The notes beneath the pieces were generated by a model. That model ran no database searches. It was not told where the DNA came from and worked only from the letters and a program-made list of their open reading frames with translations. Made by a program: the position numbers and the translations under genes. A stretch of DNA of 39,308 bases from sequence record ON528722. The stretch is one strand, 5' to 3'. Positions 1 through 39,308 of the stretch are shown here, piece by piece. The DNA is from Shigella phage ESh9. Numbering within the stretch: position 1 is the first letter of the stretch; each line of letters begins with the position of its first letter.

Positions 1-732
1 GGAAACAGCGGCACGGTCAGCAGAGTCTTTAGCCTCATTCCGGTATGACATGGAGTGAAGCGCGTAGGTTCGTGATGATTCTAGATTTGGCTCCACAGCG
101 GTTTCCTTAACGGCCCACTGTTTTGATAACTCAGCAGACCCAGCAGAAGAGCTTGCAGAGCTTGCAGATGCGTTCGCAGAGTTGTTCGCATCGTTTGCAC
201 GAGCGGTCGCACGGTCAGCTTCCTGTTTCGCTCGATTCGCAGAGTTCAACGCAGAGTCGTTCCACCGTTGGATTTGACCTAAGTTGATTGCGTCACCTAC
301 ATCTTGCGCATCCGCAACGTTCACAATACGACGACCACGAGCATCCAAGTTCCCATCATTGTTAACGCCAATTGTATCAGCGGTAAGGTCACGGGCTTCC
401 TCAGCAACGTGAAGGGTCTGAACCTGAGATATGTTCAAATCATATGCCCGCAGGATAGAGCCGTCGGTAAAGTCAACCAGACGGTCTGTAGCGGAGGTGA
501 ATCGCCTGATTTCAATCAAAGTATATCCGTCCGCTGGCCCCAATGCTCTCGTTGTAGAGATTGTGGTCTTAGTCGCAAAACGATAGTCTTGATTCAAGAT
601 GAGTTCCTTTCGGTCAACGCCGATAAGTGTCACTCGGACGAACTTACGAGCCAGATACTCAAACGGAATATTGAAGTCCGTAGTGGAGCCATCCAGCGGG
701 TAAGTCATCACGGTCTTAATAGTTGTAGCCAT
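1..732 (-). CDS. 17: Tail fiber gp17, N-terminal part (ATG at 732; continues in frame into 38091..39308 if the window is circular)
   Basis: SD GGAGGT then ATG at 732; translation MATTIKTVMTYPLDGSTTDFNIPFEYLARKF... matches the recalled T7/T3 gp17 N-terminal anchor; no stop before position 1. Confidence 0.85.
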   Translation of the reverse strand, partial: MATTIKTVMTYPLDGSTTDFNIPFEYLARKFVRVTLIGVDRKELILNQDYRFATKTTISTTRALGPADGYTLIEIRRFTSATDRLVDFTDGSILRAYDLNISQVQTLHVAEEARDLTADTIGVNNDGNLDARGRRIVNVADAQDVGDAINLGQIQRWNDSALNSANRAKQEADRATARANDANNSANASASSASSSAGSAELSKQWAVKETAVEPNLESSRTYALHSMSYRNEAKDSADRAAVS

Positions 733-785
733 GTGACCTCCTTTGTAAATTAGCATTAAGAGAGAAGAGGCCAGAATGTGACCTC

Positions 786-808
786 TCTCCCTTTAGTGAG
801 GGTTTATT
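786..808 (-). promoter_or_regulatory. T3-type phage RNAP promoter upstream of gene 17 (one-mismatch variant)
   Basis: Reverse complement reads AATAAACCCTCACTAAAGGGAGA; overlaps the gene 16 stop. Confidence 0.7.
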
Positions 809-3800
809 GGCGAGGGCGTGTTGCATCATCCTTAATCTTGATGCCCTGCTCTTCGAAGATGTGCATAATCAACTGTTGTGTCAGCGGGTCATTGGGGACA
901 AGCTCACGCATGGAGTTGAACACACCAGTACGGAACTCTACCTCACTCTGCTTACCATCAGAGCTAAGTAGCGTAGAGGCATTCATGGCGGTAGACCCAA
1001 TGTTCCCAACTAGTCCTACAGCTGGTACTTGGTTGGATATCGCCCCTACTATGTTACCCGCAACCTCCTTACCAGTCCAAGCCTTGTTGCGGTCACGTTC
1101 GGTCTTTTCCTTTGGTAACACCGTTGAGCGGGTGTACTGGTAGGTATCATTACCGAACAAGCCACCAATCATATCATAGACAGACAGTGGGGAACCAAGG
1201 TGTGAACTTCTGGATAATGACGCGTGGGCAATCATTTTAGGGTCAAGAGCATTCTTGAGGTACTCCTTACGCTTGTGCTCCTGTAGGCCGTAAGCCTTCA
1301 AGTGCGCCTGAGCAACATAGTAACCACCAGCCAGACCCATAGAGATGATTGCAGTCAGCGCAGAATCGATAGCCCTGTTGTTCTTAGTTGCGTCATAGAA
1401 CAACCTAACGAAGCGCGAGTTAAGAGACTTGATTACGAAGTTCTTAAACTGCATCACCATCTTGACAGCCGCTCCGTAAGCCTTGGTGTCCTGTGAGGAA
1501 ACCTTATGCGGCCTAAGGATAGTCTCATCAGCAACCTTATCAGCCAGACGCCATAAGTCCATAGTCCGTGGGTCATTAGCAAAAGCCTGTTTGTCCCGGA
1601 TTGTAAACTTACCATCAGCATCACGAGTAGCGTGGTCACGGAACAACTGCTTTATTCCCTTCCACTGCTCAGGTGACACAGAGGCAGACTTAAGGTAATT
1701 CGCTTTACCGAACTTAGAGCCTTTCCCAGCGAGCGCTGCCCCAGCCACATCACCCAGTACACCCTGTCTGGCAGCATCGATGATGTAGTTAGAGGTTCCA
1801 TTAAGCAGCATCGTCCAAGGTGAACGCGCAGACAATTCCTGAGTGCCGAAGCGAATAGTCCCAACCACATTAGCCACCACTGCGTTAGTGTCAGTAGACT
1901 CCCGAAGGCGACGTATATGGTCTTCACGCCCCGGACGGATAAGCTGGTCTAGTTCCTTCCCGAACACCATACCATGAATCTCCTTAATCTCAGAGCCACT
2001 CAATGGCCTACTCCTGCTTACCCAATCGTTAAGCAGTGGGATTCCATGAAGTACCGCAGAGGTGTTTCCTTTACTCAACATAGCAGCAACCTCTGTGAAG
2101 TTCTGGAACGGCATGTAGAAGTTCTTAGCGAAGAAAGCCAAGTCAGTCATGGAGCGAAGAATCGTACCGAAAGCTCCCTCTGGGTTCATGCGGGCACGAC
2201 CAGTCAGAATCTTCACGGTGTCCTTGAGTGCTTCGACTTCACCTTTCAGTGAGCCGTTACCCTCAGACTGCTTGTCCAGCGCCATGATTTCATCTTTCAG
2301 TTCCTTCGTCGTCTTACCCGAACCACCCATGATAGCCACGTCACCATCAACTCGACGGTCATAAGCAGGAAGAATGTCAGCCATATCGTAGGTACGCAGG
2401 TCGTTCACAGAGAACGTGCTACCATCCGGGAGAGTCACAGCCATGTCGCTGTCGAACATGTTACGGGCCTCCAAGAAGTTATTGTTCTCGATGCCAACCA
2501 GACCCTCAAGGTTTTCATCAATGATAGAGGATGCAGTGAATTGGTCAGTGTGCGATATACCGTAGGCTTTATCCATGGCGTACTTCTCAGCCATCTGACG
2601 CAGCATCGCCTCTTCGTCTACCTTAGGTTCCACCTTCTCACCAGTGCCAAACTTCTGACGCTCTGAGGGCTTCGCTGGGGCAGAGTCATAGGCTTTACGG
2701 AATGCACGACCATCTGGTGTGCGAACACCACCAACAGTCTCATCCGTACCGCGATACACGTAGTCAGGACTCTCGGTCTCCGCAATGCGATACATCTCGG
2801 TTGCGATACCCTTACGGCGGTACTTCTCGGACACTTCCAGGCTCGGGTTCTGCCACACATCGCCGTCACGTTTAGCGAACTCTACGCTACCCACATGCTC
2901 ACCTTTCTTAGTGAACACGTCGACTGCGAACTCAGCGCCTTCAGCCGTCTTCGCGGTATAGTACACAAAGTCACCATCCACCTTGTACGGAGTCTCGCCT
3001 GAGTAGTCACGCTTACCTGCGAAGTAGTCACCCTGTAGCTCACCATTGGTGACCTTTGTGACACTAGCGGAGTTACCGCCAGTGACTAGGGAGTCAGGCA
3101 TGGCAGGAGTCGCCTCAGAGCCACGCAGGAAGTTCTCAGCGTCCGCAGCAGCTTGTGCTCCTTTGGTTGCCTTCTCGAACTCGTCAGCGTGAAGCTCTCG
3201 GAGGTACTCATCGACTCTCGCCTTGACTTCTGGACGAGCGCGGTAAGATGTAAGCCACGACTCTGCAATTGCCCGTTGTAGTCCCTCGTTACCGTAGCGA
3301 CTCACCATGTACAACTTTATAGCTCGGTCATATACATTAGGCACGTAGGTTCCGTTATGGCGTGAGCCGGGGAATATGCTACGAGCTTTGACGTTCCCGA
3401 AGATAGCAGGGTTTTCCATGAGTTCGCGCTTGAGGTCGAAGTGTTGTTTCAGGATATCCATCACCTTACGTTCTCCCTTTGTGAGTCCTGATTGTAGCTC
3501 TGGTCTCTCAATCGCTAAGGCAGCACGCTTATAGATTTCCTGTCGTACTTCCTTACGGCTCATCTTCACACCACCTGTAGAGAACTCAGGGTCTTTCATT
3601 GCAGTACGCACAGCATCATAAAGCTGATTGTAGGTGCGCTGATTGTTCGCGTGGAGCCGCTCCTTAATGTCAGAAGCAGTAGCACCGAACTTACCGGAAG
3701 TCCCTGACTCCATGCCAGTTGGAGAACGCACAAGGTCACTCGCAATGGAGCGAACAGTCGGGTTCTCAGAGCGGAGAGTCTTCAAGCCAATCTCAGTGAA

Positions 3801-5333
3801 ACCACCCAAAGAGATACCACGAGCGGCACGCTCAGGGTTGACCTCCTCGAACTCGCTAAGAGTCTGAGGGTTCAGCGGGTTGGTGTCGCTAAGGATTTGA
3901 CCTTGAGGCAACACAACGGCACCCGGCTCAGTTTCAAGTGGAGAATAGTTCACCCCGGCATGTTCCCCATCAAAGGAGCGACCATCTGTTGGCATACGTG
4001 TTAAGTCCTCGCCACCAGCTTGAAAGGCAGACTCACGCGCCTCCAGTCGAGTAGCAATGCGGTCGAAGTCGTTACTAACTTGACCAGCGCGAACACGGCC
4101 CAAGGCTGCACTCACACCATCAGCTATTGCGCTCATCCCGGCCCCGAACATAAGACCACCAAGGATTGCATCTTGATAGTGCGCCTCACCACCAGCAACG
4201 GATGTACGAACAGCTTCTGAAACTGCGCTCAAGGCTGCACTTTGGGCACCAACAACGAACGCCTTGTTTACCACCTTGAGACCCTTTCCAGCAACACCAA
4301 CAAGCGGCACATAGCTCAATGGGTCCACACCAGCCCCAACGATTCCACCAACCAACTTCGCTCCCACGCCAGCACCTTGAGTCTTCGCAGCCATAGCCGC
4401 ATTCTCATTAGCCAGTTTAATCAGGTCATCCAAATTCTCTGGGTCTCCTCCAGTAACAACGTTGATGTAGTTTGGGTCTTTTACCTCGTTACGGATACGC
4501 TCTAATTGCTCAGTCGTCCATGTAGTGCTGTTCCATCGAGTTGGGGTAATAGCGTCCTTGAAGATGTCAAAACTATCATCAAAACGCGCAGCATTGAAGG
4601 CAACACCCAATAGCGAGTTATGAAGCTCGGCACTTGTGGTGTCCTTTATCCCGAAGAATGTTGAACGGTTTTCATATTCCTCAACGGTAGTTCCATGTTT
4701 ATCGTAGAAATCCTTAGTGAACGGTACGGCAGGGGCCTGTTGTTCCACACCCTCCAGCTTAAAGCCAGTTGATTGTGGAAGCTCAGTTCCTACCTTCCCG
4801 GCCTTACCGATTCCAGCAAAGGCGTCCTCAGCGGGAATCCCTTTAGCCTTTGGGGTTATCCCACCGAACGCCTCCAAGTCTCCCTTGCGCGGGCTGTTAG
4901 CCACATCGAGAAGTTTACGCATGTAGTTGCGACCCTCCTCGCTGATAGAGGCCCAATCGCCTCGGTCATAAGCCTGCATTTGTGGAGCGCCATTGCGTCC
5001 CTCTCCTTGGTTGTACGCTAGGGCCGCTTTGAGTTCATCCCCGTCGTATTTCCTAACGAGGTCGCTCAGGTGGCGAGCGGCTGCGTCCACAGCCAACTCA
5101 GGGTTGAATCTCTCATCGTCATCTCCCCCTGTAACCTTGAGTCCAAGCCCCGATGCCGTACCTTTAGTGAACTGCATTAGACCTAATGGCCCGGTAGGGC
5201 TTTTGGCTTTCGGATTGAAGCCAGACTCGTTGAACGCCAATTTACGAAGCAGGCCATAGGAGACCCCATGTTCATCTGCCGCTTTCTGAAATAACCCATC
5301 ATACTCAGATGGTTTCGTCTTGTCGTAGCTCAT
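804..5333 (-). CDS. 16: Internal virion (core/ejection) protein gp16 with N-terminal lytic transglycosylase domain; 1509 aa, carries an internal insertion of about 195 aa
   Basis: N-terminus MSYDKTKPSEYDGLFQKAADEHGVSYGLLRKLA...GPLGLMQFT is the T7 gp16 SLT domain; recalled T7 gp16 similarity along the whole length except aa 716-912. Confidence 0.9.
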   Translation of the reverse strand: MSYDKTKPSEYDGLFQKAADEHGVSYGLLRKLAFNESGFNPKAKSPTGPLGLMQFTKGTASGLGLKVTGGDDDERFNPELAVDAAARHLSDLVRKYDGDELKAALAYNQGEGRNGAPQMQAYDRGDWASISEEGRNYMRKLLDVANSPRKGDLEAFGGITPKAKGIPAEDAFAGIGKAGKVGTELPQSTGFKLEGVEQQAPAVPFTKDFYDKHGTTVEEYENRSTFFGIKDTTSAELHNSLLGVAFNAARFDDSFDIFKDAITPTRWNSTTWTTEQLERIRNEVKDPNYINVVTGGDPENLDDLIKLANENAAMAAKTQGAGVGAKLVGGIVGAGVDPLSYVPLVGVAGKGLKVVNKAFVVGAQSAALSAVSEAVRTSVAGGEAHYQDAILGGLMFGAGMSAIADGVSAALGRVRAGQVSNDFDRIATRLEARESAFQAGGEDLTRMPTDGRSFDGEHAGVNYSPLETEPGAVVLPQGQILSDTNPLNPQTLSEFEEVNPERAARGISLGGFTEIGLKTLRSENPTVRSIASDLVRSPTGMESGTSGKFGATASDIKERLHANNQRTYNQLYDAVRTAMKDPEFSTGGVKMSRKEVRQEIYKRAALAIERPELQSGLTKGERKVMDILKQHFDLKRELMENPAIFGNVKARSIFPGSRHNGTYVPNVYDRAIKLYMVSRYGNEGLQRAIAESWLTSYRARPEVKARVDEYLRELHADEFEKATKGAQAAADAENFLRGSEATPAMPDSLVTGGNSASVTKVTNGELQGDYFAGKRDYSGETPYKVDGDFVYYTAKTAEGAEFAVDVFTKKGEHVGSVEFAKRDGDVWQNPSLEVSEKYRRKGIATEMYRIAETESPDYVYRGTDETVGGVRTPDGRAFRKAYDSAPAKPSERQKFGTGEKVEPKVDEEAMLRQMAEKYAMDKAYGISHTDQFTASSIIDENLEGLVGIENNNFLEARNMFDSDMAVTLPDGSTFSVNDLRTYDMADILPAYDRRVDGDVAIMGGSGKTTKELKDEIMALDKQSEGNGSLKGEVEALKDTVKILTGRARMNPEGAFGTILRSMTDLAFFAKNFYMPFQNFTEVAAMLSKGNTSAVLHGIPLLNDWVSRSRPLSGSEIKEIHGMVFGKELDQLIRPGREDHIRRLRESTDTNAVVANVVGTIRFGTQELSARSPWTMLLNGTSNYIIDAARQGVLGDVAGAALAGKGSKFGKANYLKSASVSPEQWKGIKQLFRDHATRDADGKFTIRDKQAFANDPRTMDLWRLADKVADETILRPHKVSSQDTKAYGAAVKMVMQFKNFVIKSLNSRFVRLFYDATKNNRAIDSALTAIISMGLAGGYYVAQAHLKAYGLQEHKRKEYLKNALDPKMIAHASLSRSSHLGSPLSVYDMIGGLFGNDTYQYTRSTVLPKEKTERDRNKAWTGKEVAGNIVGAISNQVPAVGLVGNIGSTAMNASTLLSSDGKQSEVEFRTGVFNSMRELVPNDPLTQQLIMHIFEEQGIKIKDDATRPRQ

Positions 5334-5355
5334 GGAGCCTCCTTATGGTTTACTG

Positions 5356-7599
5356 TTAGTCTTCTTTACGCCCATAGATAAACTTAGGAACCTTTTTCCG
5401 TTTCTCTTGGACACGATTAGCTGCTTCTTTACGAGCCTTTGTTGCCGCTACGATAGGTGCTCGCTTATTGGCTTCCGCCAAGGCTTTCTTCTCAGCCGAC
5501 GCCGCCTGTTGCTCAGCATAGTTCTGATACACCTTACGAAGCAGGGTGTTATCGTAACTTATACCCAAGTTGGTAGTGGTATCGTAAATCTTGATTAAGT
5601 TACCCTGTTGGCTAACCTTAAGCTGTTTGTTTGTGACCCAAGGGTTTTGCTCTTGGTACTTCTTAACAGCTTGCTCAATGATATCCTTACCTTGCTCCCA
5701 AGATTTAGGGTCATCTGTTACCTGCATCATGTTGCGAGGGATTACACCGTAGGTTCCACCATCTACGTTATCCGAAGAGAATGTATAGGTAGTGTCCTTT
5801 AGAAATGAACTAACTGCGGCCATCGCATCCTTCGGGTTTCCTGTTAGGTACTTCTCAGAGTCGTAAATAATCTGAGCGTACTCGCGCATAGAGGCCGGAA
5901 GGTATTTCAGTTCAGGCTGCGCAGAGTTGTTCATCAGTTCGCTGAATGCCCGCTCGTCCTCAATCTGCATTTCACGCGTTTTCCCTTGGCGGGATTTGGT
6001 GGCGTTAATGAGGGCTTGCGGCTTTATCCCCTGTCGATCCAATTGGTCCATTGTGTGAAACAGCTCGGCATCGTCAGGATACAGTGCTGCGAACAATCCG
6101 GGGTCAATGTTGCGCATCTTGCGTAGGGAGTCAAGGGCTGGTGTGCTATCAGGCATCTCGCCATTGATGACGGCTGCTTTCCATTCACCGCGAGCATCCG
6201 ACACCATCTGCCCTACAGCGGTTCGGAAGGCACCATCTTTAGAGTCAGCTTGGAGGTACTGCAACTTCATGCGGTCCTTCTGCGCTTCCGTCAGGTCCAT
6301 AGCATCAATCTGCGCAAGTTTCTGGTTCGCATAGTTCACCATATCACTATGATCAAACTCACCAGTGTTCTCGTTTGTTGGCATGTCCTTGTAGTCAGTC
6401 GAAACGTACTCCCCATTGATTCGCTTCTGGAATTGCTTGTCGATGACCAAAGACTTGTTGATGGTCTTCTGTTGCTTATCCATAAGTTTAGCGGTTTCGG
6501 CGGCCTCTTGTTTGAAGCGAGTCTGCATGTGCTCTTGGGCCTCAATGAGTTGCTGGCGCTCAGGTGTGAGTTCCTCTCCCGGTTGAATCTTGTCGAGTTC
6601 CGCTTTGATTCCTTGGAGAGCCTCCCATCCCTTGCCAGTATCCTCTTGGTTCAACGCAGAGTTGATACTAAGTCGGAACTTCTCTGTTAACTTAGCATTG
6701 TTCTGAAATTGAGTATGCTGTGCTTTAACCAGCATGGCCTGCCACTGTTCGTCACCCATCAGTTCACGATAGGTAGTAGTGGCACCATTCAGAGTCACCT
6801 TACGGTTCTCAATGTTCTGCAAGAAGGCTGCACCCCCCGGACGCTGTAGCACGTCATTCAGGGACGAAGAGATAACCTGTTGAGCCTGATTGTCTGTCAT
6901 CCCGGTAACTAAAGAGTTGTCGATGTAGTTCTGGAAGAACTCACCGGACTCAGGGCTGGACAATAAGTCAGGGTCAGACAGGACACCATTGAGTTCAACC
7001 TTCGAGTTCAGGATTGCACCCTTCTGCGCTTGGTCACTCAGGAAGGTATCATGTGCCCCATACAGAGCAATGTTACGCTCGGTGATATTCGCGTTGAAAC
7101 CCTTCTGGTATTCCTCGTCCATCTCATTGATGCCGAACTGCTCTGCGAACGACTTCGATTGTTCCTGTAGGCGTGAGTGTCGATACTGCTCCAACTCTTC
7201 ACGAGTACGGAAGCGACCCTCTTTGATGGCCTGTTGAACCTCATCGTCAACGAGGAACGCAGCGTTACGCCCGGTCTTGAACTTCAAGGCTTGCATTGCG
7301 TATGGGTCATCCTGATACAGCAGTGTACCATTCTGGATAGCCTGTCGGCGTTGCTCGGGGGTCAGCTTACGGATAATCTCGTTGGAGCGCTCATCGGCTC
7401 GTTGCTTATCACGTTCATCTTTCGCCATGTACATATCGGCACCAGCCTTAGCGAATCTACTAATGGAGTCCAGAAGACTCGCTCTTGGTTGTTCAGCCTG
7501 AATGGTTGCTGCCCGGTAGTCCATACCTTTGACGCCCCGGAGTCGTTCCATACCGGGAGTCGCCATGTTGCCTAAAACACTATTTAGTTTACTAGCCAT
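5356..7599 (-). CDS. 15: Internal virion protein gp15
   Basis: 747 aa, same length and position as T7 gp15. Confidence 0.85.
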   Translation of the reverse strand: MASKLNSVLGNMATPGMERLRGVKGMDYRAATIQAEQPRASLLDSISRFAKAGADMYMAKDERDKQRADERSNEIIRKLTPEQRRQAIQNGTLLYQDDPYAMQALKFKTGRNAAFLVDDEVQQAIKEGRFRTREELEQYRHSRLQEQSKSFAEQFGINEMDEEYQKGFNANITERNIALYGAHDTFLSDQAQKGAILNSKVELNGVLSDPDLLSSPESGEFFQNYIDNSLVTGMTDNQAQQVISSSLNDVLQRPGGAAFLQNIENRKVTLNGATTTYRELMGDEQWQAMLVKAQHTQFQNNAKLTEKFRLSINSALNQEDTGKGWEALQGIKAELDKIQPGEELTPERQQLIEAQEHMQTRFKQEAAETAKLMDKQQKTINKSLVIDKQFQKRINGEYVSTDYKDMPTNENTGEFDHSDMVNYANQKLAQIDAMDLTEAQKDRMKLQYLQADSKDGAFRTAVGQMVSDARGEWKAAVINGEMPDSTPALDSLRKMRNIDPGLFAALYPDDAELFHTMDQLDRQGIKPQALINATKSRQGKTREMQIEDERAFSELMNNSAQPELKYLPASMREYAQIIYDSEKYLTGNPKDAMAAVSSFLKDTTYTFSSDNVDGGTYGVIPRNMMQVTDDPKSWEQGKDIIEQAVKKYQEQNPWVTNKQLKVSQQGNLIKIYDTTTNLGISYDNTLLRKVYQNYAEQQAASAEKKALAEANKRAPIVAATKARKEAANRVQEKRKKVPKFIYGRKED

Positions 7600-7601
7600 T
7601 A

Positions 7602-8195
7602 TTACCTCCCGGTCTTGGTTCCTTTGGCGGCACTGATAGGTGCTGCTTGGTTTCCACCTTTCTTGTCAAATCCACCAGCCGCATATTGACTTGCAGCTTC
7701 CTGACCCATAATGGACAGAGGGTCTAGTACACGCATCAGACCAGACTTACCTTTGGCCTCGCTCTTGTACATTGCATCGACTTGACTAGCTGTGGACTGA
7801 GTGCGTCCCAACTGTTGCGCAAAGATACTCGCGTAGTCTCGGCGGTAATTCTCGGTGACACTATTTGCCTCCCGAATGTAGTTGCCCTCTTCGATACGCT
7901 TGATGCGCTTCATGGACTCACCTTCGAGCATACCCTCGCCGATAGCTGCACGGATGGTTCCCATAGCCTGTACCTTCTGCATGTTACGTGTAGTCAACTC
8001 AGAGGATGCAGCTTCAAGGGCGTCCCGTTGTTCCAGCGAGGCGTTGGCATTTTGGATATTCATCTCTTTTACCATCTCAATTGCCTGTCGGCGTCCGGCT
8101 TCTGTCTGTGCCACTCGCGCCTTGTCGGCACTGTTCTGGCTACTTAGAGCTTGGGCACCAGCCATAGCAATAGGAATCGCTGCCATCCAGCACAT
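7602..8195 (-). CDS. 14: Internal virion protein gp14
   Basis: 197 aa; position between gene 13 and 15; SD GGAGGT. Confidence 0.8.
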   Translation of the reverse strand: MCWMAAIPIAMAGAQALSSQNSADKARVAQTEAGRRQAIEMVKEMNIQNANASLEQRDALEAASSELTTRNMQKVQAMGTIRAAIGEGMLEGESMKRIKRIEEGNYIREANSVTENYRRDYASIFAQQLGRTQSTASQVDAMYKSEAKGKSGLMRVLDPLSIMGQEAASQYAAGGFDKKGGNQAAPISAAKGTKTGR

Positions 8196-8197
8196 AG

Positions 8198-8608
8198 TTA
8201 CCTCCTACTGATAGTGAATAATTGGAATTGACCATCAGCGGTAAACTCATTATGGAATACCGCGCCTATGGTCTTTAGGAAACGAATGTGTGACTTATTG
8301 CCTACCCAAACGAAATTCCAAATGGACTCGTACTGGCTCAGCATCATATCACGATATTCAATGATAAGTCTACGGAACTCTAAGCGCTCCTTCAAGGTAA
8401 ACAGTGGGACGTACTTAGAGGTAAGGAACCACACTCGGTCTCCCTGATTGCCACCGATTGCCAACACAGCGTTATCGCTGAGCATTGCCACAGTGTTCTC
8501 ATCAGGAATTACCTTTGGTTCAACACCTAGTGCCTCAGCTTCCAGAATGTCCTCTATGGACGGCTGAAAGTTGTCGGCATGGATTTGTAAACACTTTGTA
8601 ATATACAT
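8198..8608 (-). CDS. 13: Internal virion protein gp13
   Basis: 136 aa ORF immediately downstream of a T3 promoter; T7-like synteny. Confidence 0.75.
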   Translation of the reverse strand: MYITKCLQIHADNFQPSIEDILEAEALGVEPKVIPDENTVAMLSDNAVLAIGGNQGDRVWFLTSKYVPLFTLKERLEFRRLIIEYRDMMLSQYESIWNFVWVGNKSHIRFLKTIGAVFHNEFTADGQFQLFTISRR

Positions 8609-8637
8609 ACTGCTTTAACCCCTCGTATCTATTAGTG

Positions 8638-8661
8638 TCTCCCTTTAGTGAGGGTTAATTC
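8638..8661 (-). promoter_or_regulatory. T3-type phage promoter (phi13)
   Basis: Exact reverse complement of AATTAACCCTCACTAAAGGGAGA. Confidence 0.8.
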
Positions 8662-8680
8662 ACCACAGGGAGACTTTAAG

Positions 8681-11086
8681 TTAAATGCCAGAAGAACGAC
8701 GAAGGTAGTTCCCCTCCCAGCCGCACCCAATGATGTTCAATGGGGTTGATGCGTCTGACTCGATAGTTACTATGTTCGTCTGAGCATTGCCAACCACCGG
8801 GAAGCGGTATTGCCCTGTACCAATGTTTGAGCCTCCAACGCGGAGGTTGTCAGACCCCAATCGTGCACCAGCCATTGTGTAGATGAACTCACGGGACAGG
8901 TTGTTCACACGGATGGTGAACGCTCCAGAGTCCTCATAGTTTACCCACGCACGCCGAAGCTGTAAGCGACCAATATCCTCGGTAGCCGTCGAGCCGTCCT
9001 CAGCAGTCTTCTTGATGAGGAACTTCGAGAACGTATAAGTGAACGGGATGTTGAACCCAATGTAAACCACTTGGCCCTCTTGGTTCCCGTCAAGTCGTAA
9101 CACCGGGTCGCTGCTCCAACCGTTGATTGGCGGGTCTACCTCTATAATCTTTCCATCAGGGAAGACCACAGACACTTTACCCTTAGTGAAGTTCATCCCA
9201 TAAATCGCTGCGAGGCTTATGGACGTCTGGTAGGTATCATCATTATACGTCCCGGCAGGGATGGTGTATTTCCTCTTAGCGTCGATGTATAATCTGTAAG
9301 GCTCTCCCGGAAGGTCTATGGAGTTCTTCGTGAAGTGTAAGCGTCCCATCCACACAGCATGTTCATTGCTCATCAATACTGTCATTGTTGAGTTTATGAC
9401 CTGTGCTGCGAACACCGTAACGTTGTCCCCAAAGTCCCAATGAGACCACGACTGCTGCCTGATTTCCTCGTCAATGTAGAGGAACTTGTAGATATACACT
9501 CGGTTAGGTGCCCCGCTCGTAAGGATAGCCGCGAAGTTCTCAGCGGTTGTCCCCGATATACTGAATACTCCATTCGGTATGTAGTTCGGAACGTGAGCCG
9601 TCATGTCCTCTGCGTTCTTCACAGAGCTTACATCCTGTACCGCATAGTATCGGTTAATGGATGTGAAGGAAGCGCGAGGTGACGCAAAGTATACATTACG
9701 TCCTACACCATGTGGGCGTGCCCTATCTTGCACGTCGAACTGAGTCGTAAGGTTCAACTCTACGGAGCGACTCGAAAGGATACCAGAGGCTGTCAGAACG
9801 AACTGCGCTTGGTCAGACCACAGGAGTAACTCTTCGGAGAACGGAACGGCATACTTCAAGGTTGACACCCGGTTGTGGCTAACCGCGACGTCGATTGGGT
9901 CATCGTCGGAGTAGTTTGACACGGAGGCCGGGAAGAAGTTGAAGTATTTCGAGGTGCGAGACAAGATGATGTTCTCCCCACTAAGGAACCCCAAACGGTT
10001 ACGGAAGAAGAAAATATCGTTGATTGTCTGTCCGGTAAACGATGGGTATGGGTTGGTTGTATCATCGCCCACAGTACGAGCACCCCACTCAAGGTACTTG
10101 AAGTCAAAGTTCCCGTCAGAAGCACGTACCAGCGCCCAAGGCATCGTGTGGTAATGTAGGTGAGTCCTTGTGTTCCAGCCAATTGTTTCTACCCATACCT
10201 TACGGTTGAGGTCGAACCTAACGTAATACTGGTCGGCAGTCTTGGAGGTGTCACCTACAATCTTCACAATGTACCCATCTGGAGCGTTAATAGGCAACTT
10301 CTGGAACGACTGAGTGTAATGGGTTACAGGGTTGATTAGCTGGTCTGCGTAACCATCCTTAGTCTGTAGTCCCCAAACGTTATCGTTATTTGGCGCAAGG
10401 ATATGGATGAATCCGGGGCCAACGTTGAAGCGCCACTTATTCGGGTCTTGTGCGTTGCTCGGGTTCCCTAGGTTATTTCGCAACTGAGCCGCCAGCTTCT
10501 CAGCGATGGCCTGACCGTCAACCTCATTGACGTGTGCTGGTTGTGAGCCGTCTGGTAGTTGAACAGCAGCACGCTCAGCACCGTTGAACTCGATTGAGAG
10601 TCTACGCCCATATTGTCCACCACGAACATTAATCAGTGCATCGCCTTGGTCTTTAAAGCCCGGAAGGTTGACCGATTGGTCGTTACTCTGCACGACCACC
10701 TTGCGGTTAGTCACAAAGGTATAATCAGCCACAGTTACCATCCGAAGGTCTTCCCGTGGGTTAGCTGTGCGCACATAAGAGCGGTCTCCACGCACTTGGT
10801 ACTCCTTACCGTCGAGGTCGAATACCTTAATGTCTTCACCAGTGAACACAACAAAATACTGCTCGAACTCATCACGGTTGATGAGGTGAACGTAAGGTTG
10901 CGCACCCACATACCCAGCAGCGCCAAGGGTCTTAAGGTGAATCATCGGTGGGCGCTTCTGGAGACCCTCGGACTCAGAAGACCAACCGTTAATCTGAACG
11001 CTACCTTGTTCAGCGAACCGGAGAATATCTGGCTGTTGGCTGATACCACCCTTGAGGTTTTTGATTGATTGGCTAATGAGAGCCAT
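8681..11086 (-). CDS. 12: Tail tubular protein B gp12
   Basis: 801 aa; size and synteny as T7 gp12 (794 aa). Confidence 0.9.
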   Translation of the reverse strand: MALISQSIKNLKGGISQQPDILRFAEQGSVQINGWSSESEGLQKRPPMIHLKTLGAAGYVGAQPYVHLINRDEFEQYFVVFTGEDIKVFDLDGKEYQVRGDRSYVRTANPREDLRMVTVADYTFVTNRKVVVQSNDQSVNLPGFKDQGDALINVRGGQYGRRLSIEFNGAERAAVQLPDGSQPAHVNEVDGQAIAEKLAAQLRNNLGNPSNAQDPNKWRFNVGPGFIHILAPNNDNVWGLQTKDGYADQLINPVTHYTQSFQKLPINAPDGYIVKIVGDTSKTADQYYVRFDLNRKVWVETIGWNTRTHLHYHTMPWALVRASDGNFDFKYLEWGARTVGDDTTNPYPSFTGQTINDIFFFRNRLGFLSGENIILSRTSKYFNFFPASVSNYSDDDPIDVAVSHNRVSTLKYAVPFSEELLLWSDQAQFVLTASGILSSRSVELNLTTQFDVQDRARPHGVGRNVYFASPRASFTSINRYYAVQDVSSVKNAEDMTAHVPNYIPNGVFSISGTTAENFAAILTSGAPNRVYIYKFLYIDEEIRQQSWSHWDFGDNVTVFAAQVINSTMTVLMSNEHAVWMGRLHFTKNSIDLPGEPYRLYIDAKRKYTIPAGTYNDDTYQTSISLAAIYGMNFTKGKVSVVFPDGKIIEVDPPINGWSSDPVLRLDGNQEGQVVYIGFNIPFTYTFSKFLIKKTAEDGSTATEDIGRLQLRRAWVNYEDSGAFTIRVNNLSREFIYTMAGARLGSDNLRVGGSNIGTGQYRFPVVGNAQTNIVTIESDASTPLNIIGCGWEGNYLRRSSGI

Positions 11087-11101
11087 AGAGCCTCCTTATG
11101 A

Positions 11102-11692
11102 TTAGCGGTTAAGTAGACCAGAGGTGAATGCGTCACCGTCCAGCATGTTGTAGTTACCGTAGTCTAGCTCGTACTCGAAGCACGCACGCCATGCTTCCTG
11201 TTCCTCTTCCTGCAACACTCCGTCTACCTCCGGCGCACCGAAGAAGCGGTTGTTAAACTGGCGGGAAGCCTTGGTAACGATATAGTTTCGGAAGCACTCA
11301 GGCATCTCATCGAACTCTCTCAGACGAATCAGGTTGACCTGAACACCAGAAGGAAATCGGTCAGTCTTCGCAGAGCGGTCATAAAGATAGCCACCACGGT
11401 TGATATATTGGGTCTGACCGCTGGTTGCCATTACGGACAGATAGTCAGAGCTAAATGGAATCATACCAGAGAACGCATCCGGTAGAAGAGTCACACCTTC
11501 CTCAATGTTGAATGTCCATCCTCGTGACTGAATCTGTCGGTTAATCTTGTTGAGCACACGTCGAGCATTTGCAACATCAGCGTTTGCATCACCCTCAAGG
11601 GTCGATACTGGTGGCTCACCGATGGAAGCCAGAATGTCGTTGACGGCTGATAGCTCTTCTGCGGTCTCAATGTTCATCTCATAAGAGCGCAT
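11102..11692 (-). CDS. 11: Tail tubular protein A gp11
   Basis: 196 aa, identical length to T7 gp11; synteny. Confidence 0.9.
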
Positions 11693-11697
11693 GATGT

Positions 11698-11720
11698 TAC
11701 CTCCTGTTAGTGAGGGTTAA
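11698..11720 (-). promoter_or_regulatory. T3-type promoter variant upstream of gene 11
   Basis: Reverse complement TTTAACCCTCACTAACAGGAGG (about 3 mismatches to consensus). Confidence 0.5.
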
Positions 11721-11770
11721 AGCAAAAAAACCCCTCAGACTCCCAAAGAGGGAACCCAAGGGGTTTGCTA
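11721..11770 (-). terminator. Tphi-like late transcription terminator after the capsid gene
   Basis: Reverse complement CTAGCAAACCCCTTGGGTTCCCTCTTTGGGAGTCTGAGGGGTTTTTTTGCT: GC hairpin plus U-run, resembling T7 Tphi. Confidence 0.8.
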
Positions 11771-11774
11771 GGTT

Positions 11775-11890
11775 TTACTCAGTGGCCTCTTTGAGAGCCT
11801 TGTTACGTGCCCTCGTGATAGCGGCTTTCTGTGCAGGCGTTAACTCATCGTTAGAGCTTGCCACTTCGTCCGCACCGCTGATTACTTTGC
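11775..11890 (-). CDS. 10B: Capsid 10B C-terminal extension reached by -1 frameshift from 10A
   Basis: -1 frame past the 10A stop translates ...SGADEVASSNDELTPAQKAAITRARNKALKEATE*, resembling the T7 10B tail. Confidence 0.55.
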
Positions 11891-12922
11891 AGCAGGCAGC
11901 ACGATAGCGCCAGCAGCTTCTGGACGCAGACCACCGTGACCCATCGCGTACTTAGCGATAATCTGGTCAGCCTGATAGTTCGCACGACGAGCGCGCTCCA
12001 GAGCCAAGTCTTTCAGCTTGACCGTACCAACCGCAGAGCGGTGCTGGAACAGGCCCACAACGTTATCCAGAGCAACCTTAACGGTAGTGCTGGAGGTCGC
12101 CGGGAAAGCGTGCTTCTGGTCAGCCGGGGCATCCTCACGGGTATCGCCAGCGCCACCAGCGGTCAGGTGCGGAACCTCAACCACTTCGAAGCCCATCACG
12201 TTACGGATAGTACCGCGCTCAGGGTCAATCAGTGCCTGATAGTTTGCAGCGTTCGGCATCAGGGCAGCCAGAATCGCAGAGTAGTTATCAGGAGTGGTGT
12301 AGAAGGTGCGGTCAGCAGCCGGAACGTAGTTCTTGGTCAGAGATGCACGAGCGATAGTCAACTGAGCGATAATCGCTTTACCCAGCTCAACCGGGTCAGT
12401 CAGGTCGCCAGCGGTAGGCTTAACCAGAGTCAGTACGGTAGGCTTACCGAGACCCTCGATGTTCTCATTGGAGGCGTCCGGCAGGTTAACCAGACCAGCC
12501 AGTTCAGCCAGTACAGCACCGTCAGCCGCCATCGCCAGAGATTCACCCAACTGTGCGGTGTACTCAGCGCGAACGTCGTAGTGGTTCATCGCATCCTCAA
12601 TGTCGTAAATCAGAACGTCAGCAGTCAGCAGGCCATCAATGTGGATTACCTTCTCGGTGTGTTTGATATCCTTACGTTTGTCATCGAGGTTCTCACCCGG
12701 TTTCAGGTAAGCAGCTTTGGTGCGACCAATCACAGGGAACTGTGCGGACTTACCAGAAGCAATAGAGCGCAGCATGTGACGAGGCATGGTCACGGAGGTG
12801 CGAGCGAAAGCCGTCAGGACTTCACCGCCGAACACTTTCAGGAACAGCGCCAATTTGTCCGCTGCGGACTGACCCTTACCCTGATTAGTACCAATTTGCT
12901 GTCCGCCTTGAATGTTAGCCAT
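11882..12922 (-). CDS. 10A: Major capsid protein gp10A
   Basis: 346 aa; MANIQGGQQIGTNQGKG...KLALFLKVFGGEVLTAFARTSV near-identical to the recalled T7 gp10A. Confidence 0.95.
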   Translation of the reverse strand: MANIQGGQQIGTNQGKGQSAADKLALFLKVFGGEVLTAFARTSVTMPRHMLRSIASGKSAQFPVIGRTKAAYLKPGENLDDKRKDIKHTEKVIHIDGLLTADVLIYDIEDAMNHYDVRAEYTAQLGESLAMAADGAVLAELAGLVNLPDASNENIEGLGKPTVLTLVKPTAGDLTDPVELGKAIIAQLTIARASLTKNYVPAADRTFYTTPDNYSAILAALMPNAANYQALIDPERGTIRNVMGFEVVEVPHLTAGGAGDTREDAPADQKHAFPATSSTTVKVALDNVVGLFQHRSAVGTVKLKDLALERARRANYQADQIIAKYAMGHGGLRPEAAGAIVLPAAK

Positions 12923-13055
12923 GTTGAATCTCCTTATGTTAATTTAAAGAAAAGTTTGGTTACTACTTGAATCGAGTTGGTTCTCAATGTTTCACCTACG
13001 GGAGCGACCACAAAGTTCTGTGCTCAGGTGATTCAACCATTGTAGTCATCTATGG

Positions 13056-13082
13056 TCTCTCCCTTTAGTGAGGGTTAATTAG
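13056..13082 (-). promoter_or_regulatory. T3-type class III promoter (phi10) with translational enhancer leader
   Basis: Exact core; leader ends TTTAAATTAACATAAGGAGATTCAACATG like the T7 gene 10 leader. Confidence 0.85.
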
Positions 13083-14011
13083 AAACTGGAGTCGATAACC
13101 TTCTGTTCTACCATTTGACGGTAGGCAGCATCACTACGGTAACGCGGGTCACTCATAGCTTTAATCATCTCAGCCTGATTCGTAAAGCCCTCTTTCTGAC
13201 GAGCTACAGGTTTAACCGGAGTAGCACGCTTGGTAACACTACGGTTGGCAGGCTTACCGAATTTCTTCGTGTAACTCTCACCAGCCAGATTGATAATTGC
13301 TTTGACAGTCGCCAAGTCTCGGTTCATCATGGCAGTCTCAAGGGACTCAGCCGCAGCCGGGTTGGTTGCTTCAAGGTGCGTATGGATTGCGCTAAAGCGT
13401 TCCTTACCACCAGCAAAGGCAACTACCTGATTGACGTACTGGTCTACAAGGGCTTCCTGACCGGAGATGTAGGAGTCCACAAAGGCACGACTATAGCCAG
13501 CAGCTTCGAGTTCCGCGTAGGATTTCTCAGAGATACCATCTGCTTCGTACTCTTCGTAGATGCGAGTCACAGAGTCTGCGCTCAGTCCGCGCTCAACTGC
13601 CTGCTCGACCATCGCCTGAAAGCCTTCTTCGTGCTGACCTAATTGTTCAGTCACTTGGCTCAGTTCTTCTGGAGTGTCACCCAGCGGCTCGAACTCATCG
13701 GCCTCACCTTCGGTCTCCACCTCAGCATTATCGCTACCAGTGTCGAACTCGGCTTCATTGCCATCTTCACTGATACGAACCTGAATGCGGCCCTCATCGT
13801 CTTCACCATCAGCGAACGGGTCTACACCAGCCGCATAAGGGTCATCGTTATGGGAACTCGGTTCCTCGCTAAGTACGATTGCATCATCGCCATCACGGGC
13901 AGCAACATCGAGACTCAGCATATTCTGTTCGTGTTCAGTAGGTGTACTTCCGGTCATTACCGCGTTGTTCACACCGAAGGACGCATAAACGTCTGCATTA
14001 GATTCAGCCAT
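13079..14011 (-). CDS. 9: Scaffolding protein gp9
   Basis: 310 aa, highly acidic; position before the capsid gene. Confidence 0.85.
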   Translation of the reverse strand: MAESNADVYASFGVNNAVMTGSTPTEHEQNMLSLDVAARDGDDAIVLSEEPSSHNDDPYAAGVDPFADGEDDEGRIQVRISEDGNEAEFDTGSDNAEVETEGEADEFEPLGDTPEELSQVTEQLGQHEEGFQAMVEQAVERGLSADSVTRIYEEYEADGISEKSYAELEAAGYSRAFVDSYISGQEALVDQYVNQVVAFAGGKERFSAIHTHLEATNPAAAESLETAMMNRDLATVKAIINLAGESYTKKFGKPANRSVTKRATPVKPVARQKEGFTNQAEMIKAMSDPRYRSDAAYRQMVEQKVIDSSF

Positions 14012-14092
14012 TGTTAAATCTCCTAAGTTGTTAAAGATAAAGGGAAACCAAAGGACTCCAACCTTTAGTCATCGCTCATTTCAAAGATGAGG

Positions 14093-14116
14093 TCTCCCTT
14101 TAGTGAGGGTTATTAG
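14093..14116 (-). promoter_or_regulatory. T3-type promoter (phi9)
   Basis: Reverse complement CTAATAACCCTCACTAAAGGGAGA. Confidence 0.75.
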
Positions 14117-15720
14117 GTGGCGTCTAGGCCAGCCTGTGCTGCTGCACCCTGCATAGCTTCTGGACTTGAGGTCGCTAGAGTACCCACACCAGCCCCACCA
14201 GTGGCGGCAGCGTTATCGATACCTGTTTGGGCCGCATCCTGCATCATCAGTGCTTGCTTCTGCTCGTCCGTCAGTAGGATGCCAGAAGTATCAATACCAA
14301 TGGCGTTAGCAATGCGCAGCTTAATGACAGCAAGGTTAATGTCCGGGTCTCCCTGCATAGGAGCCAGAGCAGCCCAAGCGGAGATACAGCGCTCCAGCTT
14401 ATCGAGGTCTTGACCACGACCGATTGCTTCCAGACCTGTGCTGATAGTCGGCTCAACGGCTTCTTTCGGTAGCTCAGGAATCTGCGAGGTTGCTTGGAGT
14501 TGCTTCAAGAGCACACGAACCAGAGGCAATTGCAGTTCTTGAGACAGAATCGAATAGACACCACCAAGCGTATCTTCCAGTTCTGACGCAACGTATCGAA
14601 TCTCTTCAGCGGTCACGCGTTCACCTGTCCGTTGCACCGCAGAGTTCAACATAAAGGCATATGATAAGCGTGCTTCTATCTGGTCACTCACAGCTTTCGC
14701 TACGGTAAAGTCAGCTTGCTTCTCCAGTTGTAGGAAGTCAATGTCTTCTCGACGACCGGGAACGAAGTCACCAGTCTGAGCTTTGGTTAATCTACGGGGC
14801 TGCGTAATGCCAGCCGGGTTAACCAGACCGATGACCTTAGCGCTAATCATGCTCATCTTAACGATAGCCTCTTGGAGATTCTCAAGAGACCTTAAGTCAC
14901 CTAAGTATTCTTCACAGTAGGAGCGACCGTAAGACTCGCCATCAATGCGAACCATGCGAACCGGAATGTAGGGCATCGCGTCAGTCGGATAGGTGGCATC
15001 TGAGCCATCAATCTCAACGTCCTCCACTTCCTCGTACTTGAGGTAATCGCCGGACTCCTCATCGAGATACACATGGGTGTACACATCGACCATTTCGTCC
15101 ATCTTCTTCTCACCACCAGCTTTCTCTACCGCAGACCGAACGTCTTCCGGGAGAGCACCAAAGGCTATCTGGTCACGAGTGACAATCTGTAACACATTGC
15201 CGTATGCGTCTCTTTGGACAACATAAGAAGACAATCGGTACAGCTTCATCGGATTGTAGCTACCTTCGGGTTCCGGTAAGTAAAGCAGTGCATTACCTGC
15301 CACGATCAACTGCTTGAGGCACTCAAAGAGTGTCACACGGTAACTGTTGGATTCGATATAATTCATGATAATACGCTCAACCATAGACAGACCTTCGTCC
15401 ACCTTAGCGAGTCCAGCAGGGTCTCCAACAAGCTGCTTCGCCTCATATTCACTAATGGTCAGCTTCATCCACGACTGCATCGGGAATAGTGCCAGCATTA
15501 ATTTAGAGGCCAGATTGTTAAGACCCCGCGCACCTACAGCCTGCCACGGAGTCGTGTAGTCGGTAGATTCGTTATCGGACTCCTTCGGGAACAAGGACGG
15601 AATGGTGTATTGCGCACAGTTTTCCGCACGAGTCTCATAGGCTCTACGGTCGTTCGTTAGGCGGTCATAGGTAGCTTTAGCACCGTCTTCGCCCAATCCT
15701 GTACGTTTTGAATCAGCCAT
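14113..15720 (-). CDS. 8: Portal (head-to-tail connector) protein gp8
   Basis: 535 aa (T7 gp8 is 536 aa); synteny. Confidence 0.9.
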   Translation of the reverse strand: MADSKRTGLGEDGAKATYDRLTNDRRAYETRAENCAQYTIPSLFPKESDNESTDYTTPWQAVGARGLNNLASKLMLALFPMQSWMKLTISEYEAKQLVGDPAGLAKVDEGLSMVERIIMNYIESNSYRVTLFECLKQLIVAGNALLYLPEPEGSYNPMKLYRLSSYVVQRDAYGNVLQIVTRDQIAFGALPEDVRSAVEKAGGEKKMDEMVDVYTHVYLDEESGDYLKYEEVEDVEIDGSDATYPTDAMPYIPVRMVRIDGESYGRSYCEEYLGDLRSLENLQEAIVKMSMISAKVIGLVNPAGITQPRRLTKAQTGDFVPGRREDIDFLQLEKQADFTVAKAVSDQIEARLSYAFMLNSAVQRTGERVTAEEIRYVASELEDTLGGVYSILSQELQLPLVRVLLKQLQATSQIPELPKEAVEPTISTGLEAIGRGQDLDKLERCISAWAALAPMQGDPDINLAVIKLRIANAIGIDTSGILLTDEQKQALMMQDAAQTGIDNAAATGGAGVGTLATSSPEAMQGAAAQAGLDAT

Positions 15721-15730
15721 TCAGTCCTCC

Positions 15731-16051
15731 TCAGATATTGATTCCACCGCCGGAACTGCGAGCTACGCTAAGTGCCTTCTTACCGCCAGCGCGTGCCTTC
15801 TTACGTGCGCTCTCGGTTTGCGCCTCATCCTCGCCCTCAGCCTTATCCTGTTCAGGTACATCTACAATCTGTGCTGGAGGCGGCGCAGCCACTACTGGTG
15901 CTGGAGCCTCTTGTTGGATAATCTCCTGCTTACCAGCACCCAGCGCCCCACCAACGGCTTTACCGACTTCCTTACCAGCCTTCTCGACCGGTTTGCCGAC
16001 TTCCTTAACTACTTTCTTAACAGCTTTCTTGATTTTCTTGAAGAATCCCAT
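15731..16051 (-). CDS. 7.3: Tail/ejection-associated protein gp7.3
   Basis: MGFFKKIKKAVKK...AQIVDVPE...DEAQTESARKKARAGGKKALSVARSSGGGINI matches the recalled T7 gp7.3. Confidence 0.8.
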   Translation of the reverse strand: MGFFKKIKKAVKKVVKEVGKPVEKAGKEVGKAVGGALGAGKQEIIQQEAPAPVVAAPPPAQIVDVPEQDKAEGEDEAQTESARKKARAGGKKALSVARSSGGGINI

Positions 16052-16077
16052 AATGTGTCCCCTATGTTATGCCACAG

Positions 16078-16329
16078 TTACCCAAACGCCTTGGAGCGAA
16101 TGGAGGATTTACTCTTGTTCTTGGCTGCGTTGTCGTCCAGCTTTACCTTTAGACTGCTCTTGCCGCTGCTCGGTGTGGTTGGCACCTCAGAGGAAGACAC
16201 GCTGGTGTCCTCGTCACCATCGCCTCCCCATACCACAGACTTCGGAGGTTCAGTCAAAGGTGCTGGTTCGGCAGCGCGAATCTGGTTAGTGTCCATCTTA
16301 GGGACTTTCACCTTCGGTTTCCAGCACAT
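16078..16329 (-). CDS. 6.7: Virion protein gp6.7
   Basis: MCWKPKVKVPKMDTNQIRAAEPAPLTEP... matches the recalled T7 gp6.7. Confidence 0.8.
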   Translation of the reverse strand: MCWKPKVKVPKMDTNQIRAAEPAPLTEPPKSVVWGGDGDEDTSVSSSEVPTTPSSGKSSLKVKLDDNAAKNKSKSSIRSKAFG

Positions 16330-16333
16330 ATAA

Positions 16334-16579
16334 TTACTCCTGTCTCAGTTGCTCTTTACGCACCTCAATCTCATCAAGTGTTCGAGAGGCAAGGTACAGA
16401 CCGTGCATCACACCCGCAATGAAAGACTCAGAGTAACCCGCAGCGCGGAGCGCACGGTACTCACCGGACTCCATCACATAAGCCTGATTGAAGCGCACCT
16501 GTAGATACTCTTTAGCTGCACGAGGCATACTAGGAATATCATCGGGATGAGTTAAAACATGATTAATTGGTTGTAACAT
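16334..16579 (-). CDS. 6.5: gp6.5-like protein
   Basis: 81-aa ORF with SD GAGGTGA; position as T7 gene 6.5. Confidence 0.65.
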   Translation of the reverse strand: MLQPINHVLTHPDDIPSMPRAAKEYLQVRFNQAYVMESGEYRALRAAGYSESFIAGVMHGLYLASRTLDEIEVRKEQLRQE

Positions 16580-16607
16580 AATTTCACCTCTTAAGGTTAA
16601 GTCTTAA

Positions 16608-16682
16608 AGTAATAATCATAAAGGCTCCCTCTTCCCTTTAGTGAGGGTTAATACAGAGAGCCTTGAGTTTATCACTTAATCT
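16608..16682 (-). promoter_or_regulatory. RNase III-type processing hairpin with embedded T3 promoter (R6.5/phi6.5 analogue)
   Basis: aataatcataaaggctccc...ccttgagtttatcactt inverted repeat enclosing ccctttagtgagggttaat (16634-16654). Confidence 0.6.
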
Positions 16683-16785
16683 CGGAGTCTCGCTTCACGT
16701 CTCGGACTATGAGAGCGAACATCCAGAGACCTCGCGCCAGCATACCTACCAGCACAGCGACGGTAATCAGCTTCGCGGCGTCCAT
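16672..16785 (-). CDS. 6.3: Small hydrophobic protein, gp6.3-like (37 aa)
   Basis: ATG at 16785, translation [37 protein letters not shown]; same size and place as T7 gene 6.3. Confidence 0.5.
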
Positions 16786-17678
16786 AAGTAAATCTCCTTG
16801 TCAATGTAATTGTATTCCTCGAAGCGAAGAATGCGAGCCATCTGGCCTTGCTTGATGATTTCCTGCTCGGTCATCCCAGCTTTGGCACCAATGGATTTAA
16901 TGCAGTCCCACAGCGTCTCAGTCGCATCAGGAGCACGCTTCACCCACTTGGTTACTGTCTGCCCCTTGTTCTTACCAGACTTCAACACGGACTCTACAGG
17001 CTCCACAATGAACGGGTCATTCAGGAAACCTTCTGCTGTATCGCCCCAGCCGGGAATCCCGGAGTAGCCATCAGTCATATCACCCTTGATGGTCTGGAAG
17101 AGATGCCACCAATCAGCGGTCTCTTTGGTCTGCGTCAAGATGTTACCAGTGGTACACCACAGGAAGTCAACGTCCGGGATAGTCTTGAAGTCCTTGTCAC
17201 AGGAGACCAACACAGCTTTCTTGAAGCCGAAGACCTCGTGACCAGACCCAATGATGCCCATAACGTCATCACCTTCAAGCATGTCCTCTTTGATGTGAAT
17301 GAACTCATCGCGCTCCCACAGCTTCGACAGGAAGTCACGGTAGCCTACAGGCTTACGGGTCGCCTTACGGTTCTCCTTATAGGTCTCATCAACCAGTACC
17401 TTACGCCAGTTCACATCGTCGGTAAACGCCAGAACAACCATAGCGTCACTCCAAGCCTTCTTACGGGTTCGGTACGATTCGATTGCAGAATCGAGAATGC
17501 TCCGTGCCTTGGCGTGGTCACACTCAAGAGTCCAAATGTCGTCTCCCCAATCCGTCTCAACTTCGGCAGCAGCCATTGACTGATATACCAACCAGTCACC
17601 ATCCATGACCAGCACTCCCTTCTCCATAGGCTTACCTTCACGCATCTCCGCGAAGTCTTTCAATGTGATTAGGCTCAT
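16767..17678 (-). CDS. 6: 5'-3' exonuclease gp6
   Basis: 303 aa (T7 gp6 is 300 aa); synteny. Confidence 0.9.
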
Positions 17679-17857
17679 TCGTCATCCTCCCCGTAAACCA
17701 TCTCGACTGCATCAGAGTATCCGTCCCAATTATCCACACCACACGTCTTAAGCGCATTCAGGAACTCTAGGTCTTTCTCCAGCTTATCAATGTACGCGCT
17801 AACATCGTTCCACGCATCACGGGTCATCGTTACGGTGTCACTCTTAGGCATAATCAT
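17675..17857 (-). CDS. 5.9: gp5.9-like protein (RecBCD inhibitor family by position)
   Basis: ATG at 17857 overlaps the 5.7 stop (ATGA); ...TRDAWNDVSAYIDKLEKD... resembles T7 gp5.9. Confidence 0.6.
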   Translation of the reverse strand: MIMPKSDTVTMTRDAWNDVSAYIDKLEKDLEFLNALKTCGVDNWDGYSDAVEMVYGEDDE

Positions 17858-18063
17858 ACGCAACCTCCCATTCGTTTCAGGAAGCGCACACCAGAGGCTG
17901 TGACCTCCCATGCTCCACCATTGCGACCGCCCACAGTCAAACAGCTAATGTGTCCACGAGAAGCGGCCTCAGCTACGAGAGCCGCATTGTTTCGCACATA
18001 GTTCGACTGAAAGGACTTAGGGCAGCCTTTGATAGCTGCCAGCACTTTCAGGTATTCACTCAT
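17854..18063 (-). CDS. 5.7: gp5.7
   Basis: 69 aa, same length and position as T7 gp5.7. Confidence 0.7.
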   Translation of the reverse strand: MSEYLKVLAAIKGCPKSFQSNYVRNNAALVAEAASRGHISCLTVGGRNGGAWEVTASGVRFLKRMGGCV

Positions 18064-18362
18064 TAGAACACCTCCCGAACAGTAGCGGGAGACAGCTTGA
18101 AGCTGTCCTTATCGGCATACTCTTCGTGCATATCTTTGATGGCCTCACGGAAAGACGTTCGCACAAGGAAGGCCATCAGCCCCTCCATGCCATACGTCAG
18201 GAACTGGACAATCATCTCTTTCTGTTTACCATCGGGGACAATAGCGCCCGAGCCAGCCTGCTTACACAGGTGCAGAATGTCTTTCTCCAAGATTTCCTGA
18301 ACGTCAGATGCCATCTTAGCGGTAACGTCGAATGACACTTTAAATTTCTTGGTCATAGCCAT
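18063..18362 (-). CDS. 5.5: gp5.5 (H-NS-binding protein family)
   Basis: 99 aa, same length and position as T7 gp5.5. Confidence 0.75.
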   Translation of the reverse strand: MAMTKKFKVSFDVTAKMASDVQEILEKDILHLCKQAGSGAIVPDGKQKEMIVQFLTYGMEGLMAFLVRTSFREAIKDMHEEYADKDSFKLSPATVREVF

Positions 18363-18381
18363 AATAATTTCTCCTATAGAA

Positions 18382-20496
18382 TTAGTGGCAGACAGCCCAA
18401 TTCGGCCCCATCTTACCCTCGGTATCTAAACGACAACGGAAAGCCCAATGCTCTCCGACCCAACGCATAGCTTCCTGAGCGGTGTCAATAACAATCTGAG
18501 CGATGTGCTCTGTACGGCAGGCCACCTGAATCTCATCGTGAACCCAAGCCATGTACGCAAAGTCACCATCCCAGCCATGCTTCAAGCCTTTCTCAATGAG
18601 CATCTCTTCGGTCTTGATAATCCACAGCTTACAAATCAGAGCACCAGCAGACTGCAACAATGTGTTGAGCGCTGCGTGTGGAGACCTGACGTGAACCTTG
18701 CGACCATCCAGACCCTTAATCCAACGGCGTTTCCACTGGACTTTCTGCTCACCGCCAATCCAAGCGGAAGACTTAACGAGAGACTGTTGGATAGCTTCTC
18801 GTAGCGCTGCAATCGCCGGGGTGTTCTCTAAGAATTTCTTCTTGAGTTCCTTCCCGCGCTCCTTCCCTGCCCCAACAATCTGACCAATCTTCTCATCTCC
18901 GGCTCCGTAAAGGAACCCGTAAATGAAGGTCTTGGCGTTGTCTCGCGTTGGGAGTTCCGCAGCGTTCTGGTTCTTGGTGTGAATGTCACCGTTGAGAATC
19001 TCATTCGCATACTCTCCGTTGTCGAAGCGAGCCATAAAGTGTGCCAGACAGCGCAACTCTAAGCCGCTGGCGTCTATCCCCGCTTGCACCCACGGCTTGC
19101 CAGTAATCCCATCCAAATGATGTTCAGCACCAAAAGCGCTACGACACTGCTCCCCGTAAGGAGAACGAACGCCGGGTACTTGTGCAAGGTTTGGGAAACT
19201 ATGAGTAGCACGACCAGTAACTGCACCGTTAGGGTTAACGGCTCCATGAATCTTACCATCATCTTGAACATAACGTAACCACGCTTTGTCACCTTCTGCC
19301 GCCTGACCGATACGCTTCTGAATCATCAGGTACTCTTTAATCAAGTCAATGCACGCCTGCTTCTCAGGGTCATCTACTCGTACATGCTCCAAGACCTCAT
19401 CGTCCACCACAGGCGCACCCTTCTCGGTGAACTTCTCAGGAACCCATCCGGCCTCCTGTAGTTTCTTCTGAATGTGGTCACGGCTACTTGGCTTGAACGT
19501 AACGAACTCTACCGGAGTATACGGAGCACCCTCCATGTAGTCCCTCGTGTCCAAGTCGCAAGGTTCAAGACCTTCGCGCTGTGCCTTATTACGAGGCTTC
19601 TTGTACACGCCACCCTGTTTCGGATAGACCACGCGAGGATAACTCGGCAGCGGCTTGCCTGTCCGTGGGTGCTTGAAGAGTTCCTTACCACCTTTCGGTT
19701 GATACCACGAGCCAAACGTTTCGGTTAACTTTCGAAGAAGTTCGGCGCGTTTCGCTGCCAGTTCTACATAAAGTTCCTCAATTGCCTTGGTGTTGAACGG
19801 GAAGCCGTTACGCTCCTGCTTCGCTAACAGCCACGCTGCACGATGTTCAATATCCACAGACTCGCCAGCTTCACGCCAGAATAAATCCGCATCGTACTTC
19901 GTGAAGTCCATACCCGCAGGGAAGTAGTGGAGGTCTGTAAGGAATTTCTCTAAGAGCTTGACAGTGACCACAACGTCTTGAACGTTATACGCCATCATCG
20001 GCTCGTTGAACGAAACCCACTCAGCACCATCAACATATTCTTCGCCCTGCTCTTCTAGCATGGCCTTGAAGTCGTCCTTGTATTCACCCTTCATCTCGCC
20101 CAAGCGATAACCCCATGCCTCAAGAGCGTGAGACCCGAAGCGACGACCGGGTAGTTTCCCGGAACGAAGAAGCCCCATGTCTGTGTCTTTAAGGTTCGCA
20201 TGAAGTAAACGCGAGAGTACCAATGTGTCGATACAATTCTCACGGGGTAACTTGAAGTCACGATTGAGTTGCAGCTTTGCTAGTTTCTCTAAAGCCGGAA
20301 CGTCATACTTGTGACCGTTATGGAAAACAATAAGCCCACCTCGCTTCACCTCGGCTTCCAGCGCATCCAGATACGCCCCGAAGTCGCCCGGACGATAACT
20401 ATGATACTCACCATCACGGTAGTCATAGATAACGCCACAGTGAAACTTGGTGACTTTCTCTAAGAGGTTGTTGGCCTCAATGTCACTTACGAGCAT
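18382..20496 (-). CDS. 5: DNA polymerase gp5 (family A)
   Basis: 704 aa, identical length to T7 gp5; family A polymerase motifs. Confidence 0.95.
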   Translation of the reverse strand: MLVSDIEANNLLEKVTKFHCGVIYDYRDGEYHSYRPGDFGAYLDALEAEVKRGGLIVFHNGHKYDVPALEKLAKLQLNRDFKLPRENCIDTLVLSRLLHANLKDTDMGLLRSGKLPGRRFGSHALEAWGYRLGEMKGEYKDDFKAMLEEQGEEYVDGAEWVSFNEPMMAYNVQDVVVTVKLLEKFLTDLHYFPAGMDFTKYDADLFWREAGESVDIEHRAAWLLAKQERNGFPFNTKAIEELYVELAAKRAELLRKLTETFGSWYQPKGGKELFKHPRTGKPLPSYPRVVYPKQGGVYKKPRNKAQREGLEPCDLDTRDYMEGAPYTPVEFVTFKPSSRDHIQKKLQEAGWVPEKFTEKGAPVVDDEVLEHVRVDDPEKQACIDLIKEYLMIQKRIGQAAEGDKAWLRYVQDDGKIHGAVNPNGAVTGRATHSFPNLAQVPGVRSPYGEQCRSAFGAEHHLDGITGKPWVQAGIDASGLELRCLAHFMARFDNGEYANEILNGDIHTKNQNAAELPTRDNAKTFIYGFLYGAGDEKIGQIVGAGKERGKELKKKFLENTPAIAALREAIQQSLVKSSAWIGGEQKVQWKRRWIKGLDGRKVHVRSPHAALNTLLQSAGALICKLWIIKTEEMLIEKGLKHGWDGDFAYMAWVHDEIQVACRTEHIAQIVIDTAQEAMRWVGEHWAFRCRLDTEGKMGPNWAVCH

Positions 20497-20523
20497 AATG
20501 CCCTCCTTTGGTTTCGTGCTAAA

Positions 20524-20570
20524 TGATAATCATAAAGGCCACCATTGGCGACCTTGAGTTTATCACTTCT
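20524..20570 (-). promoter_or_regulatory. RNase III-type processing hairpin (R4.7 analogue)
   Basis: gataatcataaaggccacc...gaccttgagtttatcactt conserved hairpin module. Confidence 0.55.
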
Positions 20571-20847
20571 CGATAATCTCTTGCATACCAGCTCCGAACT
20601 CTACCAGACGCTCACGATTATCACCGACCACCTTGTCAGCAGCCATCGTCAGGGCACCCATCAGGCGACCGACCTGCTTGTCATCCAAGGTCATGCGTTG
20701 AGTGTGTGCTTTCGGAGACTTGTGGTCTTTCCAGCGGTAGACCATCGTGACCTTCTCACCACGCACATTGATGTGTACTCGGCGGGAGAACTGGTCAGCG
20801 GTGTCTGGCAGACGGATGGTGTTTGCGTGGGTGATTGACTTGCTCAT
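20563..20847 (-). CDS. 4.5: gp4.5
   Basis: ATG at 20847 with SD AAGGAG; track ORF begins at an upstream TTG. Confidence 0.65.
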   Translation of the reverse strand: MSKSITHANTIRLPDTADQFSRRVHINVRGEKVTMVYRWKDHKSPKAHTQRMTLDDKQVGRLMGALTMAADKVVGDNRERLVEFGAGMQEIIEK

Positions 20848-20857
20848 AGGGCGCTCC

Positions 20858-21070
20858 TTACTCAAAGAATTTGCTCATGGATTGTGCTTTGGCTGCAATC
20901 GCTGCCGACTTGTGGATGCCACTAACAGCCGCATCGGATTTCTCACGGGACTGTTTCGCCAACTCAATGGCTCGCTGTGAATCAGCTTTGGCTTTCTTGT
21001 CCAGCTTCTTGGCTTCGATGAAGTACAGTTTAACTACCAGCTTACCTAAAGCGTTAATGAATTTAAACAT
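20858..21070 (-). CDS. 4.3: gp4.3
   Basis: 70 aa from ATG at 21070; MFKFINALGKLVVKLYFIEAKKL...SKFFE matches T7 gp4.3. Confidence 0.7.
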   Translation of the reverse strand: MFKFINALGKLVVKLYFIEAKKLDKKAKADSQRAIELAKQSREKSDAAVSGIHKSAAIAAKAQSMSKFFE

Positions 21071-21096
21071 GATGTGTCTCCTGTGGTTCAATGGTT

Positions 21097-21117
21097 GTTC
21101 CCGTTAGTGAGGGTTAA

Positions 21118-21120
<3 letters not shown>
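21097..21120 (-). promoter_or_regulatory. T3-type promoter (phi4.3)
   Basis: Reverse complement TAATTAACCCTCACTAACGGGAAC. Confidence 0.65.
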
Positions 21121-22888
<1,768 letters not shown>

Positions 22889-22922
22889 TCAATAGTGCGA
22901 ACAAAGGGACAACGTTATGTCA

Positions 22923-22946
22923 TCCCTTTAGTGAGTGTTAATTACT
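22923..22946 (-). promoter_or_regulatory. T3-type promoter variant upstream of gene 4
   Basis: Reverse complement GTAATTAACACTCACTAAAGGGA. Confidence 0.55.
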
Positions 22947-23049
22947 TATCGGTGTGTTCCTCAGCCTTTATCGGGTCTTTGCACTGACACTGACGTGATG
23001 GTACGCGACTCTTCAACGGCTTATCACAGCGAATACAAATCATCCTCAT
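22942..23049 (-). CDS. Small Cys-rich peptide (35 aa), possible zinc ribbon
   Basis: ATG at 23049 after SD GAGGGTG; MRMICIRCDKPLKSRVPSRQCQCKDPIKAEEHTDK. Confidence 0.4.
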   Translation of the reverse strand: MRMICIRCDKPLKSRVPSRQCQCKDPIKAEEHTDK

Positions 23050-23053
23050 GGTA

Positions 23054-23509
23054 TCACCCTCGGTCAGATGTAACCAGTTCGTTCTTCTCCCACCAGCGCT
23101 TCAAGTCGAAGGACGGGCAGGCTTTTGGTGCAACGTCATGGTGAGCACGAAGGATTGAACCCTCATACTTCGCCAGCAGCGTTACCAGCAGACTACGCAG
23201 CGCTTGCATTTGCGCAGGTGTAAAGTTGGCGTCGAACTTGCCTTTATCATCAATCCCACCCACGAGGCATACGCCTACGGAGTTGTGGTTGTAACCTTTC
23301 ACGTGGGAACCTACAGCCAGTTCATCGCGGCCTGCTTCCACAGTGCCATCACGCTTGATGATGAAGTGATATCCTACGTCTAACCAGCCCTGCTCTTTAT
23401 GCCACTGACGAATCTCACGAACGCCAATGTTCTGGCTTGGCTTGGTTGCTGAGCAATGCACAAAGATTGCCTCCGTGGTTGCTCGTGGTTTGAATTGAAC
23501 TTTAGCCAT
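23054..23509 (-). CDS. 3.5: Lysozyme / N-acetylmuramoyl-L-alanine amidase gp3.5
   Basis: 151 aa; MAKVQFKPRATTEAIFVHCSATKP... matches T7 lysozyme. Confidence 0.95.
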   Translation of the reverse strand: MAKVQFKPRATTEAIFVHCSATKPSQNIGVREIRQWHKEQGWLDVGYHFIIKRDGTVEAGRDELAVGSHVKGYNHNSVGVCLVGGIDDKGKFDANFTPAQMQALRSLLVTLLAKYEGSILRAHHDVAPKACPSFDLKRWWEKNELVTSDRG

Positions 23510-23960
23510 TTACTTTTTTCTCCTTTACACGAATTAGTTTCTCCCACGGTACGTCCCGCTTAGGCTCCTTGAGCCACTCGACGGGTATCAGTTTGTCGGC
23601 AAAGAGAATCCCTTTCTTCTCGCAGAACTCGGCGTAAGAAGTTGGAGACCCTTTGTAGATTTTGGTACGACTCGAAGAGAACACCAGACGAATGTCCAGT
23701 TCAGGATACTGCTCACGGATTAGCAAGTGCTTCTTCCGGTCATCAGATTCCCACAGTCCCTTGGTCTCGACAATGATTCCATTGGGTAAAATAAAATCTG
23801 GTCGGTACGTGTGATTACTGGCTGGTATAACATACGGAATCTTCCACATTTCATATTCAGCTTTTACCCCACGAGCCTCCAGTTGTTTGTGGACTTTATC
23901 TTCAAGTCCAGAACGGAAGGAACCTACTTTTCGGATTCCTTTTGCGCCGTAGCCTGCCAT
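23502..23960 (-). CDS. 3: Endonuclease I (Holliday junction resolvase) gp3
   Basis: MAGYGAKGIRKVGSFRSGLEDKV...PDFILPNGIIVETKGLWESDDRKKHLL matches T7 gp3. Confidence 0.95.
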   Translation of the reverse strand: MAGYGAKGIRKVGSFRSGLEDKVHKQLEARGVKAEYEMWKIPYVIPASNHTYRPDFILPNGIIVETKGLWESDDRKKHLLIREQYPELDIRLVFSSSRTKIYKGSPTSYAEFCEKKGILFADKLIPVEWLKEPKRDVPWEKLIRVKEKKVNG

Positions 23961-24394
23961 TGTTTCTTCCTCCAGTTTATAGCCTGCGGCGATACTCCAA
24001 ACTCGTTGGCTAACTCGCGGCTACTCTTGGTGGAGTTCACAATGTAGGCTACCTGTTCATCGGTCAGCTTAGTCTTGTGATTGTGTACACCTCTCGCTAC
24101 TGGTGGCGCGGATAAACGACCACGCTTCTTACAGTCCTGCATGTTGTCTGCCTGAGTCCCAACTTCTAGGTGCTCAGGGTTAACACAGCAAGGGTTATCA
24201 CACTTATGTCTAATGACAAGACCTTCGGAAATTGGCCCATTGAAGACGAAGTATGATACCCTGTGCGCATATGCTTGACGCTGGCGACCTATGGATATTA
24301 AACCATAACCCTTCCCAGCAGTGGCTCGCTGCCACTCCCAGCAACCAGAGGGAGACACCTTAGAGTAAGCCTCCAGTTTCTCCCGCAGGTTCAT
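23924..24394 (-). CDS. HNH-family endonuclease with C-terminal helix-turn-helix
   Basis: AYAHRVSYFVFNGPISEGLVIRHKCDNPCCVNPEHLEVGTQADN is a classic HNH motif; 3' end overlaps the gene 3 start by 37 nt. Confidence 0.8.
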   Translation of the reverse strand: MNLREKLEAYSKVSPSGCWEWQRATAGKGYGLISIGRQRQAYAHRVSYFVFNGPISEGLVIRHKCDNPCCVNPEHLEVGTQADNMQDCKKRGRLSAPPVARGVHNHKTKLTDEQVAYIVNSTKSSRELANEFGVSPQAINWRKKQWQATAQKESEK

Positions 24395-24397
24395 GGT

Positions 24398-25096
24398 TTA
24401 AAAATCCTCGTCCTCATCCGGGGTTTCTTCGTGCTCGTCTTCCTGCCACTCCTGCTCATCGCGGGACTGACGGGATTCACTCGCAGTGTAACCACCATCT
24501 TCGACTTCATCGGCCCACTCATCTTCACCGCCACCACCGAAGGTAGCCAGTTCGACCAGCATCACGGACTCCAGTTGCAGCTTGACGCTTGCGCCCACAG
24601 CGGTGTTCCACTTGTAAGGCACCAGAGAGTATTTCACTTTCAGCTTCGAGCCACCACCGATAATCGGAACTTCCTGAATCTTCTTACCTTTGCTATCGAC
24701 AACGACCAGATTGATGTGTTTGGTCTCTTTTGTCTTCTTATCTTGGAAAGACGCATAGCATTTGAACTTGAAGGTAGTCGTACCGTCACCGTTATCGAAG
24801 AACGGCATGTCGCCCTCGTAAGGTTTCAGCGGCTTCTTACCACGCTGTACCTGCGGCGGGTTAGTTTCGAACTCTTCCACGGCAGCAGCATAAGCCTCTT
24901 CGTGAGTCTTCACGATTTCATCGACCATCGCCTGACAGCGCGGGTCTTTATTGGAAAGAGTCAGGTCTACCTTATAGACACCACGAGGGTTGCCGAAGCC
25001 ACGCTCTTCGTTGCCATAATCCGGCTTACTCAGGTAAGCATAAGGCTCAGCAGTGCCAAGACCAGAGGTGTAGATTTTCTTCTTGAAACCAGCCAT
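24398..25096 (-). CDS. 2.5: Single-stranded DNA-binding protein gp2.5
   Basis: 232 aa, identical length to T7 gp2.5; acidic C-terminal tail ending DEDEDF. Confidence 0.95.
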   Translation of the reverse strand: MAGFKKKIYTSGLGTAEPYAYLSKPDYGNEERGFGNPRGVYKVDLTLSNKDPRCQAMVDEIVKTHEEAYAAAVEEFETNPPQVQRGKKPLKPYEGDMPFFDNGDGTTTFKFKCYASFQDKKTKETKHINLVVVDSKGKKIQEVPIIGGGSKLKVKYSLVPYKWNTAVGASVKLQLESVMLVELATFGGGGEDEWADEVEDGGYTASESRQSRDEQEWQEDEHEETPDEDEDF

Positions 25097-25128
25097 AATA
25101 TTTCTCCTTTGTGGTTAATGATTGGGTT

Positions 25129-25152
25129 GTTCCCTTTAGTGAGGGTAATTAG
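25129..25152 (-). promoter_or_regulatory. T3-type promoter (phi2.5)
   Basis: Reverse complement AATTACCCTCACTAAAGGGAAC. Confidence 0.7.
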
Positions 25153-25385
25153 GCTTTCACTTCTGGACGGATGCGAGTCACTACGAACCCTGCGTCCTCG
25201 TAATGTTCAGCCTGTAGCGTTGCCTCTTCGAGAGACCGGGCGAATACCGGAATCTCAAAGGACTCGGTGTTACCTTCCATTGTCAGAAGGTATTTCTGTT
25301 CTGAGTACATGCAGCGATTTGCACAGGAGTGGTTCTCCATCCCTACGTCCTTCGCGTACTGGCACCCGTTGTTACACTGGCTCAT
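25149..25385 (-). CDS. 2: Host RNA polymerase inhibitor gp2 with Cys-rich N-terminal extension
   Basis: C-terminal [35 protein letters not shown] matches T7 gp2; ATG overlaps the 1.8 stop (ATGA). Confidence 0.8.
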
Positions 25386-25519
25386 TTATTGGCCTCCTTA
25401 AAGCGCCGCTCCCACAGCGTGTACAGTTGTTGGTAAGCGTCAGCAGCCGCCTTGTCACCATCCTCAATAGCTTGGTTCCACTTAGCGGCACACCAATCGC
25501 AGCATTCACGAAGCGTCAT
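25382..25519 (-). CDS. 1.8: gp1.8-like small protein
   Basis: 45 aa from an internal ATG; position as T7 gene 1.8. Confidence 0.5.
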
Positions 25520-26045
25520 AGCACAGCCCCTTATGTTTGTCAAAGAGTTCCTGATAGAATGCAGCTTTATTGAGGTCTTTCTCCATAGTTGCCAGTTCGG
25601 ATTTCTTGCCAGCACGCAGACGGTACTTCAAAATATTCCCTAAGCAGTACCCACGGAACGCCTCGACGGTCATTGACCGGGCGATAACCTCAATGGCTTC
25701 TACGTTGTCGAACAGCATATAGTGGTTCGGATGGGTAACGTCAGACTTCGCCGGGGCTTCCACCTTCGGGGTCTGGACACCAACGGAGCCTCCAGCTTTC
25801 GGTAGCGGTACGAGGCTGTGAGGGTACACCTCGGCAGTCCCATCACCAAACCGCGCCTGCACTCGTCCAGTGTGGGAGTGTCCTGTTACGATACCACTCA
25901 TCCCTTTCAGTCGGCTCATTTGACCAACGTAGCGAACCGCAGAGTTAACCGGGTAGAGTTCATTCAGTTTGTTCGCACGGTCGGCACCACAATCGCAGGC
26001 ACCAAAGGAAAGCAGCGAACGGCAGTGGTCTTTATGAGTAAACAT
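25506..26045 (-). CDS. 1.7: gp1.7 (nucleotide kinase family by position)
   Basis: Start chosen at the ATG preceded by SD AAGGAGGT; size close to T7 gp1.7. Confidence 0.7.
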   Translation of the reverse strand: MFTHKDHCRSLLSFGACDCGADRANKLNELYPVNSAVRYVGQMSRLKGMSGIVTGHSHTGRVQARFGDGTAEVYPHSLVPLPKAGGSVGVQTPKVEAPAKSDVTHPNHYMLFDNVEAIEVIARSMTVEAFRGYCLGNILKYRLRAGKKSELATMEKDLNKAAFYQELFDKHKGLCYDAS

Positions 26046-26302
26046 TACAGTACCTCCTTGACCCATTTAAAGAACAGACGGATGCGAGGCCAGTAAGTGA
26101 CCACGGCTTCCAGATGCGGGCGCTCTTTGTTCATCGCCTTGATGAACTCTCCACGAGTTATCAGTAGGTGAACACGCGGCGACAATGGGACTACCGAACC
26201 AATCAGCGGCAGCTTGGCGTTTCGCTCAGAGGCCACTGCGGTAGAGCGGTCTTCACGGCGAACCGAAAAGATACCATTTGATGTGTTGAAGTGTAAACGC
26301 AT
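26045..26302 (-). CDS. 1.6: gp1.6
   Basis: 85 aa with SD AAGGAGA; position as T7 gene 1.6. Confidence 0.65.
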   Translation of the reverse strand: MRLHFNTSNGIFSVRREDRSTAVASERNAKLPLIGSVVPLSPRVHLLITRGEFIKAMNKERPHLEAVVTYWPRIRLFFKWVKEVL

Positions 26303-26314
26303 GATGTTGTCTCC

Positions 26315-26392
26315 TTAACAATCAGGCCAAATGTTGTCGTCGGCAACCATTAATCCAAGCGTTGCGACGATAGCGAATAGGATAAGCCACAT
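26315..26392 (-). CDS. Possible 25-aa hydrophobic peptide (gp1.5-like)
   Basis: ATG at 26392; MWLILFAIVATLGLMVADDNIWPDC; small and weakly supported. Confidence 0.3.
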   Translation of the reverse strand: MWLILFAIVATLGLMVADDNIWPDC

Positions 26393-26402
26393 GGTGTGTG
26401 TC

Positions 26403-26425
26403 TCCTGTTAGTGAGGGTTAATTCC
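26403..26425 (-). promoter_or_regulatory. T3-type promoter variant just downstream of TE
   Basis: Reverse complement GGAATTAACCCTCACTAACAGGA. Confidence 0.6.
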
Positions 26426-26432
26426 CCGGAAC

Positions 26433-26463
26433 GCAGAAAGGCCCACCCGTGAAGGTGAGCCAG
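26433..26463 (-). terminator. Early terminator TE for host RNA polymerase
   Basis: Reverse complement CACTGGCTCACCTTCACGGGTGGGCCTTTCTGCG, near-identical to the recalled T7 TE hairpin; sits right after the ligase gene. Confidence 0.8.
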
Positions 26464-26471
26464 TGAGTTGG

Positions 26472-27503
26472 TTACATTTTCTCTTGAGGGTTGTCCTCGG
26501 TGCCTCGGAACTTCTCGAAGCTAGGGTGACGCAGGGAGCCGTCCGGGGTCGCTTCCATGTAGTTAACTTGGCAGGCCCACCCGTTGTAGTAATCCTCGCC
26601 ATGTTCTTTAACATTCGCGGTAAACTCATCCATCAATGCGCGAGAGATGTTGTTGGCGTCAACTAGACGACCAGTCTCAAGAAGCACAGAGAATCCGATT
26701 ACCTTACCGTCATTCGCAAGACCCGGCGTACCCCAATTGACACCCTGAATGATGCCATCGGCTTCACATTCTGGTTTGAGTTTGAACCAGCCAGACTTTT
26801 TGCCTCGCTTGTAGATGCCCTGCGGGTCTTTCACAATGAGACCCTCGTGACCTTCGGCACGCTTCTCTTCGTACAGTTCAGTCAGCGAATCCATATCGTA
26901 GACCTCGTAGGTCTCAGCGATAAGCCACTCGATTTCCGGGAAGTATTCAACCAGAAGAGAGCGCATGGCTTCCACATGATACGGCATCAGCAGGTTCTGT
27001 ACATCGTAGTCCTCGCCAGACTCCGCAATGTGAATCGGCATGACAGCATACAGGCGAACATTGAGTAGCTTGGGGTCTAACTCAAAGGCTACTTTGGAAC
27101 CTTTCAGCGGCTCAACACCACCACGGTCAAACATGAAGTTGTTCTTCTTGAGCCACTTGGTTCTCAGTAGGCCAGACCCTGTGTTGAAGTCTACGCCCTT
27201 GACCATCAGTTCGCCATCCAGCATGAAGCCATCAGGGAAAATGCAGCGGTCATCGTTCAGTAGTTGCTGCCAGCGCTTATCGAATCCGTTCAGGTGTTCC
27301 AGCGCCGGGATGAACTTCGACACACGGGACAGCCATGCTGCCTCAGCCACGTTGTCAACCACAATATTACCGCGCACGCCATCATACTTAATGTCCGCAA
27401 TCAGGTAGCCGGAGGTCTCCAGCGCTTTCTTAACAGCAGACTCTACGAATGACACAGCTTTGAATGGGTTGGTCTTGAAGATGTTCATACGGTTGTTCCT
27501 CAT
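26472..27503 (-). CDS. 1.3: ATP-dependent DNA ligase gp1.3
   Basis: 343 aa; adenylation motif KYDGVRG; synteny. Confidence 0.95.
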   Translation of the reverse strand: MRNNRMNIFKTNPFKAVSFVESAVKKALETSGYLIADIKYDGVRGNIVVDNVAEAAWLSRVSKFIPALEHLNGFDKRWQQLLNDDRCIFPDGFMLDGELMVKGVDFNTGSGLLRTKWLKKNNFMFDRGGVEPLKGSKVAFELDPKLLNVRLYAVMPIHIAESGEDYDVQNLLMPYHVEAMRSLLVEYFPEIEWLIAETYEVYDMDSLTELYEEKRAEGHEGLIVKDPQGIYKRGKKSGWFKLKPECEADGIIQGVNWGTPGLANDGKVIGFSVLLETGRLVDANNISRALMDEFTANVKEHGEDYYNGWACQVNYMEATPDGSLRHPSFEKFRGTEDNPQEKM

Positions 27504-27509
27504 TGGTTG

Positions 27510-27560
27510 AAAGTTAATCAGTTCGAATCACAAAGGCCACCAATTAAGATGACCTTGAGG
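27510..27560 (-). promoter_or_regulatory. RNase III-type processing hairpin (R1.3 analogue)
   Basis: gaaagttaatca...caaaggccacc...gaccttgag module. Confidence 0.55.
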
Positions 27561-27562
27561 AT

Positions 27563-27586
27563 TCTCCTGTTAGTGAGGGTTATTAC
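27563..27586 (-). promoter_or_regulatory. T3-type promoter variant (phi1.3)
   Basis: Reverse complement GTAATAACCCTCACTAACAGGAGA. Confidence 0.6.
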
Positions 27587-27858
27587 TTCCAGTGTTTCAA
27601 ATCGCTGTGAACCTTACGGAGCCATGCAGTCTGCGCGTTGATTTGTACATCGCTGTCGCTATGCTCGAAGGTTCTGGATGCCACCAGATGCCCGGAGCGT
27701 GTGAACACACGGAGAACCTCACCGCATGACCTGCACATCTTCGCTGGGTTTTCGTAGCTGAATGACTCCATCTTCACGGTCACGTCATGGTCTTCCTGTA
27801 GACGCGCTACCGCATCTTTGTAATCGTTCAGGTTGCCGCTATAAATACGTCCCATCAT
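27583..27858 (-). CDS. 1.2: gp1.2 (dGTPase inhibitor family)
   Basis: MMGRIYSGNLNDYKDA...LKHWK matches T7 gp1.2 (MGRLYSGNL...DWK); ATG overlaps the 1.1 stop. Confidence 0.85.
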   Translation of the reverse strand: MMGRIYSGNLNDYKDAVARLQEDHDVTVKMESFSYENPAKMCRSCGEVLRVFTRSGHLVASRTFEHSDSDVQINAQTAWLRKVHSDLKHWK

Positions 27859-27998
27859 CAGTTCCACTCCCGTTTCTGTGAGTTACCGCGCTGTTGCTTG
27901 TGGCGTTTCTTCATGCGGTCACGGCGCTCTTGCCACTGTTCGCCATGCTCGTTGACCACTGAATCGCGCTTGGTAAATTTCTCAAAGTTGGTACGCAT
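27858..27998 (-). CDS. 1.1: gp1.1 small basic protein (46 aa)
   Basis: ATG at 27998; MRTNFEKFTKRDSVVNEHGEQWQERRDRMKKRHKQQRGNSQKREWN resembles T7 gp1.1. Confidence 0.7.
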   Translation of the reverse strand: MRTNFEKFTKRDSVVNEHGEQWQERRDRMKKRHKQQRGNSQKREWN

Positions 27999-28023
27999 AG
28001 TATCTTACCTCATGTTGATGTGT

Positions 28024-28066
28024 ATTGAAAGTTAATCACAAAGGCCACCCGAAGATGACCTTGAGT
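28024..28066 (-). promoter_or_regulatory. RNase III-type processing hairpin (R1.1 analogue)
   Basis: gaaagttaatcacaaaggccacc...gaccttgag module, duplicated at 27510-27560. Confidence 0.55.
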
Positions 28067-28070
28067 CTAA

Positions 28071-28095
28071 CTCTCCCGTTAGTGAGGGTTAATTG
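28071..28095 (-). promoter_or_regulatory. T3-type promoter (phi1.1)
   Basis: Reverse complement CAATTAACCCTCACTAACGGGAGAG. Confidence 0.65.
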
Positions 28096-28583
28096 AAGTG
28101 CTTCTCAATGCGACCCTTAACGTCTTCCTTCCTGTACTCGAAGGTCTTGCGGGTCTTATCGCTGTGCCACTGTGTCAGCACGTAGCGGTCACTTAGTTCC
28201 TGCCACTGCAAGGACACCACTTCGAGACCACAAGTCCCAAGTCCCAGCTTGAACTCGGTAGACGTCCAGCCTTTGTGCGGAACGTTAGCCACGAACTTGA
28301 TGGCCTTAATGCTTGACCGCTCGCGTAACTTCTGGTGCAACTCTCGGTTGTCTGCTTGCAGGTTCTTCACAAGTTCATCGCGTCCCTCAAGGTCTCCTTT
28401 GAGACGCTCGATTATCCTTTGGTTGTCACGGTCGCGGCTCCAGCAGTTTGCCAGTTTCTCTTCTGCCTCCTTCCGCCCACTCTCACACTCTTGGTACATC
28501 TTACGCATCAGCTTCTTGTCGTCGTAGTGTTTCCATGCGATGAAGCCCATAGCGATGATGATTAGAATCAGTGCGATAGCCAT
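28089..28583 (-). CDS. Hypothetical 164-aa early protein with N-terminal transmembrane helix and coiled-coil (gene 1.05 position)
   Basis: SD AAGAGGA; N-terminus MAIALILIIIAMGFIAW is hydrophobic; heptad-like charged segment RKEAEEKLAN...LQADNRELHQKLRE; no homolog recognised. Confidence 0.7.
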   Translation of the reverse strand: MAIALILIIIAMGFIAWKHYDDKKLMRKMYQECESGRKEAEEKLANCWSRDRDNQRIIERLKGDLEGRDELVKNLQADNRELHQKLRERSSIKAIKFVANVPHKGWTSTEFKLGLGTCGLEVVSLQWQELSDRYVLTQWHSDKTRKTFEYRKEDVKGRIEKHFN

Positions 28584-28650
28584 AAAGTAATCCTCTTAGT
28601 AATCTTAAATTTAAATCTCTTAGGAAGTCTTTAGGGAGACCTTAAGTAGT

Positions 28651-28672
28651 CTCCCGTTAGTGAGGGTTAATG
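28651..28672 (-). promoter_or_regulatory. T3-type promoter between gene 1 and the 164-aa gene, next to an AT-rich tract
   Basis: Reverse complement CATTAACCCTCACTAACGGGAGA; AT-rich 28584-28630. Confidence 0.65.
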
Positions 28673-28683
28673 CTAAGTGCTTG

Positions 28684-31338
28684 TTACGCAAAGGCAAAGT
28701 CAGACTTGAGAATGTCTCGCAGGTTCAGGTTCCCTTTCTTCGGAAGCGGAGGCATCTTGTCCAGTTGGGTCTCGTGTAGCTGGTCTGCAAACTGGTCATA
28801 GAAGTCTGCCAGCACATCGTTGTTCTCGTAGGTGATAACCATCGTCTCACGTACAGCTTTGAACAGCTTACCAGCGTCTGCTGGGATAGTCCCGAAGCTG
28901 TCATGGATGAGCGCAAAGGACTCAATGCCATACTTCTCGTGAGCATAAACGACTGTCATGCGGAGGTGGCTACCGTCCTGTGAGTGAACAAAGTTAGGCG
29001 CGATGCCAGACTCCTGCTTGTGTGCGTCAATGCCTGAATCCTTGAGGGTATTAATCGTCGGTTGCAGACGGAATTGCCCTAAGAAAATCATATCGAGACG
29101 CTTCTGGAGTGGCTTGCGGTATTCCTGCCATACCGGGAAGCCGTCCGGTGTAGTCCAGTGAACCGCGCAACGGTGACGCAGAATCTCCTTGGTCTTCTTG
29201 TCCTTGACCTCAGCAGCCAGCAGCTTAGCGGCAGACTTGAGCCAGTTCATCGCCTCAACCGCTGCTACTACGGTCACGCTCACCGCGTCCCAAATCAGCT
29301 TAGCCATATAACCAGCCGCTTGGTTAGGTTGGGTGAACATCAAGCCCTTACCGCTGTCAATCGCAGGCTGAATGGTGTCGTCCAGTACCTGTTGACGAAA
29401 GCCGAACTCCTTAGAACCGTAAGCCAGCGTCATGACCGAACGTTTAGTTACGCTACGGGTTACACCATATGCCAGCCACTGTTGTGCCAGAGTTGAGGTT
29501 CCCAGCTTGAGCTTCTCTGAGATTTCCCCGGTGTCCTTGTCGGTCACGGTAATCATCTCGTTAGGTGTGCCGTTGATTGCATCCTGTTTGAGAATCTCGT
29601 TTACTTTCTGCGCAACGATGCCGTAAATGTCCTGTACGGTTTCGCTTGGCAGCAGGTTAACCGCACGACCACCTACCTCATCGCGGAGCATCGCGGAGAA
29701 GTGCTGGATACCAGAGCAAGACCCGTCGAACGCCAGCGGCAGAGAGCAATTGTAGCTCAGACCGTGGTGCGCAACACCTGCATACTCGAAGCAGAACGCG
29801 AGGAAACAGAAAGGTGAATCCTGCTCGGCCCACCAAGTGTTATTGATTGGGTCTTTAGCGCAAGCCAGAATGTCGTCTACGTGCTTCTCAATGAACGCGA
29901 TGCGCTCAGGGAAAGGAACCTTATCGACACCCGCACAGTTCGCACCGTGGATTTTCAGCCAGTAGAACCCTTCCTCACCGATTGGCTTGCCTTTAGCGAG
30001 GGTTAGGAGACCCTTGGTCATGTCGTTGCCTTGAGGGTTGAACATCGGAACAGCGTACACACGACCGCGCCAGTCCATGTTGTAAGGGAACCAGATTGCT
30101 TTCTTGTTTGCAAACTTGTTGGCCTGCTCCAGCATGAACTCTAAGCTGATACGGCGAGACACTCGTGCCTTGTCCAAGCGGTAGATACCAGCGGCGGCTT
30201 TCTTCCACTCCTTGAGTGCTGCCTCGTTGGTGTCAATGTCGTCCGGCTTAGGCGGTAACTCTTGGCGCTCCAGCGATGGAATATCTGCGACCGGGCAATT
30301 CTTCCAGTTAACAATCTCGTTGACAACCGCAAGAACTTTCTTGTTGATTTTCCATGCGGTGTTCTGTGCGATGTTGACCGCCTTGTAGACTTCTGGCATG
30401 TAAACGTCTTCGTAGCGCATCAAGCCCTTCTTAGAGTGAGTGCGAACGAGTGCCAAAGGTCTGCGACCGTTAGCCCAATAGCCGCCCCCGGTGATTGCTA
30501 CCCAAGGTTTCGGCGGTACGACACACGGCTGGAACATCGGAGAGATACCCGCCAGAGCGCCTGCACGCTTCGCTAATACGTCCACGTACTCTTGGGCCAG
30601 TTGCAGTGCCTCATGGTCAGAGCCTGCGTTACCTGCGTTGTGGCGCTGTAATTCCACCAGACCCGTGGATTCAATCAGCATTTCAATCAGGCGAATCCCT
30701 ACGTGCATCGTGGTTTCTTTATCCCAGTTAGACCACGCCTCGCCACCAAGCAGACCTCGACCAATCATATCGGCCTCTACCACCTGCATAAATGCTTTCT
30801 TGTAGACCTGCCCGTGGCGCTTGTTAAGCTGTTCCTCAACGTGCTTCTTGAAGTGCTTCGCTTCGAGGTCACGGATGCGCCCGAAACGTGCCTCATCCTC
30901 AATGGCCTTCCCCAGCATACCAGCAGCGGCCTGAATGGTTGTCATGTTCGTGCTGGTCAGTGACGCAAGGATAACTTTCAGGGTGATAAACGCGGAGGCT
31001 TCCGGCTTGAGTAACTGGAGCGGTGCGTATGCGCTAGGCTTGCGGCCTTTCTTCGATGCGTACTCTTCGAGCCACTCGACGATACGTGTGGTTAACTTAG
31101 GGAGAAGCGTAGCGAGTAACGGCTTAGCGGCTGCGTTGTCTGCAATCTCACCAGCTTTCGCTTGACGCTCAAGCATCTTGAGGAAGCGGCGCTCGCCTAG
31201 CTCATAAGACTCATGTTCTAAAGCTAGTTGTTCACGAGCCAATGCGCTGCCGTAGTGGTCTGCCAGTGTGTTGAACGGGATAGCAGCCAGTTCGATTTCG
31301 GAGAAGTCATTCTTTTCGATGTTTTCGATGATGTTCAT
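28684..31338 (-). CDS. 1: Single-subunit DNA-directed RNA polymerase, T3-type
   Basis: 884 aa; MNIIENIEKNDFSEIELAAIPFNTLADHYG...DFAFA recalled as essentially T3 RNAP; the promoters in the window are T3-type. Confidence 0.97.
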   Translation of the reverse strand: MNIIENIEKNDFSEIELAAIPFNTLADHYGSALAREQLALEHESYELGERRFLKMLERQAKAGEIADNAAAKPLLATLLPKLTTRIVEWLEEYASKKGRKPSAYAPLQLLKPEASAFITLKVILASLTSTNMTTIQAAAGMLGKAIEDEARFGRIRDLEAKHFKKHVEEQLNKRHGQVYKKAFMQVVEADMIGRGLLGGEAWSNWDKETTMHVGIRLIEMLIESTGLVELQRHNAGNAGSDHEALQLAQEYVDVLAKRAGALAGISPMFQPCVVPPKPWVAITGGGYWANGRRPLALVRTHSKKGLMRYEDVYMPEVYKAVNIAQNTAWKINKKVLAVVNEIVNWKNCPVADIPSLERQELPPKPDDIDTNEAALKEWKKAAAGIYRLDKARVSRRISLEFMLEQANKFANKKAIWFPYNMDWRGRVYAVPMFNPQGNDMTKGLLTLAKGKPIGEEGFYWLKIHGANCAGVDKVPFPERIAFIEKHVDDILACAKDPINNTWWAEQDSPFCFLAFCFEYAGVAHHGLSYNCSLPLAFDGSCSGIQHFSAMLRDEVGGRAVNLLPSETVQDIYGIVAQKVNEILKQDAINGTPNEMITVTDKDTGEISEKLKLGTSTLAQQWLAYGVTRSVTKRSVMTLAYGSKEFGFRQQVLDDTIQPAIDSGKGLMFTQPNQAAGYMAKLIWDAVSVTVVAAVEAMNWLKSAAKLLAAEVKDKKTKEILRHRCAVHWTTPDGFPVWQEYRKPLQKRLDMIFLGQFRLQPTINTLKDSGIDAHKQESGIAPNFVHSQDGSHLRMTVVYAHEKYGIESFALIHDSFGTIPADAGKLFKAVRETMVITYENNDVLADFYDQFADQLHETQLDKMPPLPKKGNLNLRDILKSDFAFA

Positions 31339-31354
31339 TGCTTACCTCATTGTG

Positions 31355-31405
31355 AATAAATCGTACCTATTCAGGCCACCGATTGATGACCTGTAAGATA
31401 AGACT
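31355..31405 (-). promoter_or_regulatory. Possible RNase III processing site upstream of gene 1 (R1 analogue)
   Basis: ttcaggccaccgattgatgacctgtaag, a diverged copy of the hairpin module. Confidence 0.35.
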
Positions 31406-31408
31406 CTA

Positions 31409-32518
31409 TCAGCCTTGTAGACGCTTGTCAAGGTATGCGTCTATGTGCAACGGTTTGCCCCACTGAATGCGCACCTCGTCGTGCATCATCATTGCCGCAG
31501 CAGCGCGGCGCTCCAGTTCTGCAAAGTTTAGATTGTTGTGGTGCATCCAAGCGTTGCGCCAGTGCTTATCGCCCCACACCATACGCGCCCTAGGCTCATC
31601 CCTGCGATTCTGATTGGCGTCCATGCGCATCCTAGCGAGTACCTTAGCGTTGCGCTTCTCACGCTTAGAGGCCTTTCTGCGCCACTTGATGCGTGCCTTA
31701 CGCGCTACCTGAAAGGTTCCTTTAGGGTCACGTCTAGCCTTGCGTGCCTTGCAGCGCTCGATAGCCTCCTGCGCCCTCAGTGCCTCAATCTCGGCGATTA
31801 GTTCATCCGGGTCACAGTGAAATTCACCCGGCTTTAGCTTGTCGTCTGCGCTGAATGACACCGGGTCTGTGATGATCAAGCGACCCATTTGGTCTTTCAT
31901 CATGTTACCGCTGTGACAATCGAACGATGCGATGCCTAAGAAGAACTTGCGGATATCCTTGCAGGTCTCAATAAAGCCCTCGCTTATCGGGTACTCTTCG
32001 GCGGTGTCGAAGCAATCCTCCTGAATGATTTCCCGTGCGGCCTGAAAGTGGTGACGAATCTTATCACTTTCGCCGTAGCACCAGTCATTGAGTGGCGTCA
32101 GGTAGTCCAGTACCACCGTGTAGCAGCCTGTATGACGCTGAATGTCGTACACCGTAGGGATGCCCTCACGACCCTGATTCATGCGGCAGAAGGCAGCATA
32201 GGCAGCGCCTGAGTCCTCTTTCTTAAAGCCTACCTTGATGACCTTACCCGGTAGCAGTGCGTGCTCATAGGCTGCGCTAAAGTGACCGTTACCTAAGCGT
32301 ACAAAGCCAACATCACGCATACGCTCCGCCAGTGTCTGCCAGTAGTCCATTGATTCCAGACCCCAATTGCCCTTGGCCTGCGTCAGTTCGCCATCTTGGG
32401 TCTCATCGTTCACGATAGCAGCCGCAAGAGCCACCAGCATGGGCTGGCGTTCATCCAATCGGTCAATCGGCAGGTTGCGGATAGCTTCGAGTTCGGCTTG
32501 TGCTTCGGTGAAAGTCAT
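31409..32518 (-). CDS. 0.7: Serine/threonine protein kinase and host shut-off protein gp0.7
   Basis: LGNGHFSAAYEHALLPGKVIKVGFKKEDSGAAYAAFCRM matches T7 gp0.7. Confidence 0.92.
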   Translation of the reverse strand: MTFTEAQAELEAIRNLPIDRLDERQPMLVALAAAIVNDETQDGELTQAKGNWGLESMDYWQTLAERMRDVGFVRLGNGHFSAAYEHALLPGKVIKVGFKKEDSGAAYAAFCRMNQGREGIPTVYDIQRHTGCYTVVLDYLTPLNDWCYGESDKIRHHFQAAREIIQEDCFDTAEEYPISEGFIETCKDIRKFFLGIASFDCHSGNMMKDQMGRLIITDPVSFSADDKLKPGEFHCDPDELIAEIEALRAQEAIERCKARKARRDPKGTFQVARKARIKWRRKASKREKRNAKVLARMRMDANQNRRDEPRARMVWGDKHWRNAWMHHNNLNFAELERRAAAAMMMHDEVRIQWGKPLHIDAYLDKRLQG

Positions 32519-32539
32519 TTCAATGTGTCCTTATGTTAA

Positions 32540-32737
32540 TTAGTGCGTTGCGATGTAGAAGATGCCAACTTTATTGGCCTTAAAGCGTCCGTTACGTTCA
32601 CGAACCGTAAACCGTGGGATGAATCCCCACTTAAAGTAACTCAGCGTTGCCTTGTGTATTACCAGACCTCGCTTAAAGTCTCGCATAAAGTACAGTGCGA
32701 TGCACAGATAGACCAGTGCGATAAAGAGAATCATCAT
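32540..32737 (-). CDS. Small hydrophobic early protein (65 aa)
   Basis: ORF with N-terminal hydrophobic stretch MMILFIALVYLCIALYF; early-region position. Confidence 0.5.
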   Translation of the reverse strand: MMILFIALVYLCIALYFMRDFKRGLVIHKATLSYFKWGFIPRFTVRERNGRFKANKVGIFYIATH

Positions 32738-32928
32738 GCGTGTTTCACCAGTTCGATAGCCTCGCGGCCTCGCCCTTCTGCGTCCAAGTGTTCCATGAGT
32801 TTAACCATCTTGCGATGATAGCGAGCGGCCTTGCGTGACTCAGAGTACCAGCCAGCGACCGCAAAGAGTGCGACAGTGATAAAGATAGCCATTGCTAATC
32901 CTCCTGTAATGTCAATCATAAAGGCCAC
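32734..32928 (-). CDS. Small membrane early protein (64 aa)
   Basis: Hydrophobic helix ITGGLAMAIFITVALFAVAGW; 4-nt overlap with the downstream ORF. Confidence 0.5.
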   Translation of the reverse strand: MAFMIDITGGLAMAIFITVALFAVAGWYSESRKAARYHRKMVKLMEHLDAEGRGREAIELVKHA

Positions 32929-32955
32929 CAGCGCGATGACCTTGAGTTTAACACT
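32908..32955 (-). promoter_or_regulatory. RNase III-type processing hairpin in the early region
   Basis: gtcaatcataaaggccacc...gaccttgagtttaacact. Confidence 0.5.
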
Positions 32956-33238
32956 AGTATTTCAAATCTTTAAGTGCAACCTCGAGTATTGTTTCGATGT
33001 GTGCATCGTTAACGTCGGTTAGGTGCCCTCCGATTATCGTCACCGCGTTGTTCTCAGCGATGATTCTGGTGGTCTCTTTAAAGCCCACTGCATGATAACA
33101 GTCCCACATAAATCGACGGAATGTTAGGCCTTTCTCCTTGTAAGCCCGTGCAACATCCGCAAGACCTCCCGCGTTGTGTGCGGCTCTGGATTCAATTGCT
33201 GACCGCAGAGCTACCGCTGTATCTTTACTTAAGCGCAT
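32954..33238 (-). CDS. Hypothetical early protein (94 aa)
   Basis: ORF between two RNase III-type sites in the early region; no recognisable motif. Confidence 0.55.
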   Translation of the reverse strand: MRLSKDTAVALRSAIESRAAHNAGGLADVARAYKEKGLTFRRFMWDCYHAVGFKETTRIIAENNAVTIIGGHLTDVNDAHIETILEVALKDLKY

Positions 33239-33260
33239 GGTGTACTCCCTTCATAGTCAA

Positions 33261-33312
33261 AAGTGATAATCATAAAGGCCACACATATAGTGCGACCTTG
33301 AGTCTATCACTT
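33261..33312 (-). promoter_or_regulatory. RNase III-type processing hairpin after gene 0.3
   Basis: aagtgataatcataaaggccac...gcgaccttgagtctatcactt with terminal inverted repeats. Confidence 0.55.
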
Positions 33313-33769
33313 ACTGCACTTGCCAGCGGCGTCCGAACTCGTCAATCGTAAAGCAGCCTTGAAGCGGTGCGCCTTTAGGCACTTCTTGGAAGCTACCCGG
33401 CAGACGTTCAGCCTTGTAACCGTCGATTCCTTTAGCGTACACCAGACCAGCCGTGTGAGTCTGTGATTTGTATACCAGTACGCAATCTTGCTCCCACTCA
33501 TTGCAAGCTAAGCGTGCAACATTGAGTGCCTGCGCCTTGTCCTTGCAGCGTACACGAACCGTTTTTTCCTCAGTCGGTGCGCTTGCGATTGCCTCACGAT
33601 AGCACCCGGTCAAATCGGTTGACTCAACGGAGCCATAAAGACCCGGAAAGGCACGTAAAGTGCTAACCATGTGGCGGTGGCGACTCATGTTCACCTCATC
33701 GTCGAGGTTGGAACGGAAAGCTGACACCAGTACATAGAAGACGTTAGCAGGCTCTTTAGTGAAAATCAT
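33311..33769 (-). CDS. 0.3: S-adenosyl-L-methionine hydrolase/lyase (SAMase), anti-restriction gp0.3
   Basis: 152 aa; MIFTKEPANVFYVLVSAFRSNL...GCFTIDEFGRRWQVQ recalled as T3 SAMase. Confidence 0.9.
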   Translation of the reverse strand: MIFTKEPANVFYVLVSAFRSNLDDEVNMSRHRHMVSTLRAFPGLYGSVESTDLTGCYREAIASAPTEEKTVRVRCKDKAQALNVARLACNEWEQDCVLVYKSQTHTAGLVYAKGIDGYKAERLPGSFQEVPKGAPLQGCFTIDEFGRRWQVQ

Positions 33770-33797
33770 TTGGTGTTACCTCATGTTAGTTCGTGTT

Positions 33798-33850
33798 AAG
33801 TGAATATCATAAAGGCCACGCTTTCAGTGCGACCTTGAGTTATTCGCTTA
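33798..33850 (-). promoter_or_regulatory. RNase III-type processing hairpin upstream of gene 0.3 (R0.3 analogue)
   Basis: aagtgaatatcataaaggccacg...gcgaccttgagttattcgctt. Confidence 0.55.
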
Positions 33851-33955
33851 TACATCGGTACACTCAAGAGCTATTTCCAGATTGTTAAAGAGCATGTCGG
33901 TCTGGTTTCGTTAGACCCTAGCGGCTTTCAGTGTCCCGCCTCACTGTCGTTTCAA

Positions 33956-33994
33956 TGTGGTACATCGTACCGTGCTTACTTCATGTTGTCAACC
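33956..33994 (-). promoter_or_regulatory. Host sigma70 early promoter A3
   Basis: Minus strand GGTTGACAACATGAAGTAAGCACGGTACGATGTACCAC: -35 TTGACA, 17-nt spacer, -10 TACGAT; matches recalled T7 A3. Confidence 0.8.
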
Positions 33995-34065
33995 ATTTTG
34001 TTTAACTTTATGTGCCGTGGTGCGCTTAAGTCACCTAGAAGACACCGAAGCGGTGGTTAACGTTA

Positions 34066-34104
34066 TGTGGTACATCTTACTGCGTTTACTTCATGTTGTC
34101 AATG
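34066..34104 (-). promoter_or_regulatory. Host sigma70 early promoter A2
   Basis: Minus strand TTGACAACATGAAGTAAACGCAGTAAGATGTACCAC: -35 TTGACA, -10 TAAGAT. Confidence 0.8.
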
Positions 34105-34194
34105 CCTGGTTTTCGTATGACTTATCAGGCTGTCTACTTATCCGGTTGACTCCGGTATCTCAGGGAGTGGCTTTAGGCCGTTGTCCCGTTGACG

Positions 34195-34232
34195 TGATGA
34201 ATAATAGCCTTAAAGGTAACTTAAAGTCAACC
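34195..34232 (-). promoter_or_regulatory. Host sigma70 early promoter A1
   Basis: Minus strand TTGACTTTAAGTTACCTTTAAGGCTATTAT: -35 TTGACT, 17-nt spacer, -10 like. Confidence 0.7.
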
Positions 34233-34275
34233 ATTAATTTTAATCTTTTATTAAATCCCTAATTCCCTCTTTAAG

Positions 34276-34298
34276 TATCCCTTTAGTGAGGGTAATTG
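34276..34298 (-). promoter_or_regulatory. T3-type promoter at the genome left end (phiOL analogue)
   Basis: Reverse complement CAATTACCCTCACTAAAGGGATA. Confidence 0.65.
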
Positions 34299-34369
34299 AA
34301 TTGACGATAGACACCATAGACAACTACATGGCATCACTACGGGTTAATAGTGGGTCTATCGGTCTGGTT

Positions 34370-34860
34370 GTCTTTAAGATAGCGCCACTCTTTAGGTGGT
34401 GGCTTTAGGTGGTGGCTTTAGGGTTTACTTTAGGAGTCTAACAGATAGGGACACATAGGGATGTACTATCGAACTGGTACACTAGGACACTCTTTAAGGC
34501 CTCCTTAAGCCATCCGCCACTTTAGGTATTGACTTTAGGCACCACTTTAGGCTATCCTATAGGCCACTTGAGGAGAGACCCAAGGTTAACCGAAGGTTAA
34601 ACCCTAGGGGGTAGGGCTGGCTTTAGGTGGCTTTAAGAGGGCTATGGGGGGTACTTGGGGTTCTTGAACTGTGAGATACCCATTCAGATTTTTGTGGTAA
34701 ATTCTTAAAGGGTCTCTTTAGGAACCCACTTTAGGTAAGGCCACACCATAGGTGAGACCATAGGCGCATCCCGAAGGGATAGCTAGGAGACACCAGAAGA
34801 CCCTGTAAGACCATTGCGAACTACAGGGCATCTTTAGGTATAACCTTTAGGGTTGACTCT
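34370..34860. repeat. Arrays of short CTTTAGG (CCTAAAG on the coding strand) repeats in the genome-end / concatemer-junction region
   Basis: About 15 dispersed 7-mer copies, e.g. ctctttaggtggtggctttaggtggtggctttagggtttactttagg; T7-group genomes carry such repeats beside the terminal repeat. Confidence 0.75.
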
Positions 34861-34933
34861 ACAGGGATGAGTAGGTGTAGTGAAACTATACCTACGAATC
34901 CCTCAGAGCCGCTTGTCGGTCATCAACAATAAT

Positions 34934-35083
34934 TTAATCCCCACAAGAGAGTATAGAGCAAAAGGCCACTTCCAGTTGACCGAGGTGGTCAGTAAGACCT
35001 GCGTACCCAAGGGTAGCAGTAAGTACCAGAAGAAATCGCCAAGTGACTCTATGACGCAGTAGGGCAATCAGCAAGCGCAACAT
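34934..35083 (-). CDS. 19.5: gp19.5 (49 aa)
   Basis: SD AAAGGAGGTG then ATG at 35083; MLRLLIALLRHRVTWRFLLVLTATLGYAGLTDHLGQLEVAFCSILSCGD matches recalled T7 gp19.5. Confidence 0.75.
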   Translation of the reverse strand: MLRLLIALLRHRVTWRFLLVLTATLGYAGLTDHLGQLEVAFCSILSCGD

Positions 35084-35223
35084 TGAGCCACCTCCTTTCA
35101 GTTGCTCTAAGGTAGGGTGATTATACAATGATAATATCACCAATCATAGAGGAGACTTAAAGTGCATAAAGGGTCATTGCATAACCTGAATGACTAACCT
35201 ATATAGTAGCTTTAAGTCCCCTC

Positions 35224-35247
35224 TCTCCCTTTAGTGAGGGTTAATTC
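35224..35247 (-). promoter_or_regulatory. T3-type promoter near the genome right end (phiOR analogue)
   Basis: Exact reverse complement of AATTAACCCTCACTAAAGGGAGA. Confidence 0.8.
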
Positions 35248-35326
35248 AAACTCATTGATTCTTAAGGAATTTCTTAAAGTGACCATCCGTGGTCTAATTG
35301 AATCCTTATGCGCTCAATATGCATAA

Positions 35327-37090
35327 CTACCAGTCAATGAACCTGTTGCTATTCACATCGTCATCCTCCCAATAGAGTTCCATACCGTCAACCATAGAGG
35401 TGACTACGTGACCAGCCGAATGGATTGGGTGCTCCATGTGTTCCTCTAAGAACGCCTCAAGCACCTCAGCCTCCACCTTCACGGCGTCCAGTTCCATCGT
35501 AGAGCGTAAGAACTCCACACCCAATGCTAACGCATCAAGTCGGTCATCATGGGCCACAGCGCCCTTCTCACGGGCCATACGGGTCAACTGGTAGAACAGC
35601 GAATAGCGAACGTCATGCTTGCCATCAGCGTCACGGGCAGTCTGGTAGTCCTCACGAATCACCTCATCACGAATCACAAGGCGGTGCGTAGAGAGCACAG
35701 GTTCCAGCGTATCACAAATGCGTAGTTCCTTCATACCACGAGCGCGAATCTCTTCAAGTTGCGCTGCATGGTGTTTCAGGAGCACAGGGCTGAATACCTT
35801 ACCAAACATACCATCCCCGAAGTTACTCTCGAAGACCACTGTCTGAACCTTCCACTGCTTCGCTTTCTTAGCGAGGGACTCAAGGGTCTTATCGGAATAA
35901 CCATCGCGGAACCCGCCAGCTTCCATCAGATAGATGTAGCCGTTCAGGGTGAACAACACTGCGTAACCAGTCTCATCCTTACCGCGACCACTAGGGTCAA
36001 TCACGAGGATGCGTTGCTGGTACTGTCCAGTGTTCTGGCTGCACGAATGATAGCTATGAATATCATCACCCTTAAGTCCCACGTTAGGAAGCTCTTCATT
36101 GCGATTCTGACGGTTCGGAAGCCACTGGTAATGCATTGGGGCTTTCTCGAAGTCCAGACCGCACACGATAGCGTCACGGAGGCGTAAGGGGTACTTCTCG
36201 GCATCACTCAGGTTCGGGTTGAGCATGAACTGCAAAGTGAAGCCAGCCTTACCGTATTCCAACTCACGCTCACGTAGGTCTTCCATATCGAAGCGCACGG
36301 GGTCAGTCGGTTGACCTTGAAGCATCTCGAACCCATCGTTGAACTCTTCGCGGAGCATCGGGGCCAGACGGTCGCCATAGTACAAGTCTTCCTCACGGCT
36401 ACGCGGATAGAGCGCAGGCCAGATTATTGTGGTGTACCCACGGTTATCTTCGAGTTCCTTGTACAAGGTCATTTCGGTTTGAGGCGTGCCAAGGTAGATA
36501 ACGCGAGAAGTAGGCAGCGGTTTCAGAAGCGCAGCAAATTCCTGCACCAGAGTCCACAGCTTCTCACGGGCACCTTGAGTTGCGGAGTTAGACGGAATCT
36601 CAACGTCATCCGCTATGATGATATCAGCACGGCTACCAGTCAACTGACCAGTGATACCCACCGACTTCACAGACGGAGAGTGGTCAGGCTTGGCAGGGCC
36701 AACATCGAAACTAATCACAGAGTCACGCTGACCGGGGCGAGGCTTTAACTCAGCCAAGAAGGGCAGCAGGTCAATGATGTTCTTGATGAAGATGGAGTTA
36801 GCGTCCGCACGTTCTTTGGATGCAGAGACAATCAGTATCTTCAACTGAGGGTCACGCCATAACGTCCACACAACGAACGCACAGGTGATGAATGACTTAC
36901 CGATACCACGGAAAGCCTGTAGGATAAACTTCTTGTTGTCTCCGTTAGCCAGACACCGGGCCATATCAATCTGACACTTAGTCGGTGGCGGGAGAGCCAA
37001 AGCCTTCCACAATACGAACAGGAAGGCCACAAAGTCGCCCTTAAGCTGCGCGATGATTAGCGCATTACGGTTTGCTTGGGTGTCGCTCAT
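35327..37090 (-). CDS. 19: Terminase large subunit gp19
   Basis: 587 aa (T7 gp19 is 586 aa); Walker A-like GIGKS; synteny. Confidence 0.95.
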
Positions 37091-37517
37091 TCTGCATCTC
37101 CTTAATAGTACGCTGGAGCGCTCTTACGTGAGCATCAGCAGCTTGGGTTATTCCGATAATACGCTTAGCATCTGACTCGTGTAGTTCGGCTCGACCATTA
37201 AACTCGCATCTACCGTTATCTTCTGGTAGTCCGGTAAGGGTCTTGATGCGGACTGACAGCCGCTTATTATTACTACGCAGGTCATTAAGCATCCTATCAG
37301 TGCTGCCTTCAATGGCTGCAATCTCTTCTTGGTACTCACGGGATACCCGACTGACCTCTGCCTGAGTTGCTGCGGTTGCTTTTGTTTTCGCAATGTATTC
37401 ATTTTGGATTACCTCCTTCCAGTTTGCTCTCTCATGGGTTGACCCTAAGTGCCAGCCACCCATAAAGAGTGTCCCGGCGAGTACCCAAGGGAGTGCGCTG
37501 CGTAAAAGTTTTAGCAT
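37065..37517 (-). CDS. 18.5: Rz-like i-spanin gp18.5
   Basis: N-terminal [16 protein letters not shown] then coiled-coil; ATG at 37517 with SD GGAGGT; track ORF begins at an upstream TTG. Confidence 0.8.
37148..37402 (-). CDS. 18.7: Rz1-like o-spanin gp18.7, embedded in gene 18.5 in another frame
   Basis: Lipoprotein signal with lipobox ...VVIISGC; ...[19 protein letters not shown] matches T7 gp18.7. Confidence 0.8.
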   Translation of the reverse strand: MNTLRKQKQPQQLRQRSVGYPVSTKKRLQPLKAALIGCLMTCVVIISGCQSASRPLPDYQKITVDASLMVEPNYTSQMLSVLSE

Positions 37518-37565
37518 AACACCTCCCATCAATTTCTAGATTTCACGTAGATGCACCAAATAACA

Positions 37566-37612
37566 TCCATAAAGGCTCCCACGTGGAGAACCTTGAGTAT
37601 GTCACTTACTGT
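37566..37612 (-). promoter_or_regulatory. RNase III-type processing hairpin (R18.5 analogue)
   Basis: catccataaaggctccc...ccttgagtatgtcactt. Confidence 0.5.
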
Positions 37613-37872
37613 AGCGTGATAATCTCATCGTCAGTCAGACCATTAGGGCCGACCACTTTGTTGTAGTCTTCCAGACCAGCCGCGAGACCGCCAAGGATGT
37701 TCTCATCCGGGGTCAGCTTACTGATTTGGAACTTATGGCGGTCTAACAGTTTGCCGATTGCGTTGTAAAGCTGAGGAGTTCGGCGTTCCTCGTTCTGGAG
37801 GTCAGCAAGCATACGCTGTGCCATCTCTGTGTCTAGCATCTCCAGCAGCTTGATTAAAGTCTTGTCGCTCAT
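37606..37872 (-). CDS. 18: Terminase small subunit gp18
   Basis: 88 aa; ...LEMLDTEMAQRMLADL...PQLYNAIGKLLDRHKFQI... matches T7 gp18. Confidence 0.9.
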   Translation of the reverse strand: MSDKTLIKLLEMLDTEMAQRMLADLQNEERRTPQLYNAIGKLLDRHKFQISKLTPDENILGGLAAGLEDYNKVVGPNGLTDDEIITLQ

Positions 37873-37875
37873 AGG

Positions 37876-38079
37876 TTACTCCTTGTTTGCACGTTTCCAG
37901 TCAATAATTTTATCAACTACCTTGGCACCAATCTGAACCACTGTGTAGGCGATAGCTGCAACGTAGAACCATTCGTTTAACGATAGTCCCCAAAAGAGTC
38001 GGGCCGCACCATCAGCGACCCCTGTGCCAACAATAGGCGCAGCCTTAACGACCTCATTGTTGAAGTCGAAGGATAACAT
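37876..38079 (-). CDS. 17.5: Holin gp17.5
   Basis: 67 aa; MLSFDFNNEVVKAAPIVGTGVADGAARLFWGLSLNEWFYVAAIAYTVVQIGAKVV matches T7 holin. Confidence 0.92.
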   Translation of the reverse strand: MLSFDFNNEVVKAAPIVGTGVADGAARLFWGLSLNEWFYVAAIAYTVVQIGAKVVDKIIDWKRANKE

Positions 38080-38090
38080 TTAACACCTCC

Positions 38091-39308
38091 TTAGTCTGTC
38101 GTAAGTTTAGATTCAAGCTCCTGAACGCGAGCGTCTAGGTTCTTAACAAGCAGCATTAATCCGCCAATTATCTGGTTAGGGTCTGGAGACTGCATACCAT
38201 CGCTCATTATATCAACCGCCTCTGGCCAGATTCGAATCAAATCCTGTGTTATAAAACCAGCACGGGAGCGCTTACCAGTGATAGTAATGTCGCGTCCACG
38301 GTTATCCTTATATGCTGAATCCTTATACTTATAAGACACTGGTATGTATGCCCGAATGATGTTCAACATGTCGTCAGCAGAGCGAACAACCTTAATGTCT
38401 TCTTTCAGCCTTCTGTCTGACTGGAACCAGCGGAACCCAACGGATGTACCATCAACGTTACCCTCAATGTAGTCCGCGCCACGGCCTGTGTACAGGCGAA
38501 CCCCAGCAGGAGGTTTGGCGAATCTGTAGTTGTCGTTGAGCATTCCCCAAAGGTTGCCACCAACGTTGTTCCATACGCCACCGCTAAGGTTCCCATCTGG
38601 GTTTAGTATCGCGTTGCCCATTCCTGCGTAGAGGTTCTGACCAACGATATTGTTGTTCCCCTCAATGCGGGCACCGGAATGAACCTGTAGGTGGTTTGCG
38701 TGGAGCGCAGCGCCTCCGGTAATAACCACTCTACCAATCTCTACCGTGTTCTCAGCATTAACTGTGCGGAACACGAATCCGCCAGAACCAGCACCACGGT
38801 TGGTGATAAAGTTTGACTCACCGCTACCACCACTTTCGTTCCATCCAATATGTAGACCCTGCCGTTGTCCAACATGTTGTGGATTGTTGTCAATGTGGAG
38901 TCGGGACAGCTTATTATAAACGTTTGGTGATAGTGTTTGATTAATGCCTCCCTGAGCATATGTGACCCCAGCCACGGTGATGTTTCGCTGAGAGTACATA
39001 TCCCGCTTTGCGGTAATATCCCTTTCAACAATCAAGTCCTCTCCAACAAGCGCACCTTTCTGGATACTCGCCGCACCTGTGGAGACTAAACCACCGCCTG
39101 TGACGTTCTGGGTAGTCACGAGTGCCCCTTTGAACCACACGTTTACGCCTTCAACCTTGTCGATTGTACCAGCAAACTCATTCATGTTTCCCAGCTTACT
39201 AGCCTCAGTGATTGCTCTCTCCTCGGAGGCCTTAGCGTTGGTCTCTGATACCTTAGCGGCAGCAGCCGAGTTAGCAACGCTCCCTTCTGAGGCCTTAGCA
39301 TTGGTCTC
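38091..39308 (-). CDS. 17: Tail fiber gp17, C-terminal part: coiled-coil shaft, glycine-rich distal domain and C-terminal intramolecular-chaperone-like module
   Basis: Open frame runs off the window end; ...NMNEFAGTIDKVEGVNVWFKG aligns to T7 gp17 ...AGAIDKVDGTNVYWKG; the distal part differs from T7 and ends with an SDRRLKEDI module. Confidence 0.85.
   Translation of the reverse strand, partial: ETNAKASEGSVANSAAAAKVSETNAKASEERAITEASKLGNMNEFAGTIDKVEGVNVWFKGALVTTQNVTGGGLVSTGAASIQKGALVGEDLIVERDITAKRDMYSQRNITVAGVTYAQGGINQTLSPNVYNKLSRLHIDNNPQHVGQRQGLHIGWNESGGSGESNFITNRGAGSGGFVFRTVNAENTVEIGRVVITGGAALHANHLQVHSGARIEGNNNIVGQNLYAGMGNAILNPDGNLSGGVWNNVGGNLWGMLNDNYRFAKPPAGVRLYTGRGADYIEGNVDGTSVGFRWFQSDRRLKEDIKVVRSADDMLNIIRAYIPVSYKYKDSAYKDNRGRDITITGKRSRAGFITQDLIRIWPEAVDIMSDGMQSPDPNQIIGGLMLLVKNLDARVQELESKLTTD

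Follow-up and report, generated by a model that had tools for sequence, protein, structure and literature searches.

The gp16 gene of Shigella phage ESh9 (sequence record ON528722; the window is the whole stretch of DNA analysed, 39,308 nucleotides) carries a horizontally acquired cassette that encodes a predicted minimal domain of the GNAT acetyltransferase superfamily. We put at roughly 0.55 the probability that the cassette is cargo, a minimal GNAT-superfamily domain held between two flexible linkers in a permissive loop of gp16 and delivered into the host as an acetyltransferase. Within this reading we infer that the domain binds its cofactor, is catalytic, acts on a protein and serves in anti-defence or host takeover.

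gp16 of ESh9 is a 64% identical orthologue of T7 gp16 (Table 1). The first-pass annotation of the DNA had set its 1509 residues against ∼1318 residues for T7, and both lengths were borne out (T7, 1318 residues; phiCFP-1, 1322 residues). It had also placed a break in homology at residue ∼715 and its restart at residue ∼917. In the alignment, homology is collinear to ...KARVDEYLRELHA (residue 716) and picks up again at (M)AEKYAMDKAYGISH (residue 915/917), and the two motifs are only 10–16 residues apart in T7 and phiCFP-1, in keeping with the first-pass annotation, which had them nearly adjacent in T7. The extra segment, proposed as ∼195 residues at positions 2598–3188 (a region that translates as ADEFEK...EAMLR), comprises ∼198 residues (residues 717–914, positions 2592–3185) and stands where the closest relatives have an 11-residue linker. 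Alignment also confirmed it as an insertion: neither T7 nor phiCFP-1 has it, nor do the closest, 97%-identical relatives, and the nearest 16 records (95–97% nucleotide identity) lack exactly the insert, with a gene of 3969 nt versus 4530 nt in ESh9. About 97% of gp16 genes have no insert at all, and ∼1% of gp16-bearing records have the GNAT cassette.

Table 1. Features of the ESh9 gp16 gene and its cassette, by position in the window.
Feature	Position	Strand	Residues and remarks
gp16 gene (internal virion protein D, ejectosome component)	804..5333	(-)	1509 aa; matches PDB T7 gp16 chains 7eyb and 6yt5, E = 0
Lytic transglycosylase (SLT) domain, N-terminal	4950..5294	(-)	aa 14-128; Pfam PF01464, E 8.9e-29
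Foreign recombinant tract (nucleotide extent of the whole cassette)	~2574..3203	(-)	Sliding-window identity
Cassette N-terminal linker/arm, DEFEKATKGAQAAADAENFLRG...MPDSLVTGGNS...	3024..3185	(-)	aa 717-770; predicted helix, then low-confidence stretch
Predicted minimal GNAT-like (ESCO1-like) core, five beta strands and two helices	2679..2987	(-)	aa 783-885
Motif A R-R-K-G-I-A, predicted acetyl-CoA pyrophosphate-binding loop, beta4/alpha3 junction	2802..2819	(-)	aa 839-844; translation
Motif B-like R-T-P-D-G-R-A-F-R-K-A-Y, start of helix 2	2688..2723	(-)	aa 871-882; resembles ESCO1 P-T-P-D-G-K-L-F-A-T-Q-Y
Cassette C-terminal linker PAKPSERQKFGTGEKVEPKVDEEAMLRQMAE	2586..2678	(-)	aa 886-916; no confident structure
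A-Y-G-I motif, G equivalent to T7 G737	2556..2567	(-)	aa 923-926; numbering from alignment with T7

The insertion is neither chance nor misassembly: it is in frame, contains no stop codon and has copies of 80–93% nucleotide identity in 11 other phages. These belong to four genera, and cassette-bearing phages infect Klebsiella, E. coli, Shigella, Yersinia, Enterobacter and Pectobacterium. Identity to phiCFP-1 is ∼100% up to position 3204 and again from position 2528 downwards, and the recombination boundaries are sharp. Inside the tract phiCFP-1 is gapped, and VAC71, pO103 and WX2 are 73–96% identical. The GC content of the tract is 0.559, versus 0.512 in the rest of gp16. The cassette is horizontally acquired and moves between phage genera. 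It is under purifying selection, with dN/dS of 0.04–0.11 at dS of 0.4–1.8. An intein or homing element was considered and rejected: Pfam gave no Hint or endonuclease match, the insert has no Cys, and its ends (D-E-F ... L-R-Q-M) lack splice-junction residues.

The GNAT assignment rests on profiles, on motifs and on a predicted fold. The motif YRRKGIAT, singled out at positions 2799–2822 by the first-pass annotation, agrees with the translation and forms a canonical Q/R-x-x-G-x-G/A loop that is nearly invariant in the family. The Pfam profile Acetyltransf_1 (PF00583) matched above its gathering score (21.7 bits for the whole protein and 24.3 for the insert, versus 20.7); this match is marginal, ∼1–4 bits over the threshold, and covers profile positions 34–87 of 116, about half. 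It is backed by a profile built from 62 family sequences, which matched almost exclusively GNAT enzymes in the PDB (best E 1e-4), and by relatives that score E 1e-19 to 1e-72. The insert corresponds to no family in PHROGs or NCBIfam. Among 58 distant members, position 839 is R in 41 and Q in 14, position 840 is R in 57, position 842 is G in 58, and position 844 is A in 53 and G in 4. Along motif B the same members have R in 47, T or S in 58, G in 54, A in 51, F in 56 and R in 47. These relatives are only 20–33% identical to the gp16 core, yet both cofactor motifs are kept, and the positions most conserved across such distances are the acetyl-CoA-binding signatures. For a catalytic acidic residue or Tyr, by contrast, these 58 members show no conserved position.

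An AlphaFold model of the entire insert, built from only 10 aligned sequences, was poor (pLDDT 56.7), and a run on the core with an alignment of 62 sequences superseded it. The core model is a confident prediction and displays the GNAT core fold, an antiparallel sheet with beta4-alpha3-beta5-alpha4, in which motif A sits between a strand (61–64) and a helix (73–84), numbered as in the model. A beta-hairpin replaces the alpha1-alpha2 arm, nothing is structured beyond the helix at 103–114, beta6/beta7 are missing from the model and the beta5 strand was not called by DSSP. The prediction thus departs from the complete canonical topology, with its alpha1-alpha2 arm and C-terminal beta6(/beta7), and the gp16 domain is, as modelled, a truncated, minimal GNAT that lacks the helices normally present at the N-terminus and the final strands. 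Membership of the GNAT superfamily, as predicted, is supported by the curated-profile match, by motif A and by this core fold, and the suspicion of a GNAT-like domain voiced in the first-pass annotation has held up, albeit for a shortened version.

In structure the domain comes closest to ESCO1, MYST and HAT1, all of them protein lysine acetyltransferases. The C-terminus of ESCO1 (sequence checked against PDB 4mxe) aligned with the gp16 domain without gaps by BLASTP (29% identity over 51 residues, E 1e-4; hhalign E 7e-5), and the ESCO1 motif B, P-T-x-x-G-x-x-F-A-x-x-Y, is matched in the gp16 domain at the same spacing from motif A. Membership of the ESCO family is rejected, since the Pfam model PF13880 scored 15.9 bits versus a threshold of 22.8 and matched motif A alone; the resemblance is retained. 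The cohesin acetyltransferases Eco1, ESCO1 and ESCO2 (PDB 4mxe, 5t53, 5n1u) are eukaryotic, whereas the gp16 domain is bacterial-viral. The former carry an N-terminal C2H2 zinc finger and a catalytic Ser/Asp before motif B; the gp16 domain differs from them in having no zinc finger, no C-terminal strand after motif B and no cysteine, the last being absent from the translation of the entire cassette. S809 and D810, which we take to be the catalytic residues of ESCO1, align with G-V in gp16 and with G/Q-V/I in the family. A circular permutation, pairing the N-terminal DGDFVYYT with the C-terminal GQFLVYNF of ESCO1, was rejected at E 0.73, the level of chance. Minimal GNATs of the Acetyltransf_CG/COG2388 type (E. 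coli YjdJ, 5i0c; Arabidopsis At1g77540) are likewise domains of ∼90–110 residues, pared down to a beta-sheet plus the beta4-alpha3 cofactor core, and the gp16 domain gave weak, below-threshold matches to Pfam PF14542 and PDB 5i0c. These proteins are free-standing and cellular, whereas the gp16 domain is embedded and differs in its C-terminal motif (RT..G.AFR).

An exhaustive representative search yielded ∼356 relatives of the gp16 domain at E ≤ 1e-3. Many of those examined lie inside giant ‘polyvalent proteins’ of phages and plasmids, a class that phages and conjugative elements inject along with their DNA, and others are solo in phages. The domain recurs in dozens of unrelated architectures without a gp16 context. 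Its fusion partners are ART-PolyVal, RNase_T, NUDIX, Arr-ms, SprT, PBECR5, LPD39, and a methylase with an SNF2 helicase, and it occurs with SLT as well. Signature domains of polyvalent proteins among these partners are ART-PolyVal, PBECR5, LPD39, the SprT zincin, NUDIX and the DarB-like methylase-helicase. An unrelated podophage contig encodes one relative within its virion module, in a protein that also bears SLT. A scan of IMG/VR with a single protein found only two close gp16 cassettes, the rest being solo or short distant relatives. Tandem arrays also occur, with up to 11 matched stretches per protein; such arrays are unusual for enzymes and count against an enzyme effector. ESh9 gp16 itself joins at least two domains of disparate activity in one polypeptide, namely SLT (E 9e-29), the GNAT-like domain and the DNA-translocation hub.

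The concept of an injected polyvalent GNAT is not new; its location in gp16 appears to be. GNAT domains of polyvalent proteins were described in 2017 (Iyer, Burroughs, Anand, de Souza and Aravind, J Bacteriol, PMC5512222), assigned to a RimI-like, protein-modifying clade and predicted to modify proteins after injection. One of the families described there occurs in gammaproteobacterial (pro)phages, adjoining an ART domain and also in solo versions, and protein modification is predicted for it too. The ESh9 domain may belong with these GNATs, judging from co-occurring signature domains; gp16 has 0 occurrences in that paper. The proposed logic is the same, a virion-borne enzyme injected with the DNA; however, the polyvalent GNAT is one bead of a giant concatenated protein, whereas the ESh9 domain is flanked by linkers inside an internal loop of gp16, a conserved component of the T7-type ejectosome. 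The delivered-effector inference is strengthened because the relatives of the domain occur in injected polyvalent proteins. A literature search on gp16 or internal virion proteins together with GNAT or acetyltransferase returned no description of the insertion; a paper on the T3-like phage Sxt1 and one on integrons proved irrelevant.

Virion enzymes and proteins injected with the DNA include the T4 Alt ADP-ribosyltransferase, P1 DarB, the N4 virion RNA polymerase and T4 IPI*. As proposed for ESh9, these are pre-made proteins that act before phage gene expression, but chemistry and carrier differ, and none is known to be an acetyltransferase embedded in gp16. T7-type gp15 is reported to moonlight against CBASS, without an added domain (bioRxiv 10.1101/2025.07.23.666291).

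In T7, gp16 is ejected into the host, and its gp16-C part (residues 411–1118) is assigned to the cytoplasm (PMC8954989). The substitutions G737D, I754T and E761K make genome entry independent of transcription, and G737, the first of these positions, opens a 127-residue stretch with such mutations (PMC8954989). In ESh9, 19 residues separate the insertion from the G737 equivalent downstream of it, a site that the T7 work places in the cytoplasmic hub of gp16, and we assume that ESh9 gp16 is likewise delivered into the cell with the DNA. gp16, of which the T7 core stack has four copies, would be unfolded, ejected and refolded, and its C-terminal hub would assemble with the domain on the inner side of the membrane, at the point of DNA entry. 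To bind host acetyl-CoA, the domain would use its R-R-K-G-I-A loop together with the T-P-D-G-x-x-F motif. It could then acetylate a protein amino group of a host factor close to the incoming DNA, ahead of phage gene expression, with components of defence, restriction, transcription or translation as candidates. Some 4–6 copies of gp16 enter each cell, a number that counts against an enzyme effector.

The same site in gp16 holds a coiled-coil cassette in ∼16 phages, and phage A7 has both cassettes. The two kinds share the adapter AA(D/E)(A/T)ENFLR(G/S), found twice in A7, and P483 and Carena have the C-terminal linker of the ESh9 cassette behind their coiled-coil cassette. The conserved adapters AAxxENFLR... 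and ...PAKPSERQKFGTxEKVEPKVDEE may allow unrelated modules to be swapped between genera by recombination. A bolder version of the delivered-acetyltransferase reading, put forward only tentatively and with the odds against it, combines a plug-and-play cargo slot before the DNA-clamp region with an active injected acetyltransferase that hits a defence or takeover target in the host, at the site of DNA entry, within seconds; if true, it would be the first injected acetyltransferase demonstrated for any phage.

The alternative cassette at this site is a plain coiled coil, so the site may be structural. The insert could be a non-catalytic structural or regulatory module, a spacer, oligomerisation element or sensor that tunes the hub or DNA clamp of gp16 and alters how fast genome entry runs or how it is controlled, possibly with a GNAT-like fold that still binds CoA or acetyl-CoA. 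The 19-residue distance to the G737 equivalent, the coiled-coil cassettes (with both kinds in A7), the truncation of the domain, its missing conserved catalytic residue and the tandem arrays of related units in giant proteins all point this way. We nevertheless consider such a module rather unlikely: the deepest conservation falls on the acetyl-CoA-binding signatures, the presence of the domain in dozens of architectures without gp16 suggests an autonomous activity, and ∼97% of gp16 proteins work with no insert of any kind.

If the domain is an active acyltransferase, its substrate could instead be a small molecule or an amine linked to a nucleic acid, with aminoacyl-tRNA, polyamines, antibiotics and signalling molecules of defence systems as candidates. 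GNATs are chemically versatile and GNAT toxins target aminoacyl-tRNA; acetyltransferases for aminoglycosides and spermidine give the top sequence-profile matches in the PDB, and some relatives have NUDIX and nucleotide-directed domains as fusion partners. A non-protein substrate is improbable, however, given that protein lysine acetyltransferases supply both the closest structures and the only motif match specific to a subfamily, that the polyvalent GNATs were placed in a RimI-like, protein-modifying clade (PMC5512222), and that a few membrane-tethered copies are ill-suited to depleting an abundant metabolite. That the segment has no function for the phage at all, and arose by chance, through misassembly or as selfish DNA such as an intein or homing element, is scarcely credible: the Pfam score is marginal and the insert rare among gp16 genes, but it lacks intein and endonuclease domains, Cys and splice-junction residues, is in frame and kept in 11 phages at dN/dS 0.04–0.11, and has a confident fold prediction and 356 homologues.

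The host cytoplasm first meets a phage through its ejected internal proteins, whose effector roles have mostly been predicted by computation, save for a few classics (T4 Alt, P1 Dar and the N4 RNA polymerase). Here a predicted effector domain resides in the best-understood ejectosome, with T7 structures solved and genetics known, and near-isogenic natural partners without the cassette exist (phiCFP-1, 2050H2 and SH2, at 96–97% identity), which makes the polyvalent-protein hypothesis directly testable. The host range of cassette carriers bears on the choice and engineering of therapeutic phages, and a swappable slot suggests an engineering site for the delivery of foreign cargo by T7-like virions. 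Modules found in the slot to date are the ESCO1-like acetyltransferase, the coiled coil, and both together.

The window holds a complete T3-like (Teetrevirus) genome, circularly permuted and read in reverse, and its nearest relatives, at 95-97% identity, are Citrobacter phages phiCFP-1, SH1, and SH2, and Serratia phage 2050H2. The gp16 gene lies between gp15 and gp17, and its product, the ejectosome component internal virion protein D, carries an SLT domain (Pfam) at aa 14-128. The start of the window falls inside gp17, and the tail-fibre ORF is split over the two ends.

Coordinates of gp16, its inserted cassette, and neighbouring features in the window
Feature	Position	Strand	Remark
gp16 ORF	804..5333	minus	1509 aa
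gp15	5356..7599		flanks gp16
Foreign tract	~2574-3203	minus	not in phiCFP-1; sliding comparison
Insert, first-pass annotation	2598-3188		exact by translation
YRRKGIAT motif	2799-2822		exact by translation
N-terminal hairpin TPYKVDGDFVYYT	2940-2963		gp16 aa 791-798 region
Tail-fibre ORF	1-756 + 38091-39308	minus	joined 756 -> 1, then 39308 -> 38091; 657 aa

The first-pass annotation proposed that a GNAT-like segment had been inserted into gp16, and the insertion is real. When the protein was aligned with gp16 of T7 (1318 aa) and phiCFP-1 (1322 aa) and with four longer gp16 proteins, homology was collinear as far as aa 716 (...KARVDEYLRELHA) and resumed at aa 915/917 (MAEKYAMDKAYGISH), and only 10-16 residues separate these two motifs in T7 and phiCFP-1, neither of which has the insert. 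At the nucleotide level, 561 nt at the site are missing in 16 of the 16 nearest database records (95-97% identity). A 45-nt sliding comparison with phiCFP-1 gave ~100% identity down to 3204 and again from 2528. The segment is thus genuinely inserted; strictly, it takes the place of a short linker. The foreign tract is 73-96% identical to its counterparts in Klebsiella phage VAC71, E. coli phage pO103, and Yersinia phage WX2, and its GC content (0.559, versus 0.512 in the rest of gp16 and 0.507 in the genome) is consistent with a foreign origin. As to a donor, nucleotide identity to the cassette of any database phage does not exceed ~93%.

A tblastn search of 50,697 phage records found the insert in 13 (11 phages), and in each it occupies one and the same position within gp16. 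The carriers belong to Przondovirus, Berlinvirus, Kayfunavirus, and unclassified Studiervirinae, with Klebsiella, E. coli, Shigella, Yersinia, Pectobacterium, and Enterobacter as hosts. T7-type gp16 is present in about 1281 records, and 58 of 60 sampled evenly from these have no insert at the site. The cassette is much more conserved across genera than the gp16 that carries it, being 90-93% identical in amino acids to those of VAC71, pO103, and WX2 versus 59-77% for the flanking gp16, and the pattern is reversed between pO103 and PP74, where the flanks are 88% identical in nucleotides and the cassette only 77%. Because cassette and flank identities disagree in both directions, the cassette has its own transfer history. 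The cassette core shows dN/dS of 0.04-0.11 at dS 0.4-1.8, so it is under strong purifying selection and is not junk sequence.

In 20 records this gp16 site is occupied by another cassette, unrelated to the first: a coiled coil of ~125 aa (SVDTASYQMKLDDAATQASDKVAELKD...) with generic SMC/Rad50-like similarity only, carried by phages including P483 (locus L016), Carena (L015), Yersinia phage vB_Yep_9 (L014), NC-A, ST31, and JacobBurckhardt. In Shigella phage A7 (L012, 113-5047), the 1644-aa gp16 has both in tandem, coiled coil then GNAT. All cassette versions share an upstream adapter, AA(D/E)(A/T)ENFLR(G/S), and a downstream one, PAKPSERQKFGTxEKVEPKVDEEAMLxQMAEKY, and homologous recombination between such shared repeats would permit modules to be gained, lost, or exchanged. 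In A7 the upstream adapter is duplicated, one copy on each side of the coiled coil, which suggests module gain or loss by this route.

The GNAT assignment of the first-pass annotation also held up in profile and structure searches. Pfam Acetyltransf_1 matched aa 801-854 just over its gathering score, and several further GNAT families matched below threshold. A search of 1.84 billion representative proteins with the insert profile gave 356 relatives at E <= 1e-3, of which 48 reached E <= 1e-10; every match runs through profile positions ~80-175, which correspond to the core (aa 783-885). The 62 best single-copy relatives (alignment A3) share 20-33% identity with the gp16 core and define a unit of ~105 residues that comprises, in this order, a beta-hairpin, a pair of long strands, NPxVxV, (R/Q)RxGxA-xMYxxAE, and lastly G-x-(R)(T/S)-x-x-G-x-A-F-R. 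In the PDB, nearly all matches of the A3 profile were GNAT enzymes (best E 1e-4). ESCO1, its sequence checked against PDB 4mxe, aligned without gaps over 51 residues (RRKKIAS...PTPDGKLFATQY versus RRKGIAT...RTPDGRAFRKAY in gp16; E 1e-4, hhalign E 7e-5), and the two motifs so aligned are the most conserved positions across the cassette-domain family. In GNAT enzymes generally, both make up the acetyl-CoA site.

An AlphaFold2 model of the core, built with A3, was confident (pLDDT 88.6, pTM 0.83) and has five strands and two helices. Foldseek ranked MYST and ESCO enzymes top, and matches in BFVD were phage 'NAT_SF' proteins, including polyvalent-protein fragments. The alpha1-alpha2 arm and terminal strands are missing from the model, no beta5 strand is called, and no catalytic acid is conserved in the alignment of relatives. 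Sequence and model together point to a minimal GNAT-superfamily domain with likeness to Eco1/ESCO but outside that family, since it does not reach the ESCO Pfam threshold and lacks the zinc finger. Between the N-terminal hairpin and the final strand of ESCO1, TQYCGTGQFLVYN, there is a weak alignment that hints at circular permutation of the terminal strand, but the match is at chance level (E 0.73).

The larger relatives examined, 1000-5349 aa long, are giant multidomain proteins, the class that Iyer et al. 2017 (PMC5512222) named polyvalent proteins. Pfam scans of sampled members showed the domain often in multiple copies, with ART-PolyVal, RNase_T, NUDIX, Arr-ms, SprT-like, SLT, and LPD39 as neighbours, or in a DarB-like setting of H-NS, N6-methylase, and SNF2 helicase. 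One protein (P0011, 2947 aa) runs from an H-NS C-terminal DNA-binding domain through the GNAT-like domain to an N6 DNA methylase and SNF2 helicase, resembling the P1 anti-restriction protein DarB with an acetyltransferase-like module added. In the giant proteins P0003 (3303 aa, up to 11 matched stretches), P0002, P0006, P0014, and P0015, related minimal GNAT-like units are arrayed in tandem, and their C-terminal motif differs (...S/T-x-D-A-K-K-L-W...R-x-F-G). Viral contigs also encode the domain on its own, as proteins of 114-210 aa.

In T7, gp16-N (residues 1-228) stays behind in the periplasm alongside gp15, a toroid observed in the cytoplasm is attributed to gp16-C (residues 411-1118), and G737D, I754T, and E761K allow genome entry without the need for transcription (PMC8954989). 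On these data (PMC8954989) each virion would supply between four copies of the domain, as in the core stack, and six, as in the post-ejection model. In our alignment the G of the AYGI motif corresponds to T7 G737, which places the cassette entry point 19 residues upstream, where the sequences of T7, T3-like, and other gp16 proteins differ. Lying in the cytoplasmic part, the domain should, by analogy with T7, have access to cytoplasmic acetyl-CoA at the point where the DNA enters.

The best-supported reading, to which we give a probability of roughly 0.55, is that the cassette is a delivered acetyltransferase. After ejection gp16 would refold in the host, and the domain would transfer the acetyl group of host acetyl-CoA to a protein in the vicinity of the incoming genome, a predicted early takeover or anti-defence act. 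Domain identity and mobility come from this analysis, delivery and cytoplasmic location from the T7 literature, and we infer cofactor binding, catalysis, and a target. The main rival, a non-catalytic or sensing module tuning the gp16 hub or clamp, fits the incomplete fold, the absence of any catalytic residue conserved across the family, the coiled coil as alternative cassette, and the proximity to G737, but conservation of the cofactor motifs across dozens of unrelated architectures makes it the less likely account. A non-protein substrate is more doubtful still. Artefact, chance, or an intein as the source is excluded, and the cassette is a real, selected, mobile domain.

GNATs of the polyvalent type are already known: Iyer et al. 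2017 (PMC5512222) describe one family in gammaproteobacterial (pro)phages beside an ART domain and predict that these enzymes modify proteins once injected with DNA. Their paper does not mention gp16, and no description of the gp16 insertion turned up in the literature searched; the placement inside a T7-type ejectosome protein appears to be new. The value of the finding lies mainly in the existence of near-isogenic natural phages that differ in having the cassette, and in how readily T7 can be studied by experiment; the proposed cargo slot adds further value. In Acinetobacter phage Ab9 (L013, 5373-13892), a 2839-aa 'hypothetical protein' directly after the internal virion protein genes has the same GNAT-like domain as gp16 (aa 785-857), with a PBECR5 nuclease domain downstream of it, and is probably a giant ejected polyvalent protein. 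A metagenomic podophage contig (L017, Logan SRR13003735) encodes, between its nozzle and terminase genes, an 870-aa protein in which this domain comes after SLT. Directly after the nozzle gene of this contig lies a separate 148-aa full-length GNAT gene, giving two acetyltransferase-type genes in one virion module.

Follow-up and report, generated by a model that had tools for sequence, protein, structure and literature searches.

A predicted free-standing HNH endonuclease gene between genes 2.5 and 3 of the T3-like Shigella phage ESh9 and its association with a divergent endonuclease I allele

The free-standing endonuclease genes of phage T4 are intergenic and patchily distributed, and are accompanied by a divergent neighbouring gene with which they are co-inherited. 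For the GIY-YIG enzymes SegF and SegG, there are demonstrations of both cleavage and marker exclusion, and the process has been described as intronless homing or localized marker exclusion. The gene we describe here from Shigella phage ESh9 resembles those for SegF, SegG and MobE in being an intergenic nuclease gene that is patchy in close relatives and co-inherited with a divergent neighbour of essential function (gene 3 in this case), but it is a predicted HNH rather than a GIY-YIG gene. Also pertinent are two enzymes from introns, I-HmuI (PDB 1U3E), the HNH nicking endonuclease of the Bacillus phage SPO1, and I-PpoI (PDB 1A73), a His-Cys box enzyme from a nuclear rDNA intron, the structures of which are the source of role assignments for the general base, the catalytic-metal ligand and the structural zinc.

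Amongst the T7-like phages, T7 gene 2.8 (product NP_041971, 139 amino acids) lies between genes 2.5 and 3 (genes 2.5, 2.8 and 3 are annotated at 9158–9856, 9857–10276 and 10257–10706, respectively) and is non-essential, as deletion mutants have been built (bioRxiv 10.1101/2025.09.07.674715). In Citrobacter phage SH1, ORF17 is a homing endonuclease gene which is absent from SH2 and phiYeO3-12, and this phage lacks the gene 5.3 endonuclease (PMC4925675). The product of phage CR44b has been called 46% identical to SH1 ORF17 (PMC4925675) and is 97% identical to that of Hafnia phage Ca, in which the homing endonuclease gene is found in front of the large terminase gene and from which it was removed by a 397-bp deletion that arose in culture (PMC8861465). 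Our literature search for the ESh9 protein and T7 gp2.8 found no cleavage site, activity or inheritance bias, and the 2025 GAPS4 preprint was the only experimental work with gene 2.8 that we found. The ESh9 gene is already known at the level of annotation, with one copy described in print, and is ordinary for T7-like phages; as a routine accessory element of the T7/T3-like phages it carries little weight as a discovery.

The locus in the ESh9 genome

The window analysed here is the whole 39,308-nucleotide stretch of sequence record ON528722, and represents an entire T3-like (Teetrevirus) genome of 39.3 kb, circularly permuted and with its genes on the minus strand. It is collinear with T3 on alignment, and over 25 kb it shares 94–96% identity with many teetreviruses of Klebsiella, Shigella, Enterobacter, Serratia and Salmonella. 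The right-end T3 alignment (window 34447–38098 / T3 34550–38208) overlaps the left-end alignment (window 33264–34676 / T3 1–1406) at 34447–34676, as would fit a terminal repeat that had been collapsed when a circularly permuted genome was assembled. The ends of the window fall within the tail-fibre gene region, and the ORF at 38091..39185 has a Peptidase_S74 chaperone-of-endosialidase domain.

The features of the locus are as follows:

25131..25150, minus strand: T3-type phage promoter phi2.5, found by consensus search at the position of the annotated phi2.5 of phiYeO3-12 and T3
24398..25096, minus strand: gene 2.5 (SSB), the upstream (left) flank of the HNH gene (Pfam SBB_T7, E 5.4e-88)
24405..24409, minus strand: GAGGA, a Shine-Dalgarno-like sequence within the final codons of gene 2.5 that lies 10 nt upstream of the HNH start codon (an RBS is annotated at the equivalent position in Poynor)
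23924..24394, minus strand: HNH endonuclease ORF of 156 amino acids, from the ORF list (Pfam HNH_3; PHROG 1872/59), a homologue of T7 gene 2.8 by position and sequence
23968..23973, minus strand: GGAGGA, the Shine-Dalgarno sequence for gene 3, inside the HNH 3' coding end and 7 nt before the gene 3 ATG (an RBS is annotated equivalently in Poynor)
23924..23960, minus strand: HNH/gene 3 overlap of 37 nt, in which the last 12 HNH codons are the gene 3 5' end read in another frame
23502..23960, minus strand: gene 3 (endonuclease I), downstream of the HNH gene, divergent allele 'B' (Pfam Phage_endo_I, E 1.3e-80)

A sequence-only reading of this DNA had placed an HNH ORF between the SSB and endonuclease I genes and had its 3' end overlap the gene 3 start by 37 nt; the coordinates and the Pfam assignments of both flanking genes agree with this, and the overlap is exact. 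The ORF begins with an ATG separated from the gene 2.5 stop codon (TAA) by 3 nt and ends with a TAG at 23924–23926. Its ...QKESEK (stop) tail is also found in an unrelated Leclercia-type HNH allele, because this is the same gene 3 5' end. A group I intron was not found, as the ORF lies between two complete genes and no interrupted host gene is present.

Our search of the window with the T3-type promoter consensus gave 15 matches where none would be expected by chance. The HNH gene has phi2.5 as its sole upstream phage promoter, the next one being found at 22923–22942; with no match to the consensus within 22943–25130, and so none inside the cassette, the HNH gene is therefore co-transcribed with genes 2.5, 3 and 3.5. 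A scan of the region for sigma-70 promoters found none, and the terminator-like matches in the region are mostly on the non-coding strand.

When aligned with the empty junction of phiYeO3-12 (...GAGGACTTCTAATG), the cassette spans about 435 nt, beginning just past the TAA of gene 2.5 and reaching as far as the gene 3 ATG, with the gene 2.5 stop codon forming its left edge. In T3 and phiYeO3-12, the stop codon of gene 2.5 shares bases with the start codon of gene 3 in the sequence TAATG, and there are no remnants of an insert. The position of the GAGGA sequence suggests that it would serve gene 3 in phages with an empty slot and the HNH gene here. RNA folding around the HNH and gene 3 starts revealed no structure beyond that of shuffled controls (z of 0.21 and 1.00, respectively), and therefore provides no evidence for translational sequestration of the kind reported for some T4 homing genes.

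A search of the window with an HMM of the HNH family found no second copy. The gene 5.3 HNH of T3 and phiYeO3-12 is absent, as it is in SH1, and gene 5.5 (18063..18362) comes directly after the DNA polymerase gene 5 (18382..20496), with only 18363–18381 between them. We note that the window and T3 have a single HNH gene each, in different slots, and that the same pattern has been reported for SH1 and SH2.

The predicted HNH protein

The ORF matches Pfam HNH_3 (PF13392) at 50.2 bits (E 1.9e-13; the curated cut-off is 24.8 bits) over the full 46-position profile, and the PHROG endonuclease families (1872/59) with a best E of 8.5e-35; the assignment to the HNH family is far beyond chance. No family was returned by an NCBIfam search, and a single-sequence search of PDB sequences gave no match, so that a profile was required. 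The following features are predicted for the protein:

24143..24208, minus strand: catalytic and zinc motif HKCDNPCCVNPEHLEVGTQADN, amino acids 63–84, from the translation and residue alignment
24125..24394, minus strand: N-terminal nuclease domain, amino acids 1–90, with a beta-beta-alpha-metal (His-Me finger) fold
23927..24073, minus strand: C-terminal three-helix HTH DNA-binding domain, amino acids 108–156

The motif had been described as a textbook HNH motif, and while the letters quoted are exact at residues 63–84 and the HNH_3 match bears out the family, the alignments indicate an H-N-N / His-Cys-box-like variant of the His-Me finger and not the colicin-type H-N-H. Residues H63, C65, C70, H75, N84 and C18 are invariant in 60 homologues, in which N72 is at least 90% conserved, and the catalytic and zinc residues are also intact in the alleles of other phages, T7 gp2.8 included. 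We looked for a loss of the catalytic His and Asn on alignment and did not see it (these are H63 and N84 in the invariant set). Profile alignment to I-PpoI pairs H63 with H98, C65 with C100, C70 with C105, H75 with H110 and N84 with N119, residue by residue, and the family profile matches the I-HmuI sequence across both domains (E 0.0034), with the motif aligning with the I-HmuI catalytic segment VVDHKDGN...TQKIN. By analogy with these enzymes, H63 is predicted to be the general base, N84 a metal ligand, and C65, C70 and H75 together with C18 the zinc ligands.

The AlphaFold model, which was built with 60 homologues, has a mean pLDDT of 86.7. The N-terminal domain (amino acids 1–90) is beta-rich with a pLDDT of >90 over most of its length and has the beta-beta-alpha-metal fold, the linker between the nuclease and HTH domains (amino acids 91–110) is of low confidence and poorly ordered, and the C-terminal domain consists of three helices (amino acids 112–155), so that the helix-turn-helix-like tail noticed in the sequence-only reading is real. 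The best structural match of the model is I-HmuI, and the protein has the same modular layout of an N-terminal HNH domain, an extended linker and a C-terminal HTH. It should be noted that the two share only about 20% sequence identity, and that I-HmuI is encoded within an intron and lacks a Cys/His zinc site whereas the ESh9 gene is free-standing and its product has I-PpoI-like predicted zinc ligands. In comparison with I-PpoI, the ESh9 protein comes from a bacterial virus, adds an HTH domain, and has no evident second zinc site; its match to the I-PpoI family in Pfam (zf-His_Me_endon, PF05551) is under the curated cut-off (24.2 bits, with a cut-off of 27), and positions C65, C70 and H75 align exactly with the I-PpoI ligands.

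The pN/pS of the HNH gene is 0.12–0.14 when compared with the Poynor and ESh8 copies, a value based on only about 15 substitutions, and the gene is under purifying selection. We considered whether the ORF might have no function and be a reading frame that is decaying or arose by chance, for which the Shine-Dalgarno spacing of 10 nt, longer than optimal, could be cited but nothing else specific. This is extremely improbable and we regard it as refuted by the family match (Pfam E 1.9e-13), the intact catalytic and zinc residues, the pN/pS of 0.13, the confident model, and the conservation of the full-length gene in eight phages and in many metagenomic contigs. The ORF is instead an intact, free-standing HNH (His-Me finger) endonuclease gene.

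Occupancy of the slot and linkage to gene 3

Proteins 97–98% identical to that of the window are found in eight GenBank phages (Klebsiella phages Poynor, KpnP_VR4605 and KLB4, Shigella phages ESh7 and ESh8, Serratia phage 2050H2, Citrobacter phage SH1 and Pantoea phage F5M1C), where they are annotated as 'HNH endonuclease' or 'homing endonuclease'. The DNA of the locus is 96.7–97.7% identical in these phages (ORF17 in SH1), which have the gene in the same slot and with the linked gene 3 allele; there are few substitutions across the eight, and the translation of the Poynor gene has four amino-acid differences from that of the window. Kayfunavirus pO91 has a 70%-identical copy in the same slot.

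Comparison with T3 and T7 found the gene to be absent from the 2.5/3 slot of T3, as it is from that of phiYeO3-12, and T7 gene 2.8 to be in the same slot with 43.2% identity over residues 3–139 (tblastn, E 7e-23 to 1e-22). T7 gp2.8 is like the window protein in lying between genes 2.5 and 3 with a 3' end overlapping gene 3, and in sharing its invariant C/H/N residues and HTH tail, but it is 17 residues shorter and without part of the linker, the overlap of its gene with gene 3 is 20 nt and not 37 nt, and it belongs to a Teseptimavirus and not a Teetrevirus.

The slot is found in four states amongst relatives that are 94–96% identical over 25 kb. The window allele is present in ESh8, VR4605 and KLB4, a 46%-identical protein (the Leclercia 10164-302 / KP13MC5-2 allele) in KP13MC5-2, and a 50%-identical protein (the LL2 / HMGUsm2 allele) in HMGUsm2 and CT02, and the slot is empty in E-4, RPN15, NL_ZS_3 and Keithstache. 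This is the sporadic presence and absence at one locus among close relatives that is looked for in homing genes. The expectation that the family would sit in different slots in different phages was also borne out, with members found at the 7.7 position and next to the exonuclease gene, in addition to the position before the large terminase gene in Hafnia phage Ca.

The HNH gene is accompanied by an unusual gene 3. Gene 2.5 is 96–99% identical in all relatives compared and the window gp2.5 is 98% T3-like, but the window gp3 is 80% identical to T7 gp3 and only 70% identical to T3 gp3. Identity to the empty-slot phages E-4 and Keithstache falls from 96–99% in gene 2.5 to 61–75% across all of gene 3 (gene 3 as a whole has only 69% nucleotide identity to empty-slot relatives, compared with 97% for gene 2.5) and recovers to about 100% right where gene 3 gives way to gene 3.5, while identity to ESh8 and KP13MC5-2 is 97–100% through gene 3. 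Given this sharp drop between a T3-like gp2.5 and a divergent gp3, the unit that differs is therefore the HNH gene plus gene 3.

We searched the phage collection with artificial 'empty' junctions in which the end of gene 2.5 was fused to each gene 3 allele. An insert was present in the slot in each of the 20 records that have the window-type gene 3 and in each of the seven that have the LL2-type allele, and the inserts in these HNH-linked gene 3 records (27/27, representing non-independent lineages) were of 416–438 nt. The contiguous, empty junctions among the matches listed (40 and 18 records, largely from the same phages) all had a T3/phiYeO3-12-type gene 3, and an empty slot was not seen next to an HNH-linked gene 3 allele in any of the matches listed. 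Two HNH alleles which are only 46% identical precede the same gene 3 allele (96–99% identical), and cassette replacement must therefore have occurred precisely at this site. We regard the strict linkage between HNH and gene 3 alleles as only a mildly new point, and one which provides a concrete target hypothesis.

Ordinary mosaicism could give the same picture of a sharp-edged block in which a divergent gene 3 is linked to the HNH gene in 27 of 27 records, and ordinary modular recombination could yield this linkage without cleavage. Mosaic blocks with edges just as sharp but without nuclease genes are found within 2 kb on either side of the HNH cassette. One, at 25700–26100 in the gene 1.7 region, is 45–78% identical to all five close relatives examined, and another lies at 22700–22900, in the 5' part of gene 4. 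Here the window shares 100% identity with E-4 and Keithstache, which have an empty slot, but only 61–78% with ESh8, KP13MC5-2 and HMGUsm2. Recombination therefore takes place often, and irrespective of the HNH gene. At 23502–23530, gene 3 of the window ends with ...KEKKVNG (stop) and overlaps gene 3.5, whereas in ESh8 and KP13MC5-2 it ends with ...KEKK (stop) and abuts gene 3.5. A different right-hand recombination end-point from that of ESh8 and KP13MC5-2 was ruled out here, as a one-base difference in an A-run alters the last gene 3 codons.

These observations bear on the possibility that the HNH gene is a resident, vertically inherited accessory gene which was ancestral to the Studiervirinae and lost in the T3/phiYeO3-12 lineage, with its patchiness and linkage to gene 3 produced by ordinary modular recombination and without self-promoted mobility. 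The nuclease may then be inactive on phage DNA or serve general DNA metabolism. Such a history would agree with the presence of homologues in the same slot in three genera (those of T7, pO91 and the window phage), with the nearby mosaic blocks that have no nuclease gene, and with the clean TAATG of the empty junctions. We nonetheless think it unlikely, as three HNH alleles that are 46–50% identical swap precisely between flanks that are 96–99% identical, and two of them share one gene 3 allele, which indicates repeated cassette-level turnover at this exact site. Furthermore, members of this family occupy several intergenic positions besides this one, as is typical of mobile endonuclease genes, and the combination of HNH-linked gene 3 and empty slot is missing among the matches listed.

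Proposed function and other features of the genome

The patchy occupancy of the slot among ~95%-identical relatives and the co-inheritance of a divergent gene 3 fit a homing element, and on balance we favour a functional site-specific endonuclease for which intronless homing with the linked gene 3 is the most likely role. The protein would be an I-HmuI / I-PpoI-like His-Me finger enzyme, with a zinc-stabilised nuclease domain, a flexible linker, and a C-terminal HTH that reads the target. It would be expressed as a class II gene transcribed from phi2.5 together with genes 2.5, 3 and 3.5, and translated from the Shine-Dalgarno sequence that gene 3 uses where the insert is missing, with the cassette bringing a replacement for gene 3. 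During a mixed infection with an empty-slot relative, the rival genome would be nicked or cut at or near the 2.5/3 junction or in the T3-type gene 3 (the enzyme might only nick, like I-HmuI), and recombinational repair from the HNH-carrying genome would then bring in the HNH gene along with the gene 3 allele to which it is linked and which is presumably resistant to cleavage, a process that would amount to intronless homing or localized marker exclusion. The target site could not be located from the sequence by itself because the gene 3 alleles differ throughout (at about 30% of positions).

An extension of the homing model, which we offer tentatively, is that the HNH gene and gene 3 form a two-gene selfish cassette that drives the replacement of a rival Holliday-junction resolvase gene, with each of the three HNH lineages keeping such a pairing. 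The target would then be a gene 3 of the T3/phiYeO3-12 type or the point at which that gene meets gene 2.5, and the cassette's own gene 3 would be resistant to cleavage; the protein might also protect from DNA-break-sensing defences. The suggestion in the sequence-only reading that the protein may cleave host or competitor DNA is speculation.

The experimental work with T7 raises the alternative that the protein is kept mainly as an anti-defence aid and not for homing, through DNA binding that is independent of catalysis and that blunts a DNA-break-sensing nuclease such as GAPS4, a mechanism which has been proposed for HNH homing endonucleases of other phages. Catalytically dead bas24_0090 and T7 gp3.8 H34A attenuate GAPS4, T7 without genes 2.8, 7.7 and 3.8 makes smaller plaques, and this triple mutant loses to the wild type only under active GAPS4 (bioRxiv 10.1101/2025.09.07.674715). 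The purifying selection on the ESh9 ORF is also compatible with a benefit to the phage. For gene 2.8, however, these data come from the T7 triple deletion and not from gp2.8 singly, and many successful close relatives do without the gene. A pure DNA-binding role would also not require the invariance of the catalytic and zinc residues that is seen in the 60 homologues. We consider it quite improbable that this is the main reason for which the gene is kept, and note that an anti-defence role is compatible with homing as the two are not mutually exclusive. As far as homing itself is concerned, wild-type T7 did not outgrow the mutant without genes 2.8, 3.8 and 7.7 unless the host carried GAPS4, but this competition, the one published for T7, was run at an MOI of 0.001 and with scarred deletion sites, and is not a fair test of homing (bioRxiv 10.1101/2025.09.07.674715).

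Near-isogenic phages with an empty slot or one of three HNH alleles, in which the resolvase allele is strictly linked to the state of the slot, make a clean natural test system of modest value. Such material could give a function to T7 gene 2.8, an uncharacterised gene of the best-studied phage, and could be used to ask whether the mosaic make-up of the replication modules in the Studiervirinae is driven by free-standing nucleases. It is also relevant to phage engineering and therapy cocktails, as genes of this kind can bias the outcome of co-infection.

Elsewhere in the window, gene 16 (internal virion protein D, ejectosome; 804..5333, minus strand) encodes a protein of 1509 amino acids compared with 1318 in T3. 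A segment of about 560 nt, in frame and at about 2600–3320, is missing from phiCFP-1, 2050H2 and RPN15, the closest teetreviruses, where the flanks are 97% identical, and is present at about 80% nucleotide identity in the Klebsiella phages VAC71, FOPMU1 and P7246, the E. coli phage pO103 and the Yersinia phage WX2. The segment matches the GNAT model Acetyltransf_1 at 23.8 bits (cut-off 20.7) and five weaker GNAT families, and may be an acetyltransferase domain in an ejected virion protein.

About 540 nt between genes 0.3 and 0.6 (32722–33264) have no T3 counterpart. The ORF at 32954..33238 (minus strand, 94 amino acids) has no Pfam match but belongs to PHROG 9817, of unknown function (E 6.6e-40), and is an early-region accessory gene. 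The gene 1.05 product (28089..28583, minus strand) is 164 amino acids long compared with 90 in T3; its match to the Pfam T3 gene 1.05 family is confined to the 70 residues at the C-terminus, while its whole length matches PHROG 6440, also of unknown function, and the 164-amino acid form is annotated in KP13MC5-2 and Keithstache as well.

What the first reader, a model, noticed from the sequence alone, without database searches (positions are those of the whole stretch)
28089..28583. Membrane-anchored coiled-coil early protein between RNA polymerase and gene 1.1
The 164-aa ORF has a good SD, a hydrophobic N-terminal helix (MAIALILIIIAMGFIAW), a charged coiled-coil segment and a C-terminal globular part with two Cys. 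It sits in the early slot where T7-group phages carry variable host-takeover or exclusion genes, between its own promoter and the R1.1/phi1.1 module. I do not recognise a homolog.
Basis: inference. Interest (0 to 1): 0.5.

Follow-up and report, generated by a model that had tools for sequence, protein, structure and literature searches.

The report
Membrane-tethered long form of gene 1.05
The ORF is a real early gene of a T3-like phage, but not an orphan: it is the long, membrane-anchored form of the already catalogued gene 1.05 family, found in hundreds of T7-like phages, and nobody has yet shown what it does.

Summary
The 164-aa ORF at 28089-28583 (minus strand) is real. It has a Shine-Dalgarno site, a 17-residue N-terminal hydrophobic helix, a roughly 75-residue heptad-periodic helix and a C-terminal beta domain. 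It lies between promoter phi1.05 and the phi1.1/R1.1 module of a Teetrevirus (T3-like) genome. One detail was wrong: the C-terminal domain has one Cys (C118), not two.

Residues 92-162 match Pfam PF25755 (Phage_T3_1_05, E 1e-27). The whole protein matches PHROG 6440, and 99%-identical genes sit in GenBank phages. At least 579 phage records carry the domain, almost always next to the phage RNA polymerase gene. T3 and phiYeO3-12 carry a 90-aa form with no transmembrane helix; KP32-type "fusion proteins" share the long architecture.

Function is unknown in the literature. My best guess is a membrane-tethered binder of a conserved cytoplasmic target. The gene is already known and of modest interest.

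The parts
28089..28583 (-). Gene 1.05, long allele: 164 aa plus stop codon
   Evidence: ORF listing and translation. Pfam PF25755 and PHROG 6440. Annotated as a CDS in 99%-identical phage records.
28533..28583 (-). Residues 1-17: N-terminal transmembrane helix with no K/R before it
   Evidence: Kyte-Doolittle mean 2.77. 47 of 53 long-form relatives have no K/R before the helix and a mean of 3.5 K/R in the 15 residues after it.
28311..28532 (-). Residues 18-91: charged heptad-periodic helix, the coiled-coil stalk (about 11 nm if fully extended)
   Evidence: 3.5-residue periodicity at p about 0.001, with a single register. AlphaFold helix 2-94. Fast-evolving and exchanged between alleles.
28092..28310 (-). 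Residues 92-164: conserved gp1.05 small beta-barrel domain with the FKLGLG(T/P)CG hairpin
   Evidence: PF25755 E 1e-27. AlphaFold pLDDT 93.9 with six strands. Invariant residues F, L, G, G, C, G, Q, F, Y, R. dN/dS 0.14-0.17.
28591..28598 (-). Shine-Dalgarno sequence TAAGAGGA, 7 nt before the ATG
   Evidence: Sequence read directly.
28650..28671 (-). Phage RNA polymerase promoter phi1.05 (ATTAACCCTCACTAACGGGAGA)
   Evidence: Pattern search: 16 sites in the window against 0 expected. The same site is annotated in phiYeO3-12 and phiSG-JL2.
28584..28649 (-). AT-rich leader (about 30% GC) between phi1.05 and the ATG. The equivalent stretch is annotated as the primary replication origin in relatives.
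   Evidence: Composition profile. rep_origin features in phiYeO3-12 and phiSG-JL2.
28072..28093 (-). Promoter phi1.1, an identical 22-nt copy that overlaps the stop codon of gene 1.05
   Evidence: plus the annotation in relatives.
28027..28075 (-). R1.1 RNase III-type hairpin
   Evidence: RNA fold dG -21.2 kcal/mol, z -4.8, and 0 of 200 shuffles fold as well. Annotated in relatives.
27858..27998 (-). Gene 1.1, the downstream neighbour
   Evidence: Pfam Phage_1_1, E 8e-12.
28684..31338 (-). Gene 1, T3-type RNA polymerase, the upstream neighbour
   Evidence: ORF of 884 aa. 99.5% identical to annotated RNA polymerases.

Best explanation
The ORF is the long allele of gene 1.05 of the T3 group.

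Shown here or strongly supported:
- It is a real gene under purifying selection. Transcription would come from promoter phi1.05. By analogy with T3 and T7, host polymerase read-through of the early region, which ends at the terminator after gene 1.3, would also cover it.
- The product is a single-pass inner-membrane protein. Its N-terminal helix is inserted N-out/C-in.
- A coiled-coil stalk of about 75 residues follows. A 73-residue phage-specific small beta-barrel (Pfam PF25755) then sits in the cytoplasm.

Inferred:
- The stalk dimerises the protein and holds two barrels about 10 nm below the membrane.
- The barrel is the working part. It uses its invariant FKLGLG(P/T)CG hairpin plus conserved Q, Y, R and K residues to bind a partner that is conserved across Proteobacteria or across T7-like phages.
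- The long form holds or sequesters that partner at the membrane. The T3 short form and the domain-only forms would bind the same partner free in the cytosol.

My most likely reading is host takeover: inhibition or relocation of a conserved cytoplasmic host protein. This matches most small class I/II genes of T7-group phages whose functions are known. The identity of the partner is unknown.
For: - Family membership: PF25755 at 96 bits, PHROG 6440 at E 3e-66.
- Real gene: Shine-Dalgarno site, own promoter, and dN/dS 0.14-0.17 in the domain.
- Topology: 47 of 53 TM-bearing relatives have no K/R before the helix and a mean of 3.5 K/R in the next 15 residues. The phage's own Rz-like spanin, which is N-in, has K and R before its helix and serves as an internal contrast. 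80 of 185 family members are the domain alone with no hydrophobic leader, so the domain works in the cytoplasm.
- Coiled coil: periodicity at p about 0.001 here and p<0.05 in 48 of 62 relatives; proline makes up 0.3% of stalk residues; AlphaFold gives a single helix over residues 2-94.
- The domain is the conserved part: ten invariant residues across 63 diverse members, a confident fold, and only PF25755 found in every member.
- The membrane tether is a stable trait of one subfamily: 54 of 62 TM+coiled-coil forms fall in one cluster by domain similarity, and KP32-type proteins share the layout.
- Accessory status: T7 has no gene between phi1.1A and phi1.1B. About 579 of about 2700 records with a T7-type polymerase carry the domain.
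- Prior from established knowledge of T7 (my own knowledge): gp0.4, 0.6, 0.7, 1.2, 2, 4.5, 5.5, 5.7 and 5.9 all act on host proteins.
Against: - No partner has been identified and no experiment bears on the function. Papers list the gene only in annotation tables, and one states that no role has been published.
- The topology rests on the positive-inside rule and on domain-only relatives, not on a dedicated predictor or a fusion assay.
- Very strong conservation of the domain across phages of alpha-, beta- and gamma-proteobacteria is unusual for an arms-race protein. It fits a nucleic-acid, small-molecule or phage-encoded partner equally well.
- The gene is nearly always next to the phage RNA polymerase gene (60 of 63 loci), which may point to phage rather than host machinery.
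Confidence: 0.4

Rival explanations
1. Membrane organiser of phage DNA replication or transcription, analogous to phi29 p16.7. On this reading the cytoplasmic barrel binds single-stranded DNA, RNA or a component of the phage's own polymerase or replisome. That would anchor replicating or entering phage DNA to the inner membrane.
For: - The layout is the same as p16.7: N-terminal membrane helix, coiled coil, C-terminal dimeric binding domain. The p16.7 layout is from my own knowledge. Its role in membrane-associated replication through ssDNA and the terminal protein is given in PMC4974454 and PMC11476376.
- The gene begins next to the stretch annotated as the primary replication origin.
- It neighbours the phage RNA polymerase gene in 60 of 63 loci, on either side depending on lineage. 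In a Sphingobium T7-like element it lies between the DNA polymerase and the 5'-3' exonuclease.
- The nearest folds are Sm/Hfq and WYL barrels, which bind RNA or ssDNA.
- The domain is basic in most TM forms and has pI 9.4 here.
- Conservation across distant hosts fits a universal ligand.
Against: - Domain pI ranges from 4.6 to 10.4 across the family, which is not what a general nucleic-acid binder shows.
- Teetreviruses with 99%-identical polymerases carry domain alleles only 31-92% identical, so there is no co-variation with the polymerase.
- T7 replicates well without the gene.
- Many members have no membrane tether.
Confidence: 0.2
2. Anti-defence protein that binds a small signalling nucleotide or a defence effector. 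The glycine-rich GxGxxG-type hairpin would clamp a phosphate-bearing ligand, or the barrel would block a membrane-associated abortive-infection effector.
For: - The invariant hairpin G-L-G-P-C-G, with conserved K, R, Y and Q residues, is the kind of site that binds phosphates or nucleotides (inference).
- The slot is variable and exchanged between phages, as anti-defence loci are.
- A 2025 paper lists the homologous 'fusion protein' among the genes that differ between two Klebsiella phages with different plating efficiency.
Against: - No match to PADLOC models. That library holds defence systems, so this is only weak evidence against.
- The domain is far more conserved than known anti-defence proteins.
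- A membrane tether has no obvious use for a sponge.
- There is no oligomeric pocket evidence.
Confidence: 0.12
3. Periplasm-facing protein (N-in/C-out) that acts in superinfection exclusion or lysis, like an Rz-type i-spanin.
For: A membrane helix followed by a coiled coil gives weak PHROG hits to Rz-like spanins, E 0.065-0.16. Early membrane proteins of other phages do mediate exclusion (my own knowledge).
Against: - Those hits are not significant.
- The charge distribution is the reverse of N-in proteins.
- Domain-only relatives have no export signal.
- The window already has a complete lysis cassette elsewhere: holin, Rz-like and embedded Rz1-like genes.
- No lipoprotein partner lies next to gene 1.05.
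Confidence: 0.05

Closest known systems
Gene 1.05 protein of phage T3 and phiYeO3-12 (Pfam PF25755, Phage_T3_1_05)
   Same: Same C-terminal domain, including the FKLGLGPCG hairpin and the GRIE end. Same slot between gene 1 and gene 1.1, and the same flanking promoters phi1.05 and phi1.1.
   Different: The T3 and phiYeO3-12 protein is 90 aa with a short polar N-terminus, no membrane helix and no coiled coil. It is only 31% identical over the domain. No function is known for either form.
gp1.05 of Salmonella phage phiSG-JL2 and the 'fusion protein' of Klebsiella phage KP32 and other Przondovirus phages (PHROG 6440 and relatives)
   Same: Same three-part layout of membrane helix, coiled coil and PF25755 domain, placed immediately after the RNA polymerase gene.
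   Different: 45-47% identity overall, and the N-terminal two-thirds are essentially unalignable. These proteins are also uncharacterised.
phi29 p16.7, the membrane organiser of phage DNA replication
   Same: An early phage protein with an N-terminal membrane anchor, a coiled coil and a C-terminal binding domain facing the cytoplasm. The architecture is from my own knowledge and the function from PMC4974454.
   Different: There is no sequence relationship. The p16.7 C-domain is alpha-helical (my own knowledge, from PDB 1zae and 2bnk, which are listed), whereas this one is all-beta. The host is Gram-positive and replication is protein-primed. The resemblance is analogy only.
Small beta-barrel folds: Sm/Hfq, WYL domains (DriD, PafBC, BrxR, CapW), SspB, SH3
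   Same: About 50 of 77 residues superpose at 2.2-3 Angstrom rmsd.
Rz-type i-spanins
   Same: An N-terminal membrane helix followed by a coiled coil.
   Different: Predicted topology is the opposite. There is no o-spanin partner, the gene is not in the lysis cassette, and the phage has its own Rz/Rz1 pair.

Membership tests
Pfam PF25755 (Phage_T3_1_05), gene 1.05 family | Match to the family HMM above the gathering score | tested here: met
   96.4 bits against a cut-off of 27, E 9.7e-28, residues 92-162 covering model positions 2-72 of 73.
Pfam PF25755 (Phage_T3_1_05), gene 1.05 family | Conserved FKLGLGPCG hairpin and the other invariant residues (Q, F, Y, R) | tested here: met
   The window has FKLGLGTCG, with P replaced by T at residue 117. 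All ten invariant columns of the 63-sequence alignment are present.
Pfam PF25755 (Phage_T3_1_05), gene 1.05 family | Encoded by a T7-like phage, next to the single-subunit RNA polymerase gene | tested here: met
   The window gene starts 101 nt after the end of gene 1. 60 of 63 related loci have the domain gene adjacent to the polymerase gene on the same strand.
Pfam PF25755 (Phage_T3_1_05), gene 1.05 family | Size and layout of the T3 prototype (about 90 aa, soluble) | tested here: not met
   The window protein is 164 aa with a membrane helix and a coiled coil. This layout is one of several found in the family: 62 of 185 members have it.
PHROG 6440 (long gp1.05-type proteins) | Full-length profile match | tested here: met
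   E 3.1e-66, residues 1-164 against profile positions 5-184 of 186. The family is annotated as function unknown.
Rz-type i-spanin | Significant match to spanin profiles | tested here: not met
   PHROG 4297 and 739 give E 0.065 and 0.16. There is no Pfam Phage_lysis hit.
Rz-type i-spanin | N-in/C-out topology, an o-spanin partner, and a position in the lysis cassette | tested here: not met
   There are no basic residues before the helix and no adjacent lipoprotein ORF. The phage's Rz/Rz1 pair is at 37065-37532 and 37148-37402.
phi29 p16.7-like replication organisers | Membrane helix, coiled coil and cytoplasmic C-terminal domain | tested here: met
   This is architecture only.
phi29 p16.7-like replication organisers | Helical, homeodomain-like C-domain homologous to p16.7C | tested here: not met
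   The C-domain is six beta strands. No PDB sequence match was found, even with a family profile at E up to 10.
phi29 p16.7-like replication organisers | Binds ssDNA or dsDNA and a replication protein; needed for membrane-associated replication | not testable with these tools
   This needs gel-shift, cross-linking and infection experiments.
Sm/Hfq and WYL small beta-barrels | Fold match | tested here: inconclusive
Sm/Hfq and WYL small beta-barrels | Sequence profile match to LSM, Hfq or WYL | tested here: not met
   Only PF25755 is found in all 63 members scanned.

The most novel reading that the evidence does not exclude
The long gp1.05 proteins could be a previously unrecognised class of membrane tethers in T7-group phages. 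On this reading, a coiled-coil dimer hangs a phage-specific nucleic-acid- or polymerase-binding barrel under the inner membrane. That would anchor entering or replicating phage DNA, or the phage RNA polymerase, at the membrane. It would be a Gram-negative counterpart of phi29 p16.7, and would give a molecular handle on the old observation of membrane-associated T7 DNA.
Probability: 0.15. Interest if true: 0.65.

Novelty: already known. Interest (0 to 1): 0.3.

Why it matters
The gene itself is not new. It is catalogued in Pfam and PHROGs and annotated in many GenBank phages.

What remains open is its function. The domain occurs in at least a fifth of sequenced phages with a T7-type RNA polymerase, including the Klebsiella, Salmonella, Yersinia and E. 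coli phages used in therapy and engineering work. It is one of the most conserved accessory domains of that group, and nobody has reported what it does.

The analysis here narrows the question to a testable form. The protein is a cytoplasm-facing, membrane-tethered, probably dimeric binder with a ten-residue invariant signature. Natural alleles with and without the tether could be swapped to test it. For this window, the finding is an ordinary member of a known family.

Tried and rejected
- **Sequence search of solved structures.** Neither the protein nor a 63-sequence family profile gave a meaningful hit.
- **Fold search with the full-length model.** It was dominated by the long helix and a poorly modelled domain, and gave nothing at E 0.001 or better.
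- **Other libraries.** PADLOC and NCBIfam gave nothing significant.
- **Fused known domains.** Longer family members carry only PF25755 plus coiled-coil noise.
- **Literature.** 'gp1.05' and 'gene 1.05' occur only in annotation tables. 'PF25755' occurs in no paper. The phiYeO3-12 genome and non-essential-gene papers, and the p16.7 EMBO paper, are not held.
- **Hidden membrane helix in the T3 short form.** Its N-terminus (MINIKTFFKNIFKLNRL) has a hydrophobic moment of up to 0.62, similar to the FtsA membrane helix. Shuffles reach the tested 16-mer's value 13% of the time, so I dropped the idea.
- **Spanin reading.** Rejected on topology, context and the separate Rz/Rz1 pair.
- **Antisense ORFs on the plus strand** (28249-28527 and 28335-28565). 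There is no support for them. All 16 promoters, and every gene I identified, lie on the minus strand.
- **Internal soluble product.** I considered a start at GTG (V72), suggested by a 93-aa database entry from a 1-kb contig (P0004). No suitably spaced ribosome-binding site precedes it.

Full report
**What the window is.** The window is a whole T3-like (Teetrevirus) phage genome, circularly permuted, with every gene I identified on the minus strand. It holds sixteen T3-type promoters, all on the minus strand, against none expected by chance. The stretch around the finding is 99.1-99.7% identical to Salmonella phage vB_SAg-RPN15, Klebsiella phage vB8388, Citrobacter phage SH2 and Serratia phage SM9-3Y. 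The local gene order, reading along the minus strand from 32518 down to 23924, is as follows:

| Coordinates | Gene |
|---|---|
| 31409-32518 | 369-aa ORF in the gene 0.7 (kinase) position; no Pfam match |
| 28684-31338 | gene 1, RNA polymerase |
| 28089-28583 | the ORF in question |
| 27858-27998 | gene 1.1 |
| 27583-27867 | gene 1.2 |
| 26472-27503 | DNA ligase |
| 26045-26302 | 1.6-type (Pfam BC10) |
| 25506-26066 | 1.7-type (Pfam DUF3310) |
| 25149-25385 | gene 2, RNA polymerase inhibitor |
| 24398-25096 | gene 2.5, single-stranded DNA-binding protein |
| 23924-24394 | HNH endonuclease |

- The ORF at 28089-28583 (minus strand) encodes 164 aa, about 19.5 kDa, with pI 9.2.
- TAAGAGGA lies 7 nt before the ATG.
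- Residues 1-17 (MAIALILIIIAMGFIAW) are strongly hydrophobic, with a Kyte-Doolittle mean of 2.77.
- Residues 18-92 are rich in E, K, R and L. They show a 3.5-residue hydrophobic periodicity that about 0.1% of 2000 shuffles reach, with one heptad register from end to end.
- AlphaFold models residues 2-94 as one helix with pLDDT about 90.
- The rest is a beta domain.
- The upstream promoter phi1.05 and the downstream promoter phi1.1 are a perfect 22-nt direct repeat, ATTAACCCTCACTAACGGGAGA, 578 bp apart. The second copy overlaps the stop codon.
- The R1.1 hairpin follows, with dG -21.2 kcal/mol and z -4.8.
- The 66-nt leader between phi1.05 and the ATG is about 30% GC. It corresponds to the stretch annotated as the replication origin in phiYeO3-12 and phiSG-JL2.
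- One detail is wrong: the three cysteines are C33, C47 and C118, so the C-terminal domain has one Cys, not two.

**It has homologs, and it has a name.**
- Residues 92-162 match Pfam PF25755, 'Enterobacteria phage T3 gene 1.05 protein', at 96 bits against a gathering score of 27.
- The whole protein matches PHROG 6440 at E 3e-66, a family of unknown function.
- In phiYeO3-12 the same slot, between the same two promoters, holds the 90-aa gene 1.05. In phiSG-JL2 it holds a 169-aa gp1.05 with the same three-part layout as the window protein.
- Citrobacter phage SH1 and the KP32-type Klebsiella phages label the homolog 'fusion protein'. The KP32-type protein is 186 aa and also consists of a membrane helix, a coiled coil and the domain.
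- T7 itself has no gene here. Its promoters phi1.1A and phi1.1B lie 75 bp apart.

**Size and shape of the family.**
- A translated search finds the domain in 579 phage records. About 2700 records encode a T7-type polymerase. The 579 is a lower bound.
- An exhaustive profile search of 1.84 billion representative proteins finds only 174 clusters at E 0.001 or better. The family is small and essentially confined to T7-like phages and prophages.
- Among 185 members with a well-covered domain, 80 are the domain alone. 62 have a membrane helix plus a coiled coil. 17 have a coiled coil without a helix. 13 have a helix with a short linker or none. 13 were flagged as carrying a large insertion or a split domain match. 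Some of these are genuine inserts inside the barrel; others, such as P0003 and P0006, are domain-boundary artefacts.
- The forms with helix and coiled coil group together by domain similarity: 54 of 62 fall in one cluster. In these forms the domain starts at a median of residue 92.
- No member carries any other known domain.

**Evolution.**
- The domain is under purifying selection: dN/dS 0.17 against the Koku allele and 0.14 against phiSG-JL2.
- The helix and stalk are far more diverged. Against the Koku allele the domain has dS 0.33 and 92% amino-acid identity, while the N-terminal part has dS above 2. The gene is therefore a mosaic with a junction near residue 85-90.
- A 2025 paper on Przondovirus phages notes the same N-terminal hypervariability. 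It also states that no role has been published for these proteins.
- Teetreviruses whose polymerases are 99% identical carry 1.05 alleles whose domains are only 31-92% identical. The cassette therefore moves independently of its neighbours, probably through the repeated promoters.

**Topology.**
- In 47 of 53 relatives with a helix, no lysine or arginine precedes it. The next 15 residues hold 3.5 on average. By the positive-inside rule the N-terminus faces out and the rest stays in the cytoplasm.
- The phage's own Rz-type spanin, a known N-in protein, shows the opposite pattern, [11 protein letters not shown]....
- The 80 domain-only relatives have no export signal. The domain therefore works in the cytoplasm.
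- This makes a periplasmic exclusion or lysis role unlikely. The window also already has a holin and an Rz/Rz1 pair.

**The domain.**
- With a 63-sequence alignment AlphaFold gives pLDDT 93.9 and six beta strands.
- The invariant residues are F, L, G, G, C and G of the hairpin between strands 2 and 3 (FKLGLGPCG; T replaces P in the window), Q in strand 4, F and Y in strand 5, and R in strand 6.
- The viral structure library returns only family members, all uncharacterised.
- Domain pI ranges from 4.6 to 10.4 across the family and is 9.4 here.

**Neighbourhood.**
- In 60 of 63 loci the domain gene is the immediate neighbour of the phage RNA polymerase gene on the same strand. It is downstream in Studiervirinae (54 loci, many of them redundant) and upstream in Pseudomonas-type phages (6 loci).
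- In a Sphingobium T7-like element it lies between the DNA polymerase and the 5'-3' exonuclease.

**What it most likely does.** The architecture is well supported. The protein is a single-pass, N-out/C-in membrane protein whose coiled-coil stalk holds a conserved binding barrel in the cytoplasm. The stalk is probably dimeric and would be about 11 nm long if extended. What the barrel binds is inferred only.
- I rank a conserved host protein first, at about 0.4. That is what most small early and middle T7-group proteins with known functions act on (my own knowledge of gp0.4, 0.6, 0.7, 1.2, 2, 4.5, 5.5, 5.7 and 5.9).
- The main rival, at about 0.2, is a phi29 p16.7-like membrane organiser of replication or transcription. 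The shared layout, the position at the origin and next to the polymerase, the Sm/WYL-like fold and the conservation across distant hosts all support it. The variable charge of the domain and the lack of co-variation with the polymerase count against it.
- An anti-defence ligand binder (about 0.12) and a periplasmic role (about 0.05) follow.

**Verdict.** The feature is real and correctly described apart from the cysteine count. It is a known, named and widespread gene of unknown function rather than an orphan. For the scan it is an ordinary member of an already catalogued family. The open question is what the family does.

Noticed in passing
window 28650-28671 and 28072-28093 (minus strand): Gene 1.05 is bracketed by a perfect 22-nt direct repeat, the promoters phi1.05 and phi1.1. 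T7 has the equivalent two promoters 75 bp apart with no gene between them. The gene therefore looks like a cassette that can be gained, lost or exchanged by recombination between promoters.
   Followed up: partly
window 28089-28583 compared with L065 476-973 (Klebsiella phage vB_Kpn_001_Koku): The gene is an intragenic mosaic. The C-domain is 92% identical (dS 0.33), while the membrane helix and coiled coil are saturated (dS above 2). This puts a recombination junction near residue 85-90.
   Followed up: partly
proteins P0167, P0091 and P0040/P0172 (relatives, not in the window): Three unusual family variants turned up. One keeps the helix and stalk but has lost the invariant FKLGLGPCG hairpin. 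One joins the membrane helix directly to the domain with no stalk. One type carries a roughly 90-residue insertion inside the barrel, between strands 4 and 5.
   Followed up: no
window 23924-24394 (minus strand): A 156-aa HNH homing-type endonuclease (Pfam HNH_3) sits just downstream of the single-stranded DNA-binding protein gene 2.5. Its 3' end overlaps the start of the next ORF (23502-23960).
   Followed up: no
window 25149-25385 (minus strand): The gene 2-type RNA polymerase inhibitor ORF extends 29 codons upstream of the Pfam-matched part. The extension holds four cysteines. The true start codon may be internal.
   Followed up: no
window 31409-32518 (minus strand): The 369-aa ORF in the gene 0.7 (protein kinase) position has no Pfam match at E 0.001 or better.
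   Followed up: no
L006-L008 and L061-L063 (Pseudomonas-type T7-like elements): These relatives carry a 501-aa phage integrase a few genes upstream of the 1.05-like gene and the RNA polymerase. In one of them the integrase is flanked by genes of bacterial type (BacA, YjbR). They are therefore probably integrated T7-like prophages.
   Followed up: no

Follow-up and report, generated by a model that had tools for sequence, protein, structure and literature searches.

The segment between positions 33956 and 34232 of the genome of Shigella phage ESh9 (ON528722; "the window" hereafter denotes the whole 39,308-nucleotide stretch that was analysed) contains the early promoter array of a T3-like phage, in which the cores of promoters A2 and A3 appear to be ancient paralogues and the interval between A1 and A2 encodes a conserved leader RNA; we give this combined reading a probability of about 0.88. 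The array as such is already known: it is the textbook T3-type trio, and its recognition here is correct and ordinary. In a new T3-like isolate it represents the re-identification of one of the best-studied arrays in molecular biology, which is of use for annotation and comes as no surprise. What the comparative analysis adds is a picture of A2 and A3 as stable ancient paralogues, in an array that grows and shrinks as short promoter cassettes come and go around its conserved A1-leader-A2 core. The one unexpected result is the leader RNA.

Genomic context and promoters of the array

Megablast searches with the region and with 25 kb of the window recovered T3-like Autographiviridae as the best relatives, at 92-97% identity, among them T3 itself, Serratia phage 2050H2, Citrobacter phiCFP-1 and many Klebsiella phages; by this measure, the window is a T3-like Autographiviridae genome. 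It is circularly permuted, with the phage forward strand corresponding to its minus strand: the left genome end (T3 position 1) maps to 34676 and the terminal repeat is present as a single copy at 34676-34447. Because the left end maps to 34676, the array stands at the T7/T3 distance from the end, with promoters A1-A3 placed 447-721 bp from the terminus that enters the cell first. The array thus reads rightward and occupies part of the first 0.8 kb or so of the genome, with phiOL on one side and the first early gene on the other. The curated T3 record AJ318471 annotates the -35 and -10 signals of A1, A2 and A3, phiOL, R0.3 and gene 0.3, and also A0, a leftward promoter in the terminal repeat. 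The window features that concern the array are:

34276..34298, minus strand: phiOL, a T3-type promoter for the phage RNA polymerase (...ATTACCCTCACTAAAGGGA...), aligned to the T3 phiOL annotation
34201..34230, minus strand: promoter A1, with -35 TTGACT (34230-34225), an 18-nt spacer and -10 TATTAT (34206-34201), from consensus scan and T3 alignment
34074..34102, minus strand: promoter A2, with -35 TTGACA (34102-34097), a 17-nt spacer and -10 TAAGAT (34079-34074), from consensus scan and T3 alignment
33964..33992, minus strand: promoter A3, with -35 TTGACA (33992-33987), a 17-nt spacer and -10 TACGAT (33969-33964), from consensus scan and T3 alignment
33798..33850, minus strand: R0.3-equivalent RNase III processing hairpin, with the T3 stem_loop R0.3 in the aligned position
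33311..33769, minus strand: gene 0.3, S-adenosylmethionine hydrolase, a 152-aa ORF whose matching DNA is so annotated in T3 and relatives

phiOL lies directly upstream of A1, and the repeat finder detected a second copy of its 16-nt core at 35226-35241. The R0.3-type hairpin, of which the repeat finder recovered a paralogous copy at 33261-33313, separates the leader from the mRNA of gene 0.3. The latter is the first gene served by the array, and is followed by a 369-aa minus-strand ORF in the position of T3 gene 0.7.

In the promoter scan A1, A2 and A3 each match the sigma70 consensus at 10 of 12 positions. Six sites of this quality exist on both strands of the whole 39.3-kb window, and three of them are A1-A3, on one strand and within 270 nt; a 3.5-kb scan taken overall showed no enrichment at the 9/12 threshold (5 sites versus 4.1 expected). 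From phiOL to R0.3 the array is 95% identical to that of T3 in pairwise alignment, with all six hexamers conserved. The identification of A1, A2 and A3 as host promoters in a first-pass annotation of this DNA therefore stands: all three are present, agree base-for-base with the annotated T3 signals and correspond to the T7 promoters that start at 498, 626 and 750 (NC_001604). The distance from A1 to A2 is 128 bp, measured from -35 to -35, in place of the 125 bp given there.

The T7 A3 sequence TACGATGTACCACATG is identical in the window up to the start site, beyond which the window continues ...CACATTG; therefore, the A3 start is placed at 33956, a prediction made via the TACGATGTACCACAT identity with T7 A3 (start at 750). 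The A1 start is predicted at about 34193 from the geometry of T7 A1, and that of A2 at about 34066. The start sites, strength and sigma70 dependence of A1-A3 in this genome would follow from homology to T7 and T3. The 17-nt spacer variant of A2 is common to loci L008 and L010, with 18 nt being found in most relatives. All the elements lie on the minus strand, while the first-pass annotation had quoted plus-strand text; its start coordinate, 33956, coincides with the predicted A3 start site.

A2 and A3 as ancient paralogous cores

The repeat finder detected a direct repeat between A2 and A3 of 38 nt, with 34/38 positions identical, that extends from the -35 hexamer to about +2 and has a start-to-start distance of exactly 110. 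The first-pass description of an almost identical 40-bp core about 110 bp apart is accordingly exact in its spacing and somewhat generous in its core, which is 38 nt at 89% identity. When non-overlapping segments anchored on the -35 hexamers were compared against shuffles, the two cores (-35 to about +9) scored 56 versus 11.8 +/- 2.2 for the shuffled sequences (0/2000). The identity covers 14/17 spacer positions and 9/9 discriminator/start positions (-10 to start), and the 17-mer TTGACAACATGAAGTAA common to both promoters is present in exactly two copies in the window, where 0.09 would be expected allowing 3 mismatches. As this similarity exceeds the known needs of a promoter, the cores are most economically explained by common ancestry.

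The same resemblance could in principle have been reached by convergence, with selection for very strong sigma70 promoters driving both to one optimum without any duplication. Consistent with this, the flanks of A2 and A3 share nothing, and a -10 element followed by GTAYYACAT at the start also occurs in unrelated myovirus promoters (e.g. TAGAATGTATCACATC in LTH01), which suggests a functional optimum for that segment. The spacer, however, is not shared by the myovirus promoters, and its first 11 bases after the -35 hexamer are identical between A2 and A3 (ACATGAAGTAA). Moreover, A1, no less conserved and in T7 no weaker, has a completely different spacer and start region. We regard convergence as improbable. 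A1 itself was rejected as a further paralogue, with scores at the shuffle level against both A2 and A3. Likewise, A0 was considered as an inverted paralogue of A1: 21/30 positions are identical in T3-like phages and about 0.1-0.2% of spacer shuffles equal this, but the similarity is absent in T7 and the region is full of CTTTAGG repeats, and it is left as a weak note.

Comparison of the 34 cores from 17 distinct genomes that have both promoters places the split in time. The mean identity between genomes is 0.93 for A3 against A3 and 0.85 for A2 against A2, and the mean for A2 against A3 is 0.76 within a genome and 0.77 across genomes. The nearest neighbour is the orthologue for all 34 cores, those of the window included. 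Each promoter also retains its own signature across Teseptimavirus and Teetrevirus: ...GCAG-TAAGAT, mostly with an 18-nt spacer, in A2, and ...ACGG-TACGAT-GTACCAC with a 17-nt spacer in A3. The clustering by orthology and these signatures indicate that the split is older than the divergence of the T7-like and T3-like lineages and that there was no general homogenisation. These comparisons support the proposal that A2 and A3 are old core paralogues, which have since been inherited as separate orthologues rather than being maintained by conversion.

The window itself shows the highest within-genome identity of the 17 genomes (0.89, versus 0.77 in T3 and 0.69 in T7), since its A2 has a 17-nt spacer and keeps GTACCACAT. 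Its position at the top of the range, a spacer length that is the same as in A3, and an AGTAAAC in A2 that fits the A3 type of T7-like genomes (TTGACAACATGAAGTAAAC), where most A2 orthologues have AGTAACATGCAG and 18 nt, would all be explained by recent gene conversion or recombination going beyond retention from an old duplication. Against this, the window retains both the A2-specific GCAG-TAAGAT and the A3-specific ACGG-TACGAT, its two cores are no exception to the orthologous clustering, and the polymorphic spacer positions do not co-vary between A2 and A3 across genomes. A local conversion event in the sublineage of the window might have occurred, though recent conversion as the source of the high similarity appears improbable to us.

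As to the origin of the two old cores, the 65 nt upstream of A2 and those upstream of A3 resemble each other at the shuffle level in the window, T3 and T7, and a second copy of the leader module upstream of A3, as duplication of a whole unit would lead one to expect, did not turn up in a model scan. The mechanism that generated the two cores, be it tandem duplication or short-patch copying, is not recoverable from the sequence because the flanks retain no residual similarity. Of the ancient tandem duplication put forward in the first-pass annotation, the ancient paralogy is thus retained (34/38 identical positions; 34/34 orthologous neighbours), while a 110-bp tandem unit is not, its flanks being at the shuffle level. 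A3 is missing outside the T7/T3 clade, with none in Cronosvirus or Drulisvirus. A cassette of the same family, TTGACAgcctcctttaaaagctgTAAGATgtaccac, is present in some Teseptimavirus and in Kayfunavirus, and other promoter cassettes have been gained or lost in the arrays of relatives. Roughly 490 INPHARED genomes carry the region.

The A1-A2 interval encodes a conserved structured RNA

In distant blastn searches the part of the array conserved furthest is the A1-A2 stretch and not a hexamer. The A1 transcript begins with ~90 nt encoded by this interval (34193-34103, minus strand), for which three hairpins, P1, P2 and P3, are predicted:

34157..34193, minus strand: helix P1, a three-tier stem-loop (GUC/GAU, GGGA/UCCC, GGC/GCC), from the alignment-free fold test
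34141..34156, minus strand: hairpin P2 (ACCGG-AGUCAA-CCGGA), from covariation; covariance model R1 scores 84 bits here
34131..34140, minus strand: single-stranded linker UAAGUAGACA, near-invariant in T7-like genomes
34104..34130, minus strand: hairpin P3 (GCCUG, a conserved 17-nt loop AUAAGUCAUACGAAAAC, CAGGC), from covariation and covariance model R2

P1 and P2 escaped RNAalifold when the whole leader was aligned by plain MAFFT, as gaps had been placed inside the hairpins; the structure was re-tested by explicit counting of pairs on an ungapped seed and an Infernal realignment, and with an alignment-free fold test for P1. P1 begins no more than a few nucleotides from the predicted A1 start, i.e. 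at the 5' end of the transcript. In 27/29 distinct homologues it forms one unbranched end-to-end three-tier stem-loop, compared with 12.7% of shuffles. The sequences of its helices differ among at least 8 lineages, with the middle helix alone being present as GGGA/UCCC, CAC/GUG, AGC/GCU, GGC/GCC, GAGA/UCUC and CAGC/GCUG.

For P2, two alignments were used to assess covariation, the ungapped seed and one made by Infernal from 57 hits, of which 30 are distinct. Compensatory changes are seen in 4/5 pairs across the 30 distinct sequences, with variants such as CCGG/CCGG, CCAG/CUGG, CCAC/GUGG, CGGG/CCCG and CCUG/CAGG, and 0/500 shuffles reach any of the five measures, counts to be read with the Infernal alignment being fitted to the structure and the sequences being phylogenetically related. 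Sliding the register by 1-3 columns lowers the paired fraction from 93% to 8-48%.

A single nucleotide separates the end of P3 from the A2 -35 hexamer. The initial sequences showed no variation in P3, their fetch pattern having fixed its 5' arm; with the arm then left free and distant copies added, compensatory changes appear in 3/5 pairs, 97% of the cells are paired and 0/500 shuffles reach the covariation score. The observed variants are GCUUG/CAAGC, UCCUG/CAGGA, ACUUG/CAAGU, ACCUG/CAGGU and GCCAG/CUGG, and further GUCAG/CUGAC. The R2 core model gives 65.7 bits at the P3 core, its sole strong hit in the window. The linker between P2 and P3 is also conserved in five unrelated large myoviruses, with single-base variants such as AAGTAGTCA in K64-1 and AAGTAGACC in 121Q; for the invariant 22-mer that contributed to the fetch pattern, the apparent conservation is inflated by that choice.

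G-U pairs in the leader stems are found on the transcribed strand only. The stability of the folds is modest relative to shuffles (mean z = -1.4 for the homologues and z = -1.17 for the window), and since single-sequence stabilities are unremarkable the case for structure rests on covariation and conserved architecture. These establish, at the level of sequence comparison, that the DNA between A1 and A2 is no mere spacer and encodes a conserved structured RNA.

The leader RNA appears undescribed. Rfam 15 yielded no family match to it, the only hit being RAGATH-9, which lies elsewhere at 34222-34431 with 18 bits against a gathering score of 75 (E = 4.3). The searchable literature, which does not extend to the classic subscription papers on T7 and T3, yielded no description of it. 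A full-text search with the leader sequence returned only papers printing the T7 template, and searches for T7 leader RNA, for boxA or antitermination in T7 and for mapped transcription start sites returned nothing specific. Readings of the invariant block as an RfaH ops element, a DnaA box, a Fur box, an IHF site or a sigma-dependent pause were rejected by eye for misfit to the respective consensus.

Phyletic spread of the leader RNA

The leader module is found in Teetrevirus, Teseptimavirus, Kayfunavirus, Cronosvirus (Melnykvirinae), Drulisvirus (Slopekvirinae), Limelightvirus and an Aeromonas phage, and 44 viral loci came out of a pattern scan. Its layout is the same in 45 distinct sequences: an A1-type promoter, about 40 nt of variable sequence and a short hairpin are followed by UAAGUAGACA-GCCUG-AUAAGUCAUACGAAAAAC-CAGGC, and in most T7-like genomes the module runs up to the next -35 hexamer. 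The module was recovered from 57/59 sources, with no genome having more than one copy, and always on the early-gene strand wherever the orientation is known.

Unrelated jumbo and rV5-like phages also carry the core of the leader, AAGUAGACA plus hairpin P3, downstream of strong sigma70 promoters. Starting from a weak blastn hit, we found in Escherichia phage EJP2 (a 349-kb Asteriusvirus) a near-consensus promoter, CTTGCA-17-TATAAT, with AAGUAGACA-UCCUG-UAAGUCGUACGAAAAC-CAGGA about 18 nt past the predicted start, within the 5' UTR of a gene. Arranged in the same way, promoter and core were also found in 121Q (Asteriusvirus), in LTH01 (Vequintavirinae, 141 kb), in K64-1 (Alcyoneusvirus, 346 kb), in Erwinia phage Hallingskeid (366 kb) and on two IMG/VR jumbo-phage contigs. 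The start regions are likewise similar: ACAUCAAGACGGGG in the myoviruses, AUCGAGAGGGAC in T7 and GUCAACGGGAC in the window. An R2 scan of the first 50 kb of EJP2 gave one copy. In EJP2 and LTH01 the core is about 2 kb from the end of the record and reads inward, and these two records are suggestive of a location near the genome end.

A host origin or mimicry of the leader was rejected, with no blastn match to window positions 34050-34200 in 5,426 E. coli genomes. The pattern that had retrieved the viral loci, applied to 185,579 bacterial and archaeal genomes, returned a single 2.7-kb MAG contig, most likely phage DNA. The loose pattern AAGTAGACN{6,7}TAAGTC gave mostly chance matches, with 2/64 new loci convincing by the covariance model, and L060, which an earlier scan had recovered, was dismissed as a chance match.

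Functional implications of the leader

The sequence downstream of A3 adds a second element to the leader:

33882..33894, minus strand: boxA-like 13-mer TGCTCTTTAACAA in the common leader downstream of A3, an exact match

We take this 13-mer to be the rrn boxA consensus. It has a single exact match in the window, with 0.03 expected, and exactly one copy in 37 fetched T7-like loci, located after the last host promoter wherever the promoters were mapped. As far as boxA is concerned, the transcript thus has what is expected of a Nus-factor antitermination leader, with the 13-mer as a putative NusB/NusE binding site (for boxA and Nus function see PMC5725501).

From T7 and T3 biology, the following course of events may be envisaged. 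Host RNA polymerase would bind A1-A3 once the leading end is inside the cell and would transcribe an untranslated leader of more than 400 nt through boxA, where Nus factors could load. Transcription would go on through R0.3 into genes 0.3, 0.7 and 1, pulling in the rest of the genome, and RNase III would cut at R0.3, detaching the leader from the 0.3 mRNA. In line with the role in entry, A1-A3 have been described as a non-coding 'internalisation signal', by which E. coli RNA polymerase draws the genome into the cell; the same account has gene 1 driven by promoter C (PMC11863960).

The phages concerned have nothing in common but their enterobacterial hosts, and the near-invariance of the leader core among them suggests a conserved target in the host. 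Most plausibly, we infer, the leader RNA acts on or with the host transcription machinery, e.g. by keeping the first untranslated transcript from terminating. Our first preference is for an action in cis, by which the RNA would modify the first elongation complex or shield it from termination while it crosses the untranslated leader. As a second preference, RNase III might release it as a stable RNA, to act in trans on some conserved target in the host or to serve as a decoy. As a third, the block might in part be a DNA-level upstream element for A2.

In its strict form, this last idea holds that the A1-A2 block is entirely a DNA element, either a UP-like or upstream activating region for A2 or a recombination linker for promoter cassettes, and that there is no functional RNA. 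The block does abut the A2 -35 hexamer in most T7-like genomes, with an A-tract at about -40 to -46; the 3' arm of P3 and this A-tract also form the upstream flank of A2, such that a constraint like that on UP elements could explain some of the invariance, and the ~85-90% identity between members of different subfamilies is what horizontal spread of a cassette could produce. However, the block is kept where the A2 hexamer has been lost or displaced (phiYeO3-12, Kayfunavirus, LIMElight), the next promoter in the myoviruses is 6-48 nt off at a variable distance, and the position is fixed relative to the upstream start site, all of which weaken the reading as an A2 element. The compensatory substitutions in the P2 and P3 stems and the strand-specific G-U pairs, too, are features of a transcript. 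We therefore consider a purely DNA-level role unlikely.

Returning to the RNA, we tentatively propose, at somewhat less than even odds, a new class of early-leader RNA composed of P1, P2, the invariant UAAGUAGACA and P3 with its 16-17-nt loop. Its core would be shared by T7-like podoviruses (at least 7 genera), Asteriusvirus, Alcyoneusvirus, Vequintavirinae and Erwinia jumbo phages, in single copy behind a near-consensus sigma70 promoter, and it would act on host RNA polymerase or termination factors such that the first transcript and the entry of the genome are not aborted. If unrelated enterobacterial phages all keep a core of ~40 nt nearly intact in the transcript they make first, this core probably engages a conserved component of the host right at the onset of infection. 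The leader RNA is directly testable in T7, where its sequence has been inside the standard A1 transcription template for decades.

Comparison with known systems

The closest precedents are the arrays of T3 and T7 themselves, which occupy the same place relative to the terminal repeat, phiOL, R0.3 and gene 0.3 as that of the window, have identical hexamers and show the same homology between the A2 and A3 cores. The window differs from them in details only: its A2 spacer has 17 rather than 18 nt, and its A2 keeps the GTACCACAT start context, which T7 A2 has lost. These two details account for A2 and A3 being more alike in the window than in either T3 or T7.

In the rrn leaders of E. coli, tandem strong promoters are followed by a boxA antitermination signal. 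The phage array is comparable in that tandem, very strong sigma70 promoters feed a long untranslated leader with an exact boxA-type 13-mer. Unlike the rrn leaders, the phage leader has no recognisable boxB/boxC arrangement, and carries about 250 nt upstream of boxA the P1-P2-P3 RNA, which is made only from A1.

The put RNAs of phage HK022 are nascent two-hairpin RNAs that make the host RNA polymerase resistant to termination. As in HK022, a structured RNA, single-copy per transcription unit, is located immediately downstream of an early sigma70 promoter in a phage that relies on the host polymerase for long early transcripts. The T7-group leader, in contrast, has three hairpins and an invariant single-stranded segment, and the likeness is one of position and structure only. 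By this analogy the leader RNA might work in the manner of put, with no claim to membership of the put family.

Finally, the PeSL (promoter-early stem-loop) cassettes of T4-type phages are many-copy elements that mark the borders of shuffled gene modules. The leader resembles them in joining an early sigma70 promoter to a conserved stem-loop in otherwise unrelated contexts, which is compatible with modular spread; unlike the PeSL cassettes, it is single-copy and tied to the first transcription unit.

The leader RNA and its core in other phages

The 5' end of the transcript from A1, the first of the three host promoters, and the common leader downstream of the third, A3, each contain a conserved element, and an open reading frame lies across the promoter array on the opposite strand:

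34103-34193, - strand: conserved leader RNA of three hairpins, with which the A1 transcript begins
33882-33894, - strand: exact boxA, TGCTCTTTAACAA, located beyond A3 in the common leader
33957-34262, + strand: 101-aa ORF covering the entire promoter array (compare 450-605 in L021, a fetched locus)

The core of the leader RNA, consisting of AAGUAGACA followed by hairpin P3, is also present in seven fetched loci (L061, L063-L066, L070 and L103) of jumbo and rV5-like phages unrelated to this one, where it is located downstream of strong sigma70 promoters. The GUAGACA motif of the core recurs, via CGTAGACA, at a second 5' end in L070 and L103. In these two jumbo-phage contigs CGTAGACA lies near the transcript start after the second tandem promoter, approximately 100 nt downstream of P3. 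The leader RNA has no Rfam family, and no description of it was found in the searchable literature.

The element TGCTCTTTAACAA, which we take to be an rrn-type boxA, occurs in exactly one copy per locus in 37 fetched T7-like loci and, in those with mapped promoters, is placed after the last host promoter. A weak promoter-like site with a 9/12 match (CCGACA...GATAAT) overlaps the boxA in T3 and phiYeO3-12. The 101-aa ORF is almost certainly spurious. 'Hypothetical proteins' are annotated across this non-coding leader in several GenBank relatives, e.g. LS3_01 and '0.01' of CR44b.

Further promoters and promoter cassettes

Beyond the A1-A3 array, a fourth sigma70 site and an extra cassette of patchy distribution were detected:

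31431-31403, - strand: sigma70 site matching at 10/12 (TTGACA-17-TAGAGT), also on the phage-forward strand, where the gene 0.7-position ORF ends
L017 (+254 from the leader), L027 (+163), L030, L041, L048, L055 and L057: extra promoter cassette TTGACAgcctcctttaaaagctgTAAG(A/C)Tgtaccac

The former lies where T7 has its minor promoter C, upstream of the RNA polymerase gene. The latter is common to some Teseptimavirus and Kayfunavirus genomes and is absent from the window, a pattern which indicates that short promoter cassettes are gained, lost or transferred.

A0, the leftward promoter of the terminal repeat (34529-34558, + strand), and A1 (34201-34230, - strand) are identical, in inverted orientation, at 21 of 30 positions (11 of 18 in the spacer), a likeness matched by ~0.1-0.2% of spacer shuffles. 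It may be incidental: T7 lacks it, and CTTTAGG repeats are abundant in the area.

Repeats around gene 0.3 and the genome ends

The remaining features are a direct repeat and a pair of phage-polymerase promoters:

33798-33850 and 33261-33313, - strand: 53-nt direct repeat on both sides of gene 0.3, 81% identical, copies 537 nt apart
34276-34298 and 35226-35241, - strand: T3-type phage-polymerase promoter cores, TCCCTTTAGTGAGGGT (+ strand reading)

The first repeat copy is the counterpart of R0.3, an RNase III site of T3; its partner, immediately past the gene 0.3 stop, is presumably the RNase III processing hairpin that comes next.

In the window the genome is circularly permuted and read on its reverse strand; the physical left end maps to 34676, and the terminal repeat of ~230 bp is there in a single copy (34447-34676). 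The two promoter cores bracket the genome ends, in the positions of phiOL and phiOR. CTTTAGG-type short-repeat arrays lie on both sides of the terminal repeat (34388-34860), as they do at the concatemer junctions of the T7 group.

Follow-up and report, generated by a model that had tools for sequence, protein, structure and literature searches.

The genomes of phages T3 and T7 join via their terminal repeats (TR) during replication, and the resulting concatemers contain one TR per junction. For T7, the arrays of short repeats beside the 160-bp terminal repetition were reportedly described by Dunn and Studier in 1983, together with the genome sequence, and named SRL and SRR. Clustered short repeats that are recognized by terminase are known from other phages, namely the hexamers of P1 pac, the R sites of lambda cosB, and pacL/pacR of SPP1, and for these sites the binding of the recognition subunit and the requirement for the repeats have been shown. 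According to a 2026 review, how T3/T7-type phages produce their exact terminal repeats is understood less well than packaging of the cos or headful type (PMC13595956). Among the sequence features without an explanation at the place where this occurs, the heptamer arrays stand out most.

We analyzed such a region in a DNA of 39,308 bp, the whole of which is referred to as the window. The closest described systems are phages T3 and phiYeO3-12 (Teetrevirus; NC_003298 and NC_001271), which share with the window the gene order, the phage promoters phiOR and phiOL, the host-type promoters A0-A3, a TR of 230-232 bp with the same ends, the sequence ATCTGTT right after the TR, and arrays of the heptamer CCTAAAG in a single orientation with 12-13 bp spacing. 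Relative to T3, the window has one additional 13-bp unit in SRL, a TR-internal CCTAAAG in place of the CCCAAAG of T3, a 23-bp insertion in SRR, and a 10-bp deletion just downstream of phiOL. The number of CCTAAAG copies in the equivalent interval is 12 in the window, 9 in T3, 13 in phiYeO3-12, and 13 in T7, with none on the other strand, and the motifs TCTCA(C/T)AG and GTCCCT↓ATCTGTT (the arrow marks the cut) are common to all four phages. T7 also resembles the window in the word itself, in its single orientation, in the preferred 13-bp spacing, and in the presence of copies inside and beside the TR, but its TR is 160 bp rather than 230 bp long, and of its heptamers, a larger number (8) lie downstream and a smaller number (2) upstream of the TR than in the window.

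The concatemer junction of a T3-like genome

All large open reading frames (ORFs) of the window are encoded on the minus strand, in an order as in the T7 group, and a search with 33700-35400 identified as nearest records T3-like phages of Escherichia, Klebsiella, Salmonella, and Serratia with at most 95.8% identity. The reverse complement of 33300-35400 is collinear with a composite of the T3 right end, one TR, and the T3 left end (2,120 columns, 91.6% identity). In the T3 record, the TR is annotated at 1-231 and 37978-38208, and the T3 termini have been derived from high-frequency read starts in sequencing as TCTCATAGTTCAAGAACCCA and GTACATCTCTATGTGTCCCT (PMC3896407). At the corresponding positions, the window reads TCTCACAGTTCAAGAACCCC and GTACATCCCTATGTGTCCCT, matching the T3 termini at 18 and 19 of 20 bases, respectively. 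Because the boundaries match these termini, we place the TR by homology at 34676-34447 on the minus strand, where its 230 bp read TCTCACAGTTCAAG...CCCTATGTGTCCCT on the coding strand. The initial annotation had regarded the region as a genome-end junction, a reading that is well supported by the collinearity with the T3 ends and by the matching boundaries, and it can be considered nearly certain from these alignments that the region represents a concatemer junction of a T3-like phage (genus Teetrevirus), with the ends joined by the assembler via the shared 230-bp TR. The opposite idea, that the region is not a genome end but an internal intergenic repeat or an assembly artefact, can hardly be correct: the T3 ends with which it is collinear have mapped termini, many linear records of relatives stop exactly where the homologous TR ends, and the gene order leads from genes 19/19.5 on one side to gene 0.3 on the other. 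Our analysis found no support for that idea.

The TR sequence is single-copy in the window, and no terminal overlap, end-to-end repeat, or long internal repeat was detected in the window. In a search with a 700-base query consisting of the last 350 and the first 350 bases, the window end and start were contiguous in the tail-fibre gene of the relatives, and gene 17 forms a single ORF of ~650 aa across the window join (38091-39308 plus 1-~800). Because the window ends are contiguous inside this gene, the window is a complete T3-like genome with one collapsed TR that was circularized by the assembler, opened inside gene 17, and deposited in reverse orientation. The single terminal-region copy that had been attributed to a collapsed assembly is thereby confirmed. 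The TR is predicted to be present at both ends of the virion DNA, which would result in a length of 39,308 + 230 = 39,538 bp, and for annotation purposes, the record should start at 34676, follow the minus strand, and include a 230-bp direct terminal repeat. As a consequence of the artificial window break, gene 17 is split, and the ORF list contains only a truncated piece of 364 aa.

On the coding strand, i.e., the minus strand, to which all elements of the following map belong, the junction is bordered upstream by gene 19 (35327-37090), whose ORF and annotation in relatives identify it as the gene for the 587-aa terminase large subunit. It is followed by phiOR, a T3-type phage RNA-polymerase promoter (AATTAACCCTCACTAAAGGGAGA, 35224-35246) that is directed toward the junction and that has one mismatch to T3 phiOR (37432-37454), and by gene 19.5 (34934-35083; 49 aa plus stop), which aligns to T3 gene 19.5 and is found by tblastn in related loci. 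Between gene 19.5 and the TR lies the right-end repeat region SRR (34677-34933). It contains the 23-bp segment that distinguishes the window from T3 (34765-34787), in which ATCCC-TTC-GGGAT (34768-34780) could form a hairpin, and this segment is found in 15 of the 18 T3-like junctions but not in T3, phiYeO3-12, or the locus L008. SRR ends with a 35-bp block (CCTTTAAGAATTTACCACAAAAATCTGAATGGGTA↓, 34677-34711) directly upstream of the left-end cut and the TR. Downstream of the TR follow the class II pause/termination signal ATCTGTT (34440-34446) and the left-end repeat region SRL (34299-34439), which extends to phiOL, another T3-type phage promoter (CAATTACCCTCACTAAAGGGATA, 34276-34298; T3 phiOL 366-388) with an AT-rich stretch behind it. 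The early promoters for the host RNA polymerase, A1 (34230-34201), A2 (34102-34074), and A3 (33992-33964), each match the consensus at 10/12 positions and align as a group (33964-34230) with the A1-A3 annotation of T3, and an extra CCTAAAG is found among them (34171-34177). The first gene past the left end is gene 0.3 (33311-33769) for a 152-aa S-adenosylmethionine (SAM) hydrolase, as supported by the ORF and by the annotation of T3 and other relatives.

The interval 34300-34930 between gene 19.5 and phiOL had been described as non-coding, and we agree with this, as the only ORFs there have 37-40 codons. The indels at the junctions of relatives are 10, 13, and 23 bp long, none of them a multiple of three, and two small ORFs that were considered as coding (34286-34408 on the plus strand and 34718-34831 on the minus strand) were rejected on the grounds that they are disrupted by the 13-bp and 23-bp indels of the relatives. 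In several deposited genomes of relatives, such as L091 (OR896841) and L094 (MZ428229), four to seven short "hypothetical protein" genes are annotated on the non-coding strand across the junction, in regions homologous to 33800-35300 of the window. Since the indels shift the frame, these gene calls are very likely spurious.

Heptamer arrays and their conservation

The heptamer CTTTAGG has 18 exact matches in the 39,308 bp, as compared to 4.05 ± 2.04 in shuffled sequences (maximum 9). Twelve of these copies fall into 462 bp (34390-34851), where about 0.05 are expected, and they are all on the plus strand, i.e., they read CCTAAAG on the coding strand; the remaining six are scattered over the genome. 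The region 34300-34930, which had been noted to be packed with CTTTAGG, is thus indeed highly enriched, and it additionally contains five one-mismatch variants in the same orientation (CTTTAAG three times, CTATAGG, and CTTGAGG). The 12 junction copies are split into four upstream of the TR, four inside, and four downstream. In SRR, they form two doublets with 13-bp spacing (34845-34851 with 34832-34838, and 34729-34735 with 34716-34722), which are positioned at -175/-162 and -59/-46 from the TR start. The TR-internal copies are found at 34621-34627, 34545-34551, 34533-34539, and 34520-34526, and the SRL copies at 34428-34434, 34416-34422, 34403-34409, and 34390-34396, corresponding to +12, +24, +37, and +50 past the TR end. 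Tandem Repeats Finder detected CTTTAGGTGGTGG with a period of 13, 2.5 copies, and 100% match at 34390-34422 within SRL, and this 13-bp array accounts for the tandem gtggtggctttag units of the initial annotation. Its statement that the repeats flank the TR requires a correction: it holds for the eight copies outside, four on each side, but four of the 12 lie inside the TR.

As both virion ends carry arrays, with SRR and the TR at the right end and the TR and SRL at the left end, these positions would also fit contacts with capsid-internal or portal proteins that hold the first- or last-packaged ends or regulate how ejection begins, without being involved in cutting. However, about half of the copies of each junction are hundreds of bases away from the DNA tip, and such contacts leave the conserved offsets from the cut sites unexplained, which makes this a highly improbable function.

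When the repeat spacing is compared with T3 and T7, as had been suggested, the 12-13 bp spacing recurs in the same heptamer arrays, and the repeats are not missing from relatives, being present in T3, T7, phiYeO3-12, and all 18 T3-like junctions that were compared. The arrays represent a known hallmark of T3/T7 genome ends, and their recognition in the window is correct but ordinary, as a phage with 91.6% identity to T3 in this region is not a distant member of the group. The link of the heptamers to concatemer processing is one that we infer from their position. In the literature searched on heptamers and concatemer processing, we found no paper that tests a function of CCTAAAG, and within the junction, experiments back the TR, the class II pause site beside it, and the packaging site, not the heptamers.

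Conservation analyses gave indications of constraint. In the window, in 91 distinct T3-like contexts, and in 51 T7-like contexts, the flanking bases of the heptamer are near-uninformative, and since they carry almost no information, the unit is the 7-mer itself. Ten of the 12 junction heptamers are identical in at least 17 of 18 T3-like genomes, including all four SRR copies, which are invariant. Among these 18 genomes, 86% of the heptamer columns are invariant, as compared to 72% of the other junction columns (Fisher p = 0.007, uncorrected for relatedness). In the SRL arrays, the heptamer stays steady while the 6-bp spacers differ at up to 5/6 positions (CCACCA, CCATCA, CCTCCA, ACCAGA, and others). 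In comparison with the T7 junction, which is only 62.6% identical, four heptamers are aligned start to start, and still each of the two junctions has 12-13 copies.

The same comparisons also show turnover of whole units, and we therefore had to consider that the heptamers are functionless by-products of replication slippage or unequal recombination, and that only the TR, the boundary blocks at the cuts, and the pause site matter. The 13-bp units are gained or lost among close relatives, as seen between the window and T3, with a range of about 2 to 7 SRL units across the T3-like genomes, and because this range is tolerated, SRL needs no fixed unit number. In the locus L022, four tandem units all read CCTAACG (CCTAACGACCAT four times), which looks like the amplification of one mutated unit rather than selection, as expected from slippage. 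In 27 Klebsiella-phage-like junctions, heptamer columns are conserved to 59% and other columns to 50%, a difference that is not significant (p = 0.22). Short-repeat variation in the interval from the left TR to the first phage promoter has been reported as microevolution in Yersinia T7-like phages (PMC5923468); these fPS phages belong to a different clade than the window, and the copy number of the short repeats beside their TR varies among close relatives in the same way as in the group of the window (PMC5923468). What slippage does not explain are the dispersed copies with unrelated spacers, i.e., the SRR doublets that are invariant in 18 genomes and the TR-internal copies, and neither does it explain why, despite the turnover of positions, the word is the same and the copy number similar in the T3-like and T7-like lineages. 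We therefore regard an origin of the heptamers from slippage without any function as rather unlikely.

Another possibility concerns transcription. The pause signal ATCTGTT (34446-34440) is the only sense-strand copy in the 39.3 kb, it starts at the next base after the TR (which ends at 34447), and it is found at the same position in T3, T7, phiYeO3-12, and 42 related loci. It forms the core of the signal at which T7 RNA polymerase undergoes class II pausing or termination, and the concatemer junction is where this signal occurs naturally (bioRxiv 10.1101/2021.01.11.426313, 10.64898/2026.02.12.705533). ATCTGTT overlaps with a TGnTA extended -10 motif (TGTTA), and the TGnTA motif of the T7 junction has recently been shown to give host-promoter activity. 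Inside the TR, a consensus scan detected an A0-like leftward host-type promoter on the plus strand (TTGACT-18-TATCCT, 34529-34558), which corresponds to the annotated A0 of T3 and overlaps two heptamers, one of them with its -35 element. The heptamers could thus act by modulating the phage RNA polymerase near the pause site, or as parts of host promoters (A0, TGnTA), and this would agree with the orientation of every copy along transcription, with the host-promoter activity at the T7 junction, and with the expected stop 6-8 nt past ATCTGTT, which coincides with bases 1-3 of the first SRL heptamer (34434-34432). However, ATCTGTT alone defines class II pausing, and no heptamer is less conserved than exactly this first SRL copy (CCTAAAG in 7/18, CATAAAG in 9/18, and CTTAAAG in 2/18 T3-like genomes). 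Furthermore, most heptamers are not near any promoter-like site, and no RNA family matches the region (Rfam, no match up to E = 1 in 33700-35400). A role of the heptamers in transcription is therefore improbable.

Heptamer words and cut-site blocks in other clades

We recovered 80 loci with the terminase protein as query, and among these, CCTAAAG is confined to the T3-like and T7-like phages. Klebsiella phages have CCTGAGG and CCTTAGG, Escherichia phage P694 and its relatives have CCTTATG, Pectobacterium phage Jarilo has CTATCAG, the Yersinia phages Yep-phi and Berlin have 15 copies of CTCTTAG, and other loci have CCTATGG, CCTAAGG, CCTAATG, or CCTTAAG. In the fully examined clade junctions, the repeats again have a single orientation, and their spacing is often 11-13 bp. 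Their offsets are recurrent as well: a doublet precedes the TR by about 46-59 bp, and an array begins about 12-60 bp past it, with values of about -57/-46 and +20 in clades that have another word. Hence the clustering of short repeats near both cuts, as seen in the window with the doublet at -59/-46 and the array at +12 to +50, has its counterpart in other clades. A different word at similar offsets implies that the dispersed copies change together between clades, and such a joint change of dispersed copies is not explained by slippage either.

In contrast to the word, which differs between clades, two blocks at the cuts are kept across clades. At the left cut, this is CCTTTAAGAAT..ACA.AAAAATCTGAGTG..TA↓TCTCAYAG, an ungapped consensus from 68 loci with 54 distinct sequences, and at the right cut it is TCTCTGTGTCCCT↓ATCTGT, from 42 loci. 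The 35-bp block at 34677-34711 is thus a candidate for the recognition sequence of the left-end cut. In our reading, the core signals for cleavage are the boundary blocks, to which the heptamers add a lineage-specific, accessory layer.

The word and the overall identity of gp18 and gp19 do not go together. The T7-like phages, whose gp18 is 72-77% identical to that of the window, share CCTAAAG, whereas clades with 77-81% identical gp18 use other words, and because gp18/gp19 identity does not separate the clades by word, we do not nominate a reader protein. Neither do the heptamers determine packaging specificity, since T3 and T7 share the word and yet each of them favors its own DNA in packaging (Yamagishi et al., 1985, cited from PMC3276506).

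It is possible, although we hold this with some doubt, that the heptamers constitute a lineage-specific recognition code in which orientation, 11-13 bp spacing, and offsets are kept while the word changes, mostly within a CCT-NNN-G frame, to which CTATCAG of Jarilo and CTCTTAG of Yep-phi/Berlin are outliers. Such a code would demand a phage-encoded reader with sequence specificity, in co-evolution with the word, and this reader would have to differ from gp18/gp19 in its overall similarity pattern and would have a role in the cutting or duplication of the TR.

Mimicry of phage promoters was a separate idea, based on the similarity of the T3 promoter core ACTAAAG to CCTAAAG and on the position of the Jarilo word CTATCAG within a promoter-like sequence. 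It was dropped, as the pattern does not hold in T7 and the Klebsiella-phage clade and no GGG follows the heptamer.

A model for the junction and further sequence features

In our view, the observations are together best explained by a junction mechanism in which the heptamers may serve as sites for the maturation machinery, and we consider this explanation to be probably correct. According to this model, late transcription by the phage RNA polymerase would cross the TR and pause at ATCTGTT, and the paused polymerase-lysozyme complex would recruit terminase and prohead; both steps are established for T7 and are extrapolated to the window from the conserved signal. The polymerase-lysozyme complex paused at this site is thought to contact gp18 and gp19 and thereby to lead to maturation (Zhang and Studier, 2004, as cited in a passage of PMC3276506). 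Terminase would then cut at ...GGGTA↓TCTCACAG and at ...GTGTCCCT↓ATCTGTT, and DNA synthesis would duplicate the TR. The heptamers, as iterated 7-bp sites in one orientation with 12-13 bp spacing and unconstrained spacers on both TR flanks and inside the TR, may help a multimeric maturation component, with terminase as the first candidate, to assemble on the junction and to place the two cuts. That they are iterated binding or architectural cis-acting sites for the DNA-maturation machinery is a plausible proposal that we make tentatively.

With P1 pac, lambda cosB, and the SPP1 sites, the junction has in common that a short word is clustered in several copies to either side of a terminase cut. 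Unlike these systems, it has two cuts, 230 bp from each other, and the segment that they enclose is duplicated. The heptamers do not resemble the iterons of replication origins, which neighbour the gene of the initiator protein that binds them, as no initiator-like gene is adjacent and the neighbours are terminase, gene 19.5, and the SAM hydrolase.

Within the TR, the sequence TTAACC-TTC-GGTTAA at 34586-34600 (minus strand, position +76) is an inverted repeat that could form a hairpin. An equivalent is found at +64 to +76 in T7-like, Klebsiella-phage-like, and T3-like clades, in total in 47 of 82 loci (including L015, L017, L024, and L029), with the arms TTAACC/GGTTAA, TAAACC/GGTTTA, GTCAACC/GGTTGAC, or GTCAACT/AGTTGAC depending on the clade, and the changes in both arms preserve the pairing. 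This hairpin might be relevant to the duplication of the TR. A C(UUCG)G tetraloop had also been considered, but this form was not found by our search, and the real form is a stem with a TTC loop. Where the TR ends on the right, the genome's final bases (34447-34455) read TGTGTCCCT and contain GTGTC, 4 nt from the 3' end of the strand, which we take to be one of the preferred recognition sequences of the T7 primase, and its position near the tip could allow priming very close to the genome end.

The TR also contains two poly-C runs (34605-34660), which vary from 5 to 8 C among T3-like genomes, and poly-C variation inside the TR has likewise been reported for the Yersinia fPS phages (PMC5923468).

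Outside the junction, the ORF of the internal virion protein gp16 (804-5333, minus strand) encodes 1,509 aa, as compared to the 1,318 aa of T7 gp16 (PDB 7eyb, chain I). The protein contains an insertion at about residues 720-912 (2594-3176 of the window, minus strand), and this segment is covered in only 13 of 1,255 phage records with a gp16 match, for example in Klebsiella phage P7246 at 92.9%. The insertion matches GNAT models, namely Acetyltransf_1 with 24.4 bits (cut-off 20.7) and four other GNAT families, and it is possibly an acetyltransferase domain on an ejected protein.

Follow-up and report, generated by a model that had tools for sequence, protein, structure and literature searches.

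The tail fiber protein gp17 of Shigella phage ESh9 very likely ends in a functional intramolecular chaperone, an auto-processing domain (MEROPS S74, Pfam PF13884) that comprises residues 541–649. The DNA analyzed, referred to here as the window, is the whole stretch of 39,308 nucleotides in sequence record ON528722. The last 109 residues of gp17 begin with the peptide SDRRLKEDIKVV (residues 541–552). On the minus strand, the codon for Ser541 (TCA) is found at 38418–38420, the codon for the last residue, Asp649, at 38094–38096, and the stop codon at 38091–38093. The interval 38094–38420, to which a first-pass annotation had assigned a self-cleaving module of this kind, is thus exactly the last 109 codons of gp17.

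The genome in the window is that of a T7-like podovirus resembling T3 and phiYeO3-12, and it is presented as a reverse complement that is circularly permuted. Along the minus strand, the genes run from gp17 through the holin, gp18, Rz, gp19, the early genes, the RNA polymerase, the DNA polymerase, the portal, capsid, tail tube, and gp13–gp16, and then to gp17 again. Because the genome is circularly permuted, gp17 is split over both ends of the window. The N-terminal part of the tail fiber (residues 1–244) is encoded at 1–732 and the C-terminal part (residues 245–649, followed by the stop codon) at 38091–39308, both on the minus strand. When the two ends are joined in frame, positions 732 to 1 (residues 1–244) continue into positions 39308 to 38094 (residues 245–649), and an uninterrupted open reading frame of 649 residues is obtained. 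The joined protein is collinear, with a gap-free junction, with the gp17 proteins of phiYeO3-12 (645 residues), AP5 (648 residues), and IME305 (648 residues), and it matches phrog_9502, "tail fiber protein", over its full length with a score of 1264 bits. The listing of open reading frames gives only a fragment of gp17 with 364 residues (38091–39185), which starts at the internal Met286. This fragment was rejected as a whole gene, since its frame is open to the edge of the window and resumes at the other end. Downstream of gp17 is the gene for the class II holin, gp17.5 (37876–38079, minus strand), which starts 12 nucleotides past the gp17 stop codon, and the same gene order is found in phiYeO3-12, AP5, and IME305. 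The location of gp17 between gp16 and the holin gene is that expected for the gp17 of a T7-like phage (Studiervirinae).

The core of the Peptidase_S74/intramolecular chaperone domain was located with Pfam family PF13884 at residues 541–609 (38214–38420, minus strand). The first-pass annotation had recognized an S74-like signature at the start of the module and had proposed a search with the Peptidase_S74 profile as a check. With the whole of gp17, this search returned an E-value of 1.7e-12 and a score of 47.8 bits, relative to a gathering cut-off of 22, and the match covered profile positions 1–57 of 58. The E-value for the 109 residues alone was 7.9e-14. Residues 521–649 were also used as the query in an exhaustive HMMER scan against 1.8 billion representative sequences, which returned 168 homologues at E ≤ 1e-3. 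The best 150 of these 168 were aligned with the sequence from the window, giving 151 sequences for the analysis of conservation. The serine at 541 and the aspartate at 542 are each found in 149 of the 151 sequences, and the lysine at 546 and the glycine at 595 each in 150. Ala598, Gln599, and Pro606 are each kept in at least 145 sequences, and Gly615 in 139. Lys546 (38403–38405, minus strand) is located five residues past Ser541 and, on the basis of conservation, is predicted to be the general base of a Ser-Lys dyad. Ser541 and Lys546 have the S-x4-K spacing of the catalytic dyad that marks the N-terminal border of S74 domains, and the dyad is near-invariant in the alignment. The signature is therefore borne out by the profile score and by the conservation of the dyad.

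The structural comparisons lead to the same family. A phmmer search of the PDB with residues 521–649 (129 residues) gave only marginal matches. A profile built from 25 sequences identified the fiber in 8jov (E-value of 3e-19), S16 gp37 (6f45), the intramolecular chaperone (ICA) of MyRF (7dc3), the GA-1 appendage (3gud), and 8hqz, a T5-type L-shaped fiber. The profile matches to chaperone domains span E-values from 3e-19 to 8e-8. The crystallized, released chaperone of the GA-1 appendage opens with the motif SDERHK. An AlphaFold model of residues 529–649 (a construct of 121 residues) had a mean pLDDT of 92.3 and consists of an alpha/beta body followed by a C-terminal helix of 28 residues. The helix is formed by residues 621–648 (38097–38180, minus strand; construct residues 93–120), with pLDDT values above 90, and carries hydrophobic residues with a spacing of 3–4 (L628, V632, L635, V639, L642, and L646). 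From the model, it is predicted to form the trimeric coiled coil at the center of the chaperone, as the equivalent helix does in the structures of T5 and MyRF. The modelled fold of residues 529–649 agrees with the solved chaperone domains, as membership in S74 calls for, and the domain has the position expected of S74, since it constitutes the last 109 residues of gp17. In 111 of the best 150 homologues, no more than 15 residues separate the end of the domain from the C-terminus.

These results bear on whether SDRRLK at the start of the segment is a chance motif in a C-terminus that is simply part of an ordinary fiber tip. No point in favor of this explanation was found. The one result that could be taken that way is that a word-indexed search for homologues of the 109 residues alone gave no matches, but this reflects a limit of the tool, since the exhaustive HMMER scan gave 168; a homologue search with the 364-residue query found 61. 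The E-values of 1e-12 to 1e-14 for the HMM, the profile matches in the PDB down to 3e-19, the agreement of the fold with solved chaperone domains, and the 168 homologues at E ≤ 1e-3 all stand against a coincidence. Chance similarity was rejected on these four lines of evidence and must be regarded as exceedingly improbable.

The predicted scissile bond is Gln540–Ser541 (38418–38423, minus strand), where the codon for Gln540 occupies 38421–38423 and that for the nucleophile, Ser541, occupies 38418–38420. Cleavage at this bond would leave a mature fiber that ends at Gln540, and Ser541 would leave on the chaperone. The two products have computed masses of 57.63 kDa (residues 1–540) and 12.43 kDa (residues 541–649). 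Gln540 was assigned as the mature end on two grounds, the analogy to T5 and K1F and the fragment mass of the phiYeO3-12 protein. Autoproteolysis of recombinant phiYeO3-12 Gp17 was previously observed by SDS-PAGE, with a product of ~58 kDa and a by-product of 11 kDa (PMC7582827), and the fragments were determined by mass spectrometry to be 57.423 and 12.242 kDa (PMC8739404). The S74 domain of phiYeO3-12 Gp17 comprises residues 539–645, and the chaperone is annotated there in UniProt. The computed mass of Ser539–Thr645 is 12.259 kDa, relative to 12.172 kDa for a cut one residue later and 12.387 kDa for a cut one residue earlier. A cut directly before the serine of phiYeO3-12 fits best, because 12.259 kDa is nearest to the measured value of 12.242 kDa, which is 17 Da lower.

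Ser541 and Lys546 correspond to the Ser-Lys dyads identified in the family, S911/K916 in endoNF, S587/K592 in MyRF, and S1264/K1269 in T5, which are competent only in the folded trimer. The three chains of endoNF, T5 pb1, and MyRF are set in register by a trimeric coiled coil built from their C-terminal helices. The cut in T5 pb1 is made between Thr1263 and Ser1264, and the serine departs with the chaperone. The active site is completed by a folding-sensor arginine from the neighboring chain, R897 in endoNF and R1250 in T5, which precedes the serine by 14 residues. An arginine was sought at −14 from Ser541 and was not found, as this position is occupied by Gly527, which counts against the reading as a self-processing domain. 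Arginines that are invariant in the family occur nearby at −4 (R537) and −21 (R520). The sensor arginine is not universal in S74, since MyRF uses K671 instead.

By homology with endoNF, T5 pb1, and phiYeO3-12 Gp17, a mechanism can be proposed for gp17. The C-terminal coiled coil of the chaperone would bring three nascent gp17 chains into register, and this registration would nucleate the folding of the intertwined distal fiber upstream. Ser541 would be placed beside Lys546 only in the correctly folded trimer, after which the Gln540–Ser541 peptide bond would be cut in each chain and the 12.4 kDa chaperone (residues 541–649) would be let go. The mature virion fiber would then consist of residues 1–540 (57.6 kDa), with the receptor-binding tip free. 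For the gp17 analyzed here, we infer cleavage, the exact bond, the dependence on trimerization, and the need to remove the chaperone before receptor binding by analogy with these systems. On the same analogy, the chaperone very probably detaches itself by cleavage after trimerization of the fiber.

Two other fates of the domain were considered. The S74-like domain might remain uncleaved and stay on the virion fiber, where it would serve as a permanent trimerization cap or belong to the receptor-binding tip. Among the 150 distant homologues examined (the best 150 of 168), 21 have more than 50 residues after the domain, which would be compatible with retention. The fiber of Citrobacter phage Citrof5 (locus coordinates 1441–3495) also has an S74-like domain, with the motif SDERHK and a coiled-coil helix, followed by a charged tail of ~65 residues. 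The chaperone of Citrof5 is not strictly terminal, because the charged tail follows the coiled-coil helix, and together with the 21 tailed homologues it indicates that not every member of the S74 family is a simple, terminal, and disposable module. In gp17, however, the catalytic serine and lysine are both intact, the module of phiYeO3-12, which is 90% identical, does cleave in E. coli, and T5 pb1, if uncleaved, is unable to compete for the receptor. Given the intact dyad and the behavior of the orthologue, a retained cap that does not cleave is quite unlikely. The domain might instead owe its removal not to its own Ser-Lys dyad but to a protease of the host or another protease of the phage. 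No point in support of this was found. In E. coli, recombinant phiYeO3-12 Gp17 cleaves itself without other phage proteins, and a Ser-to-Ala substitution blocks cutting in T5 and in MyRF, which makes cleavage by another enzyme very improbable. Self-cleavage by Ser541 and Lys546 is thus the preferred reading of the domain.

The closest known systems are the Gp17 fibers of the Teetrevirus phages phiYeO3-12 and AP5 (Yersinia phage vB_YenP_AP5). These have the same layout as the fiber described here, with a T7-type N-terminus, a coiled shaft, a glycine-rich distal domain, and an S74 chaperone. The amino acid identity to phiYeO3-12 gp17 is 86% overall and 90% in the chaperone, and the corresponding values for AP5 are 91.2% and 97%. 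The motif at the cleavage site, VGFRWF-x-SDRRLKEDIKVVRSADDML, and the gene context, gp16-gp17-holin-gp18, are the same in both phages as in the window. The chaperone is also 92% identical to that of Enterobacter phage E-3, 90% identical to those of IME305 and phiYe-F10, and 82–89% identical to those found in Teseptimavirus (NC-A, 64795_ec1, Bas102, and HZ2R8), Berlinvirus (A7), and Apdecimavirus (AP10). The module therefore occurs in the fibers of four genera of the Studiervirinae, namely Teetrevirus, Teseptimavirus, Berlinvirus, and Apdecimavirus. The gp17 proteins of phiYeO3-12 and the Teseptimavirus NC-A were both found to contain Phage_T7_tail and Peptidase_S74 in the same Pfam scan. In the sequence record of Escherichia phage 64795_ec1, gp17 (952–2824) is annotated as two overlapping coding sequences, 952–1824 and 1799–2824, which points to a frameshift, or else to a sequencing error, in the fiber gene of that record. 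No entry identical to the exact 649-residue gp17 was found in a collection of 15 billion sequences. By sequence comparison, the gp17 in the window is a new allele, with best full-length identities of 92.0% (IME305) and 91.2% (AP5).

The more distant members of the family differ in their cargo and in details of the domain. The C-terminal chaperone (CIMCD) of endoNF, the endosialidase of K1F, is the founding member of MEROPS S74 (PDB 3GW6) and has a structure-based identity of ~13% to the domain described here. Its cargo is the stalk of a sialidase tailspike rather than a thin fiber, and its sensor arginine at −14 is without a counterpart in the gp17 of the window. The domain of T5 pb1 has 133 residues with long beta-hairpin "tentacles", whereas that of gp17 has 109 residues and the region aligned with the tentacles is short. 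T5 is a siphovirus, and the tip of pb1 has a different fold. The ICA of MyRF (PDB 7DC3) is eukaryotic and belongs to a membrane-bound transcription factor, in which cutting frees the N-terminal DNA-binding part and has no role in a virion.

The remainder of gp17 is T7-like at the N-terminus only. The tail-attachment domain (residues 1–155; 268–732, minus strand) matches Phage_T7_tail (PF03906) with an E-value of 7.8e-59, and the alanine/serine-rich coiled shaft begins within residues 1–244. The structure of T7 gp17 (PDB 7boz) aligns with residues 1–307 only (E-value of 7e-87), and within this segment the T7/T3 fibers and the fiber described here have in common the tail-attachment domain at the N-terminus and the proximal part of the shaft. 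Beyond this point, the T7 and T3 gp17 proteins end in gp37_trimer (PF20744) and gp37_C (PF12604), without an S74 module and without processing. Neither of these two T7/T3 tip domains was found in the gp17 of the window by Pfam, and neither T7 nor T3 gp17 gave an S74 match in the same scan. The statements in the first-pass annotation that canonical T7/T3 fibers lack the module and that the tip has been swapped both held up, as the sharing with T7 ends at residue 307 and the tip domains of T7/T3 are absent. The tip of gp17, judged from its sequence, belongs to a family other than the T7/T3 type.

The distal part of the predicted mature fiber (residues 286–540; 38421–39185, minus strand) is the presumed receptor-binding region. 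It is rich in glycine and asparagine and is the most variable stretch of the protein among relatives, with identities of 22–98%. A Pfam scan of residues 286–540 found no domain, and a PDB profile search with the same residues found nothing significant, the best match being a left-handed beta-helix acetyltransferase with an E-value of 0.27. The AlphaFold monomer of residues 286–649 was poor (pLDDT of 56.5 and pTM of 0.24), which is expected because the fiber is an intertwined trimer. The phiYeO3-12-like fiber type is widespread, and the structure of its tip is seemingly unsolved, since no solved relative was found in the PDB profile search. By analogy with phiYeO3-12 and Bas102, the fiber probably recognizes an O-antigen or LPS glycan as its receptor.

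The nucleotide identity of gp17 to known phages is patchy along the gene. In its backbone, the genome shares ~96% identity with Serratia phage 2050H2 and Citrobacter phage phiCFP-1, and the distal fibers of these two phages are only 32–76% identical to gp17 across residues 301–500. The chaperone is 82–97% identical across the four genera, with Citrof5 (Berlinvirus) an outlier at 41%, and residues 301–500 are roughly 45–60% identical in most of the eight full-length gp17 proteins compared across those genera. At the nucleotide level, residues 181–240 have 99–100% identity to the backbone relative phiCFP-1, residues 271–420 are nearest to Klebsiella phage IME305 (89–98%), and residues 450–649 are nearest to Yersinia phage AP5 (89–98%). 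A loop of the chaperone, residues 571–600, is a variable patch in the nucleotide identity. Such a pattern is commonly seen when receptor-binding cassettes are exchanged between conserved flanks. The chaperone segment, together with the N-terminal domain and the holin gene, could conceivably act as a recombination arm that moves the receptor-binding cassette between genera of the Studiervirinae, but we regard this proposal as doubtful. More speculatively, the 12.4 kDa chaperone trimer, once released, might go on to serve another function in the infected cell.

A separate observation was made in the neighboring gene for gp16, the internal virion protein D that is ejected into the host (804–5333, minus strand). 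This protein has 1509 residues and is 187 residues longer than those of its closest relatives (1322 residues), with an insertion at approximately 2595–3185. The extra segment (residues 717–913) matches the Pfam family Acetyltransf_1 (GNAT) with an E-value of 3.4e-5 and a score of 24.5 bits, relative to a cut-off of 20.7, and it holds an acetyl-CoA-type motif, R-R-K-G-I-A. The insert was found by tblastn in only 15 phage records, from phages of Klebsiella, E. coli, Yersinia, Shigella, Pectobacterium, and Enterobacter. It is located inside gp16 in all 15 records and is annotated as an acetyltransferase in none of them. The insertion appears to be GNAT-like and sporadic, and it is the chief side item of possible further interest.

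The earlier interpretation of the C-terminus of gp17 is supported overall. A fiber that ends in a chaperone is not unusual, since it is the standard, already published type of the phiYeO3-12-like phages. The finding is correct but already known, because the chaperone has been named for AP5, phiYeO3-12, AP10, and phiYe-F10 in a review of 2019 (PMC6950378) and has been reported for Bas102 (PMC11990801). The self-cleaving chaperone of this phage is therefore ordinary, as published work on close relatives already describes the module and demonstrates its self-cleavage, and no new biology follows from it, because the domain family, the mechanism, and the presence of the domain in this lineage of fibers have all been published. 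The value of the assignment is practical only. Annotators and engineers can expect the virion fiber to consist of residues 1–540. Recombinant production of the receptor-binding protein probably requires no separate chaperone gene, as with the Gp17 proteins of AP5 and phiYeO3-12, which have been made in this way. Tags placed at the C-terminus would be lost with cleavage, and swaps of the receptor-binding region should leave the chaperone attached.
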